From Yuukianura sp. NJ FZ-2021 (taxonomy: Eukaryota): a DNA stretch of 64,000 bases. The position numbers were made by a program, and so were the translations under genes. Location: assembly GCA_046563655.1 (NCBI GenBank), contig CM102290.1, positions 5,642,001 to 5,706,000 of the forward strand. Direction: 5' to 3'. The notes beneath the pieces are model-generated. The model saw nothing but the letters and a program-made list of their open reading frames with translations, did no database searches and was not told where the DNA came from. Within the stretch, counting starts at the first letter, position 1. Every line of letters starts with the position of its first letter. Positions 1 through 64,000 of the stretch are shown here, one piece after another.

Positions 1-263
1 GAGAATCATGATTAGTTGCCCTATTTGAATACAAATGTTGACTGGGAGGAAGTGGAATGTGGTGGAAGTGGGTTTAAAATCGGGACGGAACAAACAATTA
101 TTGACTGGAGTGGATGATAAGGATGCTGAGACGTCCTTGTTCTGTCCAGTTCCTTGTTCTGTCGAAGTATATTGGAGTGTTGTGTTTGAAATCACGTGGA
201 ATGCATGGATTGTAAGCAGATTGCCATTGGAAAAGTACTGGACGAAGTTTCGGGCAGTATTCA

Positions 264-1250
264 TCAGGATATTCTGGAGCAGCATCCTTCCGTCCAACTG
301 CTGTTTGATCTGGAGTTGAGATTCACACCCAAGGGACCTGAGGATGAATCGTAATGTGACAGAGGTTCTTTCGCTTTTGCTTGCTGCGGGATACAAATGA
401 CAATCAATTAGTTACATTTTTAGTTGAACAATTGACGAGTAGTACATACCTCGATAAGGGCATGAGCGATTTCTGTAAATAGTTTCTCAACATTGTCCGC
501 TTCCTTGGCCGAAGTCTCCATGAAGTACATGTTGCTTCGCTGTGCAAAGTCCTCTCCGACGTATGTCGGGATTTCACGATCTTCCCGGTCAGTTTTGTTT
601 CCTGAATAACAATGACAGATAATTAAAAAAATATGGCAGCCATCAGGAAATTGCCAACTCACCGACGAGGACTCTCAGAACTTTTGCATTTGCGTATTCC
701 TCAATCTCCCGTAACCACTCTGGCAAACAGTCAAACGTTGGTTGTGAACTGACGTCGTAGACCAATATCAAACCATGAGCTGATCGGTAGTAACTCTGCG
801 TGATGGACCGGAATCTCTCCTGACCTGTCGATTCCATAACGTTTTCAATGACATTTTATACAGGAGATTAAATTGATATTGGATTACCTGCCGTATCCCA
901 AATCTGCAACTGAAAATATCAAAGTCTAACGTTTATGTCTTAGTTTCACACTGCTGTTGATGTTAGGCAATTAATTAGAAGTACCTTTACTATTTCTCCA
1001 TTGATGTCCACTGATTTGATCATAAAGTCCACTCCAATTGTGGATCCTTGGCCTGGTGGAAAAAGACCCTGTAAGGACCAACAGATTACAAAATGAGTTT
1101 TCGGTATTAGGAGTGACATTATCGTTAATCAAGTGTCGAAATAGGAAGATGACTGATTGTAACCTGTGTGAATCTCCTAACGAGACAAGTTTTTCCAACA
1201 CCAGCATTTCCAACCAAGATCACTTTGAATAGGTACTTGTAGTCTTCCAT
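264..1250 (-). CDS. Rab30: Rab30 small GTPase (6 coding exons)
   Basis: The spliced frame reads MEDYKYLFKVILVGNAGVGKTCLVRRFTQ...[21 protein letters not shown]...GNKTD...ETSAKEADNVE and ends in the prenylation motif CCSRIS*. Introns are GT-AG. Confidence 0.95.
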
Positions 1251-2619
1251 TTGATTCTTTTTAGTAGATTAGATTACTTCCAAGGGCGTCTTCTGAAGTG
1301 TCTCTCCCGTCACTGGTGATTAATTAGCTGCTCAATTGGAAAACATTGCACTGGAACCTGAACGAGAAGAAATATTAGGAAGATTATGTCAGCTGTTTGT
1401 TATTTGTGAAGTACCGTGGGGATTTTGGGATGGATGAATCGTAAGTTGCGTAGAAGTGGCTAAGTGACTGGCAAATGCATCAGAGAGTGCTTGAGACCTA
1501 GGAGATGAAGTGACACATACTGATTAGAGGCAGTGGGATGTAAATGATTCAAGAGTTTAATTTTATCTATGGCTTACGTCTGCCAGGGAGAAGATTAAGT
1601 GTCAAAGGGATGCGTCGCCTGTGGAGTGATGCTGAATGGTGATGGTACTGTTGATTGTTTGGGTCTGTTGCCTTGTGTTCCTACCGTAACAATCTACGGT
1701 GCGTGTCTCTTGTATGGGTGAGAAGGAGGTTGATCCAGATGATGTCAATGATTCATCTCGGTGTACCGTTGCAAGATCAACACACAGGAGATCTCTACTC
1801 AATTCCTTTTGGCTTGGCTAATCATCACATCGCACCTCAACCCCCTATCCGTTTCCATATCTTACTTCCGCAAACTACTTACCATAATAAATCATCAATT
1901 ACTCGTGTAAGTCAACTTTAGATTTGGTAATTGATTAATAGAAGGTCAACAATGAATTAGTCTGCTCTGAACGTATTTTGAACCAACAGGTCCATTGACA
2001 CTTTCCATTCATCATGAACAAGGAATGTCGTCGGTCATTTTCTCTTTGTCTCCTCACGTATTGCGCCCTCGGACGTCCATTGTCAAAACCAAAGTCAATT
2101 ACTAATTTGAAGAGCTTTGCCAAACACTGCCCTTGTTGGAAACGGAGGCGATTACGGGTATTAGATGGATATTGATTATGATCTAGGTTTTCATGGTTTA
2201 TTTTGGTACGTCAATTGTTGATATTTTTGTCCTTACTGTTCCGTGGTCCACCAACTACAGCCTCCCTTGCCCAAGTGCTCCTGATACCAATTAATCAACA
2301 TGTTATTTTGGAGGAGGTGATAAGTGAGTTTAATCTTCCAATTCATGCCTCATGCCAAAATCCACAAGCGATTGCACCCATGACTTCTCTTCCAGTGTCA
2401 CGAGAAACCAGTTCCTCACTAACCATCGACGCCCACATTACTAAACACAGTTATTCCAGCCTCCAGCGATACGATCGATCATCAACGTCAATCAATAATT
2501 TTGCTGCTACATCTCAACACTTCTAGTTGTGTCCGACCACTTCCAATTGACTGGAGTAATACGGACGTTTTCATTTGTTTTAAGGACGATTTAAGTCGCA
2601 TGCCCCCATCCCAGAAGGT

Positions 2620-5600
2620 ATGGAAGAGTCTTCACCAAAAACCAAATCCTATTTGTCTGCCATTGCCAAAAGTATCACTGATTTTGGACACCAATTGACG
2701 GTGAGAGGTCACTTCGATATCGTAACACTCTCTATTAGCTCCCAAGTTGACTTACCTTTGTTTCACTATCTATTCCAGGACGAAACCCGGCTTTTGTTAC
2801 GCAGGCATAGTAAACCTGAAGATTCTTATACCGAGTACTTGTTTGACCCGCACGCAACGTTGCAACGGTAAAGCTTATCCTACTTTTTATCCCACTATAC
2901 CCCATTTTCTAACTTTGATTTTTAACTATAGGACTTATGGCTCAGTTTCACCATTCGGACCAACTGGGAACGATTCTCCGTCGCATTCCAGACGAGGTTC
3001 AGATGTATTTCCAGCAGAATCCATACCGTCAGATGAAGATAACACTACTGGCACTCCTCCGCCAATCATCTGTTCCTCTCCGTCTCCACTGCCAGAGTTT
3101 GAAATCGAAAATGAAACGTTTGAGCAGAAGGAAAACAAGTTCAACATTCCCAGCGTCAACATTCAGCCTGAACAGGACTTTAACTTCCTCACGGTCGACG
3201 CCGCGTAAGAAATTCTAAACATATTCAGAGAACTCCAACTCTCGAACTTTCGTCAAAATTTTGCACACTTGAGATTATTTTGAAAATATTTTGAAATTGA
3301 ACTTTTGGTAGCTAAAAATGAAGGATTCTTGGTAACAATGGTAGAATGTTCCAAAGTGTTTGTGATTTGTCTGGATCGTCCTTTCGCCCTATCACTTCAA
3401 GTGTTTTTGTCTTTTGTAGTATAAGGTTAGCAAAGATTAGCAAACTAACCTTTGTCTCTTTTATCTTCAGGAAGTTCAATGCACGCAATGGACGAAATTC
3501 TCCCGGAAGAAGATCCAGCGGTTTCCTGAGTGGATCGATCTCTCCACTTACCATCACGTCCAGTAACGAGTTCCAAGATCCACTTCCGCCTGAGAAGTTC
3601 ACATGGACTCGCATCCTCAAGATAATCTTCCTCGTAGGCATCTTCGTCGTCCTCGCAGTAAGATATTACTAATTCATCCAAAATTTCAATTACATTTGAC
3701 ATTTGATTTGATTGACGTTTGATTTTTAGGGCATAATTATCATTACGAGTGAAAATCACCCCAACTACAAGCTGATTACTGTTTCCTCAGAGAATCCTTA
3801 TGGTAAAACTTACTTTAACAGTGTATGGATGAAGGATACCTACTACTAAATATGCGTTGTATTGAATGTTTTTAGAATATCCAATCCATTTTCCGACGAC
3901 AATGGTCGCATATTACCCCATTCTTACTTTGGAAGTTGTGGGAGCCTTTGCTTCGAGTAAGTACTACAACTACACCGAAGACAAGATAATGGTCAACATT
4001 CAAAAACGAAATCGAAACGGAACTAGAGAAATCGTAAGAACACAGAAGTCAAGAGTAATCAACATCAATTTGGAAAATTAAATTAAGGCGGATCTCTGTT
4101 TTTAGGTGTCTGAAACGTGGGAAGTGCCATTTTTCGACTGTTCGAAGTTTGGTAAAGTTGTTCCCGAATCAGTTGTTTCGCATGGATTCAATTTGGATGA
4201 AATGGACTACGAGTATGTTACTCGACACTCAAAGGTCAAAGTAGACCAATGTTAACCTCTTTTCTGTTTTTCGTTCCTCCACAGCTACGGGTCATTGTAC
4301 TTCCTATCATTTACTACGAATACACCGAATGCCAACCCATTCAGCATTTCTGGAATGCTGCTTTCAGACATTGTGGAGGTGGGAGCCATTTTAGGCGGAG
4401 TCGTCATGGTGGGACTCTACATTCTCATCATCTTCGAAGTAAAAACGTTTTTCTCACTATCCTCTGAATTTTAAATTGAATATTTTTGAATTTCCGTTCT
4501 AACAAGTTGACTATTTTTTTAGCTTGTAAACCGGACGTTGGCAGCGATGTTGGCTGCAGTGGGGGCCATCGCATCTCTGGCTGCAATAAACGAGCGACCG
4601 ACGACTGAGGAAATGGTTTCCTGGCTGGACATGGAGACACTCATCCTCCTCTTCTCCATGATGATCATAGTCGCAATTCTCTGTGAAACTGGGTTCTTTG
4701 ACTATTCATCTTACCTCATGTACAAGGTATATTCAAAGAATCAATTCGTAAATCCAACAGAATTCCAACAGAATTGCCTCATTCCAACAGAATTGACTTT
4801 GTTCTGTTCTGAATTTCCTGCAGCTAGCGTCTGGACAAGTATGGCCACTCATTACAGCCATGTGCTTCTTCACTGCCTCAATTTCTGCGTTCCTGGACAA
4901 CGTCACGACCATCCTCCTCATGACTCCAGTCACCATTAGGTACGCCTTCATTTTGTTTAAATTTTTGTCTCCGGGAATCGTACCTTTACATCGTTTTTTT
5001 TTTTTCAGAATTTGCGAGGCCATGGAACTAAATCCCGTCCCCGTTCTCATTTCTATCGTCATCTTCTCCAATATTGGCGGAGCAGCGACCCCTGTGGGTA
5101 AGGTCAAGGTTACATTCTTATGTCAAGGTCAGATTCTTCTTTCAAAGGTCATGTGACATGTTATGTTTTTCAGGTGACCCACCGAATGTCATAATTTCAA
5201 ACAACAAGGACGTGATCAACGCGGGAATTGACTTCTCCGTCTTTTCCCTCCATATGCTTGTGGGGATACTGCCAGTTATAATTGTAGCCTACATCCAACT
5301 TAGATTCATCTTCAGGTCAATCAAGTCTCTCAAATTTGCAGAACCCTATGATGTTACAGGTACAATTTCCTACTGATTGTTCTAAGTTAAAACTTTAATT
5401 TTTGTTGATTAATTTTCAGAACTGCGTCGTGAAATTGACGTTTGGTCGAGGGCAGCGGATTCTCTGTCGTCGTACTCAAGAGACGAAAAGCAAGTGAAGT
5501 CTCTCCTGTTAGCCAAAGTTGTCCACCTTCAAGGGAAACTCAAAGTCAAAATCAAAATGGGCGGGTAAATCACACAACTAATTAAATTCAACTAGTTAAA

Positions 5601-6852
5601 TTCAAGAAACATTTTTCAAACAATTTTTTTTTACTGACGTTGATATTTGGCCGATTTCAGGCAGTCAGAGGAAAATTTTCAAGCTAACTTGATCGACCTG
5701 GAAGCTAGTGTAAGAATTCATATATTTAACTAAATTGTTAATTTAAATTGTCAATTAAATTGTGTGATTGGTTGACTTTCAGTGCAAAATCCGTGACTGG
5801 TCGCTGTTGATTAAATGTGGAGCTGTGTTGACCGTGATCATAATTCTGTTCTTTCTTCACTCCATTCCACATCTCAATCTGTCTATTGGATGGACAGCAC
5901 TCTGTAAGCTCACATTCCACATTTTTTATATATACATTTTATGTTATTATATATGAATGTTATATTAATATGTTATATTATATATGAATATGTATTTACT
6001 ATTTTTCTTTTTCTATCCTTATAGTGGGGGCAGTGTTTCTGTTAATTCTGGCTGATCGTCGTGAGGTGGAAGGAATTCTTTGTCGCGTCGAATGGTCCAC
6101 ACTCATCTTCTTCTCTGCACTTTTCATCGTCATGGAGGTAAGTAATTGACTTGTGATTAATTGATCTTATCGTTTGTTAATTAACGTCAATCATTGATGT
6201 TTATTTGAAGGGCGTATCGAGACTTGGTCTTTTGGAGTGGATTGGAAACCAGACTGAAGTTGTGATCATGGAGGTCAACGAAGAAGCTCGTCTCACAGTT
6301 GCGATTCTTTTGATTCTGTGGGTGTCTGGTCTCGCCTCAGCCTTCATCGACAACATTCCATTTACAACCATGATGATCAAGATCGTGACACGTCTAGCAG
6401 AACGCGTGTCTCTTCCTTTACAGCCGCTCGTCTGGGCTCTCGCCCTCGGAACTTGTCTCGGCGGTCAGTCACTTAGCTAAAAAAAAGTTTGTGTTATATA
6501 GTTCTACTTAACTGAATTGACATAACTTTAACTAAAACTTGTCTAAACTTTGGCAGGAAACGGAACGCTGATCGGAGCTTCAGCCAATGTGGTAGCTGCT
6601 GGTATTGCGGATCAACATGGCTACAAGTTCACGTTCATGGAATACTTCAAGTGAGTCATCTTCTCAACTACATTGTTTTTGACAAAAACTTTTTGTTTTT
6701 AAATGAAACTGTTTTCTTGTTTTTGTTTTGAATTTTGAAAACTTAAACCATTGTTTGTTTTTAGAATCGGATTTCCAATGATGCTCATGTCTCTCGTGGT
6801 CTCTACGTTCTACCTATTCATTTGTCATTCACTTCTGGAGTGGAACTACTAG
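2620..6852 (+). CDS. OCA2: P protein / OCA2 family transporter (hoepel-like), multi-exon
   Basis: Motifs [96 protein letters not shown] and [22 protein letters not shown]. Stop TAG at 6850-6852. The start at 2620 is inferred from exon phasing. Confidence 0.92.
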
Positions 6853-7192
6853 TCAACATGTGCCAAAACATGTTATTATTTACTTTTTATTACGTTTTAT
6901 TCATCCAAATAAAACACTGACTCATCCAGTTGAGAGTCACTTAACGTAAACAAATTAACAAAACATGACTTCAAGCGGCATGGGAAACTGCGCCTCCGTC
7001 CACTTTTTATCAACAACCCCTCTAAACAGCCAGTTACGAATTTCAAGTACAAAGATAACGTTGATTATGCGTCATAAACTTTCGAAAAGAAGGCTTAAAA
7101 CCAAAAGTTCTACAAAAGTTAACAGTTTGGGAGGGACTAAATTTTAGTCACTCTCAAACTTTTAGTTACTAAAACATAAAAAACGGAGGTTT

Positions 7193-10023
7193 TCAACTAG
7201 CGTAGAACTGGAGATAGGCCTGGAGCACCCTGGGCAGCCCCAAGTCCCGAACGACAGTCGGAAGCCGTCTTCCGAGCAGCAGACGGAGGAACAAGCGAAC
7301 TTGGTGCTTGAGAGACTTTGGATTTCTGGCCAGGGTGAGCGCTAATCGCTTCTGTTCAGGAGACAGCGCTGAACAGCGTCTGATCATCGGAGGGTCAAAG
7401 GATTCAGCCGACTCGAGCAGTTCCATCATGAGCTCTTCGTGTCCAGCGACATTGTTGAGGTAGTTGAGGATTCCAGCGGGATCTCTGAACTGGGATTTGA
7501 AAATGACGCGGGATCCGTACTGGAGGAGGAGTCTGACGACGGTTTGATCCACTTCTTCGTTGGACGAAATGTACTCGCCTAGGATAGATTTGAGTGCAGT
7601 TCCATCTTCACTTACGATCACTCTGTTCAGATCGGCTCCACTTTCTAGCAAGATCTTGAGGATTGTTAGTCGATTGGGGATGTTGTCGGCACAGGCGACG
7701 TGCAGAGGAGAACCAATGATGGGGGAACTCGCATTCACATCAGCACCTAAACACAAAAATTTGTGGAATTATGTTATTTAAAAAGAGTGATTTTCCTACT
7801 AACTTTTTAACGTTTTCAAATTTGGAATTATGTTAAAGAGTGATTTTTCTACTAACTTTTTAACGTTTTGAAATTTGGAATTATGTTATTTAAAAAGAGT
7901 GATTTTCCTACTAACTTTTTAACGTTTTGAAATTTGGAATTATGTTAAAGAGTGATTTTCCTACTAACTTTTTAACGTTTTGAAATTTGGAATTATGTTA
8001 TTTAAAAAGAGTGATTTTCCTACTAACTTTTTAACGTTTTGAAATTTGGAATTATGTTAAAGTGTGATTTTCCTACTAACTTTTTAACGTTTTGAAATTT
8101 GGGATTATGTTATTTAAAAAGAGTGATTTTCCTACTAACTTTTTCACGTTTTAAAATTTGGAATTATGTTATTTAAAAAGAGTGATTTTCCTACTAACTT
8201 TTTAACTTTTTGAAATTTGGAATTATGTTATTTAAAAAGAGTGATTTTCCTACTAACTTTTTAACGTTTTGAAATTTGGAATTATATTATTTAAAAAGCT
8301 CTTCCCTCCTGAATTCACAGCAATATGAACTATTTTTAGAAATTTTAAAAAGGTATTCTTAGATTTTGACCAAATTTCGAAAAAAATCCATGGAAAAAAT
8401 TCATATCTCGGAAACCTAAGGAAGATTTTGATTTGTACCTGCAGTGATGAGAATTTGAATAAGTGCAGGGTCTCCCTTCAAAATGGCCAAGTCGAGAGGT
8501 GTTGGTTTCTGGTAATCAGATGTATTGACATTGGCTCCTTGTCTGAGCAGAAGTGTCATTGTGTCCAGATTGCCTGACAGCACGGCGTAGTGCAGCACTG
8601 TTCGGAAGTCATGTCGCTCTAAAACAAACATTCCAGTCAACTACTGCTCCAAAAACGTTTCATAAACGCAATTAACGTTTTACTTTGTAAGTGGTTCGTA
8701 CCGTCTGTGATGGCGTTGACATTGGCTCCATGCGAGATGAGGCAGAGGACAGAGTCCATTGCCTGTGGATGGCGACAAGCCTTCATGAGCATCGTCAGCC
8801 CCGTTCTGTCCTTGGAGTCAGGATCTGCTCCATAAGTCAGCAGAAGATCCATGTACTCAGCATCAGCAACTGACAGCAGATTCAGTTCAGCTCCGAAGAA
8901 GTATCTCGCATTCGGATTCGCACCGTGTTCTAAATCAACACAAAAGTTAAAAGTTTCAACTTGAAAAGCTAAAAGTGTTAACTTAAAAAGCTAAAAGCTA
9001 AAAGTTTTAACTTAAAAAGTTGAAAGTTTTAGCTTAACACAGATAGATTAGTGGGGCGACTGACCCAAGAGCATGCGAGCAGCTTCGTAGTGATTGTTTT
9101 TGATGGCCAAGCGAAGTGGTTCATCGCAGAGCGTTGTTCTGGGAAAAAGTTCGCCTTCATCCTTCCGATAGTCCGTTTTGGCTCCATGGCTGAGCAGTAG
9201 CTGTTCAAATACAAAAAGAAACAAGAAGTTAGAGACCTGTTCCAGATGACGAACTTCAACGCCTCCGCTCCAACATGTGCAAAAACAAATTGCGACGCCG
9301 TTGGGCCAAAGACGCTCAAACACTACGGGATTTTCCTCAACGTCACTTCAAAGGTGAAGGAATTGGGCGAATGCCAAGGGAAAACAAAGAACATGTTTGT
9401 GACTCAACTTTGTCCAGGAACAAGAGTGACATTGACAGAGAGGACATTGAGTCAATGTCTTTGACCTACCCAAGGTTGCTTGACAACGAACAGTTAAACA
9501 AAATTAAGCTTTCGTTGTCAAGGAACCTTGGACATACCTCCATCATGTCCAAGTAGCCATGTTCCGCTGCCAAGTGCAAAGCAGAGTAGCCGAGGTCATC
9601 CGTAGAGTTGATGTCACATCCACGCACGAGCAGAAATTCAACGGCCTCCAAATAGCGTTCGTAAGCAGCGTAGTGGATTGGACGCAGACCCTGAAAAAAC
9701 AAACCAAAATCGTTTTAAAAACATTTTGAATTCAAAAGTTTAAAAACTAAACTGGAAAATTTAGAACAGAAAAAACTTTTTAGACACAATTGAGCTGGAG
9801 TTGCTTCACTTTCTCTCTGTTCATTTAGTTAAATGTTTCAAATAAGAAAAGAGTTAAAGTTTCAACTTGAAAGTTTAAATTTTTTGAGTCTGACCTTTGT
9901 GACCTGTTCGTTAATTTTGGCTCCAGTTGCAACGAGGATTCTGAGGTCATCCAGATCTGCTCTCTTGATGATAGAATCTGCAAGTTCCCTCTGCAGAGGT
10001 TTCGGTTTACACTCGACGGGCAT
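7193..10023 (-). CDS. Ankyrin repeat and SOCS box protein (resembles arthropod stops-like ASB proteins)
   Basis: N-terminus MPVECKPKPLQRELADSIIK. Several ankyrin repeats (GLRPIHYAAY, GYSALHLAAEHG, TPLDLAILKGD, SPLHVAC). C-terminal SOCS box PKSLKHQVRLFLR...LGLPRVLQAYL. Confidence 0.88.
7758..8297. repeat. Intronic minisatellite, ~59/54-bp units, ~9.5 copies
   Basis: Tandem copies of aaatttggaattatgtta(tttaa)aaagagtgattttcctactaactttttaacgttttg. Confidence 0.95.
9470..9531. mobile_element. Minimal hairpin/MITE remnant consisting of TIRs only, same family as 13375-13659
   Basis: Near-perfect inverted repeat ccaaggttgcttgacaacgaa ... ttcgttgtcaaggaaccttgg. The terminus matches caaggttccttgacaacgaa at 13389. 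Confidence 0.7.
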
Positions 10024-10449
10024 TGTTGCTTCGTAGATTTAGTTTTTAAGTTTTAGTTGACTATTGACACAGGACTTGAACTTTTTGTTTGAAAGTGTTG
10101 TAAGTTGACAACTCGAGTGCAGAAACTGTCGTTTTTGCTCAGCGTCTTCGTGTTATATACTTGGAACAAAACTGGACTGGTGGTGGGTGCACAAAGTGTC
10201 TATGGAAAACAAAAATAGAAAATAAATGTTCAACTCCGCATTTACTTTGTGTGCTTATTACTCACCAGCAGCGTGTTCTCCGAACAAACCGAGGTCACTT
10301 CTTCCTCGGGACTCCAAAACCAAAGCCAAAACATCTCACAACATCAACCACGACATTCAGAAAGAAAATTAACACTGGCCACACAACTGTTCTCCGAATC
10401 AAAAAGAATTTACTAAAACACTACGAAAAGGAAGTGCAAACATGCAAAA

Positions 10450-10705
10450 AACTGAAATTGAAATATAGAAATATTAAGAAAAAAACGAAATTGAAATACT
10501 GAAAAATTGAAACCTTAAATTGAAATATTGAGAAATTGAACGACTGAAATTGAAATATTGAAAAAAACTAAAATTGAAATATTGAAAAACTAAAATTGAA
10601 ATATTGAAAAACTGAAATTGAAACATTGAAAAATTGAAAAACTGAAACTGAAATATTGAGAAATTGAAGGACTGAAATTGAAATATTGAAAAACTGAGAT
10701 TGGAA
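10450..10705. repeat. AT-rich degenerate tandem repeat (~22-bp, aaaactgaaattgaaatattg)
   Basis: Repeated aaattgaaatattgaaaaact units between the ASB start and the SMC3-like stop. Confidence 0.8.
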
Positions 10706-10745
10706 TATTGCCCGCCTCGTCCTCCATTTCGCCCTCCATTGATTC

Positions 10746-13700
10746 CTACGGTGTGACGTTATCTTCGTCAGTGTCAGCTTGTTGTTGGGCGGGCCGTCGT
10801 CGGGCGGGCAATTGTTGGGCTGCCCACGGCGGGCCCCAAGTACGAGGTGGTGAATTCGGTGGAACAAGGACGAAACCGGGCGGGGGTCCTCTCACAATGG
10901 CGGAATTGTCTCCCAAAAACTCCAACTGCAAAGCCTCCTGGACACTGATTCGTTCAATCGCGGTTGTCTGGAAGAAATGTCAAGGTCATTAGACTCCAGT
11001 CTTAAGTGCAGCAATTAGTGTAAGGAATTTGGTCAACAACTTACAGTCCCAGTTGTTTTAACGTAGAAGACTCGGTCAGCCACACTCACGAAATCACGAC
11101 TAAATGTCGTACAGAAGAACTGAACATTGTCTCGGTTTCCAGTTTGTTTCAAAAGGCGTGCGACGCTTCCGCGATATTGTTCGTCCAAAGCCTACATCAA
11201 AAATGACCTCATGAAAAAAAAAAGTTGACCTCGTGACGATAAAAAACGTTGACCTCTTCTTACCTGGTCAATTTCATCGAACAAGTAGATCTTGCTGGGA
11301 CACGAGTCCTGAACAGCCAGAAGAAAAGCAATGGCCAAAACTGAGCGTTGTCCTCCAGAAAGTGTGCGAATGTCATGCCGAATGTCATTTCTTCCAATCA
11401 GCTCCAACTTGGCTCCAAGAAATTTCACATTGCCCCAGGCAGCTTCACTCTCCGCCTACAAAACAATGGAATCTAAATCCGGAGGGATCTAGATCCGGAT
11501 TTATTGAACCGGATTTGGGATTTATCCTCAGAATATCCGAAATCCGGATTTCAAAATGTTGAATCCCGATTTTCCTTTGTATATGTTGGTATTAGCGGTA
11601 ATAGAAAATTGGATTTTGATGAAAAACGAGAAGAAATCCGAAACCGGATTTCCGGATAAATCCGAAATCCGGATTTGAGATCCCTTTGAACTCGTAAACA
11701 TGAGGAGAGTGAAATAGATTGAAGATTCATTGGCTACTCACGTCTGGTCCAGCGTTGGAAGTACTCAGAGAGTACTCCTCATTCTCATTTTCACTGTAGA
11801 GCGTTAACTCGGCCCTCTTGTTGTCATGGTGATTGCCACTCCCTGTGGCAATTTCAGTGTAAATATCCGGAAAGATGATCTGGATGTTCTTGATGATCCA
11901 CATGGAAAGACTTGGTCCACAGTCAACGATCAACTCCACAACTTCCTTGGCTCTCTCCAACCTAAAAGTTCAAATAAGTTATTGAACTTGAACAATTTGA
12001 ACATTTCAATTCCAACTTACGATTCCTTAGCTTGGAAAAGTTGATCCTCCAATTTCGCCACTTCAACACTGATCTTGTCGAGATTCAGAAGGCGTCGGAA
12101 TGGGAGTTCCGCTTTTTTGAGCTCCTCCTTGATAGCCAAGAGTTCTTTGAACAAATCTGTAGAGGATTTTGCGAATTCGGGCATCGTGAGCCCAGTTTCC
12201 AAAGTCAGTTCAGTTTCGTCTCTGCCCAGTTTCCGAACTTTATCCAGCAGAGATCGTTCCAGTTCTCCAAATCGGTCGTACCATGCTGCCTCCAGATCAG
12301 CTTTTGCTTTGACCAACTTTTCTGAACTTTGATGTATTAGCTCTTGAGTTTTTCCAATTTCGTCAGAAAGATGCTTCTCCTAAATTTTTTTTGAAAAACT
12401 TGAATATTGTTGAAACCCGAAGGGACATAACGATAAGCACGCCAACATGTAAAAGTTACCTTTGACGCAGCAGCAGCTTCCTCTGCCTCAAGCTTCTTCA
12501 ACGTTTCCAACAGATTGAGCTTCACCTTCTCTTCATCTTCCAAAAGTTTCTGAATATTGGCAAAACTCGTCCAATTTGCCGCAAGGTTTCCACTGCCAGA
12601 GCTCCCGGCACTCGAATTCCCCATGCTAAAAATCAAATAACACAACAATTATTATTTTTTTATAACAACTGAATTCTAGAAAATGAGAATTTGAAAATTT
12701 TTTAAATCTAAAAAGTCGTTTACGCAGAAGCCAAGTATCTCCGTTGCAGCCGCAGTCCGAGCACTTCCTTCTCCAGTTCCTTTCGTTCCGTCATCACTTT
12801 TTCGTATTCCAGCTTCGCTGCCGAAAGTTTCTTCTTTTCTTCCTCCCGGGCAGCAACGGGATTCTCTCCTGGTCTCGAAAATTCGTTTCGAATGTCCTCT
12901 TCAATCAAATTGATCCGCTCTCTCAAAATTTGCTCCGCTTGACGCTTTTGGGTCACCGCAATCAACAGATTCGGCAGACGAGCTTCGGCTGAAGCAAGTT
13001 CAGCAATCAGTCCGTCGCACTTCGTTTTCAGGGCTTCGATTTCCAGCCTAATTGTAACAAAAATTTGAAGAGAAAAAAATTTTAAGTAAAAGTAAAGATT
13101 TGAAGTAAATTTGAGTAAATTTTGGTACATTGTGTGCTTTCACTCACTCTAACTTTGATGCTTTCATTTTGATTTTCTCCAACGCAGCAATCCGAGCTGA
13201 ATTCTGTTGAGTACAAGTAGCTTCTTCCTTGTTGACCGCCTTCAACTGCTTCACAAGTTCCGTCTGCTTCTTCAATAACTCCACTTTCGTCTTGTGAGCT
13301 CGAAGGACTGACTTTGCAGGGTCCCGATATCCACCTAAGTTCAATCAAAATCCTTAAGTGAGTCTGACATACCCTTAAGGGCCATAATCAAGGTTCCTTG
13401 ACAACGAAAAATGAATTTTTTTAACAGGTTGAGTACTACCTCGCTTGTTGACAAAAAATAAAACAAAAATTATTGGTACCAATCCAAAATATTGGTACCA
13501 TCGTATGTAAAATTTAAAAAATTTGGCTCTATTGTTATGACTACGATACCATGGAATGAAAGACACTCTTTTTTTTTTTGCAAAATGAACAAAACATGAG
13601 GTATTCCTCAACCTGTTAATGCAAATCAAAGTCACCAACCTTGGCGCTAATGACCTTGACTTGATTAAATATTGAAGTCTGACCTGTAATAGGGCCGTTG

Positions 13701-16677
13701 CTCCTCACAGTGTCTCCGTCGATAGAAATAAAAGTGGCGCGAATTTTTGGATTCGGTTTAACTTTAAAGACGTCTGGAACGAGCAAGTAGTTGTTGAAAA
13801 TCAGTCCCATGGAATTTGCCACCTCCGGTCTGTAGTTCAATTTTTGTACAAGACGTTCCGCACGTTTCATCCGTACATACTGGTCCGGTATGGCTTTGAA
13901 TTGTTGAATATTCCCTTCCACGAGGACGTTTATTTCGCCAGGATACTTCCTCATATTGTACTCTTTGACGATCCGATTCCCGGTGAGCCGACTGTCCACT
14001 ATGTGGTGATACATCTTCTTAGCAGCACTCACTTCCACAGCAGTCTCAAGTTCCTCCGGTACAGACATTATGTTCTCAAACACGACGCCATAGTAACCGG
14101 CAGCAGCAGCCCTGTCTTCTGCATTGGCCGAACGACGGAACGACTCGATTATGAGAGGAACACGACTGTACGATTCAAAGTTGTAGCCCATGTACATCCT
14201 AAGAGAAGTGTCCACTTGACGTAACTTATCTCTCACGGTGTCCAGCTCACGCTGAACTTCAGCTTTTCGGTCCCATACCTGTAAAATATATAGTCATAAA
14301 CATTATTTACTGATTTATAAACATGGATTATTGAATTTAGGTTATAAATAATTTATAGAAACTTATAGAATTTATAGAAGTCCTGTCCCTTTTCGCGAGA
14401 GCGGAAATCCATTTTGTTACGGCTCTCGCAATTGGTCGATTTCAAATCTGTGACGTCACTCTCCAAACTTATAGAAATTGTGAGCCGTGTCTGTAAATTC
14501 TGTAAATCCTATAAGTTTCAAAAATGACGTCACTACCTGCCCTAAATTGTATACTTTCTATAAAATTCTATAAATTCTCTATAAATTTATACTTTCTATA
14601 AAATTCTATACTCTCTATAAATTCTATAATTTCTATTAGGGATGCCGCGATGAATCGTTCGAGCGATGAATCGCCCGCGATTCACCCCCTTTCGTGTTTT
14701 GGGCGATGCACTAGAATCGCCCTTTTTCAGATATGAAGAATCGCTTGAATCGCGATTCATCAAGCGATTCTAGAAAATCAGTTTTTTGCCCATTTCTCCA
14801 CTTATTTTTTGAAATTTTGAAGAAATTCGAGCCGGTGTAAACAATTTTTTGCTGAAAATTGTGGCTTTAGATTAGGTTATTAGTTTAAACAACAGCATGT
14901 AACTAGGAAACACACTTTTAACCCATAATTTCCATACGGAGATAGTGAGAAACACCAGGCGCCTGGTGGAAACGTCATTCATTTGGAACGAATGGTGAAT
15001 CGCGATGCATCGCGATGCAAAACGGCGATGCATCGCGAAGGCGATTCAGGAGGTTGTAAGAATCGCTGAATAGGCGATGCGGGAAAATCCTCGAATCGCG
15101 GCATCTCTAATTTCTATAAATTCTATGCCTTCTATCAATTCTATGCTTGCTTTCTATAAATTCAATAATCGCTATAAATTCTATAAACGATATAAGATAC
15201 GTACGTCGTTACAAGAAACTTGTGGGGTTTTGTTGATATTGTGCAGATCCATTTTGTACCCCTCTATCTTGCCCCGGTTGTCCGAAATCAGCGTCCAGTT
15301 ATCCTGCAATTCCTTAAGCACTGAAGCGATACCGTCTTCCTCCTGTTGGAATTTTTGTTGAGCCAATGTTCCTTGCTGCTTCACGTTCTCCAACTCCATC
15401 TTCAACTTCTCAAGGTCAGCTGTTTTCTTCTTCTTCAGATTAGCCGCGTTGGCTACCGTTCCACGCCCAGCTACCTCCATCAGAAAGTCCACTTTGGCAA
15501 TGGATTTGGCCACTTTGGAATACGTTGCTTCTTGTTTAGCTTCCAGACTCTTGAGCTGGACTGCCTTCATGGCCAAGTTGTCTTCAACTGTGCTCAACTC
15601 CTTAGTCACATCGTCACAAGCTGCCGGTGGAGAAGACATTGTGCGGCGAGGCAAATCGTTCTTGAGGGCAGTGACACGCTGAATAACGGAAGTGAGTCTC
15701 TCATTCATCCTTTCCTTCCGAAGTGTCAGTTGGTTCAGTTCTCGAGAAACTTCGGTCAATTGAGAGTCCTGTTCACCCAACTTCCGGTTCATAACGCCAA
15801 CATTTTCTTGAAGTCGACCGATCAGATCCAAAAACTTCTTGGATTTCGGGCCAGCCTGGTCACGTCTCTCCTTGTGCTTCAGGAACTCCTTGAGAACGAT
15901 GCAGAAGTTGAGAGTGTCGCGTTGTTGTGTTAAAGCCTGGTGTTTCGTAATGACATCTCTATCGTCTTCGTATTGTTTCAGTTCCTCCTCAATATACTCC
16001 ACTTCAAGCTCAAGTAAGGTCACGTTGGTTTCGTATGGTGCGACTTCATGAAACAATCCGGCCTTCCACTCTTCAGTTCCTTTGAAGTTGGTAAGTTCCT
16101 TTAACATCTTCAAGCGTATTCCATCAGCATCAGTAGCAAAGCGACCAATGTCCCCTTGATTGATCTTGTAAATGCAATTGACAGCTTGAGATATGAGCAT
16201 AGGGTGGTGCTTTGGATCGAACTGTTGGCCATTCAAGTAGAATTTCGGGGCTCCCGTCTTTCCGAATTCGCACTTGAACGTAGCACGATCCGGAAGAGCG
16301 TAGTCTTTATTCCTATTATCCAGCTCCACTTGGATATTTGCAGTGCCGTTGTTCATCCTTCGATTTGCATTAGAGACGAGCTCATGGACAGCCTTCTCAT
16401 TCATGCGCCCCAACGTGTTCGACAGAGCCTGCAAATGTCAGAAGTGTTACTGCAAGTCGACTGTTAAACGTTATCAAATAGTCTATAAGTCTATGATAGA
16501 CTTATAGACTAAGATGGACTTATGACAACTTACGACATCGATGGCTTGGAGTAGATTGCTCTTGCCGGCTCCGTTGGGACCGATAATGACATTGAGTCCA
16601 GTAAGAACCGGATCAAGTAAGCGCACCTCGTTCTGATGTCCCTTGAATCCACTGACCTTGACCTTGGTAATGCTCAT
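10746..16677 (-). CDS. Divergent SMC3-like (cohesin) ATPase, ~11 exons, roughly 1250 aa
   Basis: Walker A GPNGAGKSN, Q-loop YKINQGDI and long coiled coils. SMC3-type hinge GYYGVV...AVEVSAAKKMYHHIVDS...PGEI...SIDGDTVRSNGPITGGY. Signature LSGGQRSVLAIA, Walker B/D-loop YLFDEIDQALD and SMC3-type QFFCTTF. Confidence 0.88.
11483..11685. mobile_element. MITE in an SMC3-like intron (AGGGATCT TIRs, internal ATCCGGAT motifs)
   Basis: Inverted termini agggatctagatccggattt ... aaatccggatttgagatccct. No clear TSD. Confidence 0.6.
13375..13659. mobile_element. Palindromic MITE family member (inverted copy at 37500-37797)
   Basis: Termini caaggttccttgacaacg ... gtcaccaaccttgg and inner inverted repeat ttaacaggtt/aacctgttaa. 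Collinear similarity to the reverse complement of 37500-37797. Confidence 0.8.
14340..15190. mobile_element. Repeat element with tttataga/ttctataaa arrays (related copy at 45110-45470); hosts a nested MITE
   Basis: The core gtgacgtcac..tttgaaatc..ccaat..gagcc is shared in reverse complement with 45210-45280. Flanking (aaattctata)n arrays. Confidence 0.65.
14637..15109. mobile_element. hAT-type MITE with 8-bp TSD
   Basis: TIRs TAGGGATGCCGCGAT / ATCGCGGCATCTCTA, perfect flanking duplication ATTTCTAT and subterminal gaatcgc motifs. Confidence 0.9.
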
Positions 16678-17854
16678 TTTGAGGGAAGATACTAGGGTGA
16701 GAGGTTGAAGATACAGGAGGAGTAACAGTGACGATTAATTGGTGAACAATTAAGGTAATAATCAAGTAACTGCAGTCAGTAACAGTAACAGTTAGTAGGA
16801 GAGAGAAGAGTCTGGAACAAAAGACAAAGCAAAAAAGAAGCCGATGATGATGGCGTTTCGAGAAGTCGGTTGAAGTAAAAGGTGACGATCATTATTGTAG
16901 CCGTGATGTTTAGCCACTCCGGTCGTTTTGAGTGGCTACGATAGATGGCAACACTTGAGTAGCAACATTTGCAGCTGCCCTAAATTTGGCTAAGCTAAAC
17001 CAAAATGGCAACAAAAGTAGCCGCATAATGTAGCCATCGAGTGTAGTTACAGTTACTACATTAATGTTAGCTAAACCTTACTCCAACCTTTGTCCCGTCA
17101 CCCAGTCATGCACAGCTGGGCACAAAACTGCAAAAAAAATTAGAACTGAGCATTTAAATTCTTAATTCTTAATCATTAATTAATTAATTAGTTAATTGAA
17201 CAATAATTATTAATCATTTAAAATAATTAAAACAAAACAGATTAACACCAAAGATCCGTTGAATAACGCGTAGACTTTACTCCAACAATTCATTAGTTTA
17301 CCTTACACCGGGTTCAGTAAAAATGGAACAAACTCAAGTAAAAAATACTAGAATAAATTAATATAATAATAAATATCATCTAATAAATTAATATAATAAA
17401 GCATATCATCTAATAAATGTAATGATAATGAACAGATCAAATGAACATAAAGGAACATCAAACATAAAGGAAACTCCAACGTCAAAACAAACGCAACCTC
17501 ATCTATTTAGTAGCTTGGAGTCAAATCAATTGCAAATTAAACTATTGTTTCTGAATACTTAAAATTAAATTAGTGTTGATAGGAAATGTGAGATTAGAGC
17601 TCGAATGATCATCTGGTGACTACTCTGGATTGAACAAGGATTAAAGTCTTTTGAGGTACGACTACAGTTCTAGGCAGGTCAATGTCGCCCACCACCGTCC
17701 CACTACGCGGCGACACTTCAGCCCAAATACTACAACTGGCCACAGGAACACAGCAGACAGGGGGACATCCGTCCAGAAAATGATGCTGCCAAAGGTACCC
17801 TGATAAGGGACCCTTAAGGGCCCTGCCCTGCCTCTCCATCAGGCTCTGTCTTTG

Positions 17855-19231
17855 CTAGTATGGCTTCGGTGGCTTGTACATGTAGTTCTTCATGTCTCCT
17901 CCAGCGCCACACCGAACCTCCGAGTACCGTTCGCCTTTGGTGCTCACTACTTGACTCTCTCGGTAACGAACCAACTTCTTTGGCTCCTAAAAAGTAAGAA
18001 ACTTCGTAACTAATCCATTGTGTAACTAGAATTTAAAGAGTTGACCTTTGACCTACCGATTTGAGTGGCGGAGGTCGAAACTCCTTCTTGTCTTCATCTT
18101 GATCGATGAAGCCGTAGCGAGCAACAATCCGATCCTTGAGAACTTTCTCGTCCTCCTCTCCTTTCCCCTTCAAAAGTTTAACCAAACCTTTAGTTGATGA
18201 GCAAACAAACTAGAAAGTAACTAAAAGTTAAACTTACGAGCGAGCACCGATTGAAGTTTGATGTAGAGGGCGAGTTTTTCCTGAAATTCCGACCACTCTC
18301 AAGCTCTGACAAAACCACTTGAACTGCCTTCTCAATGTCACCGTTCGTAGTGGCCAACAAATGCTGAGCTTCCACTTTTTGCAAAGTGGGAAACAGTTCC
18401 AGCAGCGTCTCCGTCTTGTCATCACATTGAAACTCACATGCCTACAATACCAAAACAGAAATGAGGTCAAAAGGTCAACTAAAAGTGTAAAAAGGTCAAC
18501 ATTGATTGCAAAGTAGTACCTGGAGTCTGTTAATGATATAGCTCACATCAGCGTCAGCGTCTCCGTCACTCGTTTCAGAGATTTTTGGTGAGCGACTCTT
18601 TCTGGACGAAGTGACTTTGCCAGAGGAAGTTGTGCTGCCGCTATCAGAAGATTCTGAACAGCGTTTGGGACGCATCGAGCAGTCGTTTGTCTCAATTTCG
18701 GTCAGAAACGATTCGAAAGCCAGTGAATCCGTTTTAGATTTATCTGAAACAAAAAAAAACGATTAGTTGTCGATTTATCTGAAACCAAATAAAAACGTTT
18801 TTTAAATAACAAAATTTCAATTGTTGCAACGCTGGCAGAATCTATTTGTAGAAAAGTAAAGTTACCGCGATGTGTTTCCTTGCGGATACTCTCGACTAAG
18901 TCGCAAATCCACTGCGTCACTACTCCATGCGGAATAGTTTGGAATCCGGGAATATATGCTGCCAGCATTTCACAAAATTCTTCTACATCAAAAGAGTCTT
19001 GGAGATCTCCTGTTTCCAGAGCCAAACTCTCCAGAACAGTAGCAACATAGCTGAGCACAATTTCATCGAGAGCACTGGAATTCAAAAGGAGGTCATGAGT
19101 CAGTGGAGTCATAAAAAAAAGAAGGTCGAAGTGACATACCTCAAATGGGCTGACTGGATGTGCTCGTTAATAAAACCGATGACGGATGAAGTAATGAAAT
19201 TCTCAGATTCCGATACGTGACGTGGATCCAT
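17855..19231 (-). CDS. CUEDC2: CUE domain-containing protein 2
   Basis: N-terminus ...SAHLSALDEIVLSYVATVLESL...FDVEEFCEMLAAYIPGF. CUE domain LLELFPTLQKVEAQHLLATTNGDIEKAVQ. C-terminus EPKKLVRYRESQVVSTKGERYSEV. Confidence 0.9.
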
Positions 19232-21159
19232 TCTTGTTCTTGTGGTGAGCAGGAACAACCTAAACACAAAAGTTATTTCGTCACGATTAGTAATCAGCAC
19301 CACAATTGCAACAGTTCCCTCCTACTTAACTCAAAGGCACACCGCGCTTTACTGTCGTCGGTTCGGTTTTAAAACGTTTTGTTTTCAATGAAAAGTGAAA
19401 CTATGAACTGAACGTTGACCCTGGACAAGTTGTCACCCACTGTAGTATGTCACAACCAAACTGTCTCTTCGATGCTTGTCACAACGTTAAGTTCGGGAAT
19501 AGTCATGAACATTCTTGCCTAACAATAACTTGTTGACTGACAGTGGATTCCTCCTTCCAACTTGGAAGTTCCAAGACTGTTACTCTGTAATGGAAAATGA
19601 CAGTTGAAATTAGACTTTTAATTATAAACAATTTGCTGCCTTGTGACCCATTAAACATGAGCCTCCTGTACAATTCCCATTACCTAATCAATAATGGACC
19701 ATAAAATGAGAACTACCGTCCAAGTATCAACATCAGTACATTGACATCCAGTCATAGTACTACGTCCTCCTTTGTTTACAAAGTTCTAATTTACAACTGC
19801 ATGAGTGGGTCAAGCGACATAGACTAACTATTTCTGCCATTCCCATCGTTATGTTTGGGTCATTAGCACCAACTACTTAGTTTATAAATTGATGAATGGT
19901 TGGATGACATACCCTCGGAGGACAGAGTGAGGCTGGATGTAAACAAAACAAAGATGAATGACTACACTATGACTTTTCTAGTAAGTTGAAAGTGACCTCT
20001 GCTAGTGTCGAAATGGTCGTAACTGGTCAAATGCACAACAAAGTGATGTCCGGGATGTCGACCGTTAGAATGTTGTTCCCACCGAATACCGACATGAGTG
20101 AGGATATGAAGATCGATGATTGTGAAGGACGTTCTGCAGATCAACTGAGATTTTGGCAACACATAAGAGACAGGCAAAATTGGGGCTAAAAAATACAAAA
20201 GTGGGAACTTTTGGCTCCACTAAATTCTGGAAGGTGTCTCTCACTTGGTAAAGACTCAAATGCAAGGAACAATAAGGTCAATTACTAATTAGTTTAGTGG
20301 ATAACTGCCAAGTAGGTTATGTCCAGTGCTTACTGAAGTATGGACATTGATGACAGAAAGAAACGTTGCTGAGACGAACATTTGAGATGTGCTTAATTGA
20401 AAAGTGTAAAGTTAGAATCATTGGAGATCCACTTTTGGAAAGTGGTGACCTCTGACCTTTGTGAGAAGTGAATGAAGCATAGGACTTTGTTGTTGTTTAT
20501 TTTGGTGAGGAGGATATGCGAGGGTGTTAAGTGGTTGGTTAGTTGCGGTTATCAGACAATGAACCACTTCGGTTCTCTGTCAATAAATTCAAACCATCCT
20601 CATTCTAAAACTTTCCTCAAACTCACCAATTCAGTTTCCGTTTTTTACATTTTCTCTTTTTCGGGTTTTCAATTGACTAAAGTCTCAAAATGACCAAATG
20701 TATGACAAAAATCCTGGACTAAATCGGATGCTTCGGATTTTTAGTTCGATAGACTTGTTTCAAGTCTGAATGAAATTTCAAGTTGAAATGCAAGTGAGTG
20801 GAATGTGTGGATGATCTGTGTTTAATTTCATTTGCATCTTGTCAATTCTTGATCTGGAAATCAGAAGAGTCTGGATGCGACTATGGCATGTTGCATTTTG
20901 CATTGCCACATGCGATGAATGACCTCCACATTTACATGTTACAATTTTAGTCCGACATTCCGAAGTTCATAGGTTCGTAGGTAGACTGAACTAGTTAAAG
21001 ATTTAGTTTAATTTTATCGCTGAGTCAACGTAAGTCCAGTATCTCGAAGATCCAACACTACCCACAATAAGTCGTGACCTCTAAAACGTTCTCGTGACGT
21101 TTAAAACATTATTGTGGTGACCTTTACGATTATTGTCCTGTCGTGTTATTGTTGTTGCG

Positions 21160-21532
21160 ATGAGTCCGAATTCGGGTCAAGTGAGACACTGTGAGGCTGG
21201 AAGTGAACTGGAGTTCGGTGTGACGGAGCGCGGGAAGTTGAGTTTGTACCTTGGCGGCTACAGTTTCATTCAGGAGAGACAAGGACGAGGGGGGAAAGTG
21301 ATCTGGAGGTGTGTTGAGTACACGACGAAGATGCGGTGCACTGGACGATGTCACACCATTGGCAACACTTACGTCCACTCTGGACACCACAACCATCACA
21401 AGGTCATCCGACCACCAACAATAGTCAGAGGTCACTGTTCAAATTGCCATCTTCCCACGTTGGGATTTCAGCCGCGCTACCCCGTCGGAATACCACTCTT
21501 CGCAGGGGGTGCTCAAATCATCCCACTTCCGG
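21160..21532 (+). CDS. FLYWCH zinc-finger exon (candidate 5' exon of the BTB gene)
   Basis: FGVTERGKLSLYLGGYSF...VIWRCVEYTTKMRCTGRCHT...GHHNH matches the FLYWCH consensus. ATG at 21160; phase-1 donor G|gtaagc at 21533. Confidence 0.8.
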
Positions 21533-21689
21533 GTAAGCTCAACACTCTTAACCTTTGACCCAAGTCTTTCTCACATAGCTAACCGCTGATCTGATTTTAA
21601 GCCATTTCGGTATTTGGGTATCCGGGGATCAGGATTAGGGTATTCCGGAATCAGGCTATTCCTGACTAAATTCCTGAGGTGCTTTAAAT

Positions 21690-22079
21690 CAGGGTTGCTG
21701 CTTTTTTTTAATTAAAAATCATGATTTTTTTTACTGTATTCGAGATTTTTTTTATTTAATCAAGATTTTTTTTGATTTAAATCAAATATACAATTTTGCA
21801 CGCTTAAGACCGAGAAAAATGGAAGTTGTCAATTTTACAAGCACCAACTACTTTTAGATGACACATCATCAGTTTAAAAATAGTCAAAGTTCAGTCTTTT
21901 AGAAAAATTGAAAACGATAAAATACTTTTTTTTTTCACGAAAAATTGTCGGATTTAGGCGAAATTTTGCTGAAAAAGCAAATTTTGGTCAATTTTGTGTA
22001 TTTGATTTAGGCATTGATTTAAAAAAAATTGATTAAATCAATGATTTAAATCAGCTTGCTTTAAATCAAAGCAGCGCTG
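21690..22079. mobile_element. hAT-type MITE (same family as 34623-35041, inverted)
   Basis: Termini cagggttgctg / gcagcgctg, 7/8 TSD ctttaaat/ctctaaat and subterminal gatttaaatc motifs. Confidence 0.8.
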
Positions 22080-23275
22080 CTCTAAATTGAAGTGAATTTG
22101 GTTGCGGGGATTAGGGTACTTTAATTGAATTGGAGGTGGGTACTATTCCGGGGGATTATGGAACCCTGAATTGAGTTGAAGGGGATTAACTGAAAGTGGG
22201 CTAGACAATGTTAATTCGGTATGTTGTAAATGTGTTTTGTTGAATTCGGTATGTTGTAAATGTGTTTTGTTTTGATGTCATAGGTCAGAAGGTATGATAG
22301 AGATGAGTTGTTGACTGTGTTTGGAGATGTGAGAGAGTGTTTGAGGGAGGAGAGAGGGGAGAGATGAAACAATGGACCAGAAAGGAATTAAGGCTGTGAA
22401 ATGTTTGCGTCTTGCGAGATGTGGGTCATCATGCCTCCTGCCCACCTTCCTCCCCAACAATTGCAACAATCACTCCCCTCTCTGCCTTACAAGTCCAAGT
22501 GGAAAGTGGGCCACTGACCACTTGACACTTCCCGGGAGTCGGAGGAAGTTGTCACTTCCCATCCACTTATCATTAACGGAGATGGACTCTGAGCTACCCG
22601 AAGAAAGGCCTTTCCTAGTACTCTCTTAGTCACTCTACTCCTAATCACTCTAGACTGGAAATGGTCCGTTCAAAAGAGGCTGGCAACATGATTAGTCAGG
22701 CTCAACACAAAGTCCACGATGTCATCATGCTCCAACTGACTTCGGACTGACACGCACATTAGTCAACAAATCTCCTACATTCTTCCTCTCAATCTCTCTG
22801 ACCTTGTCATCTGTACAGGCAGGCGGGCAGTTGGGTTTGCAGGCAGGCAGGAGGTCAAATACCCAGGGGAAGAGTGGAATAGTCAAACTCTGGATCCGGA
22901 ATCTGTGAAGATCCGGAGTTTGACTATGCTAGTTGCGGGCAGTTTTTGGTGTGGAGGGAGGGAGTTGGAGGTCAAGTGCCCGGAGGAAGAGTGGAGACAG
23001 ATTCCAGATCCAGAGTTGTTAATTCGGCTGTAAGTTGAGAGGATGTGGAACTGTACCTGGATTATTCTAAAGAGTGGAACCCGTGTCGGGGAAGAAGGGG
23101 AAATTCCAACCCCCAACTAAACCACGGACAGTCTGCCCCTCTCCGAACAACCACTCTCTCCCAACTGATTCAGTTGACTCTTACCAGCCTCAGTAGCAAC
23201 TACTCTCCTCTTCCCTTATCAACAACAACAGTGACTGTGACCTCTGTGACCTCTCTCCCCCCGCCCCACTCTTTC

Positions 23276-23774
23276 ATGAGTTCAGTACTTTTGAATCTAA
23301 AGACCGAGTCCAGTCCCATCCCTTTCCCCACTTATGCCTCCCCCAGTTCCGGAGGTGGCAGTGTGGGCAGTCCCAGTGGCTGTGGTGGGCCCAATAGTGC
23401 TGAGGCTAAAATGTTTCTGTCCCACGGCGGAAGACCCACCAAAGGAAACGGCCGGAAGAGGAAGGGGGTGGACGAGTATGCAGCCGAAAATCGGATTGAC
23501 TTTACTTCGCGGTCTATAATTCGAGATGGGCAGTTGGTTCGGATTTTGGTGTGTCGGTTTTGTTGTCAGTCGATCGGAGCAAGGTCGGATCGGATCAAAG
23601 AGCATTTAGCTAGCAAGAGACATCAGAAACTGAAGTTGGAAGCATTTCGAGAGGCAGCAGAAGCAGGGCGTGACTTGTCCACAGAGTACAGTGACGACAG
23701 TGCCTCAGGCCTTCTACCCGAACCACCGATTACGATGCTCAAGTTCCCTGGAAAAGCATTGGCTCACTTGCTCG
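23276..23774 (+). CDS. BED/CGGBP1-like C2H2 zinc-finger exon (candidate 5' exon of the BTB gene)
   Basis: NLS GRKRK followed by LVCRFCCQSIGARSDRIKEHLASKRH. ATG at 23276, with an alternative phase-1 acceptor at 23231. Phase-1 donor G|gtaaac at 23775. Confidence 0.75.
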
Positions 23775-24537
23775 GTAAACGCATTCTCATTTTTTCGGAA
23801 ATCCCTCGGGGCTAAAACTGAAACCCTCCGGGCTTAAGTCGGGGCATTTAACAACTTTTATTGTCTTTTCGGTCCGAAGGGCCGCCGGGTATTTGGAAAA
23901 AGAAGGGCGGGTATTTAGAAAAAGAAGGTGATGGGGGCGGGTATTTCGAAAAAAAATGGTGGGGGGGGGGTCTTGAGAAGGGGGGGGCCAAGAAGAGGTT
24001 CACACTCACCTACTTTCGATATGCTAATTCCCGTCTTTTTTCGCAGTAGTGGCCAAGTAGGAATGACTATCCTCTGAACATCTCTTGTCCACGAGTCCGG
24101 TTCTCACAGATTTAATTCAACCACTCAACTTGTGCCCATTTTTTTTATTATCTGCTCTACTACGACGTTGTTCGGACACTTTTAAATGGGCGGGCGGGTG
24201 ACCCGGATGAGGGGAGCGGGTAAATCAGGGCTTAATTGAGCAGATTGATTCTGATTGGCTTGATTGCGTGAGTCAGAGGGGGAGAAAGTTTTGGTTTGGG
24301 GAGACTGTTGCCATGGGGATGATCTCTCCGATGACACCCTGCCCTGCTTTTTACTGTGATAACCTGATCCAAGACTCCCATCTTCTTGACCTCTCAGAGG
24401 TTATCACTCCCCTAACTTCGGATTCTCTTTCTAAATGTGAGAGTTGTTAACTGTGAGAAAGAGACTAAATTTAGTCTCATGCAGACTAAAAATGAGTCCC
24501 ACTTCAGTCCGATTAATATTTGAACTTTGTTTTTCAG

Positions 24538-24636
24538 ATGGAGAGCAACAGCGAGAAGGGAGACAGTCATCACATGAGTTGACGCCCGAACCAGAGGAAC
24601 GGAGACAGTCCATGCCCACCCCGCCCCCACTCAGAG
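24538..24636 (+). CDS. 99-nt symmetric phase 1-1 linker exon of the BTB gene
   Basis: ttttcag acceptor and G|gtaatt donor around the open frame DGEQQREGRQSSHELTPEPEERRQSMPTPPPLR. Confidence 0.65.
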
Positions 24637-26159
24637 GTAATTAAGAGTCTAATTAGGTGGGTATTCCCCAGTGGGGACTGGGTATTCCCCACTTCCACCT
24701 TCAAATCCCCGTCTTCGGATGGAAAGTGAGGGGAATGAGATGAGCCACTTGTTGGATTTGTGCACAGACCTAAGCACATTCTTCACGTTCCACTTTCCAC
24801 AGATCTGGTGGGGGAGGGTCTGGCAGGGGGGGGGTTTGTGTAGCAAGAGAGTGTATTAGCCTGGGGAGGCTGCTGTAACCAGGACACACTCCGCCAGTCG
24901 GGGTCAAAGGCCTCCGGATTAGTCCAGACTCTTAGTATTTAATGAGTGATAGACTTCTGAAGTATTGCGAAAGCCCTTCAAGTCCCCCCCCCCCGTAAGA
25001 GGGGGACTTGAGGGTCGTAGCTCGTGTCAACATGGGCATGAGATGCGTCCGTGGGATTGGCTCATGCTCTCCTGTGTTCCCAATCTTCCAATCTCCAAAA
25101 CCCGTTCTGTGTGAAGAGAAATTGAGGATAGCGGAGAGGGAAGTGTGGGGTGGATTTGTGCTATTTCGTGCCATAGCTTTACTTATGTACTTCATATACT
25201 GTGCAAAAATGAGAATGATGTTAGTAAATCCTTCTACTTTGGCCTTCCATTGTGTTAAAGTAGGGACTCTCCTTCCTCTTCCCACCAAAGTCCCACACTC
25301 ACTCACCTCCGATTTCTTTTTCTTACCTTGACTAATAGCCCTACCCACTCCCCATTTCTACCCGCCGGGGATTTGATATTACCCGGGTTTTTCAAATTCA
25401 GCAGTTTTAGCCATCTCTTCCGCTCTTTTTTTTTGTAAAGTATTGTTCTTGTAGACTGGATTTTCCTGTCGATTTGAGTCCATTCCAACCTGTTGAACCA
25501 CTCAGATCCCCCCATCTTGTCTGAATACTTTCTCCCCCTGAGGTCAATTCTCATCCGATTTGTGTCATTTGGTTCAAGTGTGTGACGAAACACATGGACT
25601 GAGAGAAGTGTTCGCTCTGATTGTTCGGATGAGAGACGCCTCAAGTTGATGTTGATGGTGGAGGGTGGTTGGGAGGGTGGATCTACCTGTTGCAGGAGGG
25701 AAGTCAAAAGGAAACCGAATCTCTAACCCCCCCATCTCTCAACCCCCCCCCCCCTCATCCGTATCCCCCTCCACCAACCGAAACCACTCTGATGGCTCCA
25801 CTTGACTTCCTCCGAGGGACTAAAATTATTCACCCCCTTGAGGAGCAGTTGGACACGCTCCTCTGCTCCCCTCTCGCAACAGGTCCATTTCAACTCTACA
25901 CTCTCTTTTCCTTGTTTTGAAGCACAACAAGTGGGATCCACTTTACACAATTTAGAACCGAGCCACAGATCCGCTTCGGAGGGAGCAGGATTAGAAAAAC
26001 ACTTCTCTCTCTCTCAAATCACTTCAAAACACACCAACTCAAAAGAGACAAACACCAATAAACTCCAAAACTTTCAACTTCACAATTTTGAAATATCACT
26101 TTTTTAAAATATAGGAAAACCACAATTTCAACAAGTTCAAAATGTAGGAACATCCACGA

Positions 26160-26470
26160 CTTTAAAATTTAGAAGGATCACAATTTCAAAGTATTATAGA
26201 AAAATTAATTTCAAATTTAAAAGGATCACAATCTCAAAATTTATAAAGATCACAATTTCAAAATTTAAAAATCATCGCCATTTCTGAAGTTTAGAAGATT
26301 ACGATTTCAAAATTTAAAAAACATTACCATTTCTGAAGTTTAGAAGATTACGATTTAAAAATTTAAAAAACATTACCATTTCTGAAGTTTAGAACATCAC
26401 AATTTCAAAATTAAAAAACATTACCATTTCTGAAGTTTAGAAGATCACAATTTCAAAATTTAAAAAGATG
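26160..26470. repeat. Degenerate ~49-bp tandem repeat
   Basis: Repeats of aatttcaaaatttaaaaaacattaccatttctgaagtttagaagatcac. Confidence 0.8.
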
Positions 26471-27066
26471 AAAAATCAAGATGCGAAAAAGTCGCATACT
26501 TTTATTTCGAGTTTGGTCAATGAATGGTCACCAAAACATGAATGTTGATGTCGTTTTTGGAATTTTGAAAAATTGTGGATGTAACAAAATGAAATCGAAA
26601 CTACATATTTAAAAACTACTTAATTTTTTTTTACAAAGTTATAGTTGAAACTTTGGGCGGGGAATAATGTGAGTTTGAGTTGTTGACTTTTTTACACTTT
26701 GGTGTGTTTGTTGTTGACCAAGTTGTGAGTACGTGCAGAACAGGTTGTTGTAATGGAAAGTGGGAGTCCACCTTCCAGGTAGTCCCCGCTTCCACTCCAT
26801 CCGGCATTTCCAGTCCATTGGAATCACAATAAAGTCACGGGCATCTCCCTCACTCTCTCTTTTAAACATTCCCGCACTCTTTTGTACGCTCACTTCTGCA
26901 CCGCTATTCTTCTGCACATAGTATGAACACACTAAACCAAAACTAACCTGCCAAACTAACTTATGTGCGAAAAAATATATTGTAGTCCACAATTTACTGT
27001 CCGTAAAAATCCCCGATCACAAATGTCCCGTTACGTCTCTAACCCATTCTATTTTTTTTTACTTAG

Positions 27067-28644
27067 GTTTCCGGATTCCGTCTCCGTCAGCCCGCTATCT
27101 GCCTGGCTCTCACATCCCTGGGATCATCCCTGGCCCCGCCCACGTCTCCCTCGTGGAAGCCACCACCCCACCCCCACCCCCGCCCCGCAACGACGCCCCG
27201 CAGCAACAACTCCTCTGCGTCCGGTGGGGCAACTATGACTCCAACATCGTCTCCATGTTCACGAAACTCCGGTCACAAGAACACTTTGTGGACGTGACGC
27301 TTTGGTGCGAAGGGCGGACGATCAAGTGTCACAAACTCGTGTTGTCCGCATGCTCCGTCTACTTTGAGCAGCTCCTTGTGGACAACCAAACCATCCAGTC
27401 CAACCATCCAATCATCTTCCTCAAAGACATGAAGTTCTGGGAAATTGAAGCTCTCGTGGAATTCATGTACAAAGGAGAGACAAGCATTCACCAGGACAAG
27501 CTCCAGTCACTTCTCCGGGCAGCCGAGTCACTCCAGATCAAAGGCCTTGGATCACCGCCCCCTGGCGGACAACACGCCAACAATGACATCAACAACAACA
27601 ACTCTTCTGCAACTCAAGTCCAGACATCAGCTGTTCGACCGGGACGGACACAAGGGTTGTCTTCGAATGACGACCAGAGTGATGGGAGCATGGACATGAC
27701 GACGGGCAACTTCAGTTTTTCCACGCCGCGGGCAAATAGTCCGCTTGGCGGGCAGCAGAACAGTCAGAACATGGGGATGGACCTGACCAATCACAACGCG
27801 GCTCCTGTCAAGTCCTCCGACTTCCTCACGACGACTGTGACGGGACAACCCCTGTCTTCGTCTATTATCATGAACCTCCAACACAATTCGTCCGCTAAAC
27901 GACGCAAAAAGGAGACGCCGCGCAGAATTGGACTCCTACCGAGATCTGTCCACTCCTCTGGGTCCACGCGACAGCATGCCCCGTATGCACCCACCTTTGG
28001 GCAGGACGAGGCAGAGGACGATGGTGCTGGGTCAGAGGACGACTCACCCGCAACGAAAACACACAATCTACTTGATGTATGCACAAATATTCACTCAAAT
28101 ATCAACAAATATGCTCAGATATGCTCAATATGCCAAAATATGCTCCATATGCTAAAATATGAACAATATGCAAAAGTATTCTCAATATGCCAAATAGGCT
28201 GAATATTCAAAGTATGCTCAATATGCAAAATATGCTGATGCTGAAAATGCAAAAATGTGCTTAATTTACTAAAATATGCAGAAATATGCTTAATATGCTC
28301 GCTGCATATGGAAAAATATGCTGACTACTCAAAATATAGTGAATATGCTAAATATGCTGAATATGCAAATATACGCAGAATACGTTTGAATATGGCGAAG
28401 ATGTTTGAATATTTGTGACTTTGTTTAGGTTAATGGTGCTGGAGGTGGATCTGATGACGACTCAATGACAGAGATGGAGAATCGGTCCTTGATCATGGTA
28501 AAACTTCCAGCTACTCTTGGATACTTTGGCAGTATTTTCGATATTTGGGCAGTATTTGACTTTGTTTTTGACTTGTAGGTGGAGAAGGCGGAGCCGACGG
28601 AGGACTATGACGACGGAGAGTCGGAGGAGGGTGACAACGCATGA
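27067..28644 (+). CDS. Tramtrack-group BTB/POZ exons (27067-28076, 28429-28497, 28579-28644); no C-terminal DNA-binding domain
   Basis: QLLCVRWGNYDSNI...HFVDVTLWCEGRTIKCHKLVLSACSVYF...HPIIFLKD...ALVEFMYKGE...LLRAAESLQIKGL. Phase-1 acceptor at 27066. Ends VEKAEPTEDYDDGESEEGDNA*. Confidence 0.9.
28080..28415. repeat. Intronic low-complexity (aatatgc)n array
   Basis: Repeated aatatgct/aatatgca units fill the BTB intron. Confidence 0.8.
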
Positions 28645-29218
28645 CGAACAAAGGAGCCCTTCGTAGCTGGCCCTTAGACATATCCAAAGTATATTTAGCC
28701 CAGTAGCTTAAGGGTCCTTTTGTACTCGGAGTTGACACTGTCTTTTGTACTTTCGTCCAAAGCCTTAACTAGCCTTAGTCAATTCCAAAGCGAATCGTTC
28801 CGAATCATTCCGATTTGAATTCCAGCGCAACTCAAGGGACCAACCTCTTTTGTACATAGCGACTGCGCAACTTGTGGCCTTAGTCGGTTGACTCCAAGCA
28901 ATAACAAGATAATCACTCTACTGAGGCACAGCGGCCTTCACCTTACTCTTTCAGCGCATTTCAGAAAATATAGAAATATTATACAAATATTACATATACA
29001 AATATTTTGTCTGTTCTTTCTTTCCTCAGTCTCTGTCCAACCTACTCTTTTGTTAGGTTATTGTTAGGCTAACTAATCTGTTAGGTTAACTCTTGTGCTC
29101 CACTGGACGCAAGTGGACTAAATAAACTACAAATAACCTTCCGGTTCCATGCAATATGGTCAAAACAACTTAGTCAAAAACTTAAATGGTCAAATATCAA
29201 CAAAACCACCCTGAATCT

Positions 29219-29365
29219 ACTATAATATTATAATTATTAATTAATATAATTAATTACAATTATAATATTATGGTGTACACTATAATATTATAATTATTAA
29301 TTAATATAATTAATTACAATTATAATATTATGGTGTACTATAATATTGTAATTATTAATTATACT
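29219..29365. repeat. AT-rich 60-bp tandem repeat (~2.5 copies)
   Basis: tataatattataattattaattaatataattaattacaattataatattatggtgtac is duplicated exactly. Confidence 0.9.
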
Positions 29366-29633
29366 ACAACTCTATTTCGTCCATGAGAAGTTGAATTTTT
29401 ATCCATCTATCCGGTGGATAGCACCTGGACAAAATATTTTAAAGGGGCATATCCAGCAATTATAGTATCAATATAATACTGTTGTTGGCATTCTTGACCT
29501 TTCGTCCAAATTATTTTGACCTTTTAACTTTTTGATCGAATTTTTTTGACCATTTGGCCTACGAAGTGTCACTATGTTGCAAATTCAGTTTTATTCCAAA
29601 AAGTTGAAGAGTTTAAAAGTAAATTGGTTGAAT

Positions 29634-30456
29634 TCAAACTTCGGGGCGGAAGTTGAGGGGTTTGTGGTTCGGGGCTTTGTGTGTGTCGTGCTGTTTTTCC
29701 TGGAGATTTGAGAAGAGGACAGTTCCGTAGTTGTCCAGAGGGATTTCCACTGTCTTGGACATTGACTCTGTCTGAGCCACCCCTTGACCACCGGAGAATC
29801 CCGCCGTTGCCCCACCTCCGATCCCACCTTAAATCAAACAAAAAACACTTTTCACCATCTCTTTTTTAGAAAAGGGAGTTTGTCCTTTTATAAAAAGTTG
29901 AAAAATGCAAATAGTTAGTTGTTTTTACCGTTTGCGATGTGGTTGTTGGCTGCCGTCCATGCCGTGGGAGGTCGTTGGCCATAGGAATGAGCTGATCCGC
30001 GGGAGTCAGTCTTCTGATACAGCGTTTGATCGGCCATTCCTGGACGGCGGATTCCGACCTGGACACCTTTGCTCTCAGAGTCCGACACGCTAACGCCACC
30101 AGCGCCTGAAATCAACCAAAAGTGTCAACTTTTTCTAAAACGGAAGCATTTTCAGCCATTTTCAACCATTTTACGCATTTTCAGCCATTTTCAACCATTT
30201 TAAGCATTTTCAATCATTTTAAGCATTTTCAACAATTTTCAAGTATTTTCAAGCATTTTCAATTTTTGAAGCAAAGTTTATGTTTTAGAATGGACTGACC
30301 GTGAGCTACTGCGTGGCCGCGGTTGACGTTGATGTTGATTCGGTCGTCGATGTCGGTGGATGTATCGGTTCGGTCGGTATCGGTTGGATTCTGGACAGAA
30401 GTGGCGTTGACGAGAGCCAACATGGCTACAAACAGAAGAAGGAGTGACATGTCCAT
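29634..30456 (-). CDS. Small secreted Gly/Ser/Thr-rich protein of unknown family (3 exons, ~175 aa)
   Basis: Signal peptide MDMSLLLLFVAMLALVNA. Two phase-1 GT-AG introns join open frames ending ...KPLNFRPEV*. Confidence 0.7.
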
Positions 30457-31155
30457 GACTTGTGGTGGAGGCACTATAGAAAAAAGTCTATAGATGTTGC
30501 ACAGTGGCGTCCTTGGAACTGACTGGCCATGACCCCAAGGCCCTTCAAGGGCTTTGACTTCCCGCTCTAAAAATAGACTCAGCAATGGCTTTGAGTCTAA
30601 AAAAAAATACTAGGCATTTCCTTATTTATGCAAAACTTCGACTGCAAAAGTCATCATCGTCAAAACCAAAAATTCACAACTCAAGATTAAAAAAAAAGCA
30701 AAGTCCAGAGTGAAAAAGTCATAAACTTCCTTGTTTGCATTTCGGAAAAAATTGCATTCCAAAAAATGAAAAAAAAAACACATGTAAAAATGGAAAAAAA
30801 AGAAGACGAGGATTGCATTGCAATGCATGCAGTGAATCGTGAGTTTTATGCGATATTTTACATAAGTACAAGTTGCTTAACCTAGAAAGCTTATCCATTC
30901 GGCATGCTAAATAAATTTTAAATTCTAATAATTATTAAAGTTTGATTGTTAAATTAATGATCAATTCCACACCGAACTGGTTTAGTTTTCCGACATTTCG
31001 CTAATTGGCCCCAAACATTTTCCAATTGGAACTTTACTTATCTAACCGATAAAATTACCATTGCGAGTAAACCGAAATTTTGAAATTTTGAGAATAAGTT
31101 CCAGTAGATCGTCACCCTCAAGTTACGTATGCTGCGGATTGTTGCTCAGAGTGAC

Positions 31156-31334
31156 AAACGTTTACCAAACGTATACTGAAACGTTTAATGAAACGTTTAC
31201 TGAAACGTTTACTAAACATTTACAGAAACGTTTAATGAACGTTTACTAAGCGTTTATTAACCGTTTACTGAAACGTTTACTAAACGTATACTGAAACGTT
31301 TACTGAAACGTTTACTAAACGTATACTGAAACGT
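31156..31334. repeat. (aaacgtttactg)n 11-12-bp tandem repeat directly after the NFATC2IP-like stop
   Basis: About 15 units of aaacgtttactg/aaacgtatactg. Confidence 0.9.
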
Positions 31335-32667
31335 TCACTTCCCGTCTGACACGAAGACGTCGAACAGTTCGTCTCCGTCGAGATCCAGATCGCCCGGCGT
31401 GTCATGTTCATCCACCAGCTCCCCATCGAACTTAAACTTGACCAGACTGGGATTGACGTTGTTTTTGGCAGCGAACAGTTGAGCTAGCTTCGTGAACTGG
31501 TCAGTCTTGCGCATCTCATAGACAGTTTTACTGCGATGGTGACTGCTTTGCACTTTGATTCGGATGAGCAGCGGGTCTCTGACTTTGGAATGCGGCTTCT
31601 CTGTTGGCGAGAGTTTGAAAGCTTCCAGCAAAACGCCCGGGGCGATTGACGCCTGCTTCAGAGTCAGCTGATCTTGAAACGGCTTGGCAGGATCATCGTC
31701 GTAGCCAATCACGAGGTCGCTTGGTTGCAGTCCCACTTTTTCTGCCAAAATCCGTCTGATCTCGTAGCAGTAGTCAGTCTGTCAAAAAGTTTTGAATACA
31801 AAAATTTGAAAATGTGTCAATAACTTCAGACGAAACCAAATCTCAATCCAAGGAATTACCTCGCACAGTTTGAAGCTGATCATCTGGAACTTATAGTTGA
31901 CACGAACGTAGAACGGCATTGCGGGGATTGGAGAGTTCGGAACGGTCGGACTCGGACAGTCAATGTCAACGACTTCCGGTGGCAAAGGATTGACTGGTGC
32001 AGGATCCTTTGTTTTCTTGATCTTTCGTGCCTAAAACATTTGAAATGGTAGAAATTGTGACACGTTTTACGCTGAAAGTGTTCATTGAACTTGAAAGTGT
32101 TTACCGTTGTCGGTGTCGGTAAGGTTGTTGGCAGGGGCGGTTTTTTCCAAGGTAGAAGTTTGTTGCATGACTGAAGCAGATCATCTAGCTCCTGCTCTTC
32201 TCGGGCGAAACGTCTGAAAAAGGACGAATAAGTGAAGTGACTCAAAACTTTAACAAGTTTTCAGCTTTTCATTGAAATTATTTAGTGCAGGCTGGCTTAC
32301 TCCATTTCTTCAGCACGTTCTTTCGACACGAGCTTAGCTGGAACTGGCTTCGGAGGAGCATCGGAAGGCAACTCCAGATTCTTTCGCACCTCCTTCCGCT
32401 TCTTCGTTTTAATCTTCTGATGGCTCAACTTGTGTCCAATGTTGGCAAACATTTCTAAAAATGAAAGAAGTTGAAAGTGGATAAGTGTGGCTGCAAGAGC
32501 GTAGAATGAGTCAACTTACTGTCAAAATCAGCTACGCTGCTGTGACCCGTTGCTTCATTGTCATCAGCCTCACCATCTGAGTCGGACAGGGTAATGACCT
32601 TGTGGAACTTGGGTTTTGGATTTGGATTTGGGGGTGAGGGGTTTGCCTTTGCTCGCCGACGCTCCAT
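31335..32667 (-). CDS. NFATC2IP: NFATC2IP/NIP45 (Rad60/Esc2) family SUMO-like domain protein
   Basis: C-terminal Rad60-type SLD IRIKVQS...KFKFDGELVDEHDTPGDLDLDGDELFDV, preceded by a second ubiquitin-like domain. N-terminal SIM-like KVITLSDSD. The start codon is inferred. Confidence 0.8.
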
Positions 32668-33705
32668 TCCGGTCGTCCTGTGATTCAGAAGGTAGAAGTT
32701 AATTGACACGGTAATTATGAAGTAGTTGACCTTGACCCCTTGCCCTCCACAGGACGAAACCGATTCCAACTAAAACGGAGACAGTCGGGCGAAAAATTAA
32801 ACAACTGATAAAAACAAAAGAAAAGAGAGGGAAGAGTGAGTGGGTTTTATGAATCATATGATCACAAAGCACACTGACTCCAATGCTGCCATACTCTGAG
32901 AAAGCACTGTTGCCAAATGCACTTCTCCAAAGTATTACGGTACTTTTATAGTACTTGATGTTGAATATACGTCCCAGTTAAGGTGTAGATAATCTTAACC
33001 AAATCGGATTTGACCACAATTTTTATAATTTTTAGTCAGTAGCCTAAGGGCCCCTGCCCCTTAATCATATTTCAATAGGATTATATCACGATGGTAAAAA
33101 CCGTACGGCCCTCGAACGAGTGCTAAATCATACTTTATGCATTTTTCTGGGTCATTATCTTTTACAAAAATGTTGATCAACCTTTAATCAAAGTGTTAAT
33201 TCTCACAAATATTAATTCATTTATTACTATCAATTTCTTAATTACTAATTTATTATTATTATTATTACATTTTATTCAATTTATTATATGATCATATTAT
33301 GCTATTTATTTTTGTAACTAGAAGAGGAGAGTTACTTTGTCATACTATTATATTATATTAATATATTTATATTTAACATACCGTATTATTATATTGTAGT
33401 AATATATTGTAGTAATTTTCCTTGTAAATAGTAGAGTTAATTGGTTGAGGTTTTTGTTCTTGAATGAAGGGAGGTTTTTTTGAATAGGTGGCGTTGGGTA
33501 AGAAATGGAACCCTTACGGTATTCCTAAGATGCTGTGGTAGTGGGAGAAAGGGAGGAGAGGATCTTAGATCTTATAAACTTCCTACTCTCCGACGTCCCT
33601 TCCTTCGTCATTCACTCGCCATCAATTAGTGAAGTGGTCACTTGAACTTGAACAATTACTGGAATCAATAGTTAGTCCCTTGAGTGGCCCTGTAGAGACA
33701 CTTGA

Positions 33706-35905
<2,200 letters not shown>

Positions 35906-37499
35906 AACACTCAAAGCACCGTGGACACAACGAACTCTACTTTGGTTGACTAAATACTTACGACTCTCTTTTTTATTGTTCCATTTTTATAGGAAGTAAC
36001 TCCTCCTTTGTGTAACTTATGTTTACCCACTCTTGTCCCAACTCTGGACTCCCCAACCATTATTATTCTCTTCTTTTGCTCTAACATTATTAAACACCTT
36101 CTATTGGAAACTATTAACAGTACTATCTCTTATCTCCTGTATCCTGCGCAGATATGGAGATAAGAGATAACTTCACAAATATTTAACATCCATGTTTCTA
36201 TTGTCTTTCCAGTTTGAATTCTCAAGGTCAGTCTGTTGTGGTCTATAGACATAGACTCTGCCTTTGGATCTCTTTTTTCCTGGAAATTGACAACTCGTGA
36301 GGTGCTGTTTGTGTGTCTGGATTTGATGAGACAAAAATTGGCACAGTGGAATTTAGTACGTGGATCTCCTCTGGACGAGTCGTGTGCTCTTACCTGTTTT
36401 TGTGTGACTGCATAATTAGGAATTGTAATTGTAAATTCGCTTTGATTAATTTATGTAAGCATGGTCATGGACTGGTGGCTTTTGCAAAGTCAGTTCTCAT
36501 CACAGTGTTCCAACTCACTTTTTAGTTGTGGTTTTTAGTAGAGTTTAGTCCATGGTCCATTGTACATAGTCTTCATATTGTTCCTCTGGCAGTACAATTA
36601 GTGGAGCCACCAGAGCACGACGGAGGCGGAGCTCAGTTGCTAGGCAACCCCGCATCTCTCCTCTCCACATCCACTACCGAAACATTCCGTCACTTGGAGT
36701 GGCGGGAGTGTGCGCTGGAATTGTATTGATTTTGTGAAAGTGGAGAAAGCAAGGCCACAGCCTCAGTTGTGAAATTCTGTGCATACAAAACACTTATCTG
36801 TGTCAAATAGTTTTCAATATCTTAGTATATTCTTAGTTTTAAACTAAAACAAGCTGTCGTCGTCACCGGGGTCACTCAGGTCAGTCACAGGTCAAGGTCA
36901 CTTTAAAAAGATAGTGAAATAGTCAATTTTGATTGGTTGCAGGAGTGGAGGCGGCGGAGTGAGTCCTCGTTTCCTATTGGCTGCGTTCCAGGAAGTCATT
37001 GAGCGGGAAAATCTGAGCGGGATGTCTAAAGTGGAGATTGTCATCACCAAGGACACCAAGAGCCAACCTCTGTCAAGTGACAAGCAGGTACGTTGACACT
37101 GACATATTTGATACCCTCCCCCCATATCTGCAGATAGGGGGGGATATCTGCAGATAATGGGGGAGTATCTGCAGATAGGGAGGGGGTGACGAGGCGTGTG
37201 AAATGAGGCTTGGTGGGTCCCTTTGTCGTTTCCACAATGGGGCTTTGTAGGTCACACCAAAACGCACCCACTTCCCACCCACAAAAGTGCTTGGCACTCT
37301 TGGCGGCAAATTCAAAAGTTCTCACAGTTATCCTCCATCCGTTGCCACGGTTTCTTGGTCCAACATCTTCAGTTTTGCGACTCTGCGGGGAAGGTGGGCT
37401 GTGTTTCCATGGTAAAGTGGGACCGAGAAAGTGCGTTGCCATGGTTGCAATTGAACCCACTGTCGGAGTGATTGTGCGCTACAAGGGGAAACCACTGGT

Positions 37500-37797
37500 G
37501 ACCAAGGTAAAATCCAACGCTTGTTGACTTTTGAATTTCTTTAACAGGTTCGGTAATAACCTCATGTTTTCTCGATTTTGCAAAAAAAAAGCATCTTTTG
37601 ATTTCGCGGCATATAGTATTCATACAGCCAATTTCTTTAAATTTTACATTCGAATTGGTACCAATTTTTTGGGATTGGTACTAATTTGTTATTATTTTGT
37701 TTTCATTTTTTTTGTGAACAGGCGAAGTAGTACCCAACCTGTTAACGAGAATTAACTTTTGTTGTCCTAGAAACCTTGGTATAGTCCATTTTTAAGG
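37500..37797. mobile_element. Palindromic MITE, inverted copy of the 13375-13659 family
   Basis: ttaacaggtt...ttggtacc...aagtagtacccaacctgttaa...aaccttgg is collinear with the reverse complement of 13375-13659. Confidence 0.8.
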
Positions 37798-38663
37798 TGA
37801 ATTCGGACAGTGACCGGGTCACTCAGTCGTGAAGTCAGTGTATTCGTCACACTTTTTTCCGTCCTCGACTGACACAGAATCGTGACACGATTCAAAAGTA
37901 TCGTCACTTCTTAACACTCTGCTAATTAAGTATAATTAGCAGCCCACTTTTGGCGCCAAAAAGTGGAATTCTTTGAAATTTGAGGTGGATCTGGACAGGG
38001 GGTGGTGGGGCGGGGGTGTGGGGGTGGTGGGTTTAGTAAAGCAGTGGAATTGGAACAAAATGCTCAGTCTCTCCTTGTGTCGTGGCCTGTCAACACGTAG
38101 TTTCTCCCTTAATTAATTATGGTGGGTGAGAGTGACGCTTTCTAATTCCGAAGTGTCCACACACTCTAATCGGAACAGCCAATTGGAACAAACAGCCTTT
38201 CTCCACTCGAGGGTAACAAGATCGCGTCCCTCCGGGGGAAACACTTTTTTTTGTCAAGGGCAAGCATTCTTCTGTCCCCCCGGGTGGATTTAAAGCAGAA
38301 TGATAAGTAGATCTACTTCCGTGCTCTAAAAAGTGGATTGACTTAAAATTTAAAAAGTGGATTGTGGAATGACAAGTGGAGAGGAAGTGGATCCGTTCAT
38401 TTTTAAGAGGGAGGAAGTGGGGGGAGGGGGGTCGGATGTGCCAAAAGTGTTATGCAACTCAGAAGCCACTTCACCTGAGACGAGAATCTGCGAAGCGTGA
38501 CCAATGGGCCACCATGAGGCTATTTATAGCCAACAGCAGATTGTTCCATCAGGGGGGGGGGTCAAAATTCTGTAGCGATTGAAGTGGGTAGATGTTGACC
38601 TTTGACCTTTAGTATAAAGTGGTGGTGGTGTGGTTTTGGTAAAAGGAAAGTTTGACCACAGTG

Positions 38664-39395
38664 TAGGGTTGCCGCCGTGCGTTTCTTTCCCGTTTTTTGC
38701 TAAAAACGGAAACGAAACGAAACGGTAGGCCACAAAACGGAAACGGAAACGGTCATAAAACAGATAAACGAAAACGGAACGAAAAAAACGGTTTAAAAAC
38801 GGAAAAACGTTTGAGTCTAAAAGAAGTGGATTTTGGAAGGGCAAAACTTGAAATCTACAGCGTGTCAAATTAAAAACTGAACACCCCAAAATAATTCCCG
38901 TGACAACCACTTCAAAATTTACAAAATATGGAGGGATATTTGCAAACTTTTCTTGTAATTCATTTTTGACAACAATTTTTACCGAAACTTTTAAAAAATT
39001 AGGTTAGAAATCCCCTCTTGGTTTCAAAAATAAACAAACTGTTTACGTTGAAGCGAAGGTGTTCAGTTTTTAGCTTGACACGCTGTATGTTCTACCTTTC
39101 GAAAATACACTTTATATCATTCCAAATGTGGTCCAAGTTGCTAGAATGGACTATAATTTTAACTTTAAATATTTAATTTTACAAAATTTCAGTACGAGAG
39201 GCGCAAAAGGAGGCATTTCCCCTGGTTTTTATGGTTTCCGTTTTTTCCGTTTTTTGACTTTCGTTTTCGTTTCGTTTTTTGGCGAAAACGGAAACGAAAC
39301 GAAAAGCACCGTTTCAAAAAATTCAAAAAACGAAAACGGAAAAAACGGAATGTCTGTTTCGTTTCCCTTTTTACACGGAAACGGCGGCATCCCTA
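38664..39395. mobile_element. hAT-type MITE with aaacgg subterminal arrays
   Basis: TIRs tagggttgccgccgt / acggcggcatcccta, TSD ccacagtg/ccacagta (7/8). Confidence 0.88.
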
Positions 39396-40818
39396 CCACA
39401 GTATGGTCTCCTTTTCGTCTGCTCCCAATGTTGGTCACGTTAAAGGTGAAGGACCGTGGGAGGAAACAGCCACAGATTCTGTACAAGGCTCTCAGTGTCA
39501 AAACCCACCTCTCCCACCGTCAGCCAACCCCCCCCCCCCTTCTTCAGGAGGGGGGGGGGTTGTCATTCTCAAGGTTTCTATCATTTGAGAAAATGAAACT
39601 AAATTATGGAAAGAGTGGAATTCGGTTGAACGGGGGGTGAAAGTAGGGTGGGCGGGAGTGGCTTTCGCTAGAAAAAGTCAATGCAATGGATCGAAGTCGT
39701 TTTAGTGCATGTGTGATAGGTGACCTTTCCACACATTCACTTTGGAGTGACCTTGAGCCTGGACACTCTCTGGAGCGAATCAGGAGTTGCGTAGCTTCCA
39801 ACTGACCAATCGGAAGGAAGTTGTTGAGTGTCCAAGGAAGGGGGGGTCTGTTTGCGAAGAAGTGGAGCCGCGAAGTTTGAGTTAGTGTTGGTGGGTCGTG
39901 AGCGGGAGTTGTGTTTGGTGCCAAGTGCGGCGACTGTTGAAGGAAGTGGGCAACTGTTTAAAGTGGTTGGATATGCAGAGATCACAAGGTATTTATTAAT
40001 AGACCAAACAGCCAATCACGCTCTTACTTTCATGAATCTCTGTCCAAATCACAAAACACACCGCTCAAATTCACACAAAATTTACACTTTTTAAAAAACA
40101 ATTTAAAGCAATTCACAAAAAAAAATTTAAAAAAAAACGAAACTTTTTTTCTGTTAAAAATCGATGCTGACACATCTGAAAAGAACAAATTGATTTGGAG
40201 GAAAAAGAGCTCTGAAAGAAAGAACAATTTTTGAGAAACATTTTTCTAAAAAAATTTTTTTTCGGTTTTTACTTTTTAAAGAAAAAGTAATTTTGTGCAT
40301 GAGAGATCCAGTGCTTGTATATGATATTTGACCTCAGAGGTCAATTATCTGTTTGTATACGCATATTGTTGTTGTTTTGCGAGAGGAGAAAGGAGAGAAA
40401 GTGTTTGAGTTTATTTTTGGCCAAAGATGCAGACTCCTGCCCCACTTTCACGCGACACAGTTCACCACGCGCCCAAAAGCCACTTCAATCCACTCCCAAG
40501 GCCCAATCAATCAACACTCCTCGTTACTCCAATTAACTTTAGTCTCTTCCAAGGTTCCTGGACAACCGAATTGTATTTCCTAAAACAGATTGTTCATTAA
40601 CTCAGCCTTTTCAGAATTCTTGCTTCATACAACTTTTAGCACCAATCCCATTTACATTTCACCCAACAAATTACCATCGAAAGGCAGATTTCCTACTTTC
40701 AAATTTTAAAACTTTGAGTTATTGGACAACCTGTTGTAGAAAATGTATTTGTTGTTGAATAACCTTGGTCTATTGTGTCATTCCAGCGCAAAACTTTGCC
40801 CAGAACGCCCGGAGGTGT

Positions 40819-43800
40819 GATGACCATTCCGGCGTCTGCGCGTAAACCCAACAAGTGGGACTCAGTGATGTCGAAGATGGCAGAGACGAAGCCACGCCCC
40901 CTCAATGTCAAGGACGTCAAGTCCAAAGTGTTCCTCACAACGAAAGTGAGTGTGATTCCTAGTCACCCGTCCACAGCCCACTCAGTCCGTGACAAGGAAC
41001 AGGAGGACCCCTTGCTCAAGGGCCCCCTCAGCCAGGTCAAGGGCTCACAGAAGACAGACAGACACAGACTGCCCAAACTCATCAAGGACACTTACTCCTC
41101 ACAGAGCTCCACCATCTCCACCTCCTCAGAAGAACACCATCTACACAAACACTCTCGACTGACCCACCACTCATCCAACTCCAGTACCTCAAGTAAACAA
41201 TTTCAACTTTATTAACTTTAATTAACTTTAACCACCTCTTTTGTAGCAGGAACTGTCGTCATTCGGTCCAATACTCGCAGTCCCACGGACCCACCAAGCA
41301 ATAAGACCCACCCTAGCAGCAATAAGGGCCCACCGGAGAGGGTGGGCAGTGGAAAGGCGTCCAAAGGTAACAAAACTCTAACAATCAATTAAGTCTCCGG
41401 AATATCTAAAAGTTCTTCTTGATGAAATCTGGCTAAGTCTCAGGAATACCTAAAATTTCTTCTTCATGAAACCTAGCTAAGTTGTCACCAAGTCAAAATT
41501 TTAAATATTCCTGTAAATTAGGCAGTTATCTGCAGCCCACGTATCTTGAAAACGTAAACGTATCACGTATCTTTTCCAAAAAGATACGTGAAGAGCTTGA
41601 GATACGTAAACGTATCTACTTACGTTAACGTAAAAATCAAAAAGATACGTGAGACATACGGGAGACGTAAACGTATCTTCAATTCCAAATCACACTCGGT
41701 TCAAAGTGTGAATCCCTTTAGAAGTATGTTTTGTATCTGTAAGAAGTGCAATTTGAAAATCACTCTTTTCGTCTGTTTTTTGTAAACAAAACAAGAGTTT
41801 CGGTTTTGTTTTTGTTTGTGATTTACTTTTTGCCAAAAACGTTGAGCAATTAAGTTATGTTTTAGCACTTCAGCATGTCAAAGGTCAAGCGGGCAAGTCA
41901 AATTGGAGACGATCTACACATGGGAAGGTAGAGTTCCACAAAATCGTTAACTAATTAAGTAGCAAGGCTAACCTAACCTTAGGGTACAGAAGAAATCAGG
42001 CCATTTTCGATTACAAGGGTTTCGATTACACGATTACACAGAATACGATTACAGATTACTAATCTGTCATCTGTTTCAGTCTGAATTATGTTTCAAGTAT
42101 GACTGACAAAAGAGATTTTAAAATTTGAAGCACAACGGACTTGCGCTAGAAGTTACGGTTTTTGGTGAAAAATGCTTGCAGAAAACTGGCGAAAAAGATA
42201 CGGGAAACGTATCACGTATCTCGAAAAAGATACGTTACGTTACAACGTACGTTGCAAGATACGTCGTCTGCAGATAACTGCCTATTAGAAGTTCGTCACC
42301 AAGTCAAAATTTTAGAGATTCCTGATAATTTGAAGTTCGTCACCATGGTAGGAAATTCTGAATTTTCAAAAGTGGTAGGAAATTCTGAATTTTCAAAAGT
42401 GGTAGGAAATTCTGAATTTTCAAAAGTGGTAGGAAATTCTGAATTTTCACAAGTGGTCGTGAATTCTGAATTTTCAAAAGTGGTAGGAAATTCTGAATTT
42501 TCAAAAGTGGTCGTGAATTCTGAATTTTCACAAGTAAGTGGTAGGAAATTCTGAATTTTCAAAAGTGGTAGGAAATTCTGAATTTTCAAAAGTGGTAGGA
42601 AATTCTGAATTTTCAAAAGTGGTAGGAAATTCTGAATTTTCAAAAGTGGTCGTGAATTCTGAATTTTCACAAGTAAGTGGTAGGAAATTCTGAATTTTCA
42701 AAAGTGGTAGGAAATTCTGAATTTTCAAAAGTGGTCGTGAATTCTGAATTTTCACAAGTAAGTGGTAGGAAATTCTGAATTTTCAAAACTGGTAGGAAAT
42801 TCTGAATTTTCAAAAGTGGTAAGAAATTCTGAATTTTCAAAAGTGGTCGTGAATTCTGAATTTTCACGTGGTAAGAAATTCTTAATTTTCAAAAGTGGTC
42901 GTGAACTCTGAATTTTCAAAAGTGGTAAGAAATTCTTAATTTTCAAAAGTGGTCGTGAACTCTGAATTTTCAAATGTTGTCGTGAATTCTAATTCTCAGG
43001 ATGGCTACAATTTTGACTTGGTGAAAAACTTCTAGTTCTCAGGAATAGCTACAATTTCTTCTTGATGAAATCTAGCTAAAAGTCTCATGAATAGCTAAAA
43101 TTAGGTTAGATAATTCCATCGAGAAGCTTCTTGATGGAATCTTGCTAAGTAAGTGGTACAACTGATAATCTATGATTATGCAGGTCAAGTGCAGGTAACG
43201 TGACCTTCCTTCCACTATCCACGGCTAAAGTGTTGCCCGGGGTGGGTGGGGCGTCGGTGGTGGGTTTTCAAGAGTGGTGGGGCATCGGTCAGACTTTTTT
43301 GGCCTGAGGCTATTCCATCTCCCTGTCTCCTTAGTATTGCCAAAGAAAGAAGAATTCTTCGGTGGTTGGAGTGTTGCACCTACCAGTCTGTGCTTGAGCG
43401 TTGCGCAGAGTAGTTGGAATGTGAGACTGCGCAGTTAGGCTCTGGGTCATTGTGTATTTTGAGATCTGTGTCAACTCATCATCGCCACACGGCATAAACC
43501 ACTCCTTTTCTCTCCACTGCGCTTGAGCGAACTCTACCTCCAACCATACAAAACACCTATTCTCTAACTTGAGAAAAAGAATTTCCGAAAAAAAAATTGT
43601 TTTTAAAAATTGAAAAAAACTGTAAACAAAATTAATTGTGGGAAGCAGTGTTGACTGAAGGAGGAAAACAAAAGCTATAGCGGTCAAGTGGCGTGGGAAT
43701 ATTTTAACTAAACCCAAGAAACACACAGCCTCCCACCCCTCATTTTCATCATTTGTGAACATTAGCATAGAAAACTAGTCACATGACCTTGACCATCCAA

Positions 43801-46067
43801 ATCCAGCACCATAGTAGTTGGGTAGCACCATTTTAGCACCAGTATGGTGCATGGTGCCAGTTCCAACTTGATCAGTGGTGGAGTGTGTTTGAGTGAAGGT
43901 GGTTGTGTGTTTAAGTGTTGAGGTAGCAGTGTTAATTGGCTCCCATTCCAAGTGGCTCCCATGGTCATTGACTCTGCAGGAATCTCTCTCATCTTAAACT
44001 TCAATTCACCCCCTCAGTCTCTCAGTAGCACCCAACATGCTCTGTTGGTGGAGAAAGCCCAAGAGAACCCCCCAAAACCCCCCATCCCCCCTCAAGCCAA
44101 GTCCCTCCAAGTTCAAACTACTGGACAGCACCAGTTCAGACGAAGATGATTGTTGGGAACTGAAAAGTGTGTGGGGCAAGGACTGGAAGCTGGGGAGGGG
44201 CAGGGGGGCAGAGTCCACAGAAAGCCTACTTTTCTCAAACCACCCCTCACCATCAAACCCCCCACCCCCAGACCCCAACAACAATGAAGGGAAAAGGAAG
44301 TTATACTTTCCCAATTGCAGCACAGACACTTCTGACACGGGGAACTGCTCAGACTGTGACCCCTCACCCACCCCTCCACCCACGCCCCCTTTTTTCCACC
44401 ACGACGGGGGTAAAGGTAACAAATCAAGCACTCTTAGCATCCCCCCACGAGCAAATACTGCGTTTTACACATGCTATTGTACAATTATAAGTTTATTATA
44501 TTATAAAATTATAATTTTAATGTTGTAAAATCATAATTTTAATAATATAGTATAAAATTTTAATTGATAATTGATGTATTTTTATTTATTGCAGTAGTGA
44601 GTTCCCAAGAAGTGCAGTCGCTGCGAGCTGAGTTAACGAAGGAACGTGAGTCACGTGAGCGCCTTGTTCATGAAAACAAGGCGCTAAGAGTAGAACTAAA
44701 GACGCTCCTTGAACAGCAACAAACTGCTACAAGGGAGAGACAAAAGTTGGAACAGGAACTCAGTTCAGGTGAGCCCCACTTTCATAATTTTCATAATTTT
44801 GTATAATTTCATAATTTTTCATAATTTGATAATTTGGTTTTCAGCTGAGGAGAGACTGAAGGAAGCCCGCTCGGACTGGGAACGAGAGCGAGAGCATGCG
44901 TCGGAAGAGAGTGAGGCTATAAGGCGGTCGCATGCTGCGGAAGTTGAAGGTCTCCTCCAGCTGCGACAGGCGGATTTGTGCTCTCTGCAGGAACGACACG
45001 ACGCAACGCTAGCACTACTCCAAGCAGCACACACAACTGATCTCAATCAACTCAGAGCTTCATTCGAATTAACACAATTAGAACGTACGTCCACTCCAGT
45101 AGTTTAGGAATAAATTATACAAATTATAGCATTTAGAGGATTTAGGGCGCCATTTTCAAACTTTACGAATTTACATTCATAAATATGCTGATAACTTACA
45201 CAAATAAGAAAAGTTTGGAAAGGGACGTCACTCGTTTGAAATCCACCAATCACGGGAGCCTTTACAAAGCGGGATGCCTAAATTCTATAATTTCTATAAA
45301 TTCTATAACTTCTCTGATTTTTTATAATTTCTGTAATTTTTATTAATTCTATAATTGCTATAGACTTCAATTTCTTTAAATTCTATAAAAGTCTAAATTC
45401 TACAATATTTCGTATAAGTTGTATAAATTCTATAATATTTATAAATTGTACAAATTCTATAATTTTATACGTTAACTAACAGTACTTATTGTATTACAGA
45501 GGAACAGAAGCATGACTTTGAGTGCGAGGAACTCAAGGCCAAGCATCTGGAGGAGCTGGACAGTCTGGAGTCTCACTTCAAGGTGGAACTGGAACTGCTC
45601 CACCACAAACTGGCCCACTCGTCCCCCTCCTTCCCCCCACCACCCAAAGACGTAATACCTTGAACTACTCTAACATTTACTGTTACTAACATCAACTAAT
45701 TACTAATTGACTGTTATAGACGACTACGGACGTGCTGCACAAGGAAATCACTTCTCTTTCCGTCGTGGTTGAGTTGAGGAACAACGAAATCAAGGATCTG
45801 CGTCAGGAAGTGATGTCGCAGCGACTGGAGCTGGAGCGACTACAGGGAGTGGACGACCAGAATCAGCTGTTGACCCAGCGTGTAGAGGACTTGGAGGCGC
45901 AAGTTCAGAAGACTCGAGACGACAAGAAGAAGTTGATTGTGGAGAATCAGACGATGCAGACGAGCATGCACGAGGCCATGACAGCCAAGGACAGGCTGGC
46001 CATGCAAGTGGACTTTCTGCGCTACCGGATCCAAGAAACCAACGACAGCCCCAAACCCCCCTCCTGA
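40819..46067 (+). CDS. Coiled-coil protein, MTUS1/MTUS2 (toucan)-like; 5' end uncertain
   Basis: N-terminal KWDSVMSKM, a Ser-rich region and long heptad exons. C-terminal KEITSLSVVVELRNNEIKDLR...LTQRVEDLEAQV resembles the MTUS C-terminal coil. Confidence 0.6.
41519..42284. mobile_element. TIR element with perfect 17-bp inverted termini
   Basis: taggcagttatctgcag ... ctgcagataactgccta with subterminal agatacgt/acgtatct motifs. Confidence 0.85.
42346..42990. repeat. 27-bp minisatellite (~23 copies) in an intron
   Basis: gtggtaggaaattctgaattttcaaaa units with a periodic gtggtcgtgaattctgaattttcacaagtaa variant. Confidence 0.97.
45110..45470. mobile_element. Repeat element related to 14340-15190
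   Basis: Core aagtttggaaagggacgtcactcgtttgaaatccaccaatcacgggagcc plus an (aaattctata)n tail. Confidence 0.6.
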
Positions 46068-46471
46068 AACGTTTTGAAGACGACTTGTCCCTATGTCCAC
46101 TACTACGTCATATGTCCACTATACTGCCCATTGTCCATTTCCTACATGTCCACTCTGACTCTTGTCACTTGAATAAAAATGTATTCGGATTGGGAATGCT
46201 GTTTGGAGGTTATGGAACTGGGTGGGCAGTGTTTGGTGGCTCCTTGAGACAACACATTCACTTTGGCAGTTGGAAGGGGTTAGGTTAGGGTTCGTCTCCC
46301 CCTTGGCCACTTTCTTATACTCTCCTTGTTCAGCCGAAGGCTCAGTCCACCTCGACGTGTCCACCAGACAGCATCCTCTCCAATTGTACTTCCAATTGTA
46401 CTTGCAATTGTGCCAACATTTGGCCACGGACTTTGTACTTACCAAGGATATCAAGAAGGAAGTGAGGAGGG

Positions 46472-49248
46472 ATGGCCACTCTCGCAATCCTCCTACTCCC
46501 CTTTCTCCTCGTAGTCACAGGTAACAAACTCTCTAAAATTCAATACTGGAAGGACATTCAGAGGTCAAGTAGAGGTCACTGACCACTGAAGTTAGTCGGG
46601 TAACTACTTGAGACATAACTTTAAGACGTACCTTCATAAGACACAGGAGACAGAAGATCCCGTGTCTCAGCGTACCCCTAAACTCTCCAAATTCAAAAAA
46701 TGTTGCACATTCTTCACTCTCTTATTGTCACACTCTGTTTACACTTTCAATTGAGTCAATTGACGAGAGAAATTGAAGGTAAAAGTGTGAGAGGTTAATG
46801 ACCTTTGACCTTTGTTGTCCACAGGAGAGCAGCAGATTGACTTTGAATGTCCAGAACCTTCGGGAAACTTTGCGGATCCCAATACGTGCAGAAGATTCTT
46901 CCAGGTAAGTCGTTTACATTTAAATTTACATGAATGACGATGACGAATCGTCTTTGGCTGGGGATATTGACCTGACTGGACATGTAGATTGATAACTAAT
47001 TGGATTTGCATTTGATTGTAGTGTGTAGATGGACATCCCTACGAAACCCGATGTCCCTCCAGTCTGTACTTTGACGACATTGCGAAATTCTGCACATTCA
47101 AGAATGAGGCGAGATGTGGGCCGATTTCCACGAGTAAGTTAGTTAGCTTATGTCCCCAAGTTGTCCCATACTGCGAAAGTTGTGGTCAAGACGAGTGGGG
47201 TAGTGACCATGGGTCGGCTGTTACTCAATTTGTCCCTCTGTCTTATGTTATGATTGTAGTAGTTGACCTAGTGTCAACTGGGCCACAATGACTAGAGAGT
47301 GGTCACTCCTTGGTTGCATAATTAGCTCAATCCACTAAGGAAACTGGTTGGGATTTTCTTCATTCATCAATCATCATGTTAATCTAACAATCACTGCCTC
47401 TCTTCTTTTTTCAGCTCCTGCTCCCTCCACTGAGGCTCCGATTGACCTGGCTGTCAAATGTGAACCTTCAACCTGTGAACTGCCACACTGTCACTGCTCA
47501 AAGGATGGAACTCTCATCCCTGGTGCATTGGATCCTGCCAAGGTAAAGTGAAAGTGGTCCACTAATCCTCTGCTTCAACAATTCCTTACTCTGCTCAACC
47601 GTTAAACTCAATTTCACCCTTTGAGCTAAGAATAAGTGGTCAGTAGAACCCCTTTCTATTATTAAACTTCAAAGGCCAACTAGGTCAACCCAAACTATAT
47701 CCGTTTATGACGTTATAACCTAACCTTTCTGTTTTTCCAGACTCCGCAGATGATTGTCATGACGTTCGATGGAGCCGTCAACGTCAACAACTACGAACAT
47801 TACGTCAAGGTCTTTTTGTCAAATCGCACCAATCCCAATGGATGTCCCATTCGCGGAACGTTTTTCATCTCGCACGAGTACTCTGATTATGCCCAAATTC
47901 AGCGACTCCATTACGAAGGACATGAAATCGCCGTCGGCACAATTTCGTAAAAACTTTTTTTTTTTTTTTTTCGAAAAATTTCAAATTTTAGCGCCATTTT
48001 TACCAGTAGCTCATACAAAGTTTGCTTTTAGGTCGGAACGCGGTCTGGAGTTGCAGGATTACGAGCGATGGGCCTCGGAAATGATCGGAATGCGAGAGAT
48101 TCTGGGTCGATTTGCCAACATTTCTGCCGAAGACATCATTGGGATGAGAGCTCCTTACTTGAAACCAGGCAGAAACGCCCAGTACGAGGTCAGTTTGCAT
48201 CAGTGATGACTCGTCATGTTAATTTGTTTGAATTTATGCAAATGTAATTAACTACATGTCCATGTTGTGTAGATTCTGCAAGACTTTAACTTCGTCTGGG
48301 ACTCATCCATTGGCGTTCCACCGATCAAAGTTCCCTCGTGGCCTTATACCTTGGACTACAAAATTCCACATGAATGCAAAGCCGGAACGTGTCCTACGAG
48401 GAGCTTTCCAGGTAATTTATGCAATTACTTCAACTTAATTTCCTTCACAGTAGGATTTAACTGAGGATTGGTTGGACAGGGGTGTGGGAGTTGCCGTTGA
48501 ATGCTCACTTTGTCGAGTCTTTCGAAGGAGGTCATTGTCCCTACATGGATCAGTGCGTTCTGTTCAATCACGATGCAGATCAGGTATGCCCATTTTCCAT
48601 ATTCTTAGATTATGGATTATGGATTAGAAAAAATAAGGAATATCATAGTGTCTGGGTTTGTTTTAGGTTCTGGAGTGGCTGCAGGAGGATTTCAAGCGAC
48701 ATTATAGTCAGAACAAAGCCCCTTACATGATGCCATTCCACACGACGTGGTTCCAGAGTAAGGAACTGGAAAATGGTCTCCTCAAGTTTGTCGACTGGGT
48801 CAGGACACAGTAAGTCATCGTAAAACTAATTATGCAAAGTTATAGTTAGGTCATGGGACGAATATTTGTCATTCCAGGCCTAACATTTGGTTCGTGACTG
48901 CCACCCAAGCACTGCTCTGGATAACGGAACCCACATCCACTGATCAACTCAACAACTTTGAGCCGTGGGACTGCAAGAAGAGAGTCGTCCCACCGCAACC
49001 ATGCAATCTCCCTTACAAGTGTGCCCTCACCTTCAAGCATCCAAAGCAACCCACACAAACGCGGTAAGCTAACTTATGTAAACTTATGTATTTTATGTAG
49101 AGTTATGTAATTTATGTAACACACTTACATTCTGAACAGATACATGTCAACGTGTTCCGAGTGCCCTGAGAAGTACCCCTGGACTGGAGACTACGATGGA
49201 GATGGAAAGGAGGAGACAGACATTTACGCAAAACCAACTAGGAAGTAG
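46472..49248 (+). CDS. Cda4: Chitin deacetylase with ChtBD2 domain and no LDLa domain (Cda4 group)
   Basis: Signal peptide MATLAILLLPFLLVVT. Chitin-binding domain CPEPSGNFADPNTCRRFFQCVDGHPYETRCPSSLYFDD..FCTFKNEARCG. Deacetylase motifs TFDGAVN, GHEIA, GMRAPYL and WPYTLDY. Confidence 0.92.
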
Positions 49249-49586
49249 ATTATTTTAGCTCAATTCGCAATCCAAACTCATAGATATTAGTAGCAAATTA
49301 ATTTTTTTTACTCCACTTACCCCATATGATCTTCAATACTTTTACATTCGCCAAGTACTAAAAACATTCCGACATTTGACTTCCTGTCTCCAATATCAAC
49401 TTTATTTCCTCTCATTTCACAACTTGAATGTAGAAGTGAGCAGGAATTTAGTTGTAGTTGTCGTATCGGCAGCATTTAGACTAATAATTCTAGTAAGACT
49501 ACCGCAAAGCTTCAAAGATAGACTGACTCTGTGTCCATGATAGGTTGGCCAAGTGATTCTCCGTTTTAGTGTCTACTGGATAACTC

Positions 49587-50101
49587 CTAACGTATTGGCA
49601 TCCATGGTTCGATGTAATCACGGAACAAGATTTTTTCTGGAAAGAGAACAATAGTACATGTAGATCGTTTTAAAATCGTAGGGATTAGGTTGAAGGACTC
49701 ACTGGGAGGCGGGAAATCTTCTGGATGCAGTGTCATGTAATGGTAGTACTGCAAATCACGCTCAGCAGTCACCTTGAGTCTGTATCTGTGTGCCCATTCT
49801 CCAGCACCAGCTCCTAGCGCTGAATACAAAAAGTACCTATGGATCGCTGGAAAGAAAGAACCAATTTAGTGAATTGTACATTGACACTGACATTCCAGAA
49901 GAACTGAAACTCACATGAGTAAATGGGTCTCCGGACAAAATAGTTTTGAAACATGATGGTTCCAATTCCAATGACAATACCGCCCATTGGCATCATCCAT
50001 CGATTGAGGGCACTCATCGTTCGACCGTCGGGATCTCCAGTGCGATACAATTCACACATGGGATCCAGTTGTGGACTACCGTCATCTCCACGGTCACACA
50101 T
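49587..50101 (-). CDS. NDUFC2: NADH dehydrogenase (ubiquinone) 1 subunit C2 (B14.5b)
   Basis: Three exons encode NYFVRRPIYSAIHR, AERD..YYHYMTLHPEDFP and the C-terminal WMPIR*. Confidence 0.88.
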
Positions 50102-51368
50102 TCTCGCTACGATCACTAACGAAATAAAGTAATTTAGTTACTTTAGTTAGCAATTGCATGTGTTTGTATTTTAGAAAACATGATATGTTTTATCAGAAGT
50201 ATTGTGATAAACTTACGTCTAGGGTAGGCTCAAATGTGACGTCCAGTCAATGTCAGGTCAATCAGTGAAGCAATGGGTACCGTTTAACCAATTGATTAAT
50301 TGAAAACAATGAAAATGACAATTTTTTTTAGATCTCCGCTCTCTAGCCTCTTGCTTTTGCACTAAAACATAAAAGTGTTGAAATGAGACGCGGGGAAATC
50401 AGCTGATTGAATCGGATACCAAACAGACAGCTGCACACAGAGATCATTGATCTATCAACATACCTAGTAAATGCCTTGGTAATGTTGCTAAGGTTCCATG
50501 GTAAAAATTCTTCGTTCAAGTTACGTTCGAATAAACGTTTTCTCAGTACGTCTGTACAGCATTCAACATGAGGTAAGTTTTACGTGTTGTAATCTTGTAA
50601 TTTATGATATAACATAATCTTATTAATCACATAAAGGATTACAAAAAGAATTGTCCCAAGTATTTTTGTAGTTAGGTAAAGTGGTAGGAAGACTACCTTT
50701 ATTTCTGTTTTTTTCTAATCAAAGTCCTAAATTTCGTTTTTTGTTTTAATTTTTAGTTATTTATATAATTATTTTTTTAAAATTTTAATGTATTATTTTT
50801 AGAATTTTTAAAAAATGATATTGTAATTTTTGAATTTTTCTTAATTTCCGTTATTTCTTTTTCACCCCAAAAATTACTATAAATTATTCCTAATATTAAG
50901 CTAGAAGAAGTTAAAGCTGATTAAAATACATAATGCTAAATATTTAACTCCAATCTTAATTTTTCAAGAGAAGCTGTACATTGTACACAAATTGCGTTCA
51001 CTTCTCGTAAGATTCCGCAGCACTAGAATGTAAGGGTCGCTGACCTGAGTATTAGCTATGTCGGTGCAACTGTCTGATGTGGAATGGGAGAGTATGAGGT
51101 GAAAGAAATTGGGCTTTTTGTTTTTCATTTCTCATAATAAATATTTTGTTTTGCTCTGTTTTTACAGTTTACCGTTTAACTGTAGGTTTCAGTGTAAACA
51201 ACTATGTATATTAGTAAATGGAGTTACTGATGACCACGGACGTTCGCTGAATTCCGTAAAGAGCCTCTCGTAGGCAGCGAGGAGACAGTTAACGGTAAGG
51301 TAAGACAGTAGCTTACCATAAATCATAATTACTAAACTGAGATCTAATTAAGTCGTTCTTTTTAGAAA

Positions 51369-54300
51369 ATGAGTGATCTCAGCAGTGATGATGAAGACAA
51401 CACTGGGTCACAAGTTAGTTTGACTGGCTTCCTGTTTGGTAATGTGGACACGAAGACGGGAAAACTTGAAGATCAATCAATATTTGGCCTCGACTCGGAC
51501 AAGCAGCTTAAAGCACTTGAAAACCTTGGACTAGGATTTCAAAATGTACTGGAAGACGAAGATGTGGAGCTCTCTAACACAAGAACAAATGGATTCGGTG
51601 ACTCGTCCAATGCTACATCAGGTAATCTTAGATCAAACAACAACTTATCAATTGGAACATAGAACTCAGTTTGTATCTTTGTGTCAGATCCTTCCAAACA
51701 TCGTAGAGACAAAGTGAAACGGGCATTCTCTTCGGAAGATTCTTCATCAGAAGATGATTCCGATAACGATGAAAATTCCGACGACGAAGTCATTCGGAAA
51801 GATCCTCCTCGTAATCATGTCTCCCAATCAGTCGGTGACCTGGATGACCCCAAGTCACCTTCAGCAGTGGATTTCTCGGACATTTCTGAGTGTATCGATG
51901 AGGACGAGGACAATTTACAAGAACTGGAGTATAGAACAACTTTCGGTGCCTACGATTTCGATTCCAGAAAGATGCCACCACCGCCACCACCGTTTCTACA
52001 ATCTTCCGCCGTAGTAGTTGGAAGTTCCCAAAAAGTGCCACTTCCAAGCACCTCTCCCTCTGAAAAGCGGCTAGAAACTCCATTAGCCTCGATGCTGCCT
52101 TCCAAATATGCAAACATCAGCGTCACGACGTTGTTTCCAGATTTCAGAGCGGACAAGGTGCTTCGATTTTCACGCCTATTCGGACCAGGGAAATTCAACA
52201 GTTTACCCCATACGTGGAGAAATGTGAGGAAGAGGCGAAGAAAGAAAAAGGAGAAATTGATAGAACTGCAGAATGCTGCCGTGAATACAATCACACTGCC
52301 TGGTCTGCATGACGTTCCTGTGGGATCAGAACACTCCAATGACCTTGTCTTACCGACCGTTGGCTTGAGTAATTCGTTTGACGAACGAACTAAGCTGACG
52401 GAATGGAAGGACAGTAACGATGAGGACGATGACCTTGATCCCTCTTCCTCAACTTGTGTTCCAGACCAAGAGGTAAGTTCAGACAAACCAGAGTTTGCAT
52501 AATTATATAATAATATAATTATTTATTTATTATATTTATTATTTATTTGCAGGAAATGTTTCTTCGTCCTCATGATTCCAGCAAAGATGGGAGTGAGAAT
52601 ACAAAAGAGGCTGAACTAGGCAAACCAAAGACGGCCGAGAAGAAGCAATTGTGGCGCCATGGTCCAGCAGCTATTTGGTTTGAGATGCTCGGCGTACCGG
52701 ACAATCCAGACAATTTTGAGTACGGTTTCAACAAAAAGGTTACTCCCTGCCAAAATTGTTAAAACCAAATCCTGTCTTCATACTTCTAAAGTGCAGTTTG
52801 ATGATTTAGGAGAAAGAAGGGGACTCCGATGGGTGCAGTTCAGATGACGACGGAGAAAGTCGAGTAACTAAACCGGAAGTGATATTCCCCGACGACAGCT
52901 TTATTATGGTTACTCAGTGCGACTGGGAAGAAGCCATCATTTGGGACAGTCAGGATGCTAAAGTGAAGAAGTTAGCTAAGAACAAGACTGCTGGGTGGGT
53001 TCCTAGTGGTTCCAATCGTTCAGCGCAGAATGTGGCCAAGGGCCAAGATGTCATTTTGTCTCCGAGTCTCTCTCCCGTCAAGATCTCGACTTCCTCTACG
53101 CCTTTCGCCTCTTCTCTTCCTCCACCGCAGTTGCCAACGTCCTCCAAGAACTCAAAAACGTACGCTTTCAATTCATTCAATTTACTTGCAACTTATTAAC
53201 TTAAAAAAAAAACCTTGGTGTTTTTCTACTGAACGATTAGCGAAAAAAAACCAACGTTTTTGCAAAAATCTCAAAGCCCCCAAACCTCATTCGAGATTGT
53301 TTGAACAATATAATCAACAAAGTTTAAAATGGTCTAGGGGTGATGTGAGATTTTTGCAAAGACGTTGGTTTTTTTCCCGCTAATCGCTCAGTAGAAAAAC
53401 CACAAGGTTTTTTTCACGTTAGGTTGTCAGGGACTGTACGATTAAGTTAGTTTGTTTGTACGATTAAGTTAGTTTTTGATTAATTTGTTAGCTCAAAAGT
53501 GACCGAGGAGCCGCAGTCACAACCCGATGACACTTGGTACTCCATTTTCCCAGTGGAAACGACGGAACTTGTTAACGGTCACTGGGAGAAAGACATCATT
53601 TGGGACGTGGACAACGTAGAAGAGTTGCCGCAACCAAAAGTACTGGAATTGGATCCAAACGATGAGAATATCATTCTCTGTCGTCCAGATGACATCGATC
53701 CAAATGCGTCTCAAAGTACAACTACTCCCGTCAAAATCAAAATTCCGCATCCGCATGTCAAGAAATCCAAGATTCTTCTCGGTATGACAAAAAAGACAAG
53801 AACTTTGATTATTTTTAATTTTCTTCATTTTCATTTTCTGTTTGTTTTGGAATTATACAGGAAAAGCAGGCGTTATCAATGTAATTGAAGAAGATAGCCC
53901 CCCTCCTTCTCCCAAGGACGATGACAAGGATCCCTACAACTTGTCTCTGGATGAATATTATCAAGCCAAGCACACAGAACAAGCTCTGATCAAGATCAGT
54001 ACGAGTGGAAACATCATCCAGCATTCCACTCCAGTAGTGGAACTCCGAGCTCCCTTCATTCCCACGCACATGAATTTAGTGAAGCTCAGAAACTTCCATC
54101 GTCCTGCTCTGCGCAAACTGGGCAGTGGCACGGCTTCCCAGTTGAGTCCTCATCCTCTCCTTCCGCTGACGAAACACATTCAAAGGAAAGCCAAAGTAAG
54201 TTTGGATTCAGCAACATTTATGTCCAAACTATCCTAATTTTTAACAAATGATGGTTGATTTGTAGCAAAGGGAGGCAGAAAGGCATGCTGCGGGAGGCGG

Positions 54301-57300
54301 AGACATTTTCTTTATGCGAACAGCAGAGGATTTTAGCGGGAAAGACGGAGAGCTTCTTTTTGTTGAGTACTGTGAAGAACATCCACCACTTCTGAATCAG
54401 GTACTATGGAAAAACATGGCTGTGCTTTGTATTCTTGTGCTTTTTGATTGGTTTGACTAGTTTCTAATTTAGTTTGTTTGGTGTATTAGGTTGGAATGTG
54501 TTCAAAAATTAAGAATTATTACAAGAAAAAGACGGGGAAGGATGATGGGCCGGATGACCAGAAGTACGGTGAAACTGTGATTGCTCATACGTCGCCTTTT
54601 CTTGGAGCAATGCATCCTGGTCAGATGATTCAAACCATTGAAAACAACATGTATCGGTCAGCCATCTTCACTCACGATGTCCGACCCACCGACTTTCTCG
54701 TCATTCGCACAAGGTTTTAGTGAATTTGAACTTCAAATCTTTCAGTTGAACTAAATTTCAGTCCAATTTGTTTGTTTCTTTCAGGAACAATTTCTTCATT
54801 AGAACTTTCGACACAATCTTCACTGCTGCTCAACAGTGTCCCCTCTATGAAGTTCCTGGACCAAATTCTAAGCGGGCCAACAACTTTGTGAGAGACTTCC
54901 TTCAAGTAAGTCCCACTTTCTACCAGGGTTCGAAGGCTGTAACTTACGTCCTGTAACTTACGTAACTTAGGTACGTACGTAAGTTACGTAATTTTCAGAG
55001 GGGTTGTAATTTTCGAAATTTTCATTCTTTTGAATTTTACGCGGTAGGGAGACAGCGTAGGAGTCAGGGGAGCGGGAGAAGTCCAAAATAACAAAAGAGC
55101 AGTGATTTAGATGATTATTTTTTCGGTTTTCTCTCGAGCAGTCTGCTCGAGAAATACCAGGATATTCTTCGAGCAGTCTGCTCGAGAAATACCAGGATAA
55201 TTCTCGAGCAGTCTGCTCGAAAAATACTAGGATAATTCTCGAGCAGTCTGCTCGAAAAATACCAGGATAATTCTCGAGCAGTCTGCTCGAGAAATACCAG
55301 GATATTCTTCGTAGCTTTTCTTTCTGTTGTTTTAACTGGCTGTTATTGAAATGCCACGAGTCAGAGATCCGATTTGGAACGATTTTGACCTTGAACCAAA
55401 CCCGGGCAGTAAGATCCCCTGGGCAAATTGTAAGTTGTGTGATTGGAGACATGCAGGAATCCCGGACAGGATGAAATCACACTTACAGAAACATCAAAAC
55501 GTTGGCAAAGACTCCGAATCAATTGGGCCAAGTACTTCATGTTCACTTTAATATTTTCAGAGTCTAATTGTTGAGAGCGAGCGCGAGCCTGAGGAAGAGT
55601 TAGATGTGATGGCAGTGGAATAATTAGTGTTATGTTTCTCGAACTATTTGTGTTAGTTGCGTTAAGTGTGTTAGTTTAGTCTTAAAAATAAAATAGTAGT
55701 AAATATTGTCTACCGCAGTAAATTTCTATCAGGCCTTGGTTTGATTTTTAACGCAATTAGATAGTAGATATTAATACTTTATGGTTTGGGGATGGGAGTG
55801 GGGTGCAGGCGGCTTGTTTTGAAAATTACAATCTTACGTAGATTACGTAAGTTACGATAATTACGTAAGTTACGTAGTTTTCGGCAAAAATACCGTAAGT
55901 TTCGAACCCTGCTTTCTACTACTTAATACTATGCTAACCTAGATATTAAGATAATATTTTCTTCATATTTGGGTTGTAGGTGTTTATCTACCGATTGTTT
56001 TGGAGTAGCCGTGACACGCCAAACAGGAGGATTCGAATGGACGACATCAAGCGAGCATTCCCAATGCACTCCGAAAGCAGCATCAGGAAAAGACTCAAGT
56101 TGTGTGCCGACTTCAAACGAACAGGCGCAGACTCCAACTGGTGGGTCATCAAGGTAATTGTGAACTTATCAACTTCTAACCATGGTTTTAGTACTTTTGT
56201 TTTAGTTTTTAGTACTTTTAGATACTAACATCTTACTGTTTTTAATTGTAGCCCGAGTTTCGGTTGCCGACAGAAGAGGAAATTAGAGCCATGGTGTCTC
56301 CGGAACAGTGCTGTGCCTATTTCAGCCTCGTTGCTGCTGAACAACGGCTCAAAGTACGCTAGTAGTACTGTAACTTTGTTAATTTGTGCATGTTGAGACT
56401 GTGATTCTGTTTTGCAGGATGCTGGTTATGGAACTCAAAGTATTTTAGCACCTCTGCCAGAGGATGAAGATGAGAATGAGGAAAAGAAGCTGGATGACGA
56501 GGTGAAGGTGGCCCCTTGGAATACAACCAGAGCCTACATCCAGGCCATCAAAGGGAAATGTATCCTCCAGATCAATGGACCTGCAGATCCCACAGGTCAC
56601 AAGCCTCCGCCGTTTTCACAAGTCTCACTTTACCCCTAATTTGGACAAATGTTTTGGAAATAGGTTGCGGTGAGGGCTTTTCCTACGTGAGGATGCCAAA
56701 CAAGCCTCAGGTGAGTTTTGAAACACTCAATTTCTGCGAAACATTGAGTTTGAAGAGTCTTTTTCTGTGTAGACGACCGTCGAGGAGAAGGAAACACAAC
56801 CGAAGAGAATCGTGACGGGAACAGATGCTGATCTGCGTAGACTGTCATTGAACAATGCCAAAGCTTTACTTCGCAAATTCGATGTTCCGGAGGAAGAGGT
56901 TAGATGACATGTTTGCAGATTTAGATGGCATAATACACTTAAGAAATTTTTCTGTTTTGAAAAAATTTTGAAAAATTTTCATGACCAGATCCAAAAGCTG
57001 TCTCGGTGGGAAGTCATTGACGTTGTGAGAACTTTGTCGACGGAGAAAGCCAAAGCCGGGGAGGAGGGCATGAACAAATTTTCTAGAGGAAATCGGTTTT
57101 CAGTAGCTGAACATCAAGAGCGGTATGTACTTAAACCCTTTAAATGTTTATATTATATGATTATTATTATATATTTTATATATTATTAAATTGTTTTATC
57201 CCTTTAGGTACAAAGAAGAGTGTCAGAGGATATTTGAGCTGCAGAATCGTGTTCTGCAGTCAAGCGAAGTTCTGTCAACTGATGAAGGTGAAAGCACTGA

Positions 57301-60300
57301 AGAGGAAGACGACATTGAGGACATTGAAGAAATGGGGAAAAACATTGAAAAAATGTTGTCGAACAAGAAGACAAGCTCGCAGGTACGGAAATTGCCTTAT
57401 TGGATATGTTTTTTATAATTTGGAGATGACTTGGATTTTCCTTAATGTCGTTTACAGCTAAGTCATGAGAAGGAGGAAGCAGAGCGGAGAGAATTGCAGA
57501 GAATGTTAATGGGAGAGGGTAAGGACGATAAGGACGACGACAAGAGTCCGCGCAAGAAGAAAAAAGACCAAGCAAAGATTGACGAAGACAACAAGAACCT
57601 CCATGGACTTTCACTTCACCCGGGTATGCTATGAATGTTCGATATTGTTGGGGTATTGTGAGACTCTGGTAATAGTGAGCTAGTAAGGAAACCACTATCA
57701 TCCGAAGTTAACCGGTGAACGAGAATACTTCATTTCATCGTTTTCAAAGTTTTCGGTATAACTAGTACGCCTTTTTGGTTTACTAAAAAAGTTAGCCGTG
57801 TATGCAAGTTTTGGAGGAGTGTCTTACAACACCCCAATTATTCTGTAGTTATTGGTATCGGTAGGGGCACTATGAGATTCATTTTGCTTAGTATTGTGTA
57901 CAATATTATTAATTGTTATTATATGATATTATTATGTATTAATTATTAATTTGTTGAACAGGTCGTGTGCTAAAGATTCAGAGAAAGTACAGAAATGCGG
58001 AGGGGAAGGAGTTCACAAGGAATGAAATCGTTCGGAAGTCGCATATCATTGACATCTACATGAGAATCCGCACAACGAAGGATGAGCAGTTTATTCGTCA
58101 GTTTGCTTTACTGGATGAACAGACGAAGGAGGAAATGAAAAAAGAAAAACGGCGTATACAGGAGCAGCTAAGACGCATCAAAAAGAATCAAGAAAAAGAT
58201 CACAGTTCCAAACCACCTCCACAGAGGAAGAAAAAAGTCAAAATGAAACCCGAACTTAAAATGAAGTGCGGTGCATGCGGCCAGGTTCGTGGAAATTCTG
58301 CTTTTTATAACGTTTTGATGCATAAGAATGAAACTTATGTTTTTTAACTTTAATAGGTTGGACACATGAGAACGAACAAAGCATGTCCGTACTACGAGAA
58401 GAACAACGAAGTGGTTCCATCTATGAATGTGGCCATGACAGAGGAAGAGGAGGTTGCAATTAAGCAGCAACTAAATGAGGACAACGAGGAACTGGTCAAG
58501 GTGGATGGGACCAAGGTGCAACTTTCTACTAAGCTTCTTAAGGTAACAACTTTCCTCATTTTTACACTGTAGTTTAAGTTTTAACTCCAACTGTTTGTTG
58601 ATTACTAAAAAATAGCATGCTGAGGACATCAAGCGACGAACACTGCTGCTAAAAGTTCCGAAAGATGCTGTCGCTGGTTCTAGTAAGGTCAAGAAGAAGA
58701 AGAATCTCGGCGTTGACCAACAGTGTGACTATTTTGAGGGGAAGACAAAGATGGTCAATAGGAAGAGAATCGATCCGCAGGTTATTCTGACCAACTTGTT
58801 TGAAGAGATTATCCAGAACCTCCGCAATCATCCAGACAGCAGTCACTTTCACTTTCCAGTGAGCCAAAAGGTTAGTGGATTACTCAAAGTTCAAATTCTT
58901 CAATTTTTAACTGTGTCTCACAATGCCCCAGGTTCCTCGCTACTATGAACTGGTCACAAAGCCAATGGATCTCCAGACGATGCGGGAAAAAAATCGACAG
59001 AACTCGTACCAAACTAGGACAGATTTCTATGAAGATTTAAAGTTACTCGTGGATAACTCCAGTCTCTACAACGGTGACTCTTTGCAACCATATGATCACT
59101 TTTTTTTTAAGTTTTACTTACAATTGTTAATCACGGCTTCTTTCTTTTCTTTTCAGGAGAAAACCATGCAGTCACGGGTTTTGCTCTCAAGCTGTTCGAA
59201 GTAGCGGAATCTAAACTACGAGAAAACGAAGCCAAAGTTTGGAAACTGGAGAAACAAATTAATCCACTGTTGGATGAAAATGACAAGGTTAGTTTGTATG
59301 GTCATCACTTGCCTTATTAGTGCACAGATCGTGTTAATCAATGATTTTCTGGATTCTGATTTCCGAATTGTTGCAGAGGAGATTAGCGTATATCTTGACA
59401 CAAATAATAGAAAAAGTCAAAGTGATTCCAGAGGCATTGGTGTTCCTGAAACCGGTGAATAGGAAGGCAGTGAAGAACTATTATGATCTCATAACGAATC
59501 CAATGGATCTGGAGACCATAGAACAGCGAATCCATGGTATGTAATGCACTTATGGTGGTGATGCTAAACTGAAACTTAATTTGGCTTTCAATTTGAAGGT
59601 GGTAGGTACAAAAGTCGATACGAGCTGACCGGTAAGTCATTCACTCCACTAAATAATTGTATTTCACTGGCTTCTGTTAACTGTAGCCTTGGTTACAGCC
59701 GATATCCAGCTAATCCATACGAACGCCAACACATTCAATGGACCCGACCACTCCATCACGAAACGAGCTCTCTACGTCCTGGACTATACTCGTGCACTAA
59801 TGAAGGAATTTGACAATACGCTGTCAGTGCTTGAAGAGAACATTCAGAGAAACCATTATGACGACGACGATGACTACGACCGTGGATCTACTGGAACAGG
59901 AACGCAGTTTGGCTCGTATTACACAGAATCAGCAGTAACATATATTCATTAATTGAAACGTTTTTGACAGAATTCAAATTTTTAATTGAAACTTGTGGTT
60001 TCAGAACGGAAGTGGAGAGGAGGATGAACCACTGGCTAAAAGAACTCGTCGAGTGTCCAACTACTATGGCCCTGTAAGTGAAGAAGAGGATGATGAGCAG
60101 TTTGTTTACATGCGATCAGCACCTAACGAGATTGAAGATGTCAAACCTACGAGAAAGCATCAAGATGAAGCAGTGGAGGCAATGCTCAATTTGAGCAGTG
60201 CAGGGGCAAGCACCAGCCGAACCTTTGGTAAATTTCTGTACAGTTTTTCTTACGTTTTTGGAAGGATTTTTTACATTTTTGATTATTTTTTGTGATTTTG

Positions 60301-60415
60301 CACAGGGTTCAGCGAATCCAGTTCCCGTTCTCGCCAAATCAAGGCTGAAGTGAGCGACTCGAACAACGAAGATGAAGAAGGAGAAATCCATGACGACGAT
60401 GAGTACACCCAGTGA
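51369..60415 (+). CDS. Taf1: TFIID subunit TAF1 (TAF250), multi-exon
   Basis: TAND motif [10 protein letters not shown] and [12 protein letters not shown]. Central domain with [35 protein letters not shown] and APWNTT. Zn knuckle [17 protein letters not shown], two bromodomains and an acidic tail. Confidence 0.97.
53203..53414. mobile_element. Foldback/palindromic MITE in a TAF1 intron
   Basis: ~70-bp arms aaaccttgg..tttttctactgaacgattagcg..ccaacgtttttgcaaaaatctca / tgagatttttgcaaagacgttgg..cgctaatcgctcagtagaaaaac..caaggttt. Confidence 0.85.
54924..55911 (+). mobile_element. Internally deleted hAT transposon with BED-finger remnant
   Basis: TIR cagggttcgaa / ttcgaaccctg with perfect TSD CTTTCTAC. 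ORF 55351-55551 reads [12 protein letters not shown]...ANCKLC...[10 protein letters not shown]. Subterminal ttacgtaa repeats. Confidence 0.92.
55132..55308. repeat. ~36-bp tandem repeat with palindromic core (5 copies) inside the hAT element
   Basis: Units tctcgagcagtctgctcgagaaataccaggata; the core ctcgagcag-t-ctgctcgag is a perfect hairpin. Confidence 0.92.
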
Positions 60416-60648
60416 ACATGAAGCGGTTGTTGCATTTGCCCACTTTTCGTCCAACACAAATAGTTTAGGCCCTAAGGAACCTCAAAAGATTACGAACAAT
60501 TGAATATTCTACTATATTTTATACATTTTTATTGTTTGCTCCACAAATGAAAAAAAAAGTATTATTTATGAACGAAAATACTCCGTGTAACAATTGCTGC
60601 TATTAAATAGTCCACAAATCTTCAACTTTGAGTAAACTCCTTGTTTTC

Positions 60649-61976
60649 TCAATGCCCTTCCTTGTTGTCTCCCAGAAGCATTGTAACTAGCATATTGAGC
60701 AGCATGTTGAGAAGGACAAGGCGTGTATCTTTTTCTACAAAGAGGGCATGCGTCAGTTGACACCGCAGTGGACGGCACGATCTGAGGAAGCAATCCATGT
60801 AACGTTTGTGGAACCGTCCGGCCTCAGTGTCCAACTTTTTAGCAATCGCTGTCATGTAGTTCCTGTTGTAATTTTCTCTGACTTTGGATGAGTTTTCATG
60901 GACCAAAGCCATCCGATCCACAGCAAACTGATGTTCAACGAACAGAAACGAAGCCAATCCGGGTAGAAGTGAGAAGACAATGAGTGACAGACGTCCGTAG
61001 AGTCGAATCGTTCCGTACGTGCAGACGACCACGCAGATTTCAATGAGCGATTTGAAGACGGGGATGACAAGAGATGCAAAGGACGTGTTGTAGAGGACGT
61101 TGAGGAGGGCCAGAGGACGGTAAAGACGAATGTCTTCCTCAGCTTTGCCGAAACTCTCCTGGGTCAAGGTCACGGGCCACTCCATGCTGCAAGAAGAAAG
61201 TAAAATCAGTTGGAGTTTTCAAAATTTCCAAACAAAAAGTCGTTCTTACCAAACTTTTTTGACCCAGAAGTTTGTAGAGACAATGTAGAAGAATCCAAAG
61301 AGGATGACGAAGAGATGAAACACCATGACTTTGTACGCCAAAAACGCCTCTATACCAAAAAACAAAAATTGAATCCACGCAGTTCTATCCTCCACAGGCA
61401 CAGCAGAGTAAAGGAAATGAGTATTTCCTGGTGTGGCCAGAAACAGCGCTGCAATTGTACAAGCCACTCCGTTGATCCAGCGGTGTAAAAATCTGATAAC
61501 GTTTTCTCTCACGTTGGAGATGTGGTAGGTGCGGTCCAAATATGCTTTTCCTAAAAATCAAAAACAAAAAAGTTCAAATAAAAAAAAACTTGATTAGAAT
61601 TGTGATTTTAGTTAAGCATTTGAGAACCTTCATCCATGTTGAACGCCTTCAGTTGATTGAACAGTGTAGACATTTCCGTTGTGTAGATAAACATGTGCAG
61701 ATGAAATGAAATGTACAGAAGGTGGCAAATGATGGCAAAGGCATGGAATGGAAACGTATTCAGAGTGTACCCACCTCCAAATCGTTTCGAAAGTCGAAGT
61801 GAGATGAAGACAAAGTAAGCACACGAGAACAGAAAGTTGGCAGTGACCAGGACCCGTTTGACCTTTGACTTTGTTGGCGACAGGCGTCCGTTTTTCCAGT
61901 CAAACGGAAACGAAAAGCTTGTCGACACAATTCTAGCATATTGCTCAACCAAGTCCATTTCACGTTTCGTAAGCAT
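60649..61976 (-). CDS. Divergent 7TM chemoreceptor (gustatory/odorant receptor superfamily-like), 3 exons
   Basis: About 400 aa with multiple hydrophobic segments. The C-terminal RSCRPLRCQL..ALFVEKDTRLVLLNMLLNMLVTMLL resembles the TM7 region of arthropod GR/OR-like proteins. Confidence 0.7.
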
Positions 61977-64000
61977 TTTCAACTTTTCGTTTTGGAAAGG
62001 TAGAGTTTTTTAGAAAACTAAACGTGTTTAGTATGGAAAACTGAGGATGTACTCCGTATTTAAACAACAAACTGCCAATTGCAAATCAACTCTGAACATG
62101 AACCAAATATTGGAAAACTGTTGGGGGACATCTTGAACGAGGTGTGAAAATCTAAATTAATCTTAAAACCTTGCTTTACCGTTTTTGCCTTGTGTGAAAA
62201 AAAAGTTCTTAAGATTAAGCTCATGTTTTGATCAAGATCAAAATTTCGACATGTTTTTGAGAATTGATAATCAAAACTAACCGACAGAGATCCAATAGTT
62301 ATACGAAATTATCGTAACTTCATCTAAAAATTACAACCGTGCTAATGAAAAATGTTTAAAATAAAACGAAAACTGAAAAAGTCAGGTCAAACGAGGAAGG
62401 CAAACTCCAGCTCATACAACAAAACGATATTAGAATTAGTTTCTATTTTTAAATCTTAGTAACATAACTTATATTTTATTTTAAACATTTGCGCCATGGC
62501 TTTTTCAGATGATATTTTTGATACGTTGGATAAAATTTAAATTCTAGCGACATGGAATACGGCAACACACACGAAGCCAACTACATAGTTTACAAAAATC
62601 GCGCTTTTGTATTATATACTCTTATTAGTCATCCGTAAAATTTCGAAACTAAAAATTTGAAACCAGTTTCATAAAAAAAACCTTGTTGCATTTAAAACAT
62701 TGATATGCTGGAAAATATAAGTTTTGACTGCAGCCCATGCGCCGGAATTAGGCAGAACAAACATTGACTATTAAAACTTTGGCATTGCACATGCCCTCAC
62801 CCGCAGTCCCGGTTCGGATCGACCAATCAAGACTCTGAATGGTCGCTCTTTCAACGAATCAGGACTCTGATTGGTCGAATACCGACGACTTCTAAGTGTT
62901 CCGACCACATTTCCAATCTGAATGACGACGAAGAGTAAAAATCTGGTGACCTTTGACCTTTTACATTCCTCCAGGTTTCGGTACGGTCGTGTCGTAAGTT
63001 CGAATCAGCTCCGACTGGGTCATGACCCCATGCTCCTCTTGAGAAAACGCATAGCCATCTACAACACAAAATCACAATTTAGTATTCATTTGTTCCAGAA
63101 TTTCAAAACTTTGTTTTCTAAACAAGTTGTTTTTCTAAAAAGTGATTTCTAACGATGTGAAAACATTTAATTGAAACAGATTCAAGGCGTGACTTCCAGA
63201 ACTCAAAAATGAGTTACATTTTTCCTGTTTTTGGAAAAGTTACATTTTCAAAAATTTGGTTTTTGAAGACTTACGGGACAATTCCACTTCCTGAGCGTGT
63301 TCGTCAACGTGCCGTCTAATAAATACGCTTCTTACATTTCGTAACAAACGTGCTGTTTCACTCAACCTGAGCGATTTTCATTGAAAAAAAAATCAAAATT
63401 CACATTTACACTTTCGGAATCAAAAAAAAATCTACACAGGGATGAATTTTGATGAAGTTCGAAATCCATTTCTAAAAATTCAGTTTAAAAAAAATCAAAA
63501 TCCTAAAATCAAGTTATAAGGACAAACGTTTTGATCGTAATTAAAAATAATAGGCTTGTGTCAGTTAGTACAAAAACTCGAAAAATGTTAGGGGATTAAA
63601 AATTGAAAAGCAAAGAGGTTAAATTTCAAATTGAAAGAAAATGTAGCTGGCAACCAAAAAATATAATATACGCGAGAAAATATGGAAAAAATATGAAACA
63701 ACAACGATCACACAACTGCACAAGCTTTCACAGGTTTGCTCAGTCGCAATTCAGCTTTAAAATTCAAACTTCCGGACAGCATCGGGCTGCCTTAAACACT
63801 TCTCGGTTTTTTTTGTGTGTGTTCCCAATAGAAATCCCTACTAATGTCACATACCACTGAAGGTCAAAGGTCATGAAAACATGCAAAAGTGGAAAAGCCA
63901 CTCTGAAGCTAAGAGGTCAAGACAGAAGTTTGGATGGCCGCTCAAAACTGTTTCAATGGAAACAACGTTTCAACATCAGCTAAACTACTAAATACATCCA

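Follow-up and report, generated by a model that had tools for sequence, protein, structure and literature searches.

An intact and extremely diverged SMC3-class gene, probably a specialised paralog, in a springtail-like hexapod genome

Specialised SMC proteins and the acetylation switch

SMC3 is among the most constrained of eukaryotic proteins. Acetylation of its lysines K105/K106 acts as the main switch to stable cohesion. In yeast and human, the two lysines form a DNA-sensing basic patch and are also the switch through which Eco1/ESCO blocks release by Wapl-Pds5. Specialised derivatives are known for other SMC proteins: SMC1beta, a vertebrate meiotic paralog of SMC1, and DPY-27, a C. elegans paralog of SMC4, each replace the canonical subunit in a dedicated complex. 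Both come from a parent SMC class other than that of the gene described here, and SMC1beta is much closer to its parent than this gene is to SMC3.

The initial annotation of this locus named SMC1beta and DPY-27 as the known SMC paralogs. Both examples stand, but the list is incomplete. Schurko et al. 2009 (PMC2680839) reported SMC3B of Daphnia pulex and an additional SMC3 of Anopheles, both of them paralogs on long branches in genomes that also have a canonical copy. Our literature searches found no follow-up to these two divergent copies from 2009, and searches on springtail or Collembola SMC3 and on Folsomia meiosis or cohesin found no SMC3 paralog. Judged by its sequence, the springtail-like gene probably joins this known but uncharacterised kind, the divergent SMC3 paralogs of the SMC3B type. 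Taken with the description of the other two (PMC2680839), all three genes are intact and SMC3-like, with a hinge and both ATPase ends. All three have long branches that lie outside the animal/fungal SMC3 clade or are unplaced with respect to it, and all are pancrustacean and of uncharacterised function. They differ in two respects. Daphnia SMC3B has 14 exons in that account versus 11 here, and coexistence with a canonical SMC3, shown in Daphnia and Anopheles (PMC2680839), is only presumed for the springtail-like gene.

Gene structure and class membership

The coding sequence occupies positions 10746-16677 of the window (the whole 64-kb stretch of DNA that was analysed) on the minus strand, exactly the span first noted, from an ATG at 16677-16675 to a TAG at 10748-10746. 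The predicted model has 11 exons that sum to 3780 nt, or 1259 codons and one terminal stop. At the predicted boundaries, all ten introns (59-926 bp) run from GT to AG. The frame is intact throughout, which agrees with the initial report of frames open across about 11 exons. The predicted features are as follows.

Exon 1, 16534..16677, minus strand: aa 1-48 with the start codon; Walker A GPNGAGKS (aa 33-40) at 16558-16581
Exon 2, 15205..16428, minus strand: aa 49-456, the remaining N-terminal head lobe and the first putative coiled-coil arm
Sites in exon 2, minus strand: FGKTGAPKFY (aa 103-112), the stretch equivalent to the lysine pair, at 16237-16266; Q-loop Gln139 at 16156-16158
Exon 3, 13684..14278, minus strand: aa 457-654, last part of arm 1, then the hinge domain; Pfam hinge match at 13772-14098
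Exon 4, 13148..13334, minus strand: aa 655-716, start of arm 2; the exon junction ...ITG/GGYRDPAKS corresponds to canonical LTGGYYD..RKS
Exon 5, 12724..13047, minus strand: aa 717-824, putative coiled-coil arm 2
Exon 6, 12460..12625, minus strand: aa 825-880, arm 2, with the Gly/Ser-rich stretch MGNSSAGSSGSGN
Exon 7, 12021..12379, minus strand: aa 881-999, arm 2
Exon 8, 11742..11961, minus strand: aa 1000-1073, arm 2 passing into the C-terminal head lobe
Exon 9, 11264..11455, minus strand: aa 1074-1137; LSGGQ at 11348-11362, Walker B IYLFDEIDQ at 11264-11290
Exon 10, 11045..11191, minus strand: aa 1138-1186; D-loop ALD at 11183-11191, SMC3-type TTF switch at 11102-11110
Exon 11, 10746..10967, minus strand: aa 1187-1259 and the TAG; last part of the head, followed by about 50 aa of proline-rich tail

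Among the ten splice donors, that of exon 5 (GTAAAC) is the furthest from consensus. Searching the window by tblastn with octopus and Carabus SMC3 gave one SMC locus only, with no second (tandem) copy within the 64 kb, and Rfam gave no matches in the whole window. Among eight listed DNA contig pieces of sequencing run X5 (of 323), seven have no differences and one has a single difference. They therefore offer no divergence that could be used for dN/dS. An extra contig of run X1 is about 91% similar over 12307-12747. Contamination or a symbiont was rejected as the source of the gene, since the locus sits between arthropod-type genes on one contig.

The predicted protein keeps all of the ATP motifs: Walker A (GPNGAGKS, aa 33), the Q-loop Gln, LSGGQ (aa 1105), the Walker B DE (IYLFDEID, aa 1129) and the D-loop. 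Chance origin of a 1259-codon frame bearing these motifs is not an issue. The DEIDQALD motif, divided between exons 9 and 10, reads IYLFDEIDQALD (residue 1129) and matches the SMC3 rows of octopus, Carabus, P0003 and P0007. Elsewhere this segment reads DEVDAALD (fungal SMC2 P0081 and the prokaryote-type P0102) or DEIDANLD (fungal SMC3). The switch region QFFCTTFSRDF aligns to QFICTTFRTDM of yeast Smc3, and TTF here replaces the switch His. We take DEIDQALD and QF..TTF to be SMC3-diagnostic motifs. Pfam SMC_hinge matches with E 1.5e-11 (45.2 bits, well over the 22.5 cut-off), SMC_N matches exons 1 (E 9.4e-9), 9 (E 1.2e-8) and 10 (E 9.1e-6), and AAA_15 matches exon 1 (E 3.9e-10). Motif scan, alignment and Pfam thus confirm the full SMC layout, with DEIDQALD, TTF switch and hinge, that had been read from the letters at the outset.

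To which class does the gene belong? SMC3 was the best PDB class for three of the four exons searched. It provided the best 7 of 20 matches for the hinge exon (best E 6.3e-13; next class SMC2, E 2.2e-3), the best 7 of 25 for exon 9 (best E 1.4e-7) and all five for exon 10, led by yeast Smc3 (E 4.4e-8). For the fourth, exon 2, the best SMC match was again SMC3, though weak: human SMC3 heads matched over YKINQGDIGRFATDADGIRLKMLKE with E 0.043-0.045, behind a coiled-coil protein at 0.018. Membership of another SMC class was rejected, as these rankings favour SMC3. An AlphaFold2 model of the hinge has a pLDDT of 96.3 and a 48-residue entry helix. In a Foldseek search with this model, the top ten hits were all SMC3 hinge chains (TM 0.70-0.80) and the first SMC1 hinge chain ranked 14th, a result biased towards SMC3 because the input alignment of the model consisted of SMC3-like matches. 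Over the full length, blastp aligned the protein colinearly with the canonical SMC3 P0007 (1204 aa; aa 1-1198 versus 1-1193, 24% identity), and its arms are equal in length to the canonical ones. Exon 1 is 39% identical to octopus and Carabus SMC3 over 49 aa by tblastn.

A tree was built from 473 head and hinge columns. Its outgroups were fungal SMC2 and prokaryote-type Smc, with no rows for SMC1, SMC4, SMC5 or SMC6, and the SMC3 side consisted mostly of unnamed sequences. A branch with 99% SH-aLRT separates these outgroups from the SMC3 side, where the gene lies. Within the SMC3 group the tree is a polytomy, and the end branches of the gene and of its relative P0002 (1.73 and 1.70) carry a warning of long-branch effects. 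Constraining the gene to join five animal SMC3 rows cost 21.06 lnL, with a borderline p-AU of 0.061. The phylogeny proposed in the initial annotation thus places the gene on the SMC3 side but does not place it within animal SMC3. Altogether, the sequence comparisons support an intact predicted gene of the SMC3 class that has diverged to an extreme degree.

Canonical animal SMC3 (human SMC3, Drosophila Cap, octopus P0094 and Carabus P0095) has the same architecture at 1163-1217 aa, compared with 1259 aa here, and shares the Walker A, Q-loop, LSGGQ, DEIDQALD and TTF switch elements. However, overall identity is only about 24%, Walker A reads GPNGAGKS rather than GRNGSGKS, the Lys-Lys pair is Gly-Ala and the QRxALLHEG segment is not kept. 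Moreover, the extra proline-rich C-terminal tail is without counterpart in canonical SMC3 (7-11 residues paired in the bin aa 1201-1259).

The lysine pair, divergence and close relatives

In a MAFFT alignment, the canonical Lys-Lys pair (human K105/K106) lies opposite Gly107-Ala108 of the springtail-like protein. The surrounding stretch FGKTGAPKFY stands opposite canonical IG-[AS]KKDQYF, and KAVHELVSN stands opposite QRQALLHEG. Both substitutions, at the GAKKDQY position and in the QRLALLHEG segment, had been noted initially and are recovered here. The lysine pair is kept in all nine animal, fungal and P0068/P0083/P0090 rows of the same alignment. Gly107-Ala108 is flanked by lysines of its own, K105 and K110, and either is a possible alternative acetyl acceptor. 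The label "acetylation-independent" in the initial annotation is inferred.

As first noted, the divergence of the protein goes well beyond what is usual for animal SMC3. Its N-terminal head is 27-28% identical to octopus, beetle or fungal SMC3 and its C-terminal head 30-35%. By comparison, octopus and beetle SMC3 are 88% and 78% identical in the two heads, and octopus and Penicillium SMC3 are 71% and 60% identical. Identity to SMC3 over heads and hinge together is 26-37%. Does this reflect a lineage that evolves rapidly as a whole, as the initial annotation had considered? The neighbouring Mad gene shares 76-83% identity with the Mad of 16 further sequences, arthropod or unnamed, the nearest being that of the springtail Allacma, and its MH2 exon matches Drosophila Mad with E 3.2e-35. 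One exon of the neighbouring TAF1 matches human TAF1 with E 3.9e-29. Since both neighbours tested are normally conserved, the lineage does not appear to be generally fast-evolving.

Only two close relatives, P0001 and P0002, were found among 93 matches in a search of 1.8 billion representatives. In the hinge, P0001 (300 aa) is 37% identical to the springtail-like protein (E 3.9e-33) and P0002 (562 aa) 35% (E 1.9e-26); between themselves the two share 37% identity. P0002 is the sister of the gene in the tree (SH-aLRT 94). The hinge-end motif is carried by 40 of the 93 matches, and only P0001 and P0002 break right after ...TG, the site of intron 3. Both are fragmentary single-ORF predictions without the N-terminal head, and hence without the region of the lysine pair. 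Unlike the springtail-like gene, both are uninterrupted across the position of its intron 2, and P0002 has an apparent break near aa 130 where the gene has none. When the three are aligned, conservation is concentrated in the hinge fold, with 46 invariant columns listed and a mean column identity of 45%. On this evidence of sequence and shared break site, the three are members of a real gene family.

Among longer proteins, the hinge profile recovered only canonical SMC3s (9 of 7999 candidates) and exon 2 scored none of 4788 candidates. Metagenome scans with the hinge profile and with exon 2 gave no relatives, and the ESM Atlas searched with P0002 gave only generic SMC-hinge clusters with no useful taxa. 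A third lineage after Daphnia and Anopheles, together with relatives of common gene structure, suggests that pancrustacean SMC3 paralogs form a class that is either old or recurrent. The specialised SMC3 paralogs of pancrustaceans merit a systematic survey.

Proposed function and competing explanations

What might this gene do? We consider it to be real, SMC3-derived and probably functional, most likely as a specialised paralog. Our preferred reading, held with somewhat better than even confidence, is a functional and very fast-evolving SMC3 descendant, most likely a paralog that shares a springtail-like hexapod genome with a putative canonical SMC3. The protein would still fold as a head-arm-hinge SMC. 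Its hinge would pair with an SMC1-type partner, ATP would be bound at composite head sites, and a kleisin would bridge the heads, producing a variant cohesin. Without the lysine pair, to go by work in yeast and human, regulation by Eco1/ESCO acetylation would be lost. The protein might then behave as a permanently uncharged (acetyl-mimic) SMC3 with weaker DNA-stimulated ATPase and release, and the variant cohesin would be intrinsically stable or otherwise controlled. A germline-restricted role is our best guess, because germline or meiotic paralogs typically show such sustained, rapid divergence.

If this reading is correct, a natural, long-lived and ATPase-competent SMC3 derivative without the lysines amounts to an evolutionary experiment on the acetylation switch and would reveal how cohesin behaves when that switch is absent. 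The value of the finding is limited for now, as the status of paralog, the expression and the partners are all presumed. Springtails have unusual chromosome elimination or achiasmate divisions, a possible germline setting for a dedicated cohesin. A bolder proposal would be a dedicated, fast-evolving springtail cohesin that has dropped the Eco1/ESCO switch, kept its ATPase, become Wapl-insensitive and been given over to germline use, possibly with a co-diverged SMC1 or kleisin; in its extreme version, the gene would be the only SMC3 of the lineage. We regard this fuller proposal as doubtful.

The gene could also be SMC3-derived but no longer part of cohesin, a neofunctionalised SMC ATPase that acts, for example, as a homodimer or with new partners. 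With heads and hinge this far from SMC3 (26-37% identity), the surfaces that bind SMC1 and kleisin have perhaps not been kept. The lysine patch of cohesin regulation is lost, the tail in exon 11 is novel, and databases contain further strongly diverged SMC3-like proteins, of which some, such as P0022, have degenerate ATPase motifs. However, arm lengths and colinearity with SMC3 are kept, as expected for a protein with an SMC1-length partner, and the modelled hinge is nearest to SMC3 hinges from SMC1-SMC3 heterodimers. We consider a role outside cohesin unlikely.

A paralog within cohesin, our preferred reading, presumes a canonical SMC3 elsewhere. Could the gene instead be the lineage's only SMC3, the canonical gene itself having diverged drastically, with a cohesin that works without the Eco1 switch? 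The 64-kb window holds no canonical SMC3. SMC complexes are also labile in Collembola, which, according to King et al. (PMC6759200), have lost all three non-SMC subunits of condensin II. Nevertheless, several observations make a sole SMC3 quite improbable. Mad and TAF1 next to the gene are normally conserved. Canonical SMC3 is highly constrained, with a dN/dS of 0.0122 in sawflies (PMC13239252), and its N-terminal head retains 88% identity in the octopus-beetle comparison and 71% in the octopus-fungus one. Moreover, the three members of the clade are just 35-37% identical, a rate unlike that of an essential sole subunit, and the long-branch copies of Daphnia and Anopheles coexist with a canonical one (PMC2680839).

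Finally, a decaying or neutrally evolving duplicate, a young pseudogene whose frame is open by accident, is extremely improbable: extreme divergence and the X1 contig, which hints at further copies, would fit it, but the 1259-codon frame is open over 11 exons with 10/10 canonical splice sites and intact catalytic motifs, such divergence with an open frame requires long-term purifying selection, and what is conserved with P0001 and P0002 lies mainly in the hinge fold, which is modelled with a pLDDT of 96.

Gene structure and SMC class

The initial annotation described a full SMC layout with frames open across about 11 exons, and the predicted gene model bears this out. It runs on the minus strand from 16677 to 10746, with its start and stop codons at the exact ends of the interval originally proposed, and its 11 exons total 3780 nt (1259 codons and a single terminal TAG). 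All 10 introns (59-926 bp) carry GT..AG, the weakest splice donor being GTAAAC of intron 5.

Predicted exons of the SMC3-like gene
16677-16534, minus, exon 1
16428-15205, minus, exon 2
14278-13684, minus, exon 3
13334-13148, minus, exon 4
13047-12724, minus, exon 5
12625-12460, minus, exon 6
12379-12021, minus, exon 7
11961-11742, minus, exon 8
11455-11264, minus, exon 9
11191-11045, minus, exon 10
10967-10746, minus, exon 11

Among its ORFs, Pfam SMC_N matched exons 1 (E 9.4e-9), 9 (E 1.2e-8) and 10 (E 9.1e-6), and SMC_hinge matched exon 3 (E 1.5e-11; score 45.2 bits, cut-off 22.5). The predicted protein contains Walker A (GPNGAGKS, aa 33), the signature LSGGQ (aa 1105), Walker B with the D-loop (IYLFDEIDQ/ALD, aa 1129) and the Q-loop Gln, within YKINQGDI. 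Every motif string quoted initially (FGKTGAPKFY, KAVHELVSN, DEIDQALD and TTF) was found in the gene.

Which SMC class does this gene represent? Searched singly against all PDB chains, its exons pointed to SMC3, as first proposed. The hinge exon (exon 3) gave 20 matches at E <= 1, the first seven being SMC3 (best human, 6.3e-13) and the next class SMC2 (2.2e-3). SMC3 likewise took the first seven of 25 matches with exon 9 and all five with exon 10, in whose alignment VQFFCTTFSRDFVSVADRVFYVK lies opposite yeast AQFICTTFRTDMLQVADKFFRVK. Exon 2 matched weakly, with an unrelated coiled-coil protein best (0.018) and SMC3 heads at 0.043-0.045. Foldseek with an AlphaFold2 model of the hinge exon (pLDDT 96.3), whose input alignment of 74 SMC3-like matches biases it towards SMC3, returned SMC3 hinge chains at ranks 1-10 (TM 0.70-0.80) and the first SMC1 hinge chain at rank 14. 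The spliced protein is colinear with a canonical 1204-aa SMC3 (aa 1-1198 against 1-1193, 24% identity).

Divergence, control genes and relatives

Identity was measured per domain against octopus (P0094), Carabus beetle (P0095), P0007 (a canonical SMC3) and Penicillium SMC3.

Identity by domain (SMC3-like gene vs canonical; octopus-Carabus; octopus-Penicillium)
N-head: 27-28%; 88%; 71%
Hinge: 26-37%; 58%; 45%
C-head: 30-35%; 78%; 60%
Arm: 17-23%; 48-51%; 30-32%

The gene falls below the octopus-Penicillium values, and its distance from animal SMC3 therefore exceeds that of fungal SMC3. The head values in particular agree with the original description of a sequence far more diverged than animal SMC3 normally is.

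Could this divergence reflect a generally fast-evolving lineage, the alternative raised at the outset? Two neighbouring genes served as controls.

Gene content of the window (Pfam on ORFs)
423-674, minus, Ras-family GTPase
4.5-6.5 kb, plus, CitMHS-type transporter
7.2-9.7 kb, minus, ankyrin + SOCS-box gene
10746-16677, minus, SMC3-like gene, between the ankyrin + SOCS-box gene and the CUE-domain exon
18.2 kb, minus, CUE-domain exon
21.1 kb, plus, FLYWCH
26.9-28.2 kb, plus, BTB
31.3 kb, minus, Rad60-SLD/ubiquitin-like
33.7-35.9 kb, plus, Mad/SMAD
47.0 kb, plus, chitin-binding CBM_14
49.6 kb, minus, NDUFC2
51.4-60 kb, plus, TAF1

Over the whole protein, Mad shares 76-83% identity with 16 Mad sequences, including insects, crustaceans, myriapods and chelicerates. 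Its MH2 exon aligns with Drosophila Mad (E 3.2e-35), and one TAF1 exon with human TAF1 (E 3.9e-29). Since both genes are normally conserved, a generally fast-evolving lineage is not supported at this locus. The top named matches of the Mad MH1 exon were from the springtail Allacma fusca (87-88%, E 5e-56 and 5e-54), with the next named taxa at about 1e-48. The summed whole-gene Mad score was also highest with Allacma (780 bits vs 637-774 for the other 15 queries); a second Allacma copy scored 738 bits and other named taxa 637-706. On the evidence of Mad, a single gene, the source is probably a springtail-like hexapod. Window ORFs of at least 75 aa revealed neither a kleisin nor a second SMC gene.

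Scanned in full with HMMER, 1.84 billion cluster representatives yielded 93 matches to the hinge exon (E <= 1e-3), two of them outstanding: P0001 (300 aa, 37% identity to the hinge exon, 3.9e-33) and P0002 (562 aa, 35%, 1.9e-26), which are 37% identical to each other. The third-best match is a canonical SMC3 (3.4e-14, 28% identity) that shares 76% identity with octopus SMC3. A hinge-end motif, ..DGD......G..TG, is present in 40 of the 93 matches. Among these, coding sense ends directly after TG, the position of phase-1 intron 3 in the SMC3-like gene, in P0001 and P0002 only; one canonical fragment breaks two residues beyond. Both relatives are unbroken across the position of intron 2, and both have the appearance of single-ORF predictions made on eukaryotic DNA that lacks annotation. 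Judged by sequence, the three make up a small, deep, fast-evolving clade, and searches with exon 2 and the hinge profile found no member from annotated proteomes.

We built a quick IQ-TREE phylogeny (LG+C20 PMSF; 31 rows, 473 head and hinge columns) with a fungal SMC2 (P0081) and a prokaryote-type Smc (P0102), both confirmed by PDB search, as outgroups. The SMC3-like gene grouped with P0002 (SH-aLRT 94), subject to a long-branch warning (end branches 1.73 and 1.70, internal branch 1.25). A 99% branch placed the pair on the SMC3 side, within an open polytomy. Constraining the pair with five animal SMC3 rows cost 21.06 lnL (p-AU 0.061), a borderline result that does not reject the constraint. 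The tree, whose rows exclude SMC1, SMC4, SMC5 and SMC6, supports an SMC3-like rather than SMC2 or Smc identity and nothing finer.

This position echoes that of SMC3B in Daphnia pulex. Schurko et al. 2009 described two SMC3 genes in this species and proposed a unique function for SMC3B, whose long branch falls, with a duplicated Anopheles SMC3, outside the clade of animal and fungal SMC3 (PMC2680839). In sawflies, SMC3 is mostly single copy and has the lowest dN/dS (0.0122) among cohesin and condensin genes (PMC13239252). Collembola have lost the non-SMC condensin II subunits (PMC6759200). Literature searches on SMC3 in springtails or Collembola found no paper on an SMC3 paralog. The control genes and the precedent favour paralogy, and the gene belongs with diverged SMC3 copies already reported, a kind so far uncharacterised.

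The acetylation site and proposed function

The Lys-Lys (KK) patch of canonical SMC3 (human K105/K106) senses DNA and promotes ATPase activity and release; Eco1/ESCO neutralises it, locking cohesin on chromatin. A MAFFT alignment of 17 rows shows RRVIG-[AS]KKDQYFL or near variants in the canonical rows, and nine rows (animal, fungal and further conserved sequences) keep KK. The SMC3-like protein reads KCEFGKTGAPKFYL, with Gly107-Ala108 opposite KK, and moving the single alignment gap recovered no Lys pair. The loss of KK noted initially stands, as do SMC3 class, an intact gene and extreme divergence. The protein's own K105 and K110 flank Gly107-Ala108, and one of them may be a substitute acetyl acceptor. 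The site is also variable in several other diverged SMC3-like rows.

The case for a working SMC ATPase draws on intact nucleotide-binding motifs, a D-loop and switch of SMC3 type, a hinge resembling that of SMC3, and arms of canonical length. Such an ATPase would go on pairing with a partner of SMC1 length and with a kleisin. Given the role of KK, the Gly-Ala version should be insensitive to the Eco1/ESCO switch, resembling an acetyl-mimic. That three deep members of the clade all evolve fast suggests a germline-type role.

A separate full-length SMC3-like protein, P0022 (1165 aa, 30% identical to octopus SMC3), has degenerate ATPase motifs (GENDSGKA as Walker A, without LSGGQ or a DE Walker B) and SY where KK is expected. 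Its existence points to diverged SMC3 derivatives, possibly without catalytic activity, in other organisms.

Repeats and variant sequence

A 15-bp GC-rich repeat (10782-10820) codes for part of the protein's proline-rich tail. An AT-rich tandem array (10453-10710; AAATTGAA-type, 8-, 22- and 30-bp units) begins about 35 bp past the stop codon, presumably within the 3' UTR. Block 22000-26000 has a G+C of 0.48 against about 0.41 elsewhere and holds a 258-aa ORF (23039-23815, plus) and ORFs at 24932-25722 (minus), all without Pfam match.

Contigs from sequencing runs X1 and X5 were aligned to the window. Intron 3 contains a very high-copy repeat (13389-13610; summed X1 contig depth about 46,000 vs about 220 for flanking exons). 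It shows numerous variant letters and joints, along with loose ends rich in A, features that point to an element resembling a SINE or MITE. In intron 2, a 6887-bp X1 contig of normal depth (218.6) links 14626 straight to 15108, skipping 481 bp (14627-15107), with 10 letters fitting both sides. TATAGAA-type tandem repeats (14543-14636 and 15112-15195) flank the segment, which has the appearance of a presence/absence polymorphism or else of a repeat that collapsed during assembly. Two X1 contigs cover 12307-12747 (from exon 6 through intron 6 into the beginning of exon 7): one is identical and has depth 185, the other, of 444 bp, has 39 differing letters, 11 gaps and depth 73. The latter may represent a diverged allele or another, partial copy of the gene elsewhere. 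Runs X1-X4 and X5 carry two organism labels from two studies and have essentially identical exon sequence: among the eight X5 pieces listed, seven show 0 differences and one shows 1.

What the first reader, a model, noticed from the sequence alone, without database searches (positions are those of the whole stretch)
21160..28644. Apparently inverted mod(mdg4)/lola-like locus: DNA-binding exons lie upstream of a start-less, finger-less tramtrack-type BTB
Seen: the BTB exon begins at a phase-1 acceptor (27066), has no in-frame ATG before the BTB, and the gene ends at 28644 with an acidic tail and no zinc finger. Upstream on the same strand are a FLYWCH exon (ATG 21160, phase-1 donor 21533), a BED/CGGBP1-like finger exon (ATG 23276, phase-1 donor 23775) and a 99-nt phase 1-1 linker exon. 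Any of these can join the BTB exon in frame. Established: in arthropod tramtrack-group genes such as mod(mdg4), lola, br and fru, the BTB is N-terminal and the variable FLYWCH/BED/C2H2 exons are 3'. Inference: this is a permuted design, either alternative promoters choosing an N-terminal DNA-binding module for a shared BTB or a single FLYWCH-finger-BTB protein (a possible phase-1 acceptor exists at 23231). A further possibility is mod(mdg4)-style trans-splicing of BTB to these out-of-order exons.
Basis: partly seen in the sequence, partly recalled or inferred. Interest (0 to 1): 0.85.

Follow-up and report, generated by a model that had tools for sequence, protein, structure and literature searches.

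The report
Springtail BTB gene with N-terminal finger
This is most likely one ordinary multi-exon gene for a BTB protein whose single zinc finger sits in front of the BTB domain, a layout shared by a small family named so far only in springtails, while the neighbouring FLYWCH reading frame shows no sign of belonging to it.

Summary
The sequence features are all present at the stated coordinates. These are a FLYWCH ORF (ATG 21160), a finger exon (23276/23411-23774), a 99-nt linker exon (24538-24636), an ATG-less tramtrack-type BTB exon (27067-28076) and two short acidic tail exons ending at TGA 28644. All junctions are phase-compatible.

The "inverted mod(mdg4)/lola" reading is only partly right. 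Finger, linker and BTB exons are colinear, split codons included, with an annotated Allacma fusca protein (CAG7710418.1). An exhaustive search with the finger exon found 8 proteins that carry this finger N-terminal to a BTB, including Orchesella cincta ODM95938.1. So this is one gene of a small, undescribed finger-then-BTB family.

The finger is an atypical C-x2-C-x13-H-x5-H motif, about 95% identical between the window and the Allacma protein. It gave no zf-BED match.

The FLYWCH ORF has its own stop (21556-58). No relative was found, none of the family's proteins carries FLYWCH, and its nearest feature neighbours are stand-alone FLYWCH proteins of 117-139 aa. It is probably a separate gene, but its GTAAG donor keeps an alternative-first-exon reading alive (about 0.13).

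There is no array of alternative DNA-binding exons. No RNA data could be obtained, so splicing is inferred from comparison alone.

The parts
21160..21558 (+). FLYWCH ORF: 132 aa, own ATG and own stop, with a consensus GTAAG donor at 21533 (phase 1). Probably a separate single-exon gene and not shown to belong to the BTB gene.
   Evidence: Pfam FLYWCH E 1.7e-11. No relatives in near or longer length classes. Atlas neighbours are stand-alone FLYWCH-only clusters of 117-139 aa. GC3 is 0.56, like host exons.
23276..23774 (+). Finger exon, the first coding exon. Conservation begins at the second Met (23411, MFLSHGGRP). It holds a basic patch GRKRKG and a C-x2-C-x13-H-x5-H finger. Phase-1 donor after 23774.
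   Evidence: 95% identical to Allacma P0001 residues 1-121 and to P0121. All 10 ORFs of P0121's cluster stay alike up to ALAHLLG, and the 8 distinct C-terminal endings among them differ after it, which marks a conserved donor. Invariant C48, C51, H65, H71.
24538..24636 (+). 99-nt linker exon, phase 1-1 (ELTPE...PTPPPLR).
   Evidence: Colinear with Allacma P0001. A matching exon lies about 3.3 kb upstream of the BTB exon on metagenome contig L003 (2626-2697, tblastn E 1.2e-4 in a small database).
27067..28076 (+). BTB exon: phase-1 acceptor, no in-frame ATG before the BTB, tramtrack-type BTB (LCVRWGN ... HPIIFLKDM), conserved basic motif AKRRKKETPRRI, phase-0 donor.
   Evidence: Pfam BTB E 2e-25. 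1737 relatives; the best is Allacma P0001 at E 5.6e-73, followed by lola, ttk and bab proteins. Exon boundaries are shared with P0002-P0004 and L001-L004.
28429..28497 (+). Predicted acidic tail exon 1 (phase 0-0).
   Evidence: Good acceptor and donor contexts, and the frame stays open. Relatives also continue into acidic tails (P0001; L003 7191-7340; P0141). The exact junctions are inferred.
28579..28644 (+). Predicted last coding exon, acidic, TGA at 28642-28644.
   Evidence: The only AATAAA in 28645-30000 is at 29121.

Best explanation
Positions 23276-28644 hold one conventional cis-spliced gene. Its first coding exon encodes a basic patch plus a single atypical C2H2-like zinc finger. This exon is spliced through a 99-nt linker exon to a tramtrack-type BTB exon and then to two short acidic tail exons. 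The product is 535-580 aa, depending on which ATG is used.

The gene belongs to a small family in which this finger always lies N-terminal to the BTB. The only named members are from springtails (Allacma fusca, Orchesella cincta).

Inferred mechanism: the BTB multimerises the protein, as tramtrack-type BTBs do. This brings several copies of the highly conserved basic-patch-plus-finger module together so that they bind clustered nucleic-acid or chromatin targets with avidity. The conserved KRRKKETPRRI motif probably serves nuclear import.

The FLYWCH ORF 1.7 kb upstream is most likely an independent single-exon gene of a lineage-specific, transposon-derived kind. It is not a module of this gene.

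Shown: the domains, frames and splice-site contexts; colinearity with an annotated relative; and recurrence of the finger-then-BTB order. Inferred: the actual splicing in this species, the start codon, multimerisation, the binding target, and the independence of the FLYWCH ORF.
For: - Colinearity. Allacma fusca CAG7710418.1 (P0001, 560 aa) runs finger, then linker, then BTB in one model. The window's conceptual join aligns with it end to end, with the split codons at the same places.
- Recurrence. Exhaustive phmmer of the finger exon over 1.84 billion representatives gave 11 hits. Eight of them (P0001, P0122-P0126, P0128, P0129) have the finger at the N-terminus and a Pfam BTB after it. One is an exon-only ORF (P0121). 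Two are unrelated: P0127 is a low-complexity match and P0130 is a caspase with other fingers.
- A contiguous ORF. P0122 (239 aa) sits on a 1002-nt contig, so finger and BTB are there in one essentially uninterrupted ORF.
- A conserved donor. All 10 exon-only ORFs of P0121's cluster stay alike up to ALAHLLG, and the 8 distinct C-terminal endings among them differ after it.
- The linker exon is conserved upstream of the BTB exon on L003.
- The window lacks the in-frame Met (MNSPPP) that relatives have at the start of the BTB exon. It has Ile there, so here the BTB needs an upstream start.
- BTB tree of 81 rows. A branch with SH-aLRT support 98 sets 8 of the 10 finger-bearing rows and the 7 BTB-exon rows of presumed orthologues apart from the other 66 rows. 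A tree that holds all 17 of these rows together is 5.56 log-likelihood units better than the free tree, p-AU 0.676.
- FLYWCH. It has its own stop. No relatives were found. No FLYWCH occurs in any of the 8 family proteins. The nearest Atlas clusters are FLYWCH-only proteins of 117-139 aa.
Against: - No transcript evidence exists for this species, and no genome is held. Every junction is therefore inferred from comparison.
- The Allacma and Orchesella proteins are automatic gene models, and I did not check what supports them.
- On L003 the finger exon is not found in the 2.6 kb available upstream of the linker exon. In that species it lies further away or is missing.
- The FLYWCH ORF carries the only consensus donor (GTAAGC) among 8 GTs after its domain. 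It is in the compatible phase 1, just 8 codons before the stop, and no AATAAA lies between it and the finger exon (only ATTAAA at 21711 and 22032).
- In the free BTB tree two finger-bearing rows (P0125, P0126; long branches) fall among ordinary tramtrack BTBs.
- The finger's family is undefined. The best Pfam match is sub-threshold and the best PDB profile match has E 0.23. DNA binding is assumed, not shown.
Confidence: 0.7

Rival explanations
1. Alternative first exons. Two promoters, near 21.1 kb and near 23.2 kb, give the shared linker and BTB exons either a FLYWCH or a finger N-terminal module.
For: FLYWCH-linker-BTB and FLYWCH-BTB joins are open in frame. The donor at 21533 is the only consensus-like GT after the domain and is phase 1. 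The ORF is intact, has a strong Pfam hit and has host-like GC3. It lies on the same strand 1.7 kb upstream.
Against: None of the 8 finger+BTB relatives carries FLYWCH, and in all 8 the match to the finger exon starts within 25 residues of the N-terminus. The FLYWCH ORF has its own stop 8 codons after the donor. No conserved relative of this ORF was found. Its feature neighbours are stand-alone FLYWCH proteins of the same size. An AT-rich repeat stretch (21.5-22.3 kb, 33-36% GC) separates it from the GC-richer block that starts at 22.3 kb. A one-in-three phase match is weak evidence.
Confidence: 0.13
2. A single long FLYWCH-finger-linker-BTB protein, with the FLYWCH exon spliced to the acceptor at 23230-31.
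For: The 720-aa join is open in frame. The acceptor follows a pyrimidine-rich tract. The finger frame is open for 79 codons upstream of ATG 23276.
Against: Sequence upstream of MFLSHGGRP is not conserved among the 10 exon-only ORFs of P0121's cluster, and most of them start with a Met at or just before that point. The Allacma and Orchesella models start 0-22 residues before the finger.
Confidence: 0.04
3. mod(mdg4)-style trans-splicing, in which BTB-containing RNA is joined to the upstream FLYWCH or finger exons as C-terminal modules.
For: Only the juxtaposition of FLYWCH and a tramtrack-type BTB. Trans-splicing at mod(mdg4) and lola is described in Drosophila (passages of PMC11426971).
Against: The BTB and tail exon donors are phase 0, whereas the only plausible acceptors in the FLYWCH and finger exons are phase 1 (my reading). 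No AG lies between the upstream stop and ATG 21160. Relatives show finger-then-BTB, not BTB-then-finger. Mod(mdg4) transcripts were reported only in Neoptera (passages of PMC5094011).
Confidence: 0.01
4. The finger exon and the BTB exon belong to two separate genes, and the Allacma model is a false fusion.
For: Gene callers emit the finger exon (P0121 cluster) and the BTB exon (P0002-P0004) as separate ORFs. In most relatives the BTB exon has its own in-frame Met.
Against: Seven further proteins carry both domains in one ORF, one of them on a 1002-nt contig. The window's BTB exon has no ATG before the BTB. The finger exon ORFs all end right after a conserved GT donor. The ATG-less linker exon is conserved.
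Confidence: 0.05

Closest known systems
Tramtrack-group (TTK-type) BTB transcription factors of arthropods (lola, ttk, bab, fru, mod(mdg4), psq-type BTB-HTH proteins)
   Same: The BTB domain is of this group. The best named hits after the springtail proteins are insect BTB proteins at 45-63% identity. It carries a variant of the FxLRWN motif (LCVRWGN) and, from recall, the HPIIFLKD strand typical of the group. Such BTBs form hexamers (abstract and passages of PMC11426971).
   Different: In those proteins the BTB is usually at the N-terminus and the DNA-binding domain is C-terminal. Only CG6118 and bab2 are cited with a mid-protein BTB. Here a finger precedes the BTB, nothing recognisable follows it, and the gene shows no alternative 3' exons.
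Allacma fusca CAG7710418.1 (BTB domain-containing protein) and Orchesella cincta ODM95938.1 ('Broad-complex core protein isoform 6')
   Same: Both have the same order: finger, spacer, BTB. The Allacma protein is colinear with the window's exons and is 95% identical over the finger exon. The Orchesella protein shares the finger at 60% identity and has a BTB.
   Different: Both are automatic annotations that name only the BTB. The Orchesella protein is a diverged paralogue-like member on a long branch. The Allacma tail is longer.
mod(mdg4) / lola complex loci
   Same: A FLYWCH-coding ORF and a TTK-type BTB exon lie on one strand within 6 kb.
   Different: There are no common 5' BTB exons followed by an array of alternative 3' exons. 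The locus has one FLYWCH and one finger only. The order is reversed, and no evidence shows that FLYWCH is spliced to BTB at all.
Long-spaced C2H2 fingers (Pfam zf-C2H2_2, the REI1/REH1 type; U1/JAZ-like fingers)
   Same: Cys2-His2 ligand pattern with H-x5-H. There are weak matches to zf-C2H2_2 in 8 of 8 members (best E 0.0024) and to the REH1 and ZFHX4 fingers in the PDB (E 0.23 and 0.43).
   Different: All matches are below the curated thresholds. The flanking GGRPxK..RKRKG..EYAAEN and ARSDRIKEHLxSKRH motifs are specific to this family.

Membership tests
TTK-type BTB proteins | BTB/POZ domain | tested here: met
   Pfam PF00651 E 2e-25, 89.5 bits against a cutoff of 20.5.
TTK-type BTB proteins | N-terminal FxLRWN 'TTK motif' (as stated in PMC11426971) | tested here: inconclusive
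   The window has LCVRWGN. The W and R are kept, but F>L, L>V and N>G. Family members vary ([FLY]x[LIV]xW...), and W is present in at least 90% of rows.
TTK-type BTB proteins | Closest relatives are TTK-group proteins | tested here: met
   Named hits are lola, ttk, bab and fru-type proteins at 45-63% identity. The PDB search is less specific: ZBTB17 fusion chains are best at E 1.3e-14, and the CG6765 BTB (8rc6) scores 1.1e-8.
TTK-type BTB proteins | Hexamer formation through the TTK-specific interface | not testable with these tools
   Structure prediction was not accepting jobs.
TTK-type BTB proteins | Usual architecture: BTB at the N-terminus, DNA-binding domain C-terminal | tested here: not met
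   The BTB starts about 200 residues into the conceptual product, the finger precedes it, and no Pfam domain follows it.
mod(mdg4)/lola-type complex locus | Shared BTB exons plus an array of alternative DNA-binding exons | tested here: not met
   The window holds one finger, one FLYWCH and one BTB. None of 105 short ORFs between 18.8 and 31.2 kb has a Pfam hit at E up to 0.01.
mod(mdg4)/lola-type complex locus | Trans-splicing or alternative splicing joins BTB to the variable exons | not testable with these tools
   No RNA run was listed.
FLYWCH zinc finger (ORF at 21160) | Match to the Pfam FLYWCH model above its cutoff | tested here: met
   PF04500 E 1.7e-11, 44.5 bits against a cutoff of 23.6, covering model positions 4-62 of 62.
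   No zf-BED match in 8 of 8 members at E up to 10, and none in the PDB profile search. The only trace is an Atlas lead: a cluster with zf-BED on 22% of members at score 0.92, and a zf-C2H2_12 cluster at 0.93. CGGBP1 itself was not compared, because no sequence was at hand.
C2H2-type zinc finger | Two Cys and two His ligands, conserved | tested here: met
   C48, C51, H65 and H71 are invariant in 10 of 10 and in 8 of 8 aligned sequences.
C2H2-type zinc finger | Pfam C2H2 model above its cutoff | tested here: not met
   zf-C2H2_2 best E 0.0024, 18.5 bits against a cutoff of 26.9.

The most novel reading that the evidence does not exclude
The FLYWCH exon and the finger exon are alternative first exons, each with its own promoter and ATG and each with a phase-1 donor. 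They would give one shared tramtrack-type BTB two different N-terminal nucleic-acid-binding heads. That would be an N-terminal mirror image of the mod(mdg4)/lola logic, in a basal hexapod lineage where Mod(mdg4) itself has not been reported.
Probability: 0.12. Interest if true: 0.7.

Novelty: new variant of a known kind. Interest (0 to 1): 0.36.

Why it matters
Tramtrack-type BTB factors are described as N-terminal-BTB proteins that vary their C-terminal DNA-binding domains. This family places a very strongly conserved single finger in front of the BTB: about 95% identity between the window and the Allacma protein, against 55% for the BTB exon.

Domain-architecture surveys cannot see it, because no Pfam model recognises the finger. 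The two named members are labelled only as BTB or Broad-complex proteins. The family therefore adds a layout to the repertoire of the group and offers a compact protein for asking how a multimerising BTB uses a single finger.

It does not amount to a new mechanism of gene expression unless the FLYWCH exon proves to be an alternative head.

Tried and rejected
- Own genome. None is held, so copy number and paralogues in this species could not be checked.
- Metagenome scan with the single BTB exon. 595 pattern matches, none confirmed. The scan with alignment A1 gave 5 loci. None holds a finger or FLYWCH match, and only L003 shows the linker exon.
- FLYWCH ORF. No relative was found in the near (72-231 aa) or longer (232-2000 aa) length classes. 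The tool needs shared 5-residue words, so this is weak evidence.
- Finger classification. The PDB profile search gave nothing below E 0.2. Pfam gave only sub-threshold C2H2-type matches.
- Structure prediction was not accepting jobs, so there is no fold comparison.
- Repeat search over 20000-27100 found no terminal inverted repeats that frame the FLYWCH ORF as a transposon. It found only intron tandem repeats and short chance-level pairs.
- The bacterial promoter/terminator scan is irrelevant for a eukaryote and was ignored.
- DNA comparison of L001-L005 with the window shows conservation only inside the BTB exon.
- Earlier findings of this scan: nothing by place, sequence or words.
- Literature. 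Three searches were run: 'TTK-type BTB' + arthropods; Collembola + BTB + zinc finger; FLYWCH + BTB + domain architecture + arthropod. None listed a paper on a finger-then-BTB family in springtails.
- In PMC11426971, 12 of 14 supplementary files (including supp7) contain none of Folsomia, Orchesella, Collembola, Allacma or Sinella. Files 13 and 14 were not searched.


Full report
**What is in the sequence**

The window is eukaryotic and gene-dense. I scanned 85 of the 100 stop-to-stop ORFs of at least 100 aa. The 15 left out were the three focal ORFs, already scanned, and ORFs overlapping these or others in other frames.

Pfam hits in this scan:
- a citrate-transporter gene (+, 4.5-5.4 kb)
- an ankyrin/SOCS-box gene (-, 7.2-9.0 kb)
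- an SMC hinge (-, 13.6-14.3 kb)
- a SUMO-like Rad60-SLD gene (-, 31.3-31.8 kb)
- a SMAD (+, 33.7-35.4 kb)
- a TAF1-like DUF3591 exon (+, 53.8-54.2 kb)

- The FLYWCH ORF starts at ATG 21160 and has a GTAAGC donor at 21533 (phase 1). It also has its own stop at 21556-58.
- The finger ORF has ATGs at 23276 and 23411 and a phase-1 donor after 23774.
- The linker exon is 24538-24636 (99 nt, phase 1-1).
- The BTB exon starts at 27067 behind a T-rich tract and AG. It is phase 1 and has no in-frame ATG before the BTB.
- Two short acidic exons end at TGA 28642-44.
- Pfam confirms FLYWCH (E 1.7e-11) and BTB (E 2e-25). The finger gets only a sub-threshold zf-C2H2_2 match.
- All six joins I computed are open in frame.

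**The finger, linker and BTB exons form one gene**

The best relative of the BTB exon is Allacma fusca CAG7710418.1 (P0001, 560 aa; E 5.6e-73). That annotated protein begins with the finger (MFLTHGGRP...), continues through a linker (...ELTPE...PTPPPLK) and then the BTB. The window's conceptual finger-linker-BTB-tail product (535 aa from ATG 23411) aligns with it end to end. The two split codons fall at the same positions.

An exhaustive phmmer search with the finger exon over 1.84 billion representatives gave 11 hits.
- Eight (P0001, P0122-P0126, P0128, P0129) have the finger within 25 residues of the N-terminus and a Pfam BTB behind it.
- One (P0121) is an exon-only ORF.
- Two are irrelevant: a bacterial repeat protein that matches the Gly/Ser-rich leader, and a mantis-shrimp caspase with other fingers.
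- One of the eight is Orchesella cincta ODM95938.1, labelled 'Broad-complex core protein isoform 6'. The others are unnamed.
- P0122 (239 aa) lies on a 1002-nt contig, so there the two domains sit in one essentially uninterrupted ORF.

All ten ORFs of P0121's cluster run alike up to ALAHLLG, and the 8 distinct C-terminal endings among them differ after it. That marks a conserved donor. Upstream of MFLSHGGRP they are not conserved, and one has Leu instead of that Met with a Met eight residues earlier. The finger exon is therefore the first coding exon, with the start at or shortly before 23411.

The linker exon recurs about 3.3 kb upstream of the BTB exon on metagenome contig L003.

Relatives carry an in-frame Met (MNSPPP) at the start of the BTB exon, which gene callers use as a start. 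The window has Ile there, so in this species the BTB depends on upstream exons.

**A family, probably of single origin**

I built a tree of the BTB region from 81 rows. These were drawn from 145 sequences (141 stored proteins and 4 locus ORFs). Those matching fewer than 96 of the 122 query positions were dropped, leaving 134 rows with the window's own. Identical BTB regions among rows without a finger were then collapsed.

In this tree, a branch with SH-aLRT support 98 sets 8 of the 10 finger-bearing rows and the 7 BTB-exon rows of presumed orthologues apart from the other 66 rows. P0125 and P0126, both on long branches, fell on the other side. A tree that holds all 17 rows together is 5.56 log-likelihood units better than the free quick tree, with p-AU 0.676. 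One clade is thus compatible with the data, and is the best tree found, but it is not proven.

**What the finger is**

The ligand pattern is C-x2-C-x13-H-x5-H. Residues Y23, G40, C48, C51, R58, D60, R61, I62, K63, H65, S68, R70, H71 and K75 are invariant, and a basic patch GRKRKG precedes them. The finger exon is 95% identical between the window and the Allacma protein, against 55% for the BTB exon.

- Pfam gives only sub-threshold zf-C2H2_2 in 8 of 8 members and no zf-BED.
- A PDB profile search has nothing better than E 0.23 (REH1) and 0.43 (ZFHX4 finger).
- Atlas neighbours are mostly unnamed arthropod clusters. A zf-C2H2_12 cluster scores 0.93 and a cluster with zf-BED on 22% of members scores 0.92. 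These are leads only.
I could not compare with CGGBP1 itself or fold the domain.

**The FLYWCH ORF**

It is intact, its GC3 (0.56) is like that of host exons, and it has a strong Pfam match.

Evidence against its belonging to the BTB gene:
- It has its own stop 8 codons after the donor.
- No FLYWCH occurs in any of the 8 family proteins.
- No relative was found in two length classes (this is weak evidence because the search needs shared 5-residue words).
- Its nearest Atlas clusters are stand-alone FLYWCH-only arthropod proteins of 117-139 aa.
- An AT-rich repeat stretch at 21.5-22.3 kb separates it from the GC-richer block that begins at 22.3 kb.

Evidence for its belonging to the gene:
- Of the 8 GTs after the domain, only 21533 has a consensus context, and it is in the compatible phase.
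- No AATAAA lies between its stop and the finger exon. Only ATTAAA occurs, at 21711 and 22032.

I put about 0.13 on the alternative-first-exon reading, 0.04 on a single FLYWCH-finger-BTB protein and 0.01 on trans-splicing. The trans-splicing reading also needs phase-0 donors to meet phase-1 acceptors (my reading).

**Not a mod(mdg4)/lola-type locus**

The window has one finger, one FLYWCH and one BTB. None of 105 further ORFs of 45-99 aa on either strand between 18.8 and 31.2 kb hits any Pfam family at E up to 0.01. There is no array of alternative DNA-binding exons.

From passages of Bonchuk et al. (eLife 2024, PMC11426971):
- TTK-type BTBs carry an FxLRWN motif, form hexamers and are usually N-terminal.
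- CG6118 and bab2 are the cited mid-protein exceptions.

From passages of Pauli et al. (BMC Genomics 2016, PMC5094011): Mod(mdg4) transcripts were detected only in Neoptera.

The window's BTB has the variant LCVRWGN. Its closest named insect relatives (61-63% identity over the BTB) are N-terminal-BTB proteins. Three of the four named ones I read (P0009, P0018, P0020) have a similar RRIRRSD...TIRFYMARKG region near the C-terminus, and the database's precomputed Pfam column lists the psq-type HTH (PF05225) for P0009.

**How it most likely works (inference)**

The BTB multimerises the protein. This clusters several copies of the conserved basic-patch-plus-finger head so that they bind repeated nucleic-acid or chromatin sites with avidity. 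The invariant KRRKKETPRRI motif downstream of the BTB probably acts as a nuclear localisation signal. The 99-nt symmetric linker exon could be skipped without breaking the frame. None of this was tested.

**Novelty and limits**

The proteins already sit in public databases, but only as automatic BTB annotations. Three literature searches listed no description of a finger-then-BTB family. Twelve of the 14 supplementary files of the eLife survey do not mention springtail genera; two files were not searched.

The family's range outside springtails is unknown. Only a single-sequence search was possible, and most members are unnamed. All splicing here is inferred from comparison, because no RNA run was listed and no genome is held.

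Verdict: a real and conserved, mildly unusual architecture. It is a new variant of the tramtrack-BTB kind, not an inverted mod(mdg4) locus.

Noticed in passing
window 26084-26480: Tandem repeats with periods of about 24 and 49 nt, very AT-rich (26-31% GC), inside the intron between the linker and BTB exons.
   Followed up: no
window 28077-28428: The predicted intron after the BTB exon is made almost wholly of degenerate ATATGC/AATATGCT-like short repeats. The BTB frame stays open through part of it (read).
   Followed up: no
window 22850-23017: A 29-nt direct repeat (22850 and 22967, 86% identical) and two short inverted repeats (22879-22927; 22886-23017) lie just upstream of the finger exon, inside the GC-richer block that starts at 22.3 kb. 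This may be promoter-proximal or a repeat fragment.
   Followed up: no
window 4523-5373 (+), 7196-8990 (-), 13619-14293 (-), 31338-31781 (-), 33706-35407 (+), 53809-54234 (+): Neighbouring genes by Pfam: citrate-transporter (CitMHS) exons, an ankyrin/SOCS-box gene, an SMC hinge exon, a SUMO-like Rad60-SLD exon, SMAD MH1 and MH2 exons, and a TAF1-type DUF3591 exon.
   Followed up: no
L005 9962-10723: A metagenome contig holds a more ordinary tramtrack-type BTB ORF (MDELFNVRWNNY...) with an in-frame Met close before the BTB and no finger match in the 10 kb upstream. It falls with the BTBs that lack a finger in the tree.
   Followed up: partly
BTB exon start: window 27075-27077; L001, L002, L004; P0002-P0004: Relatives have an in-frame Met (MNSPPP / MSSPPP) near the start of the BTB exon, where the window has Ile. 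In those species a BTB-only isoform from an internal start is conceivable.
   Followed up: partly
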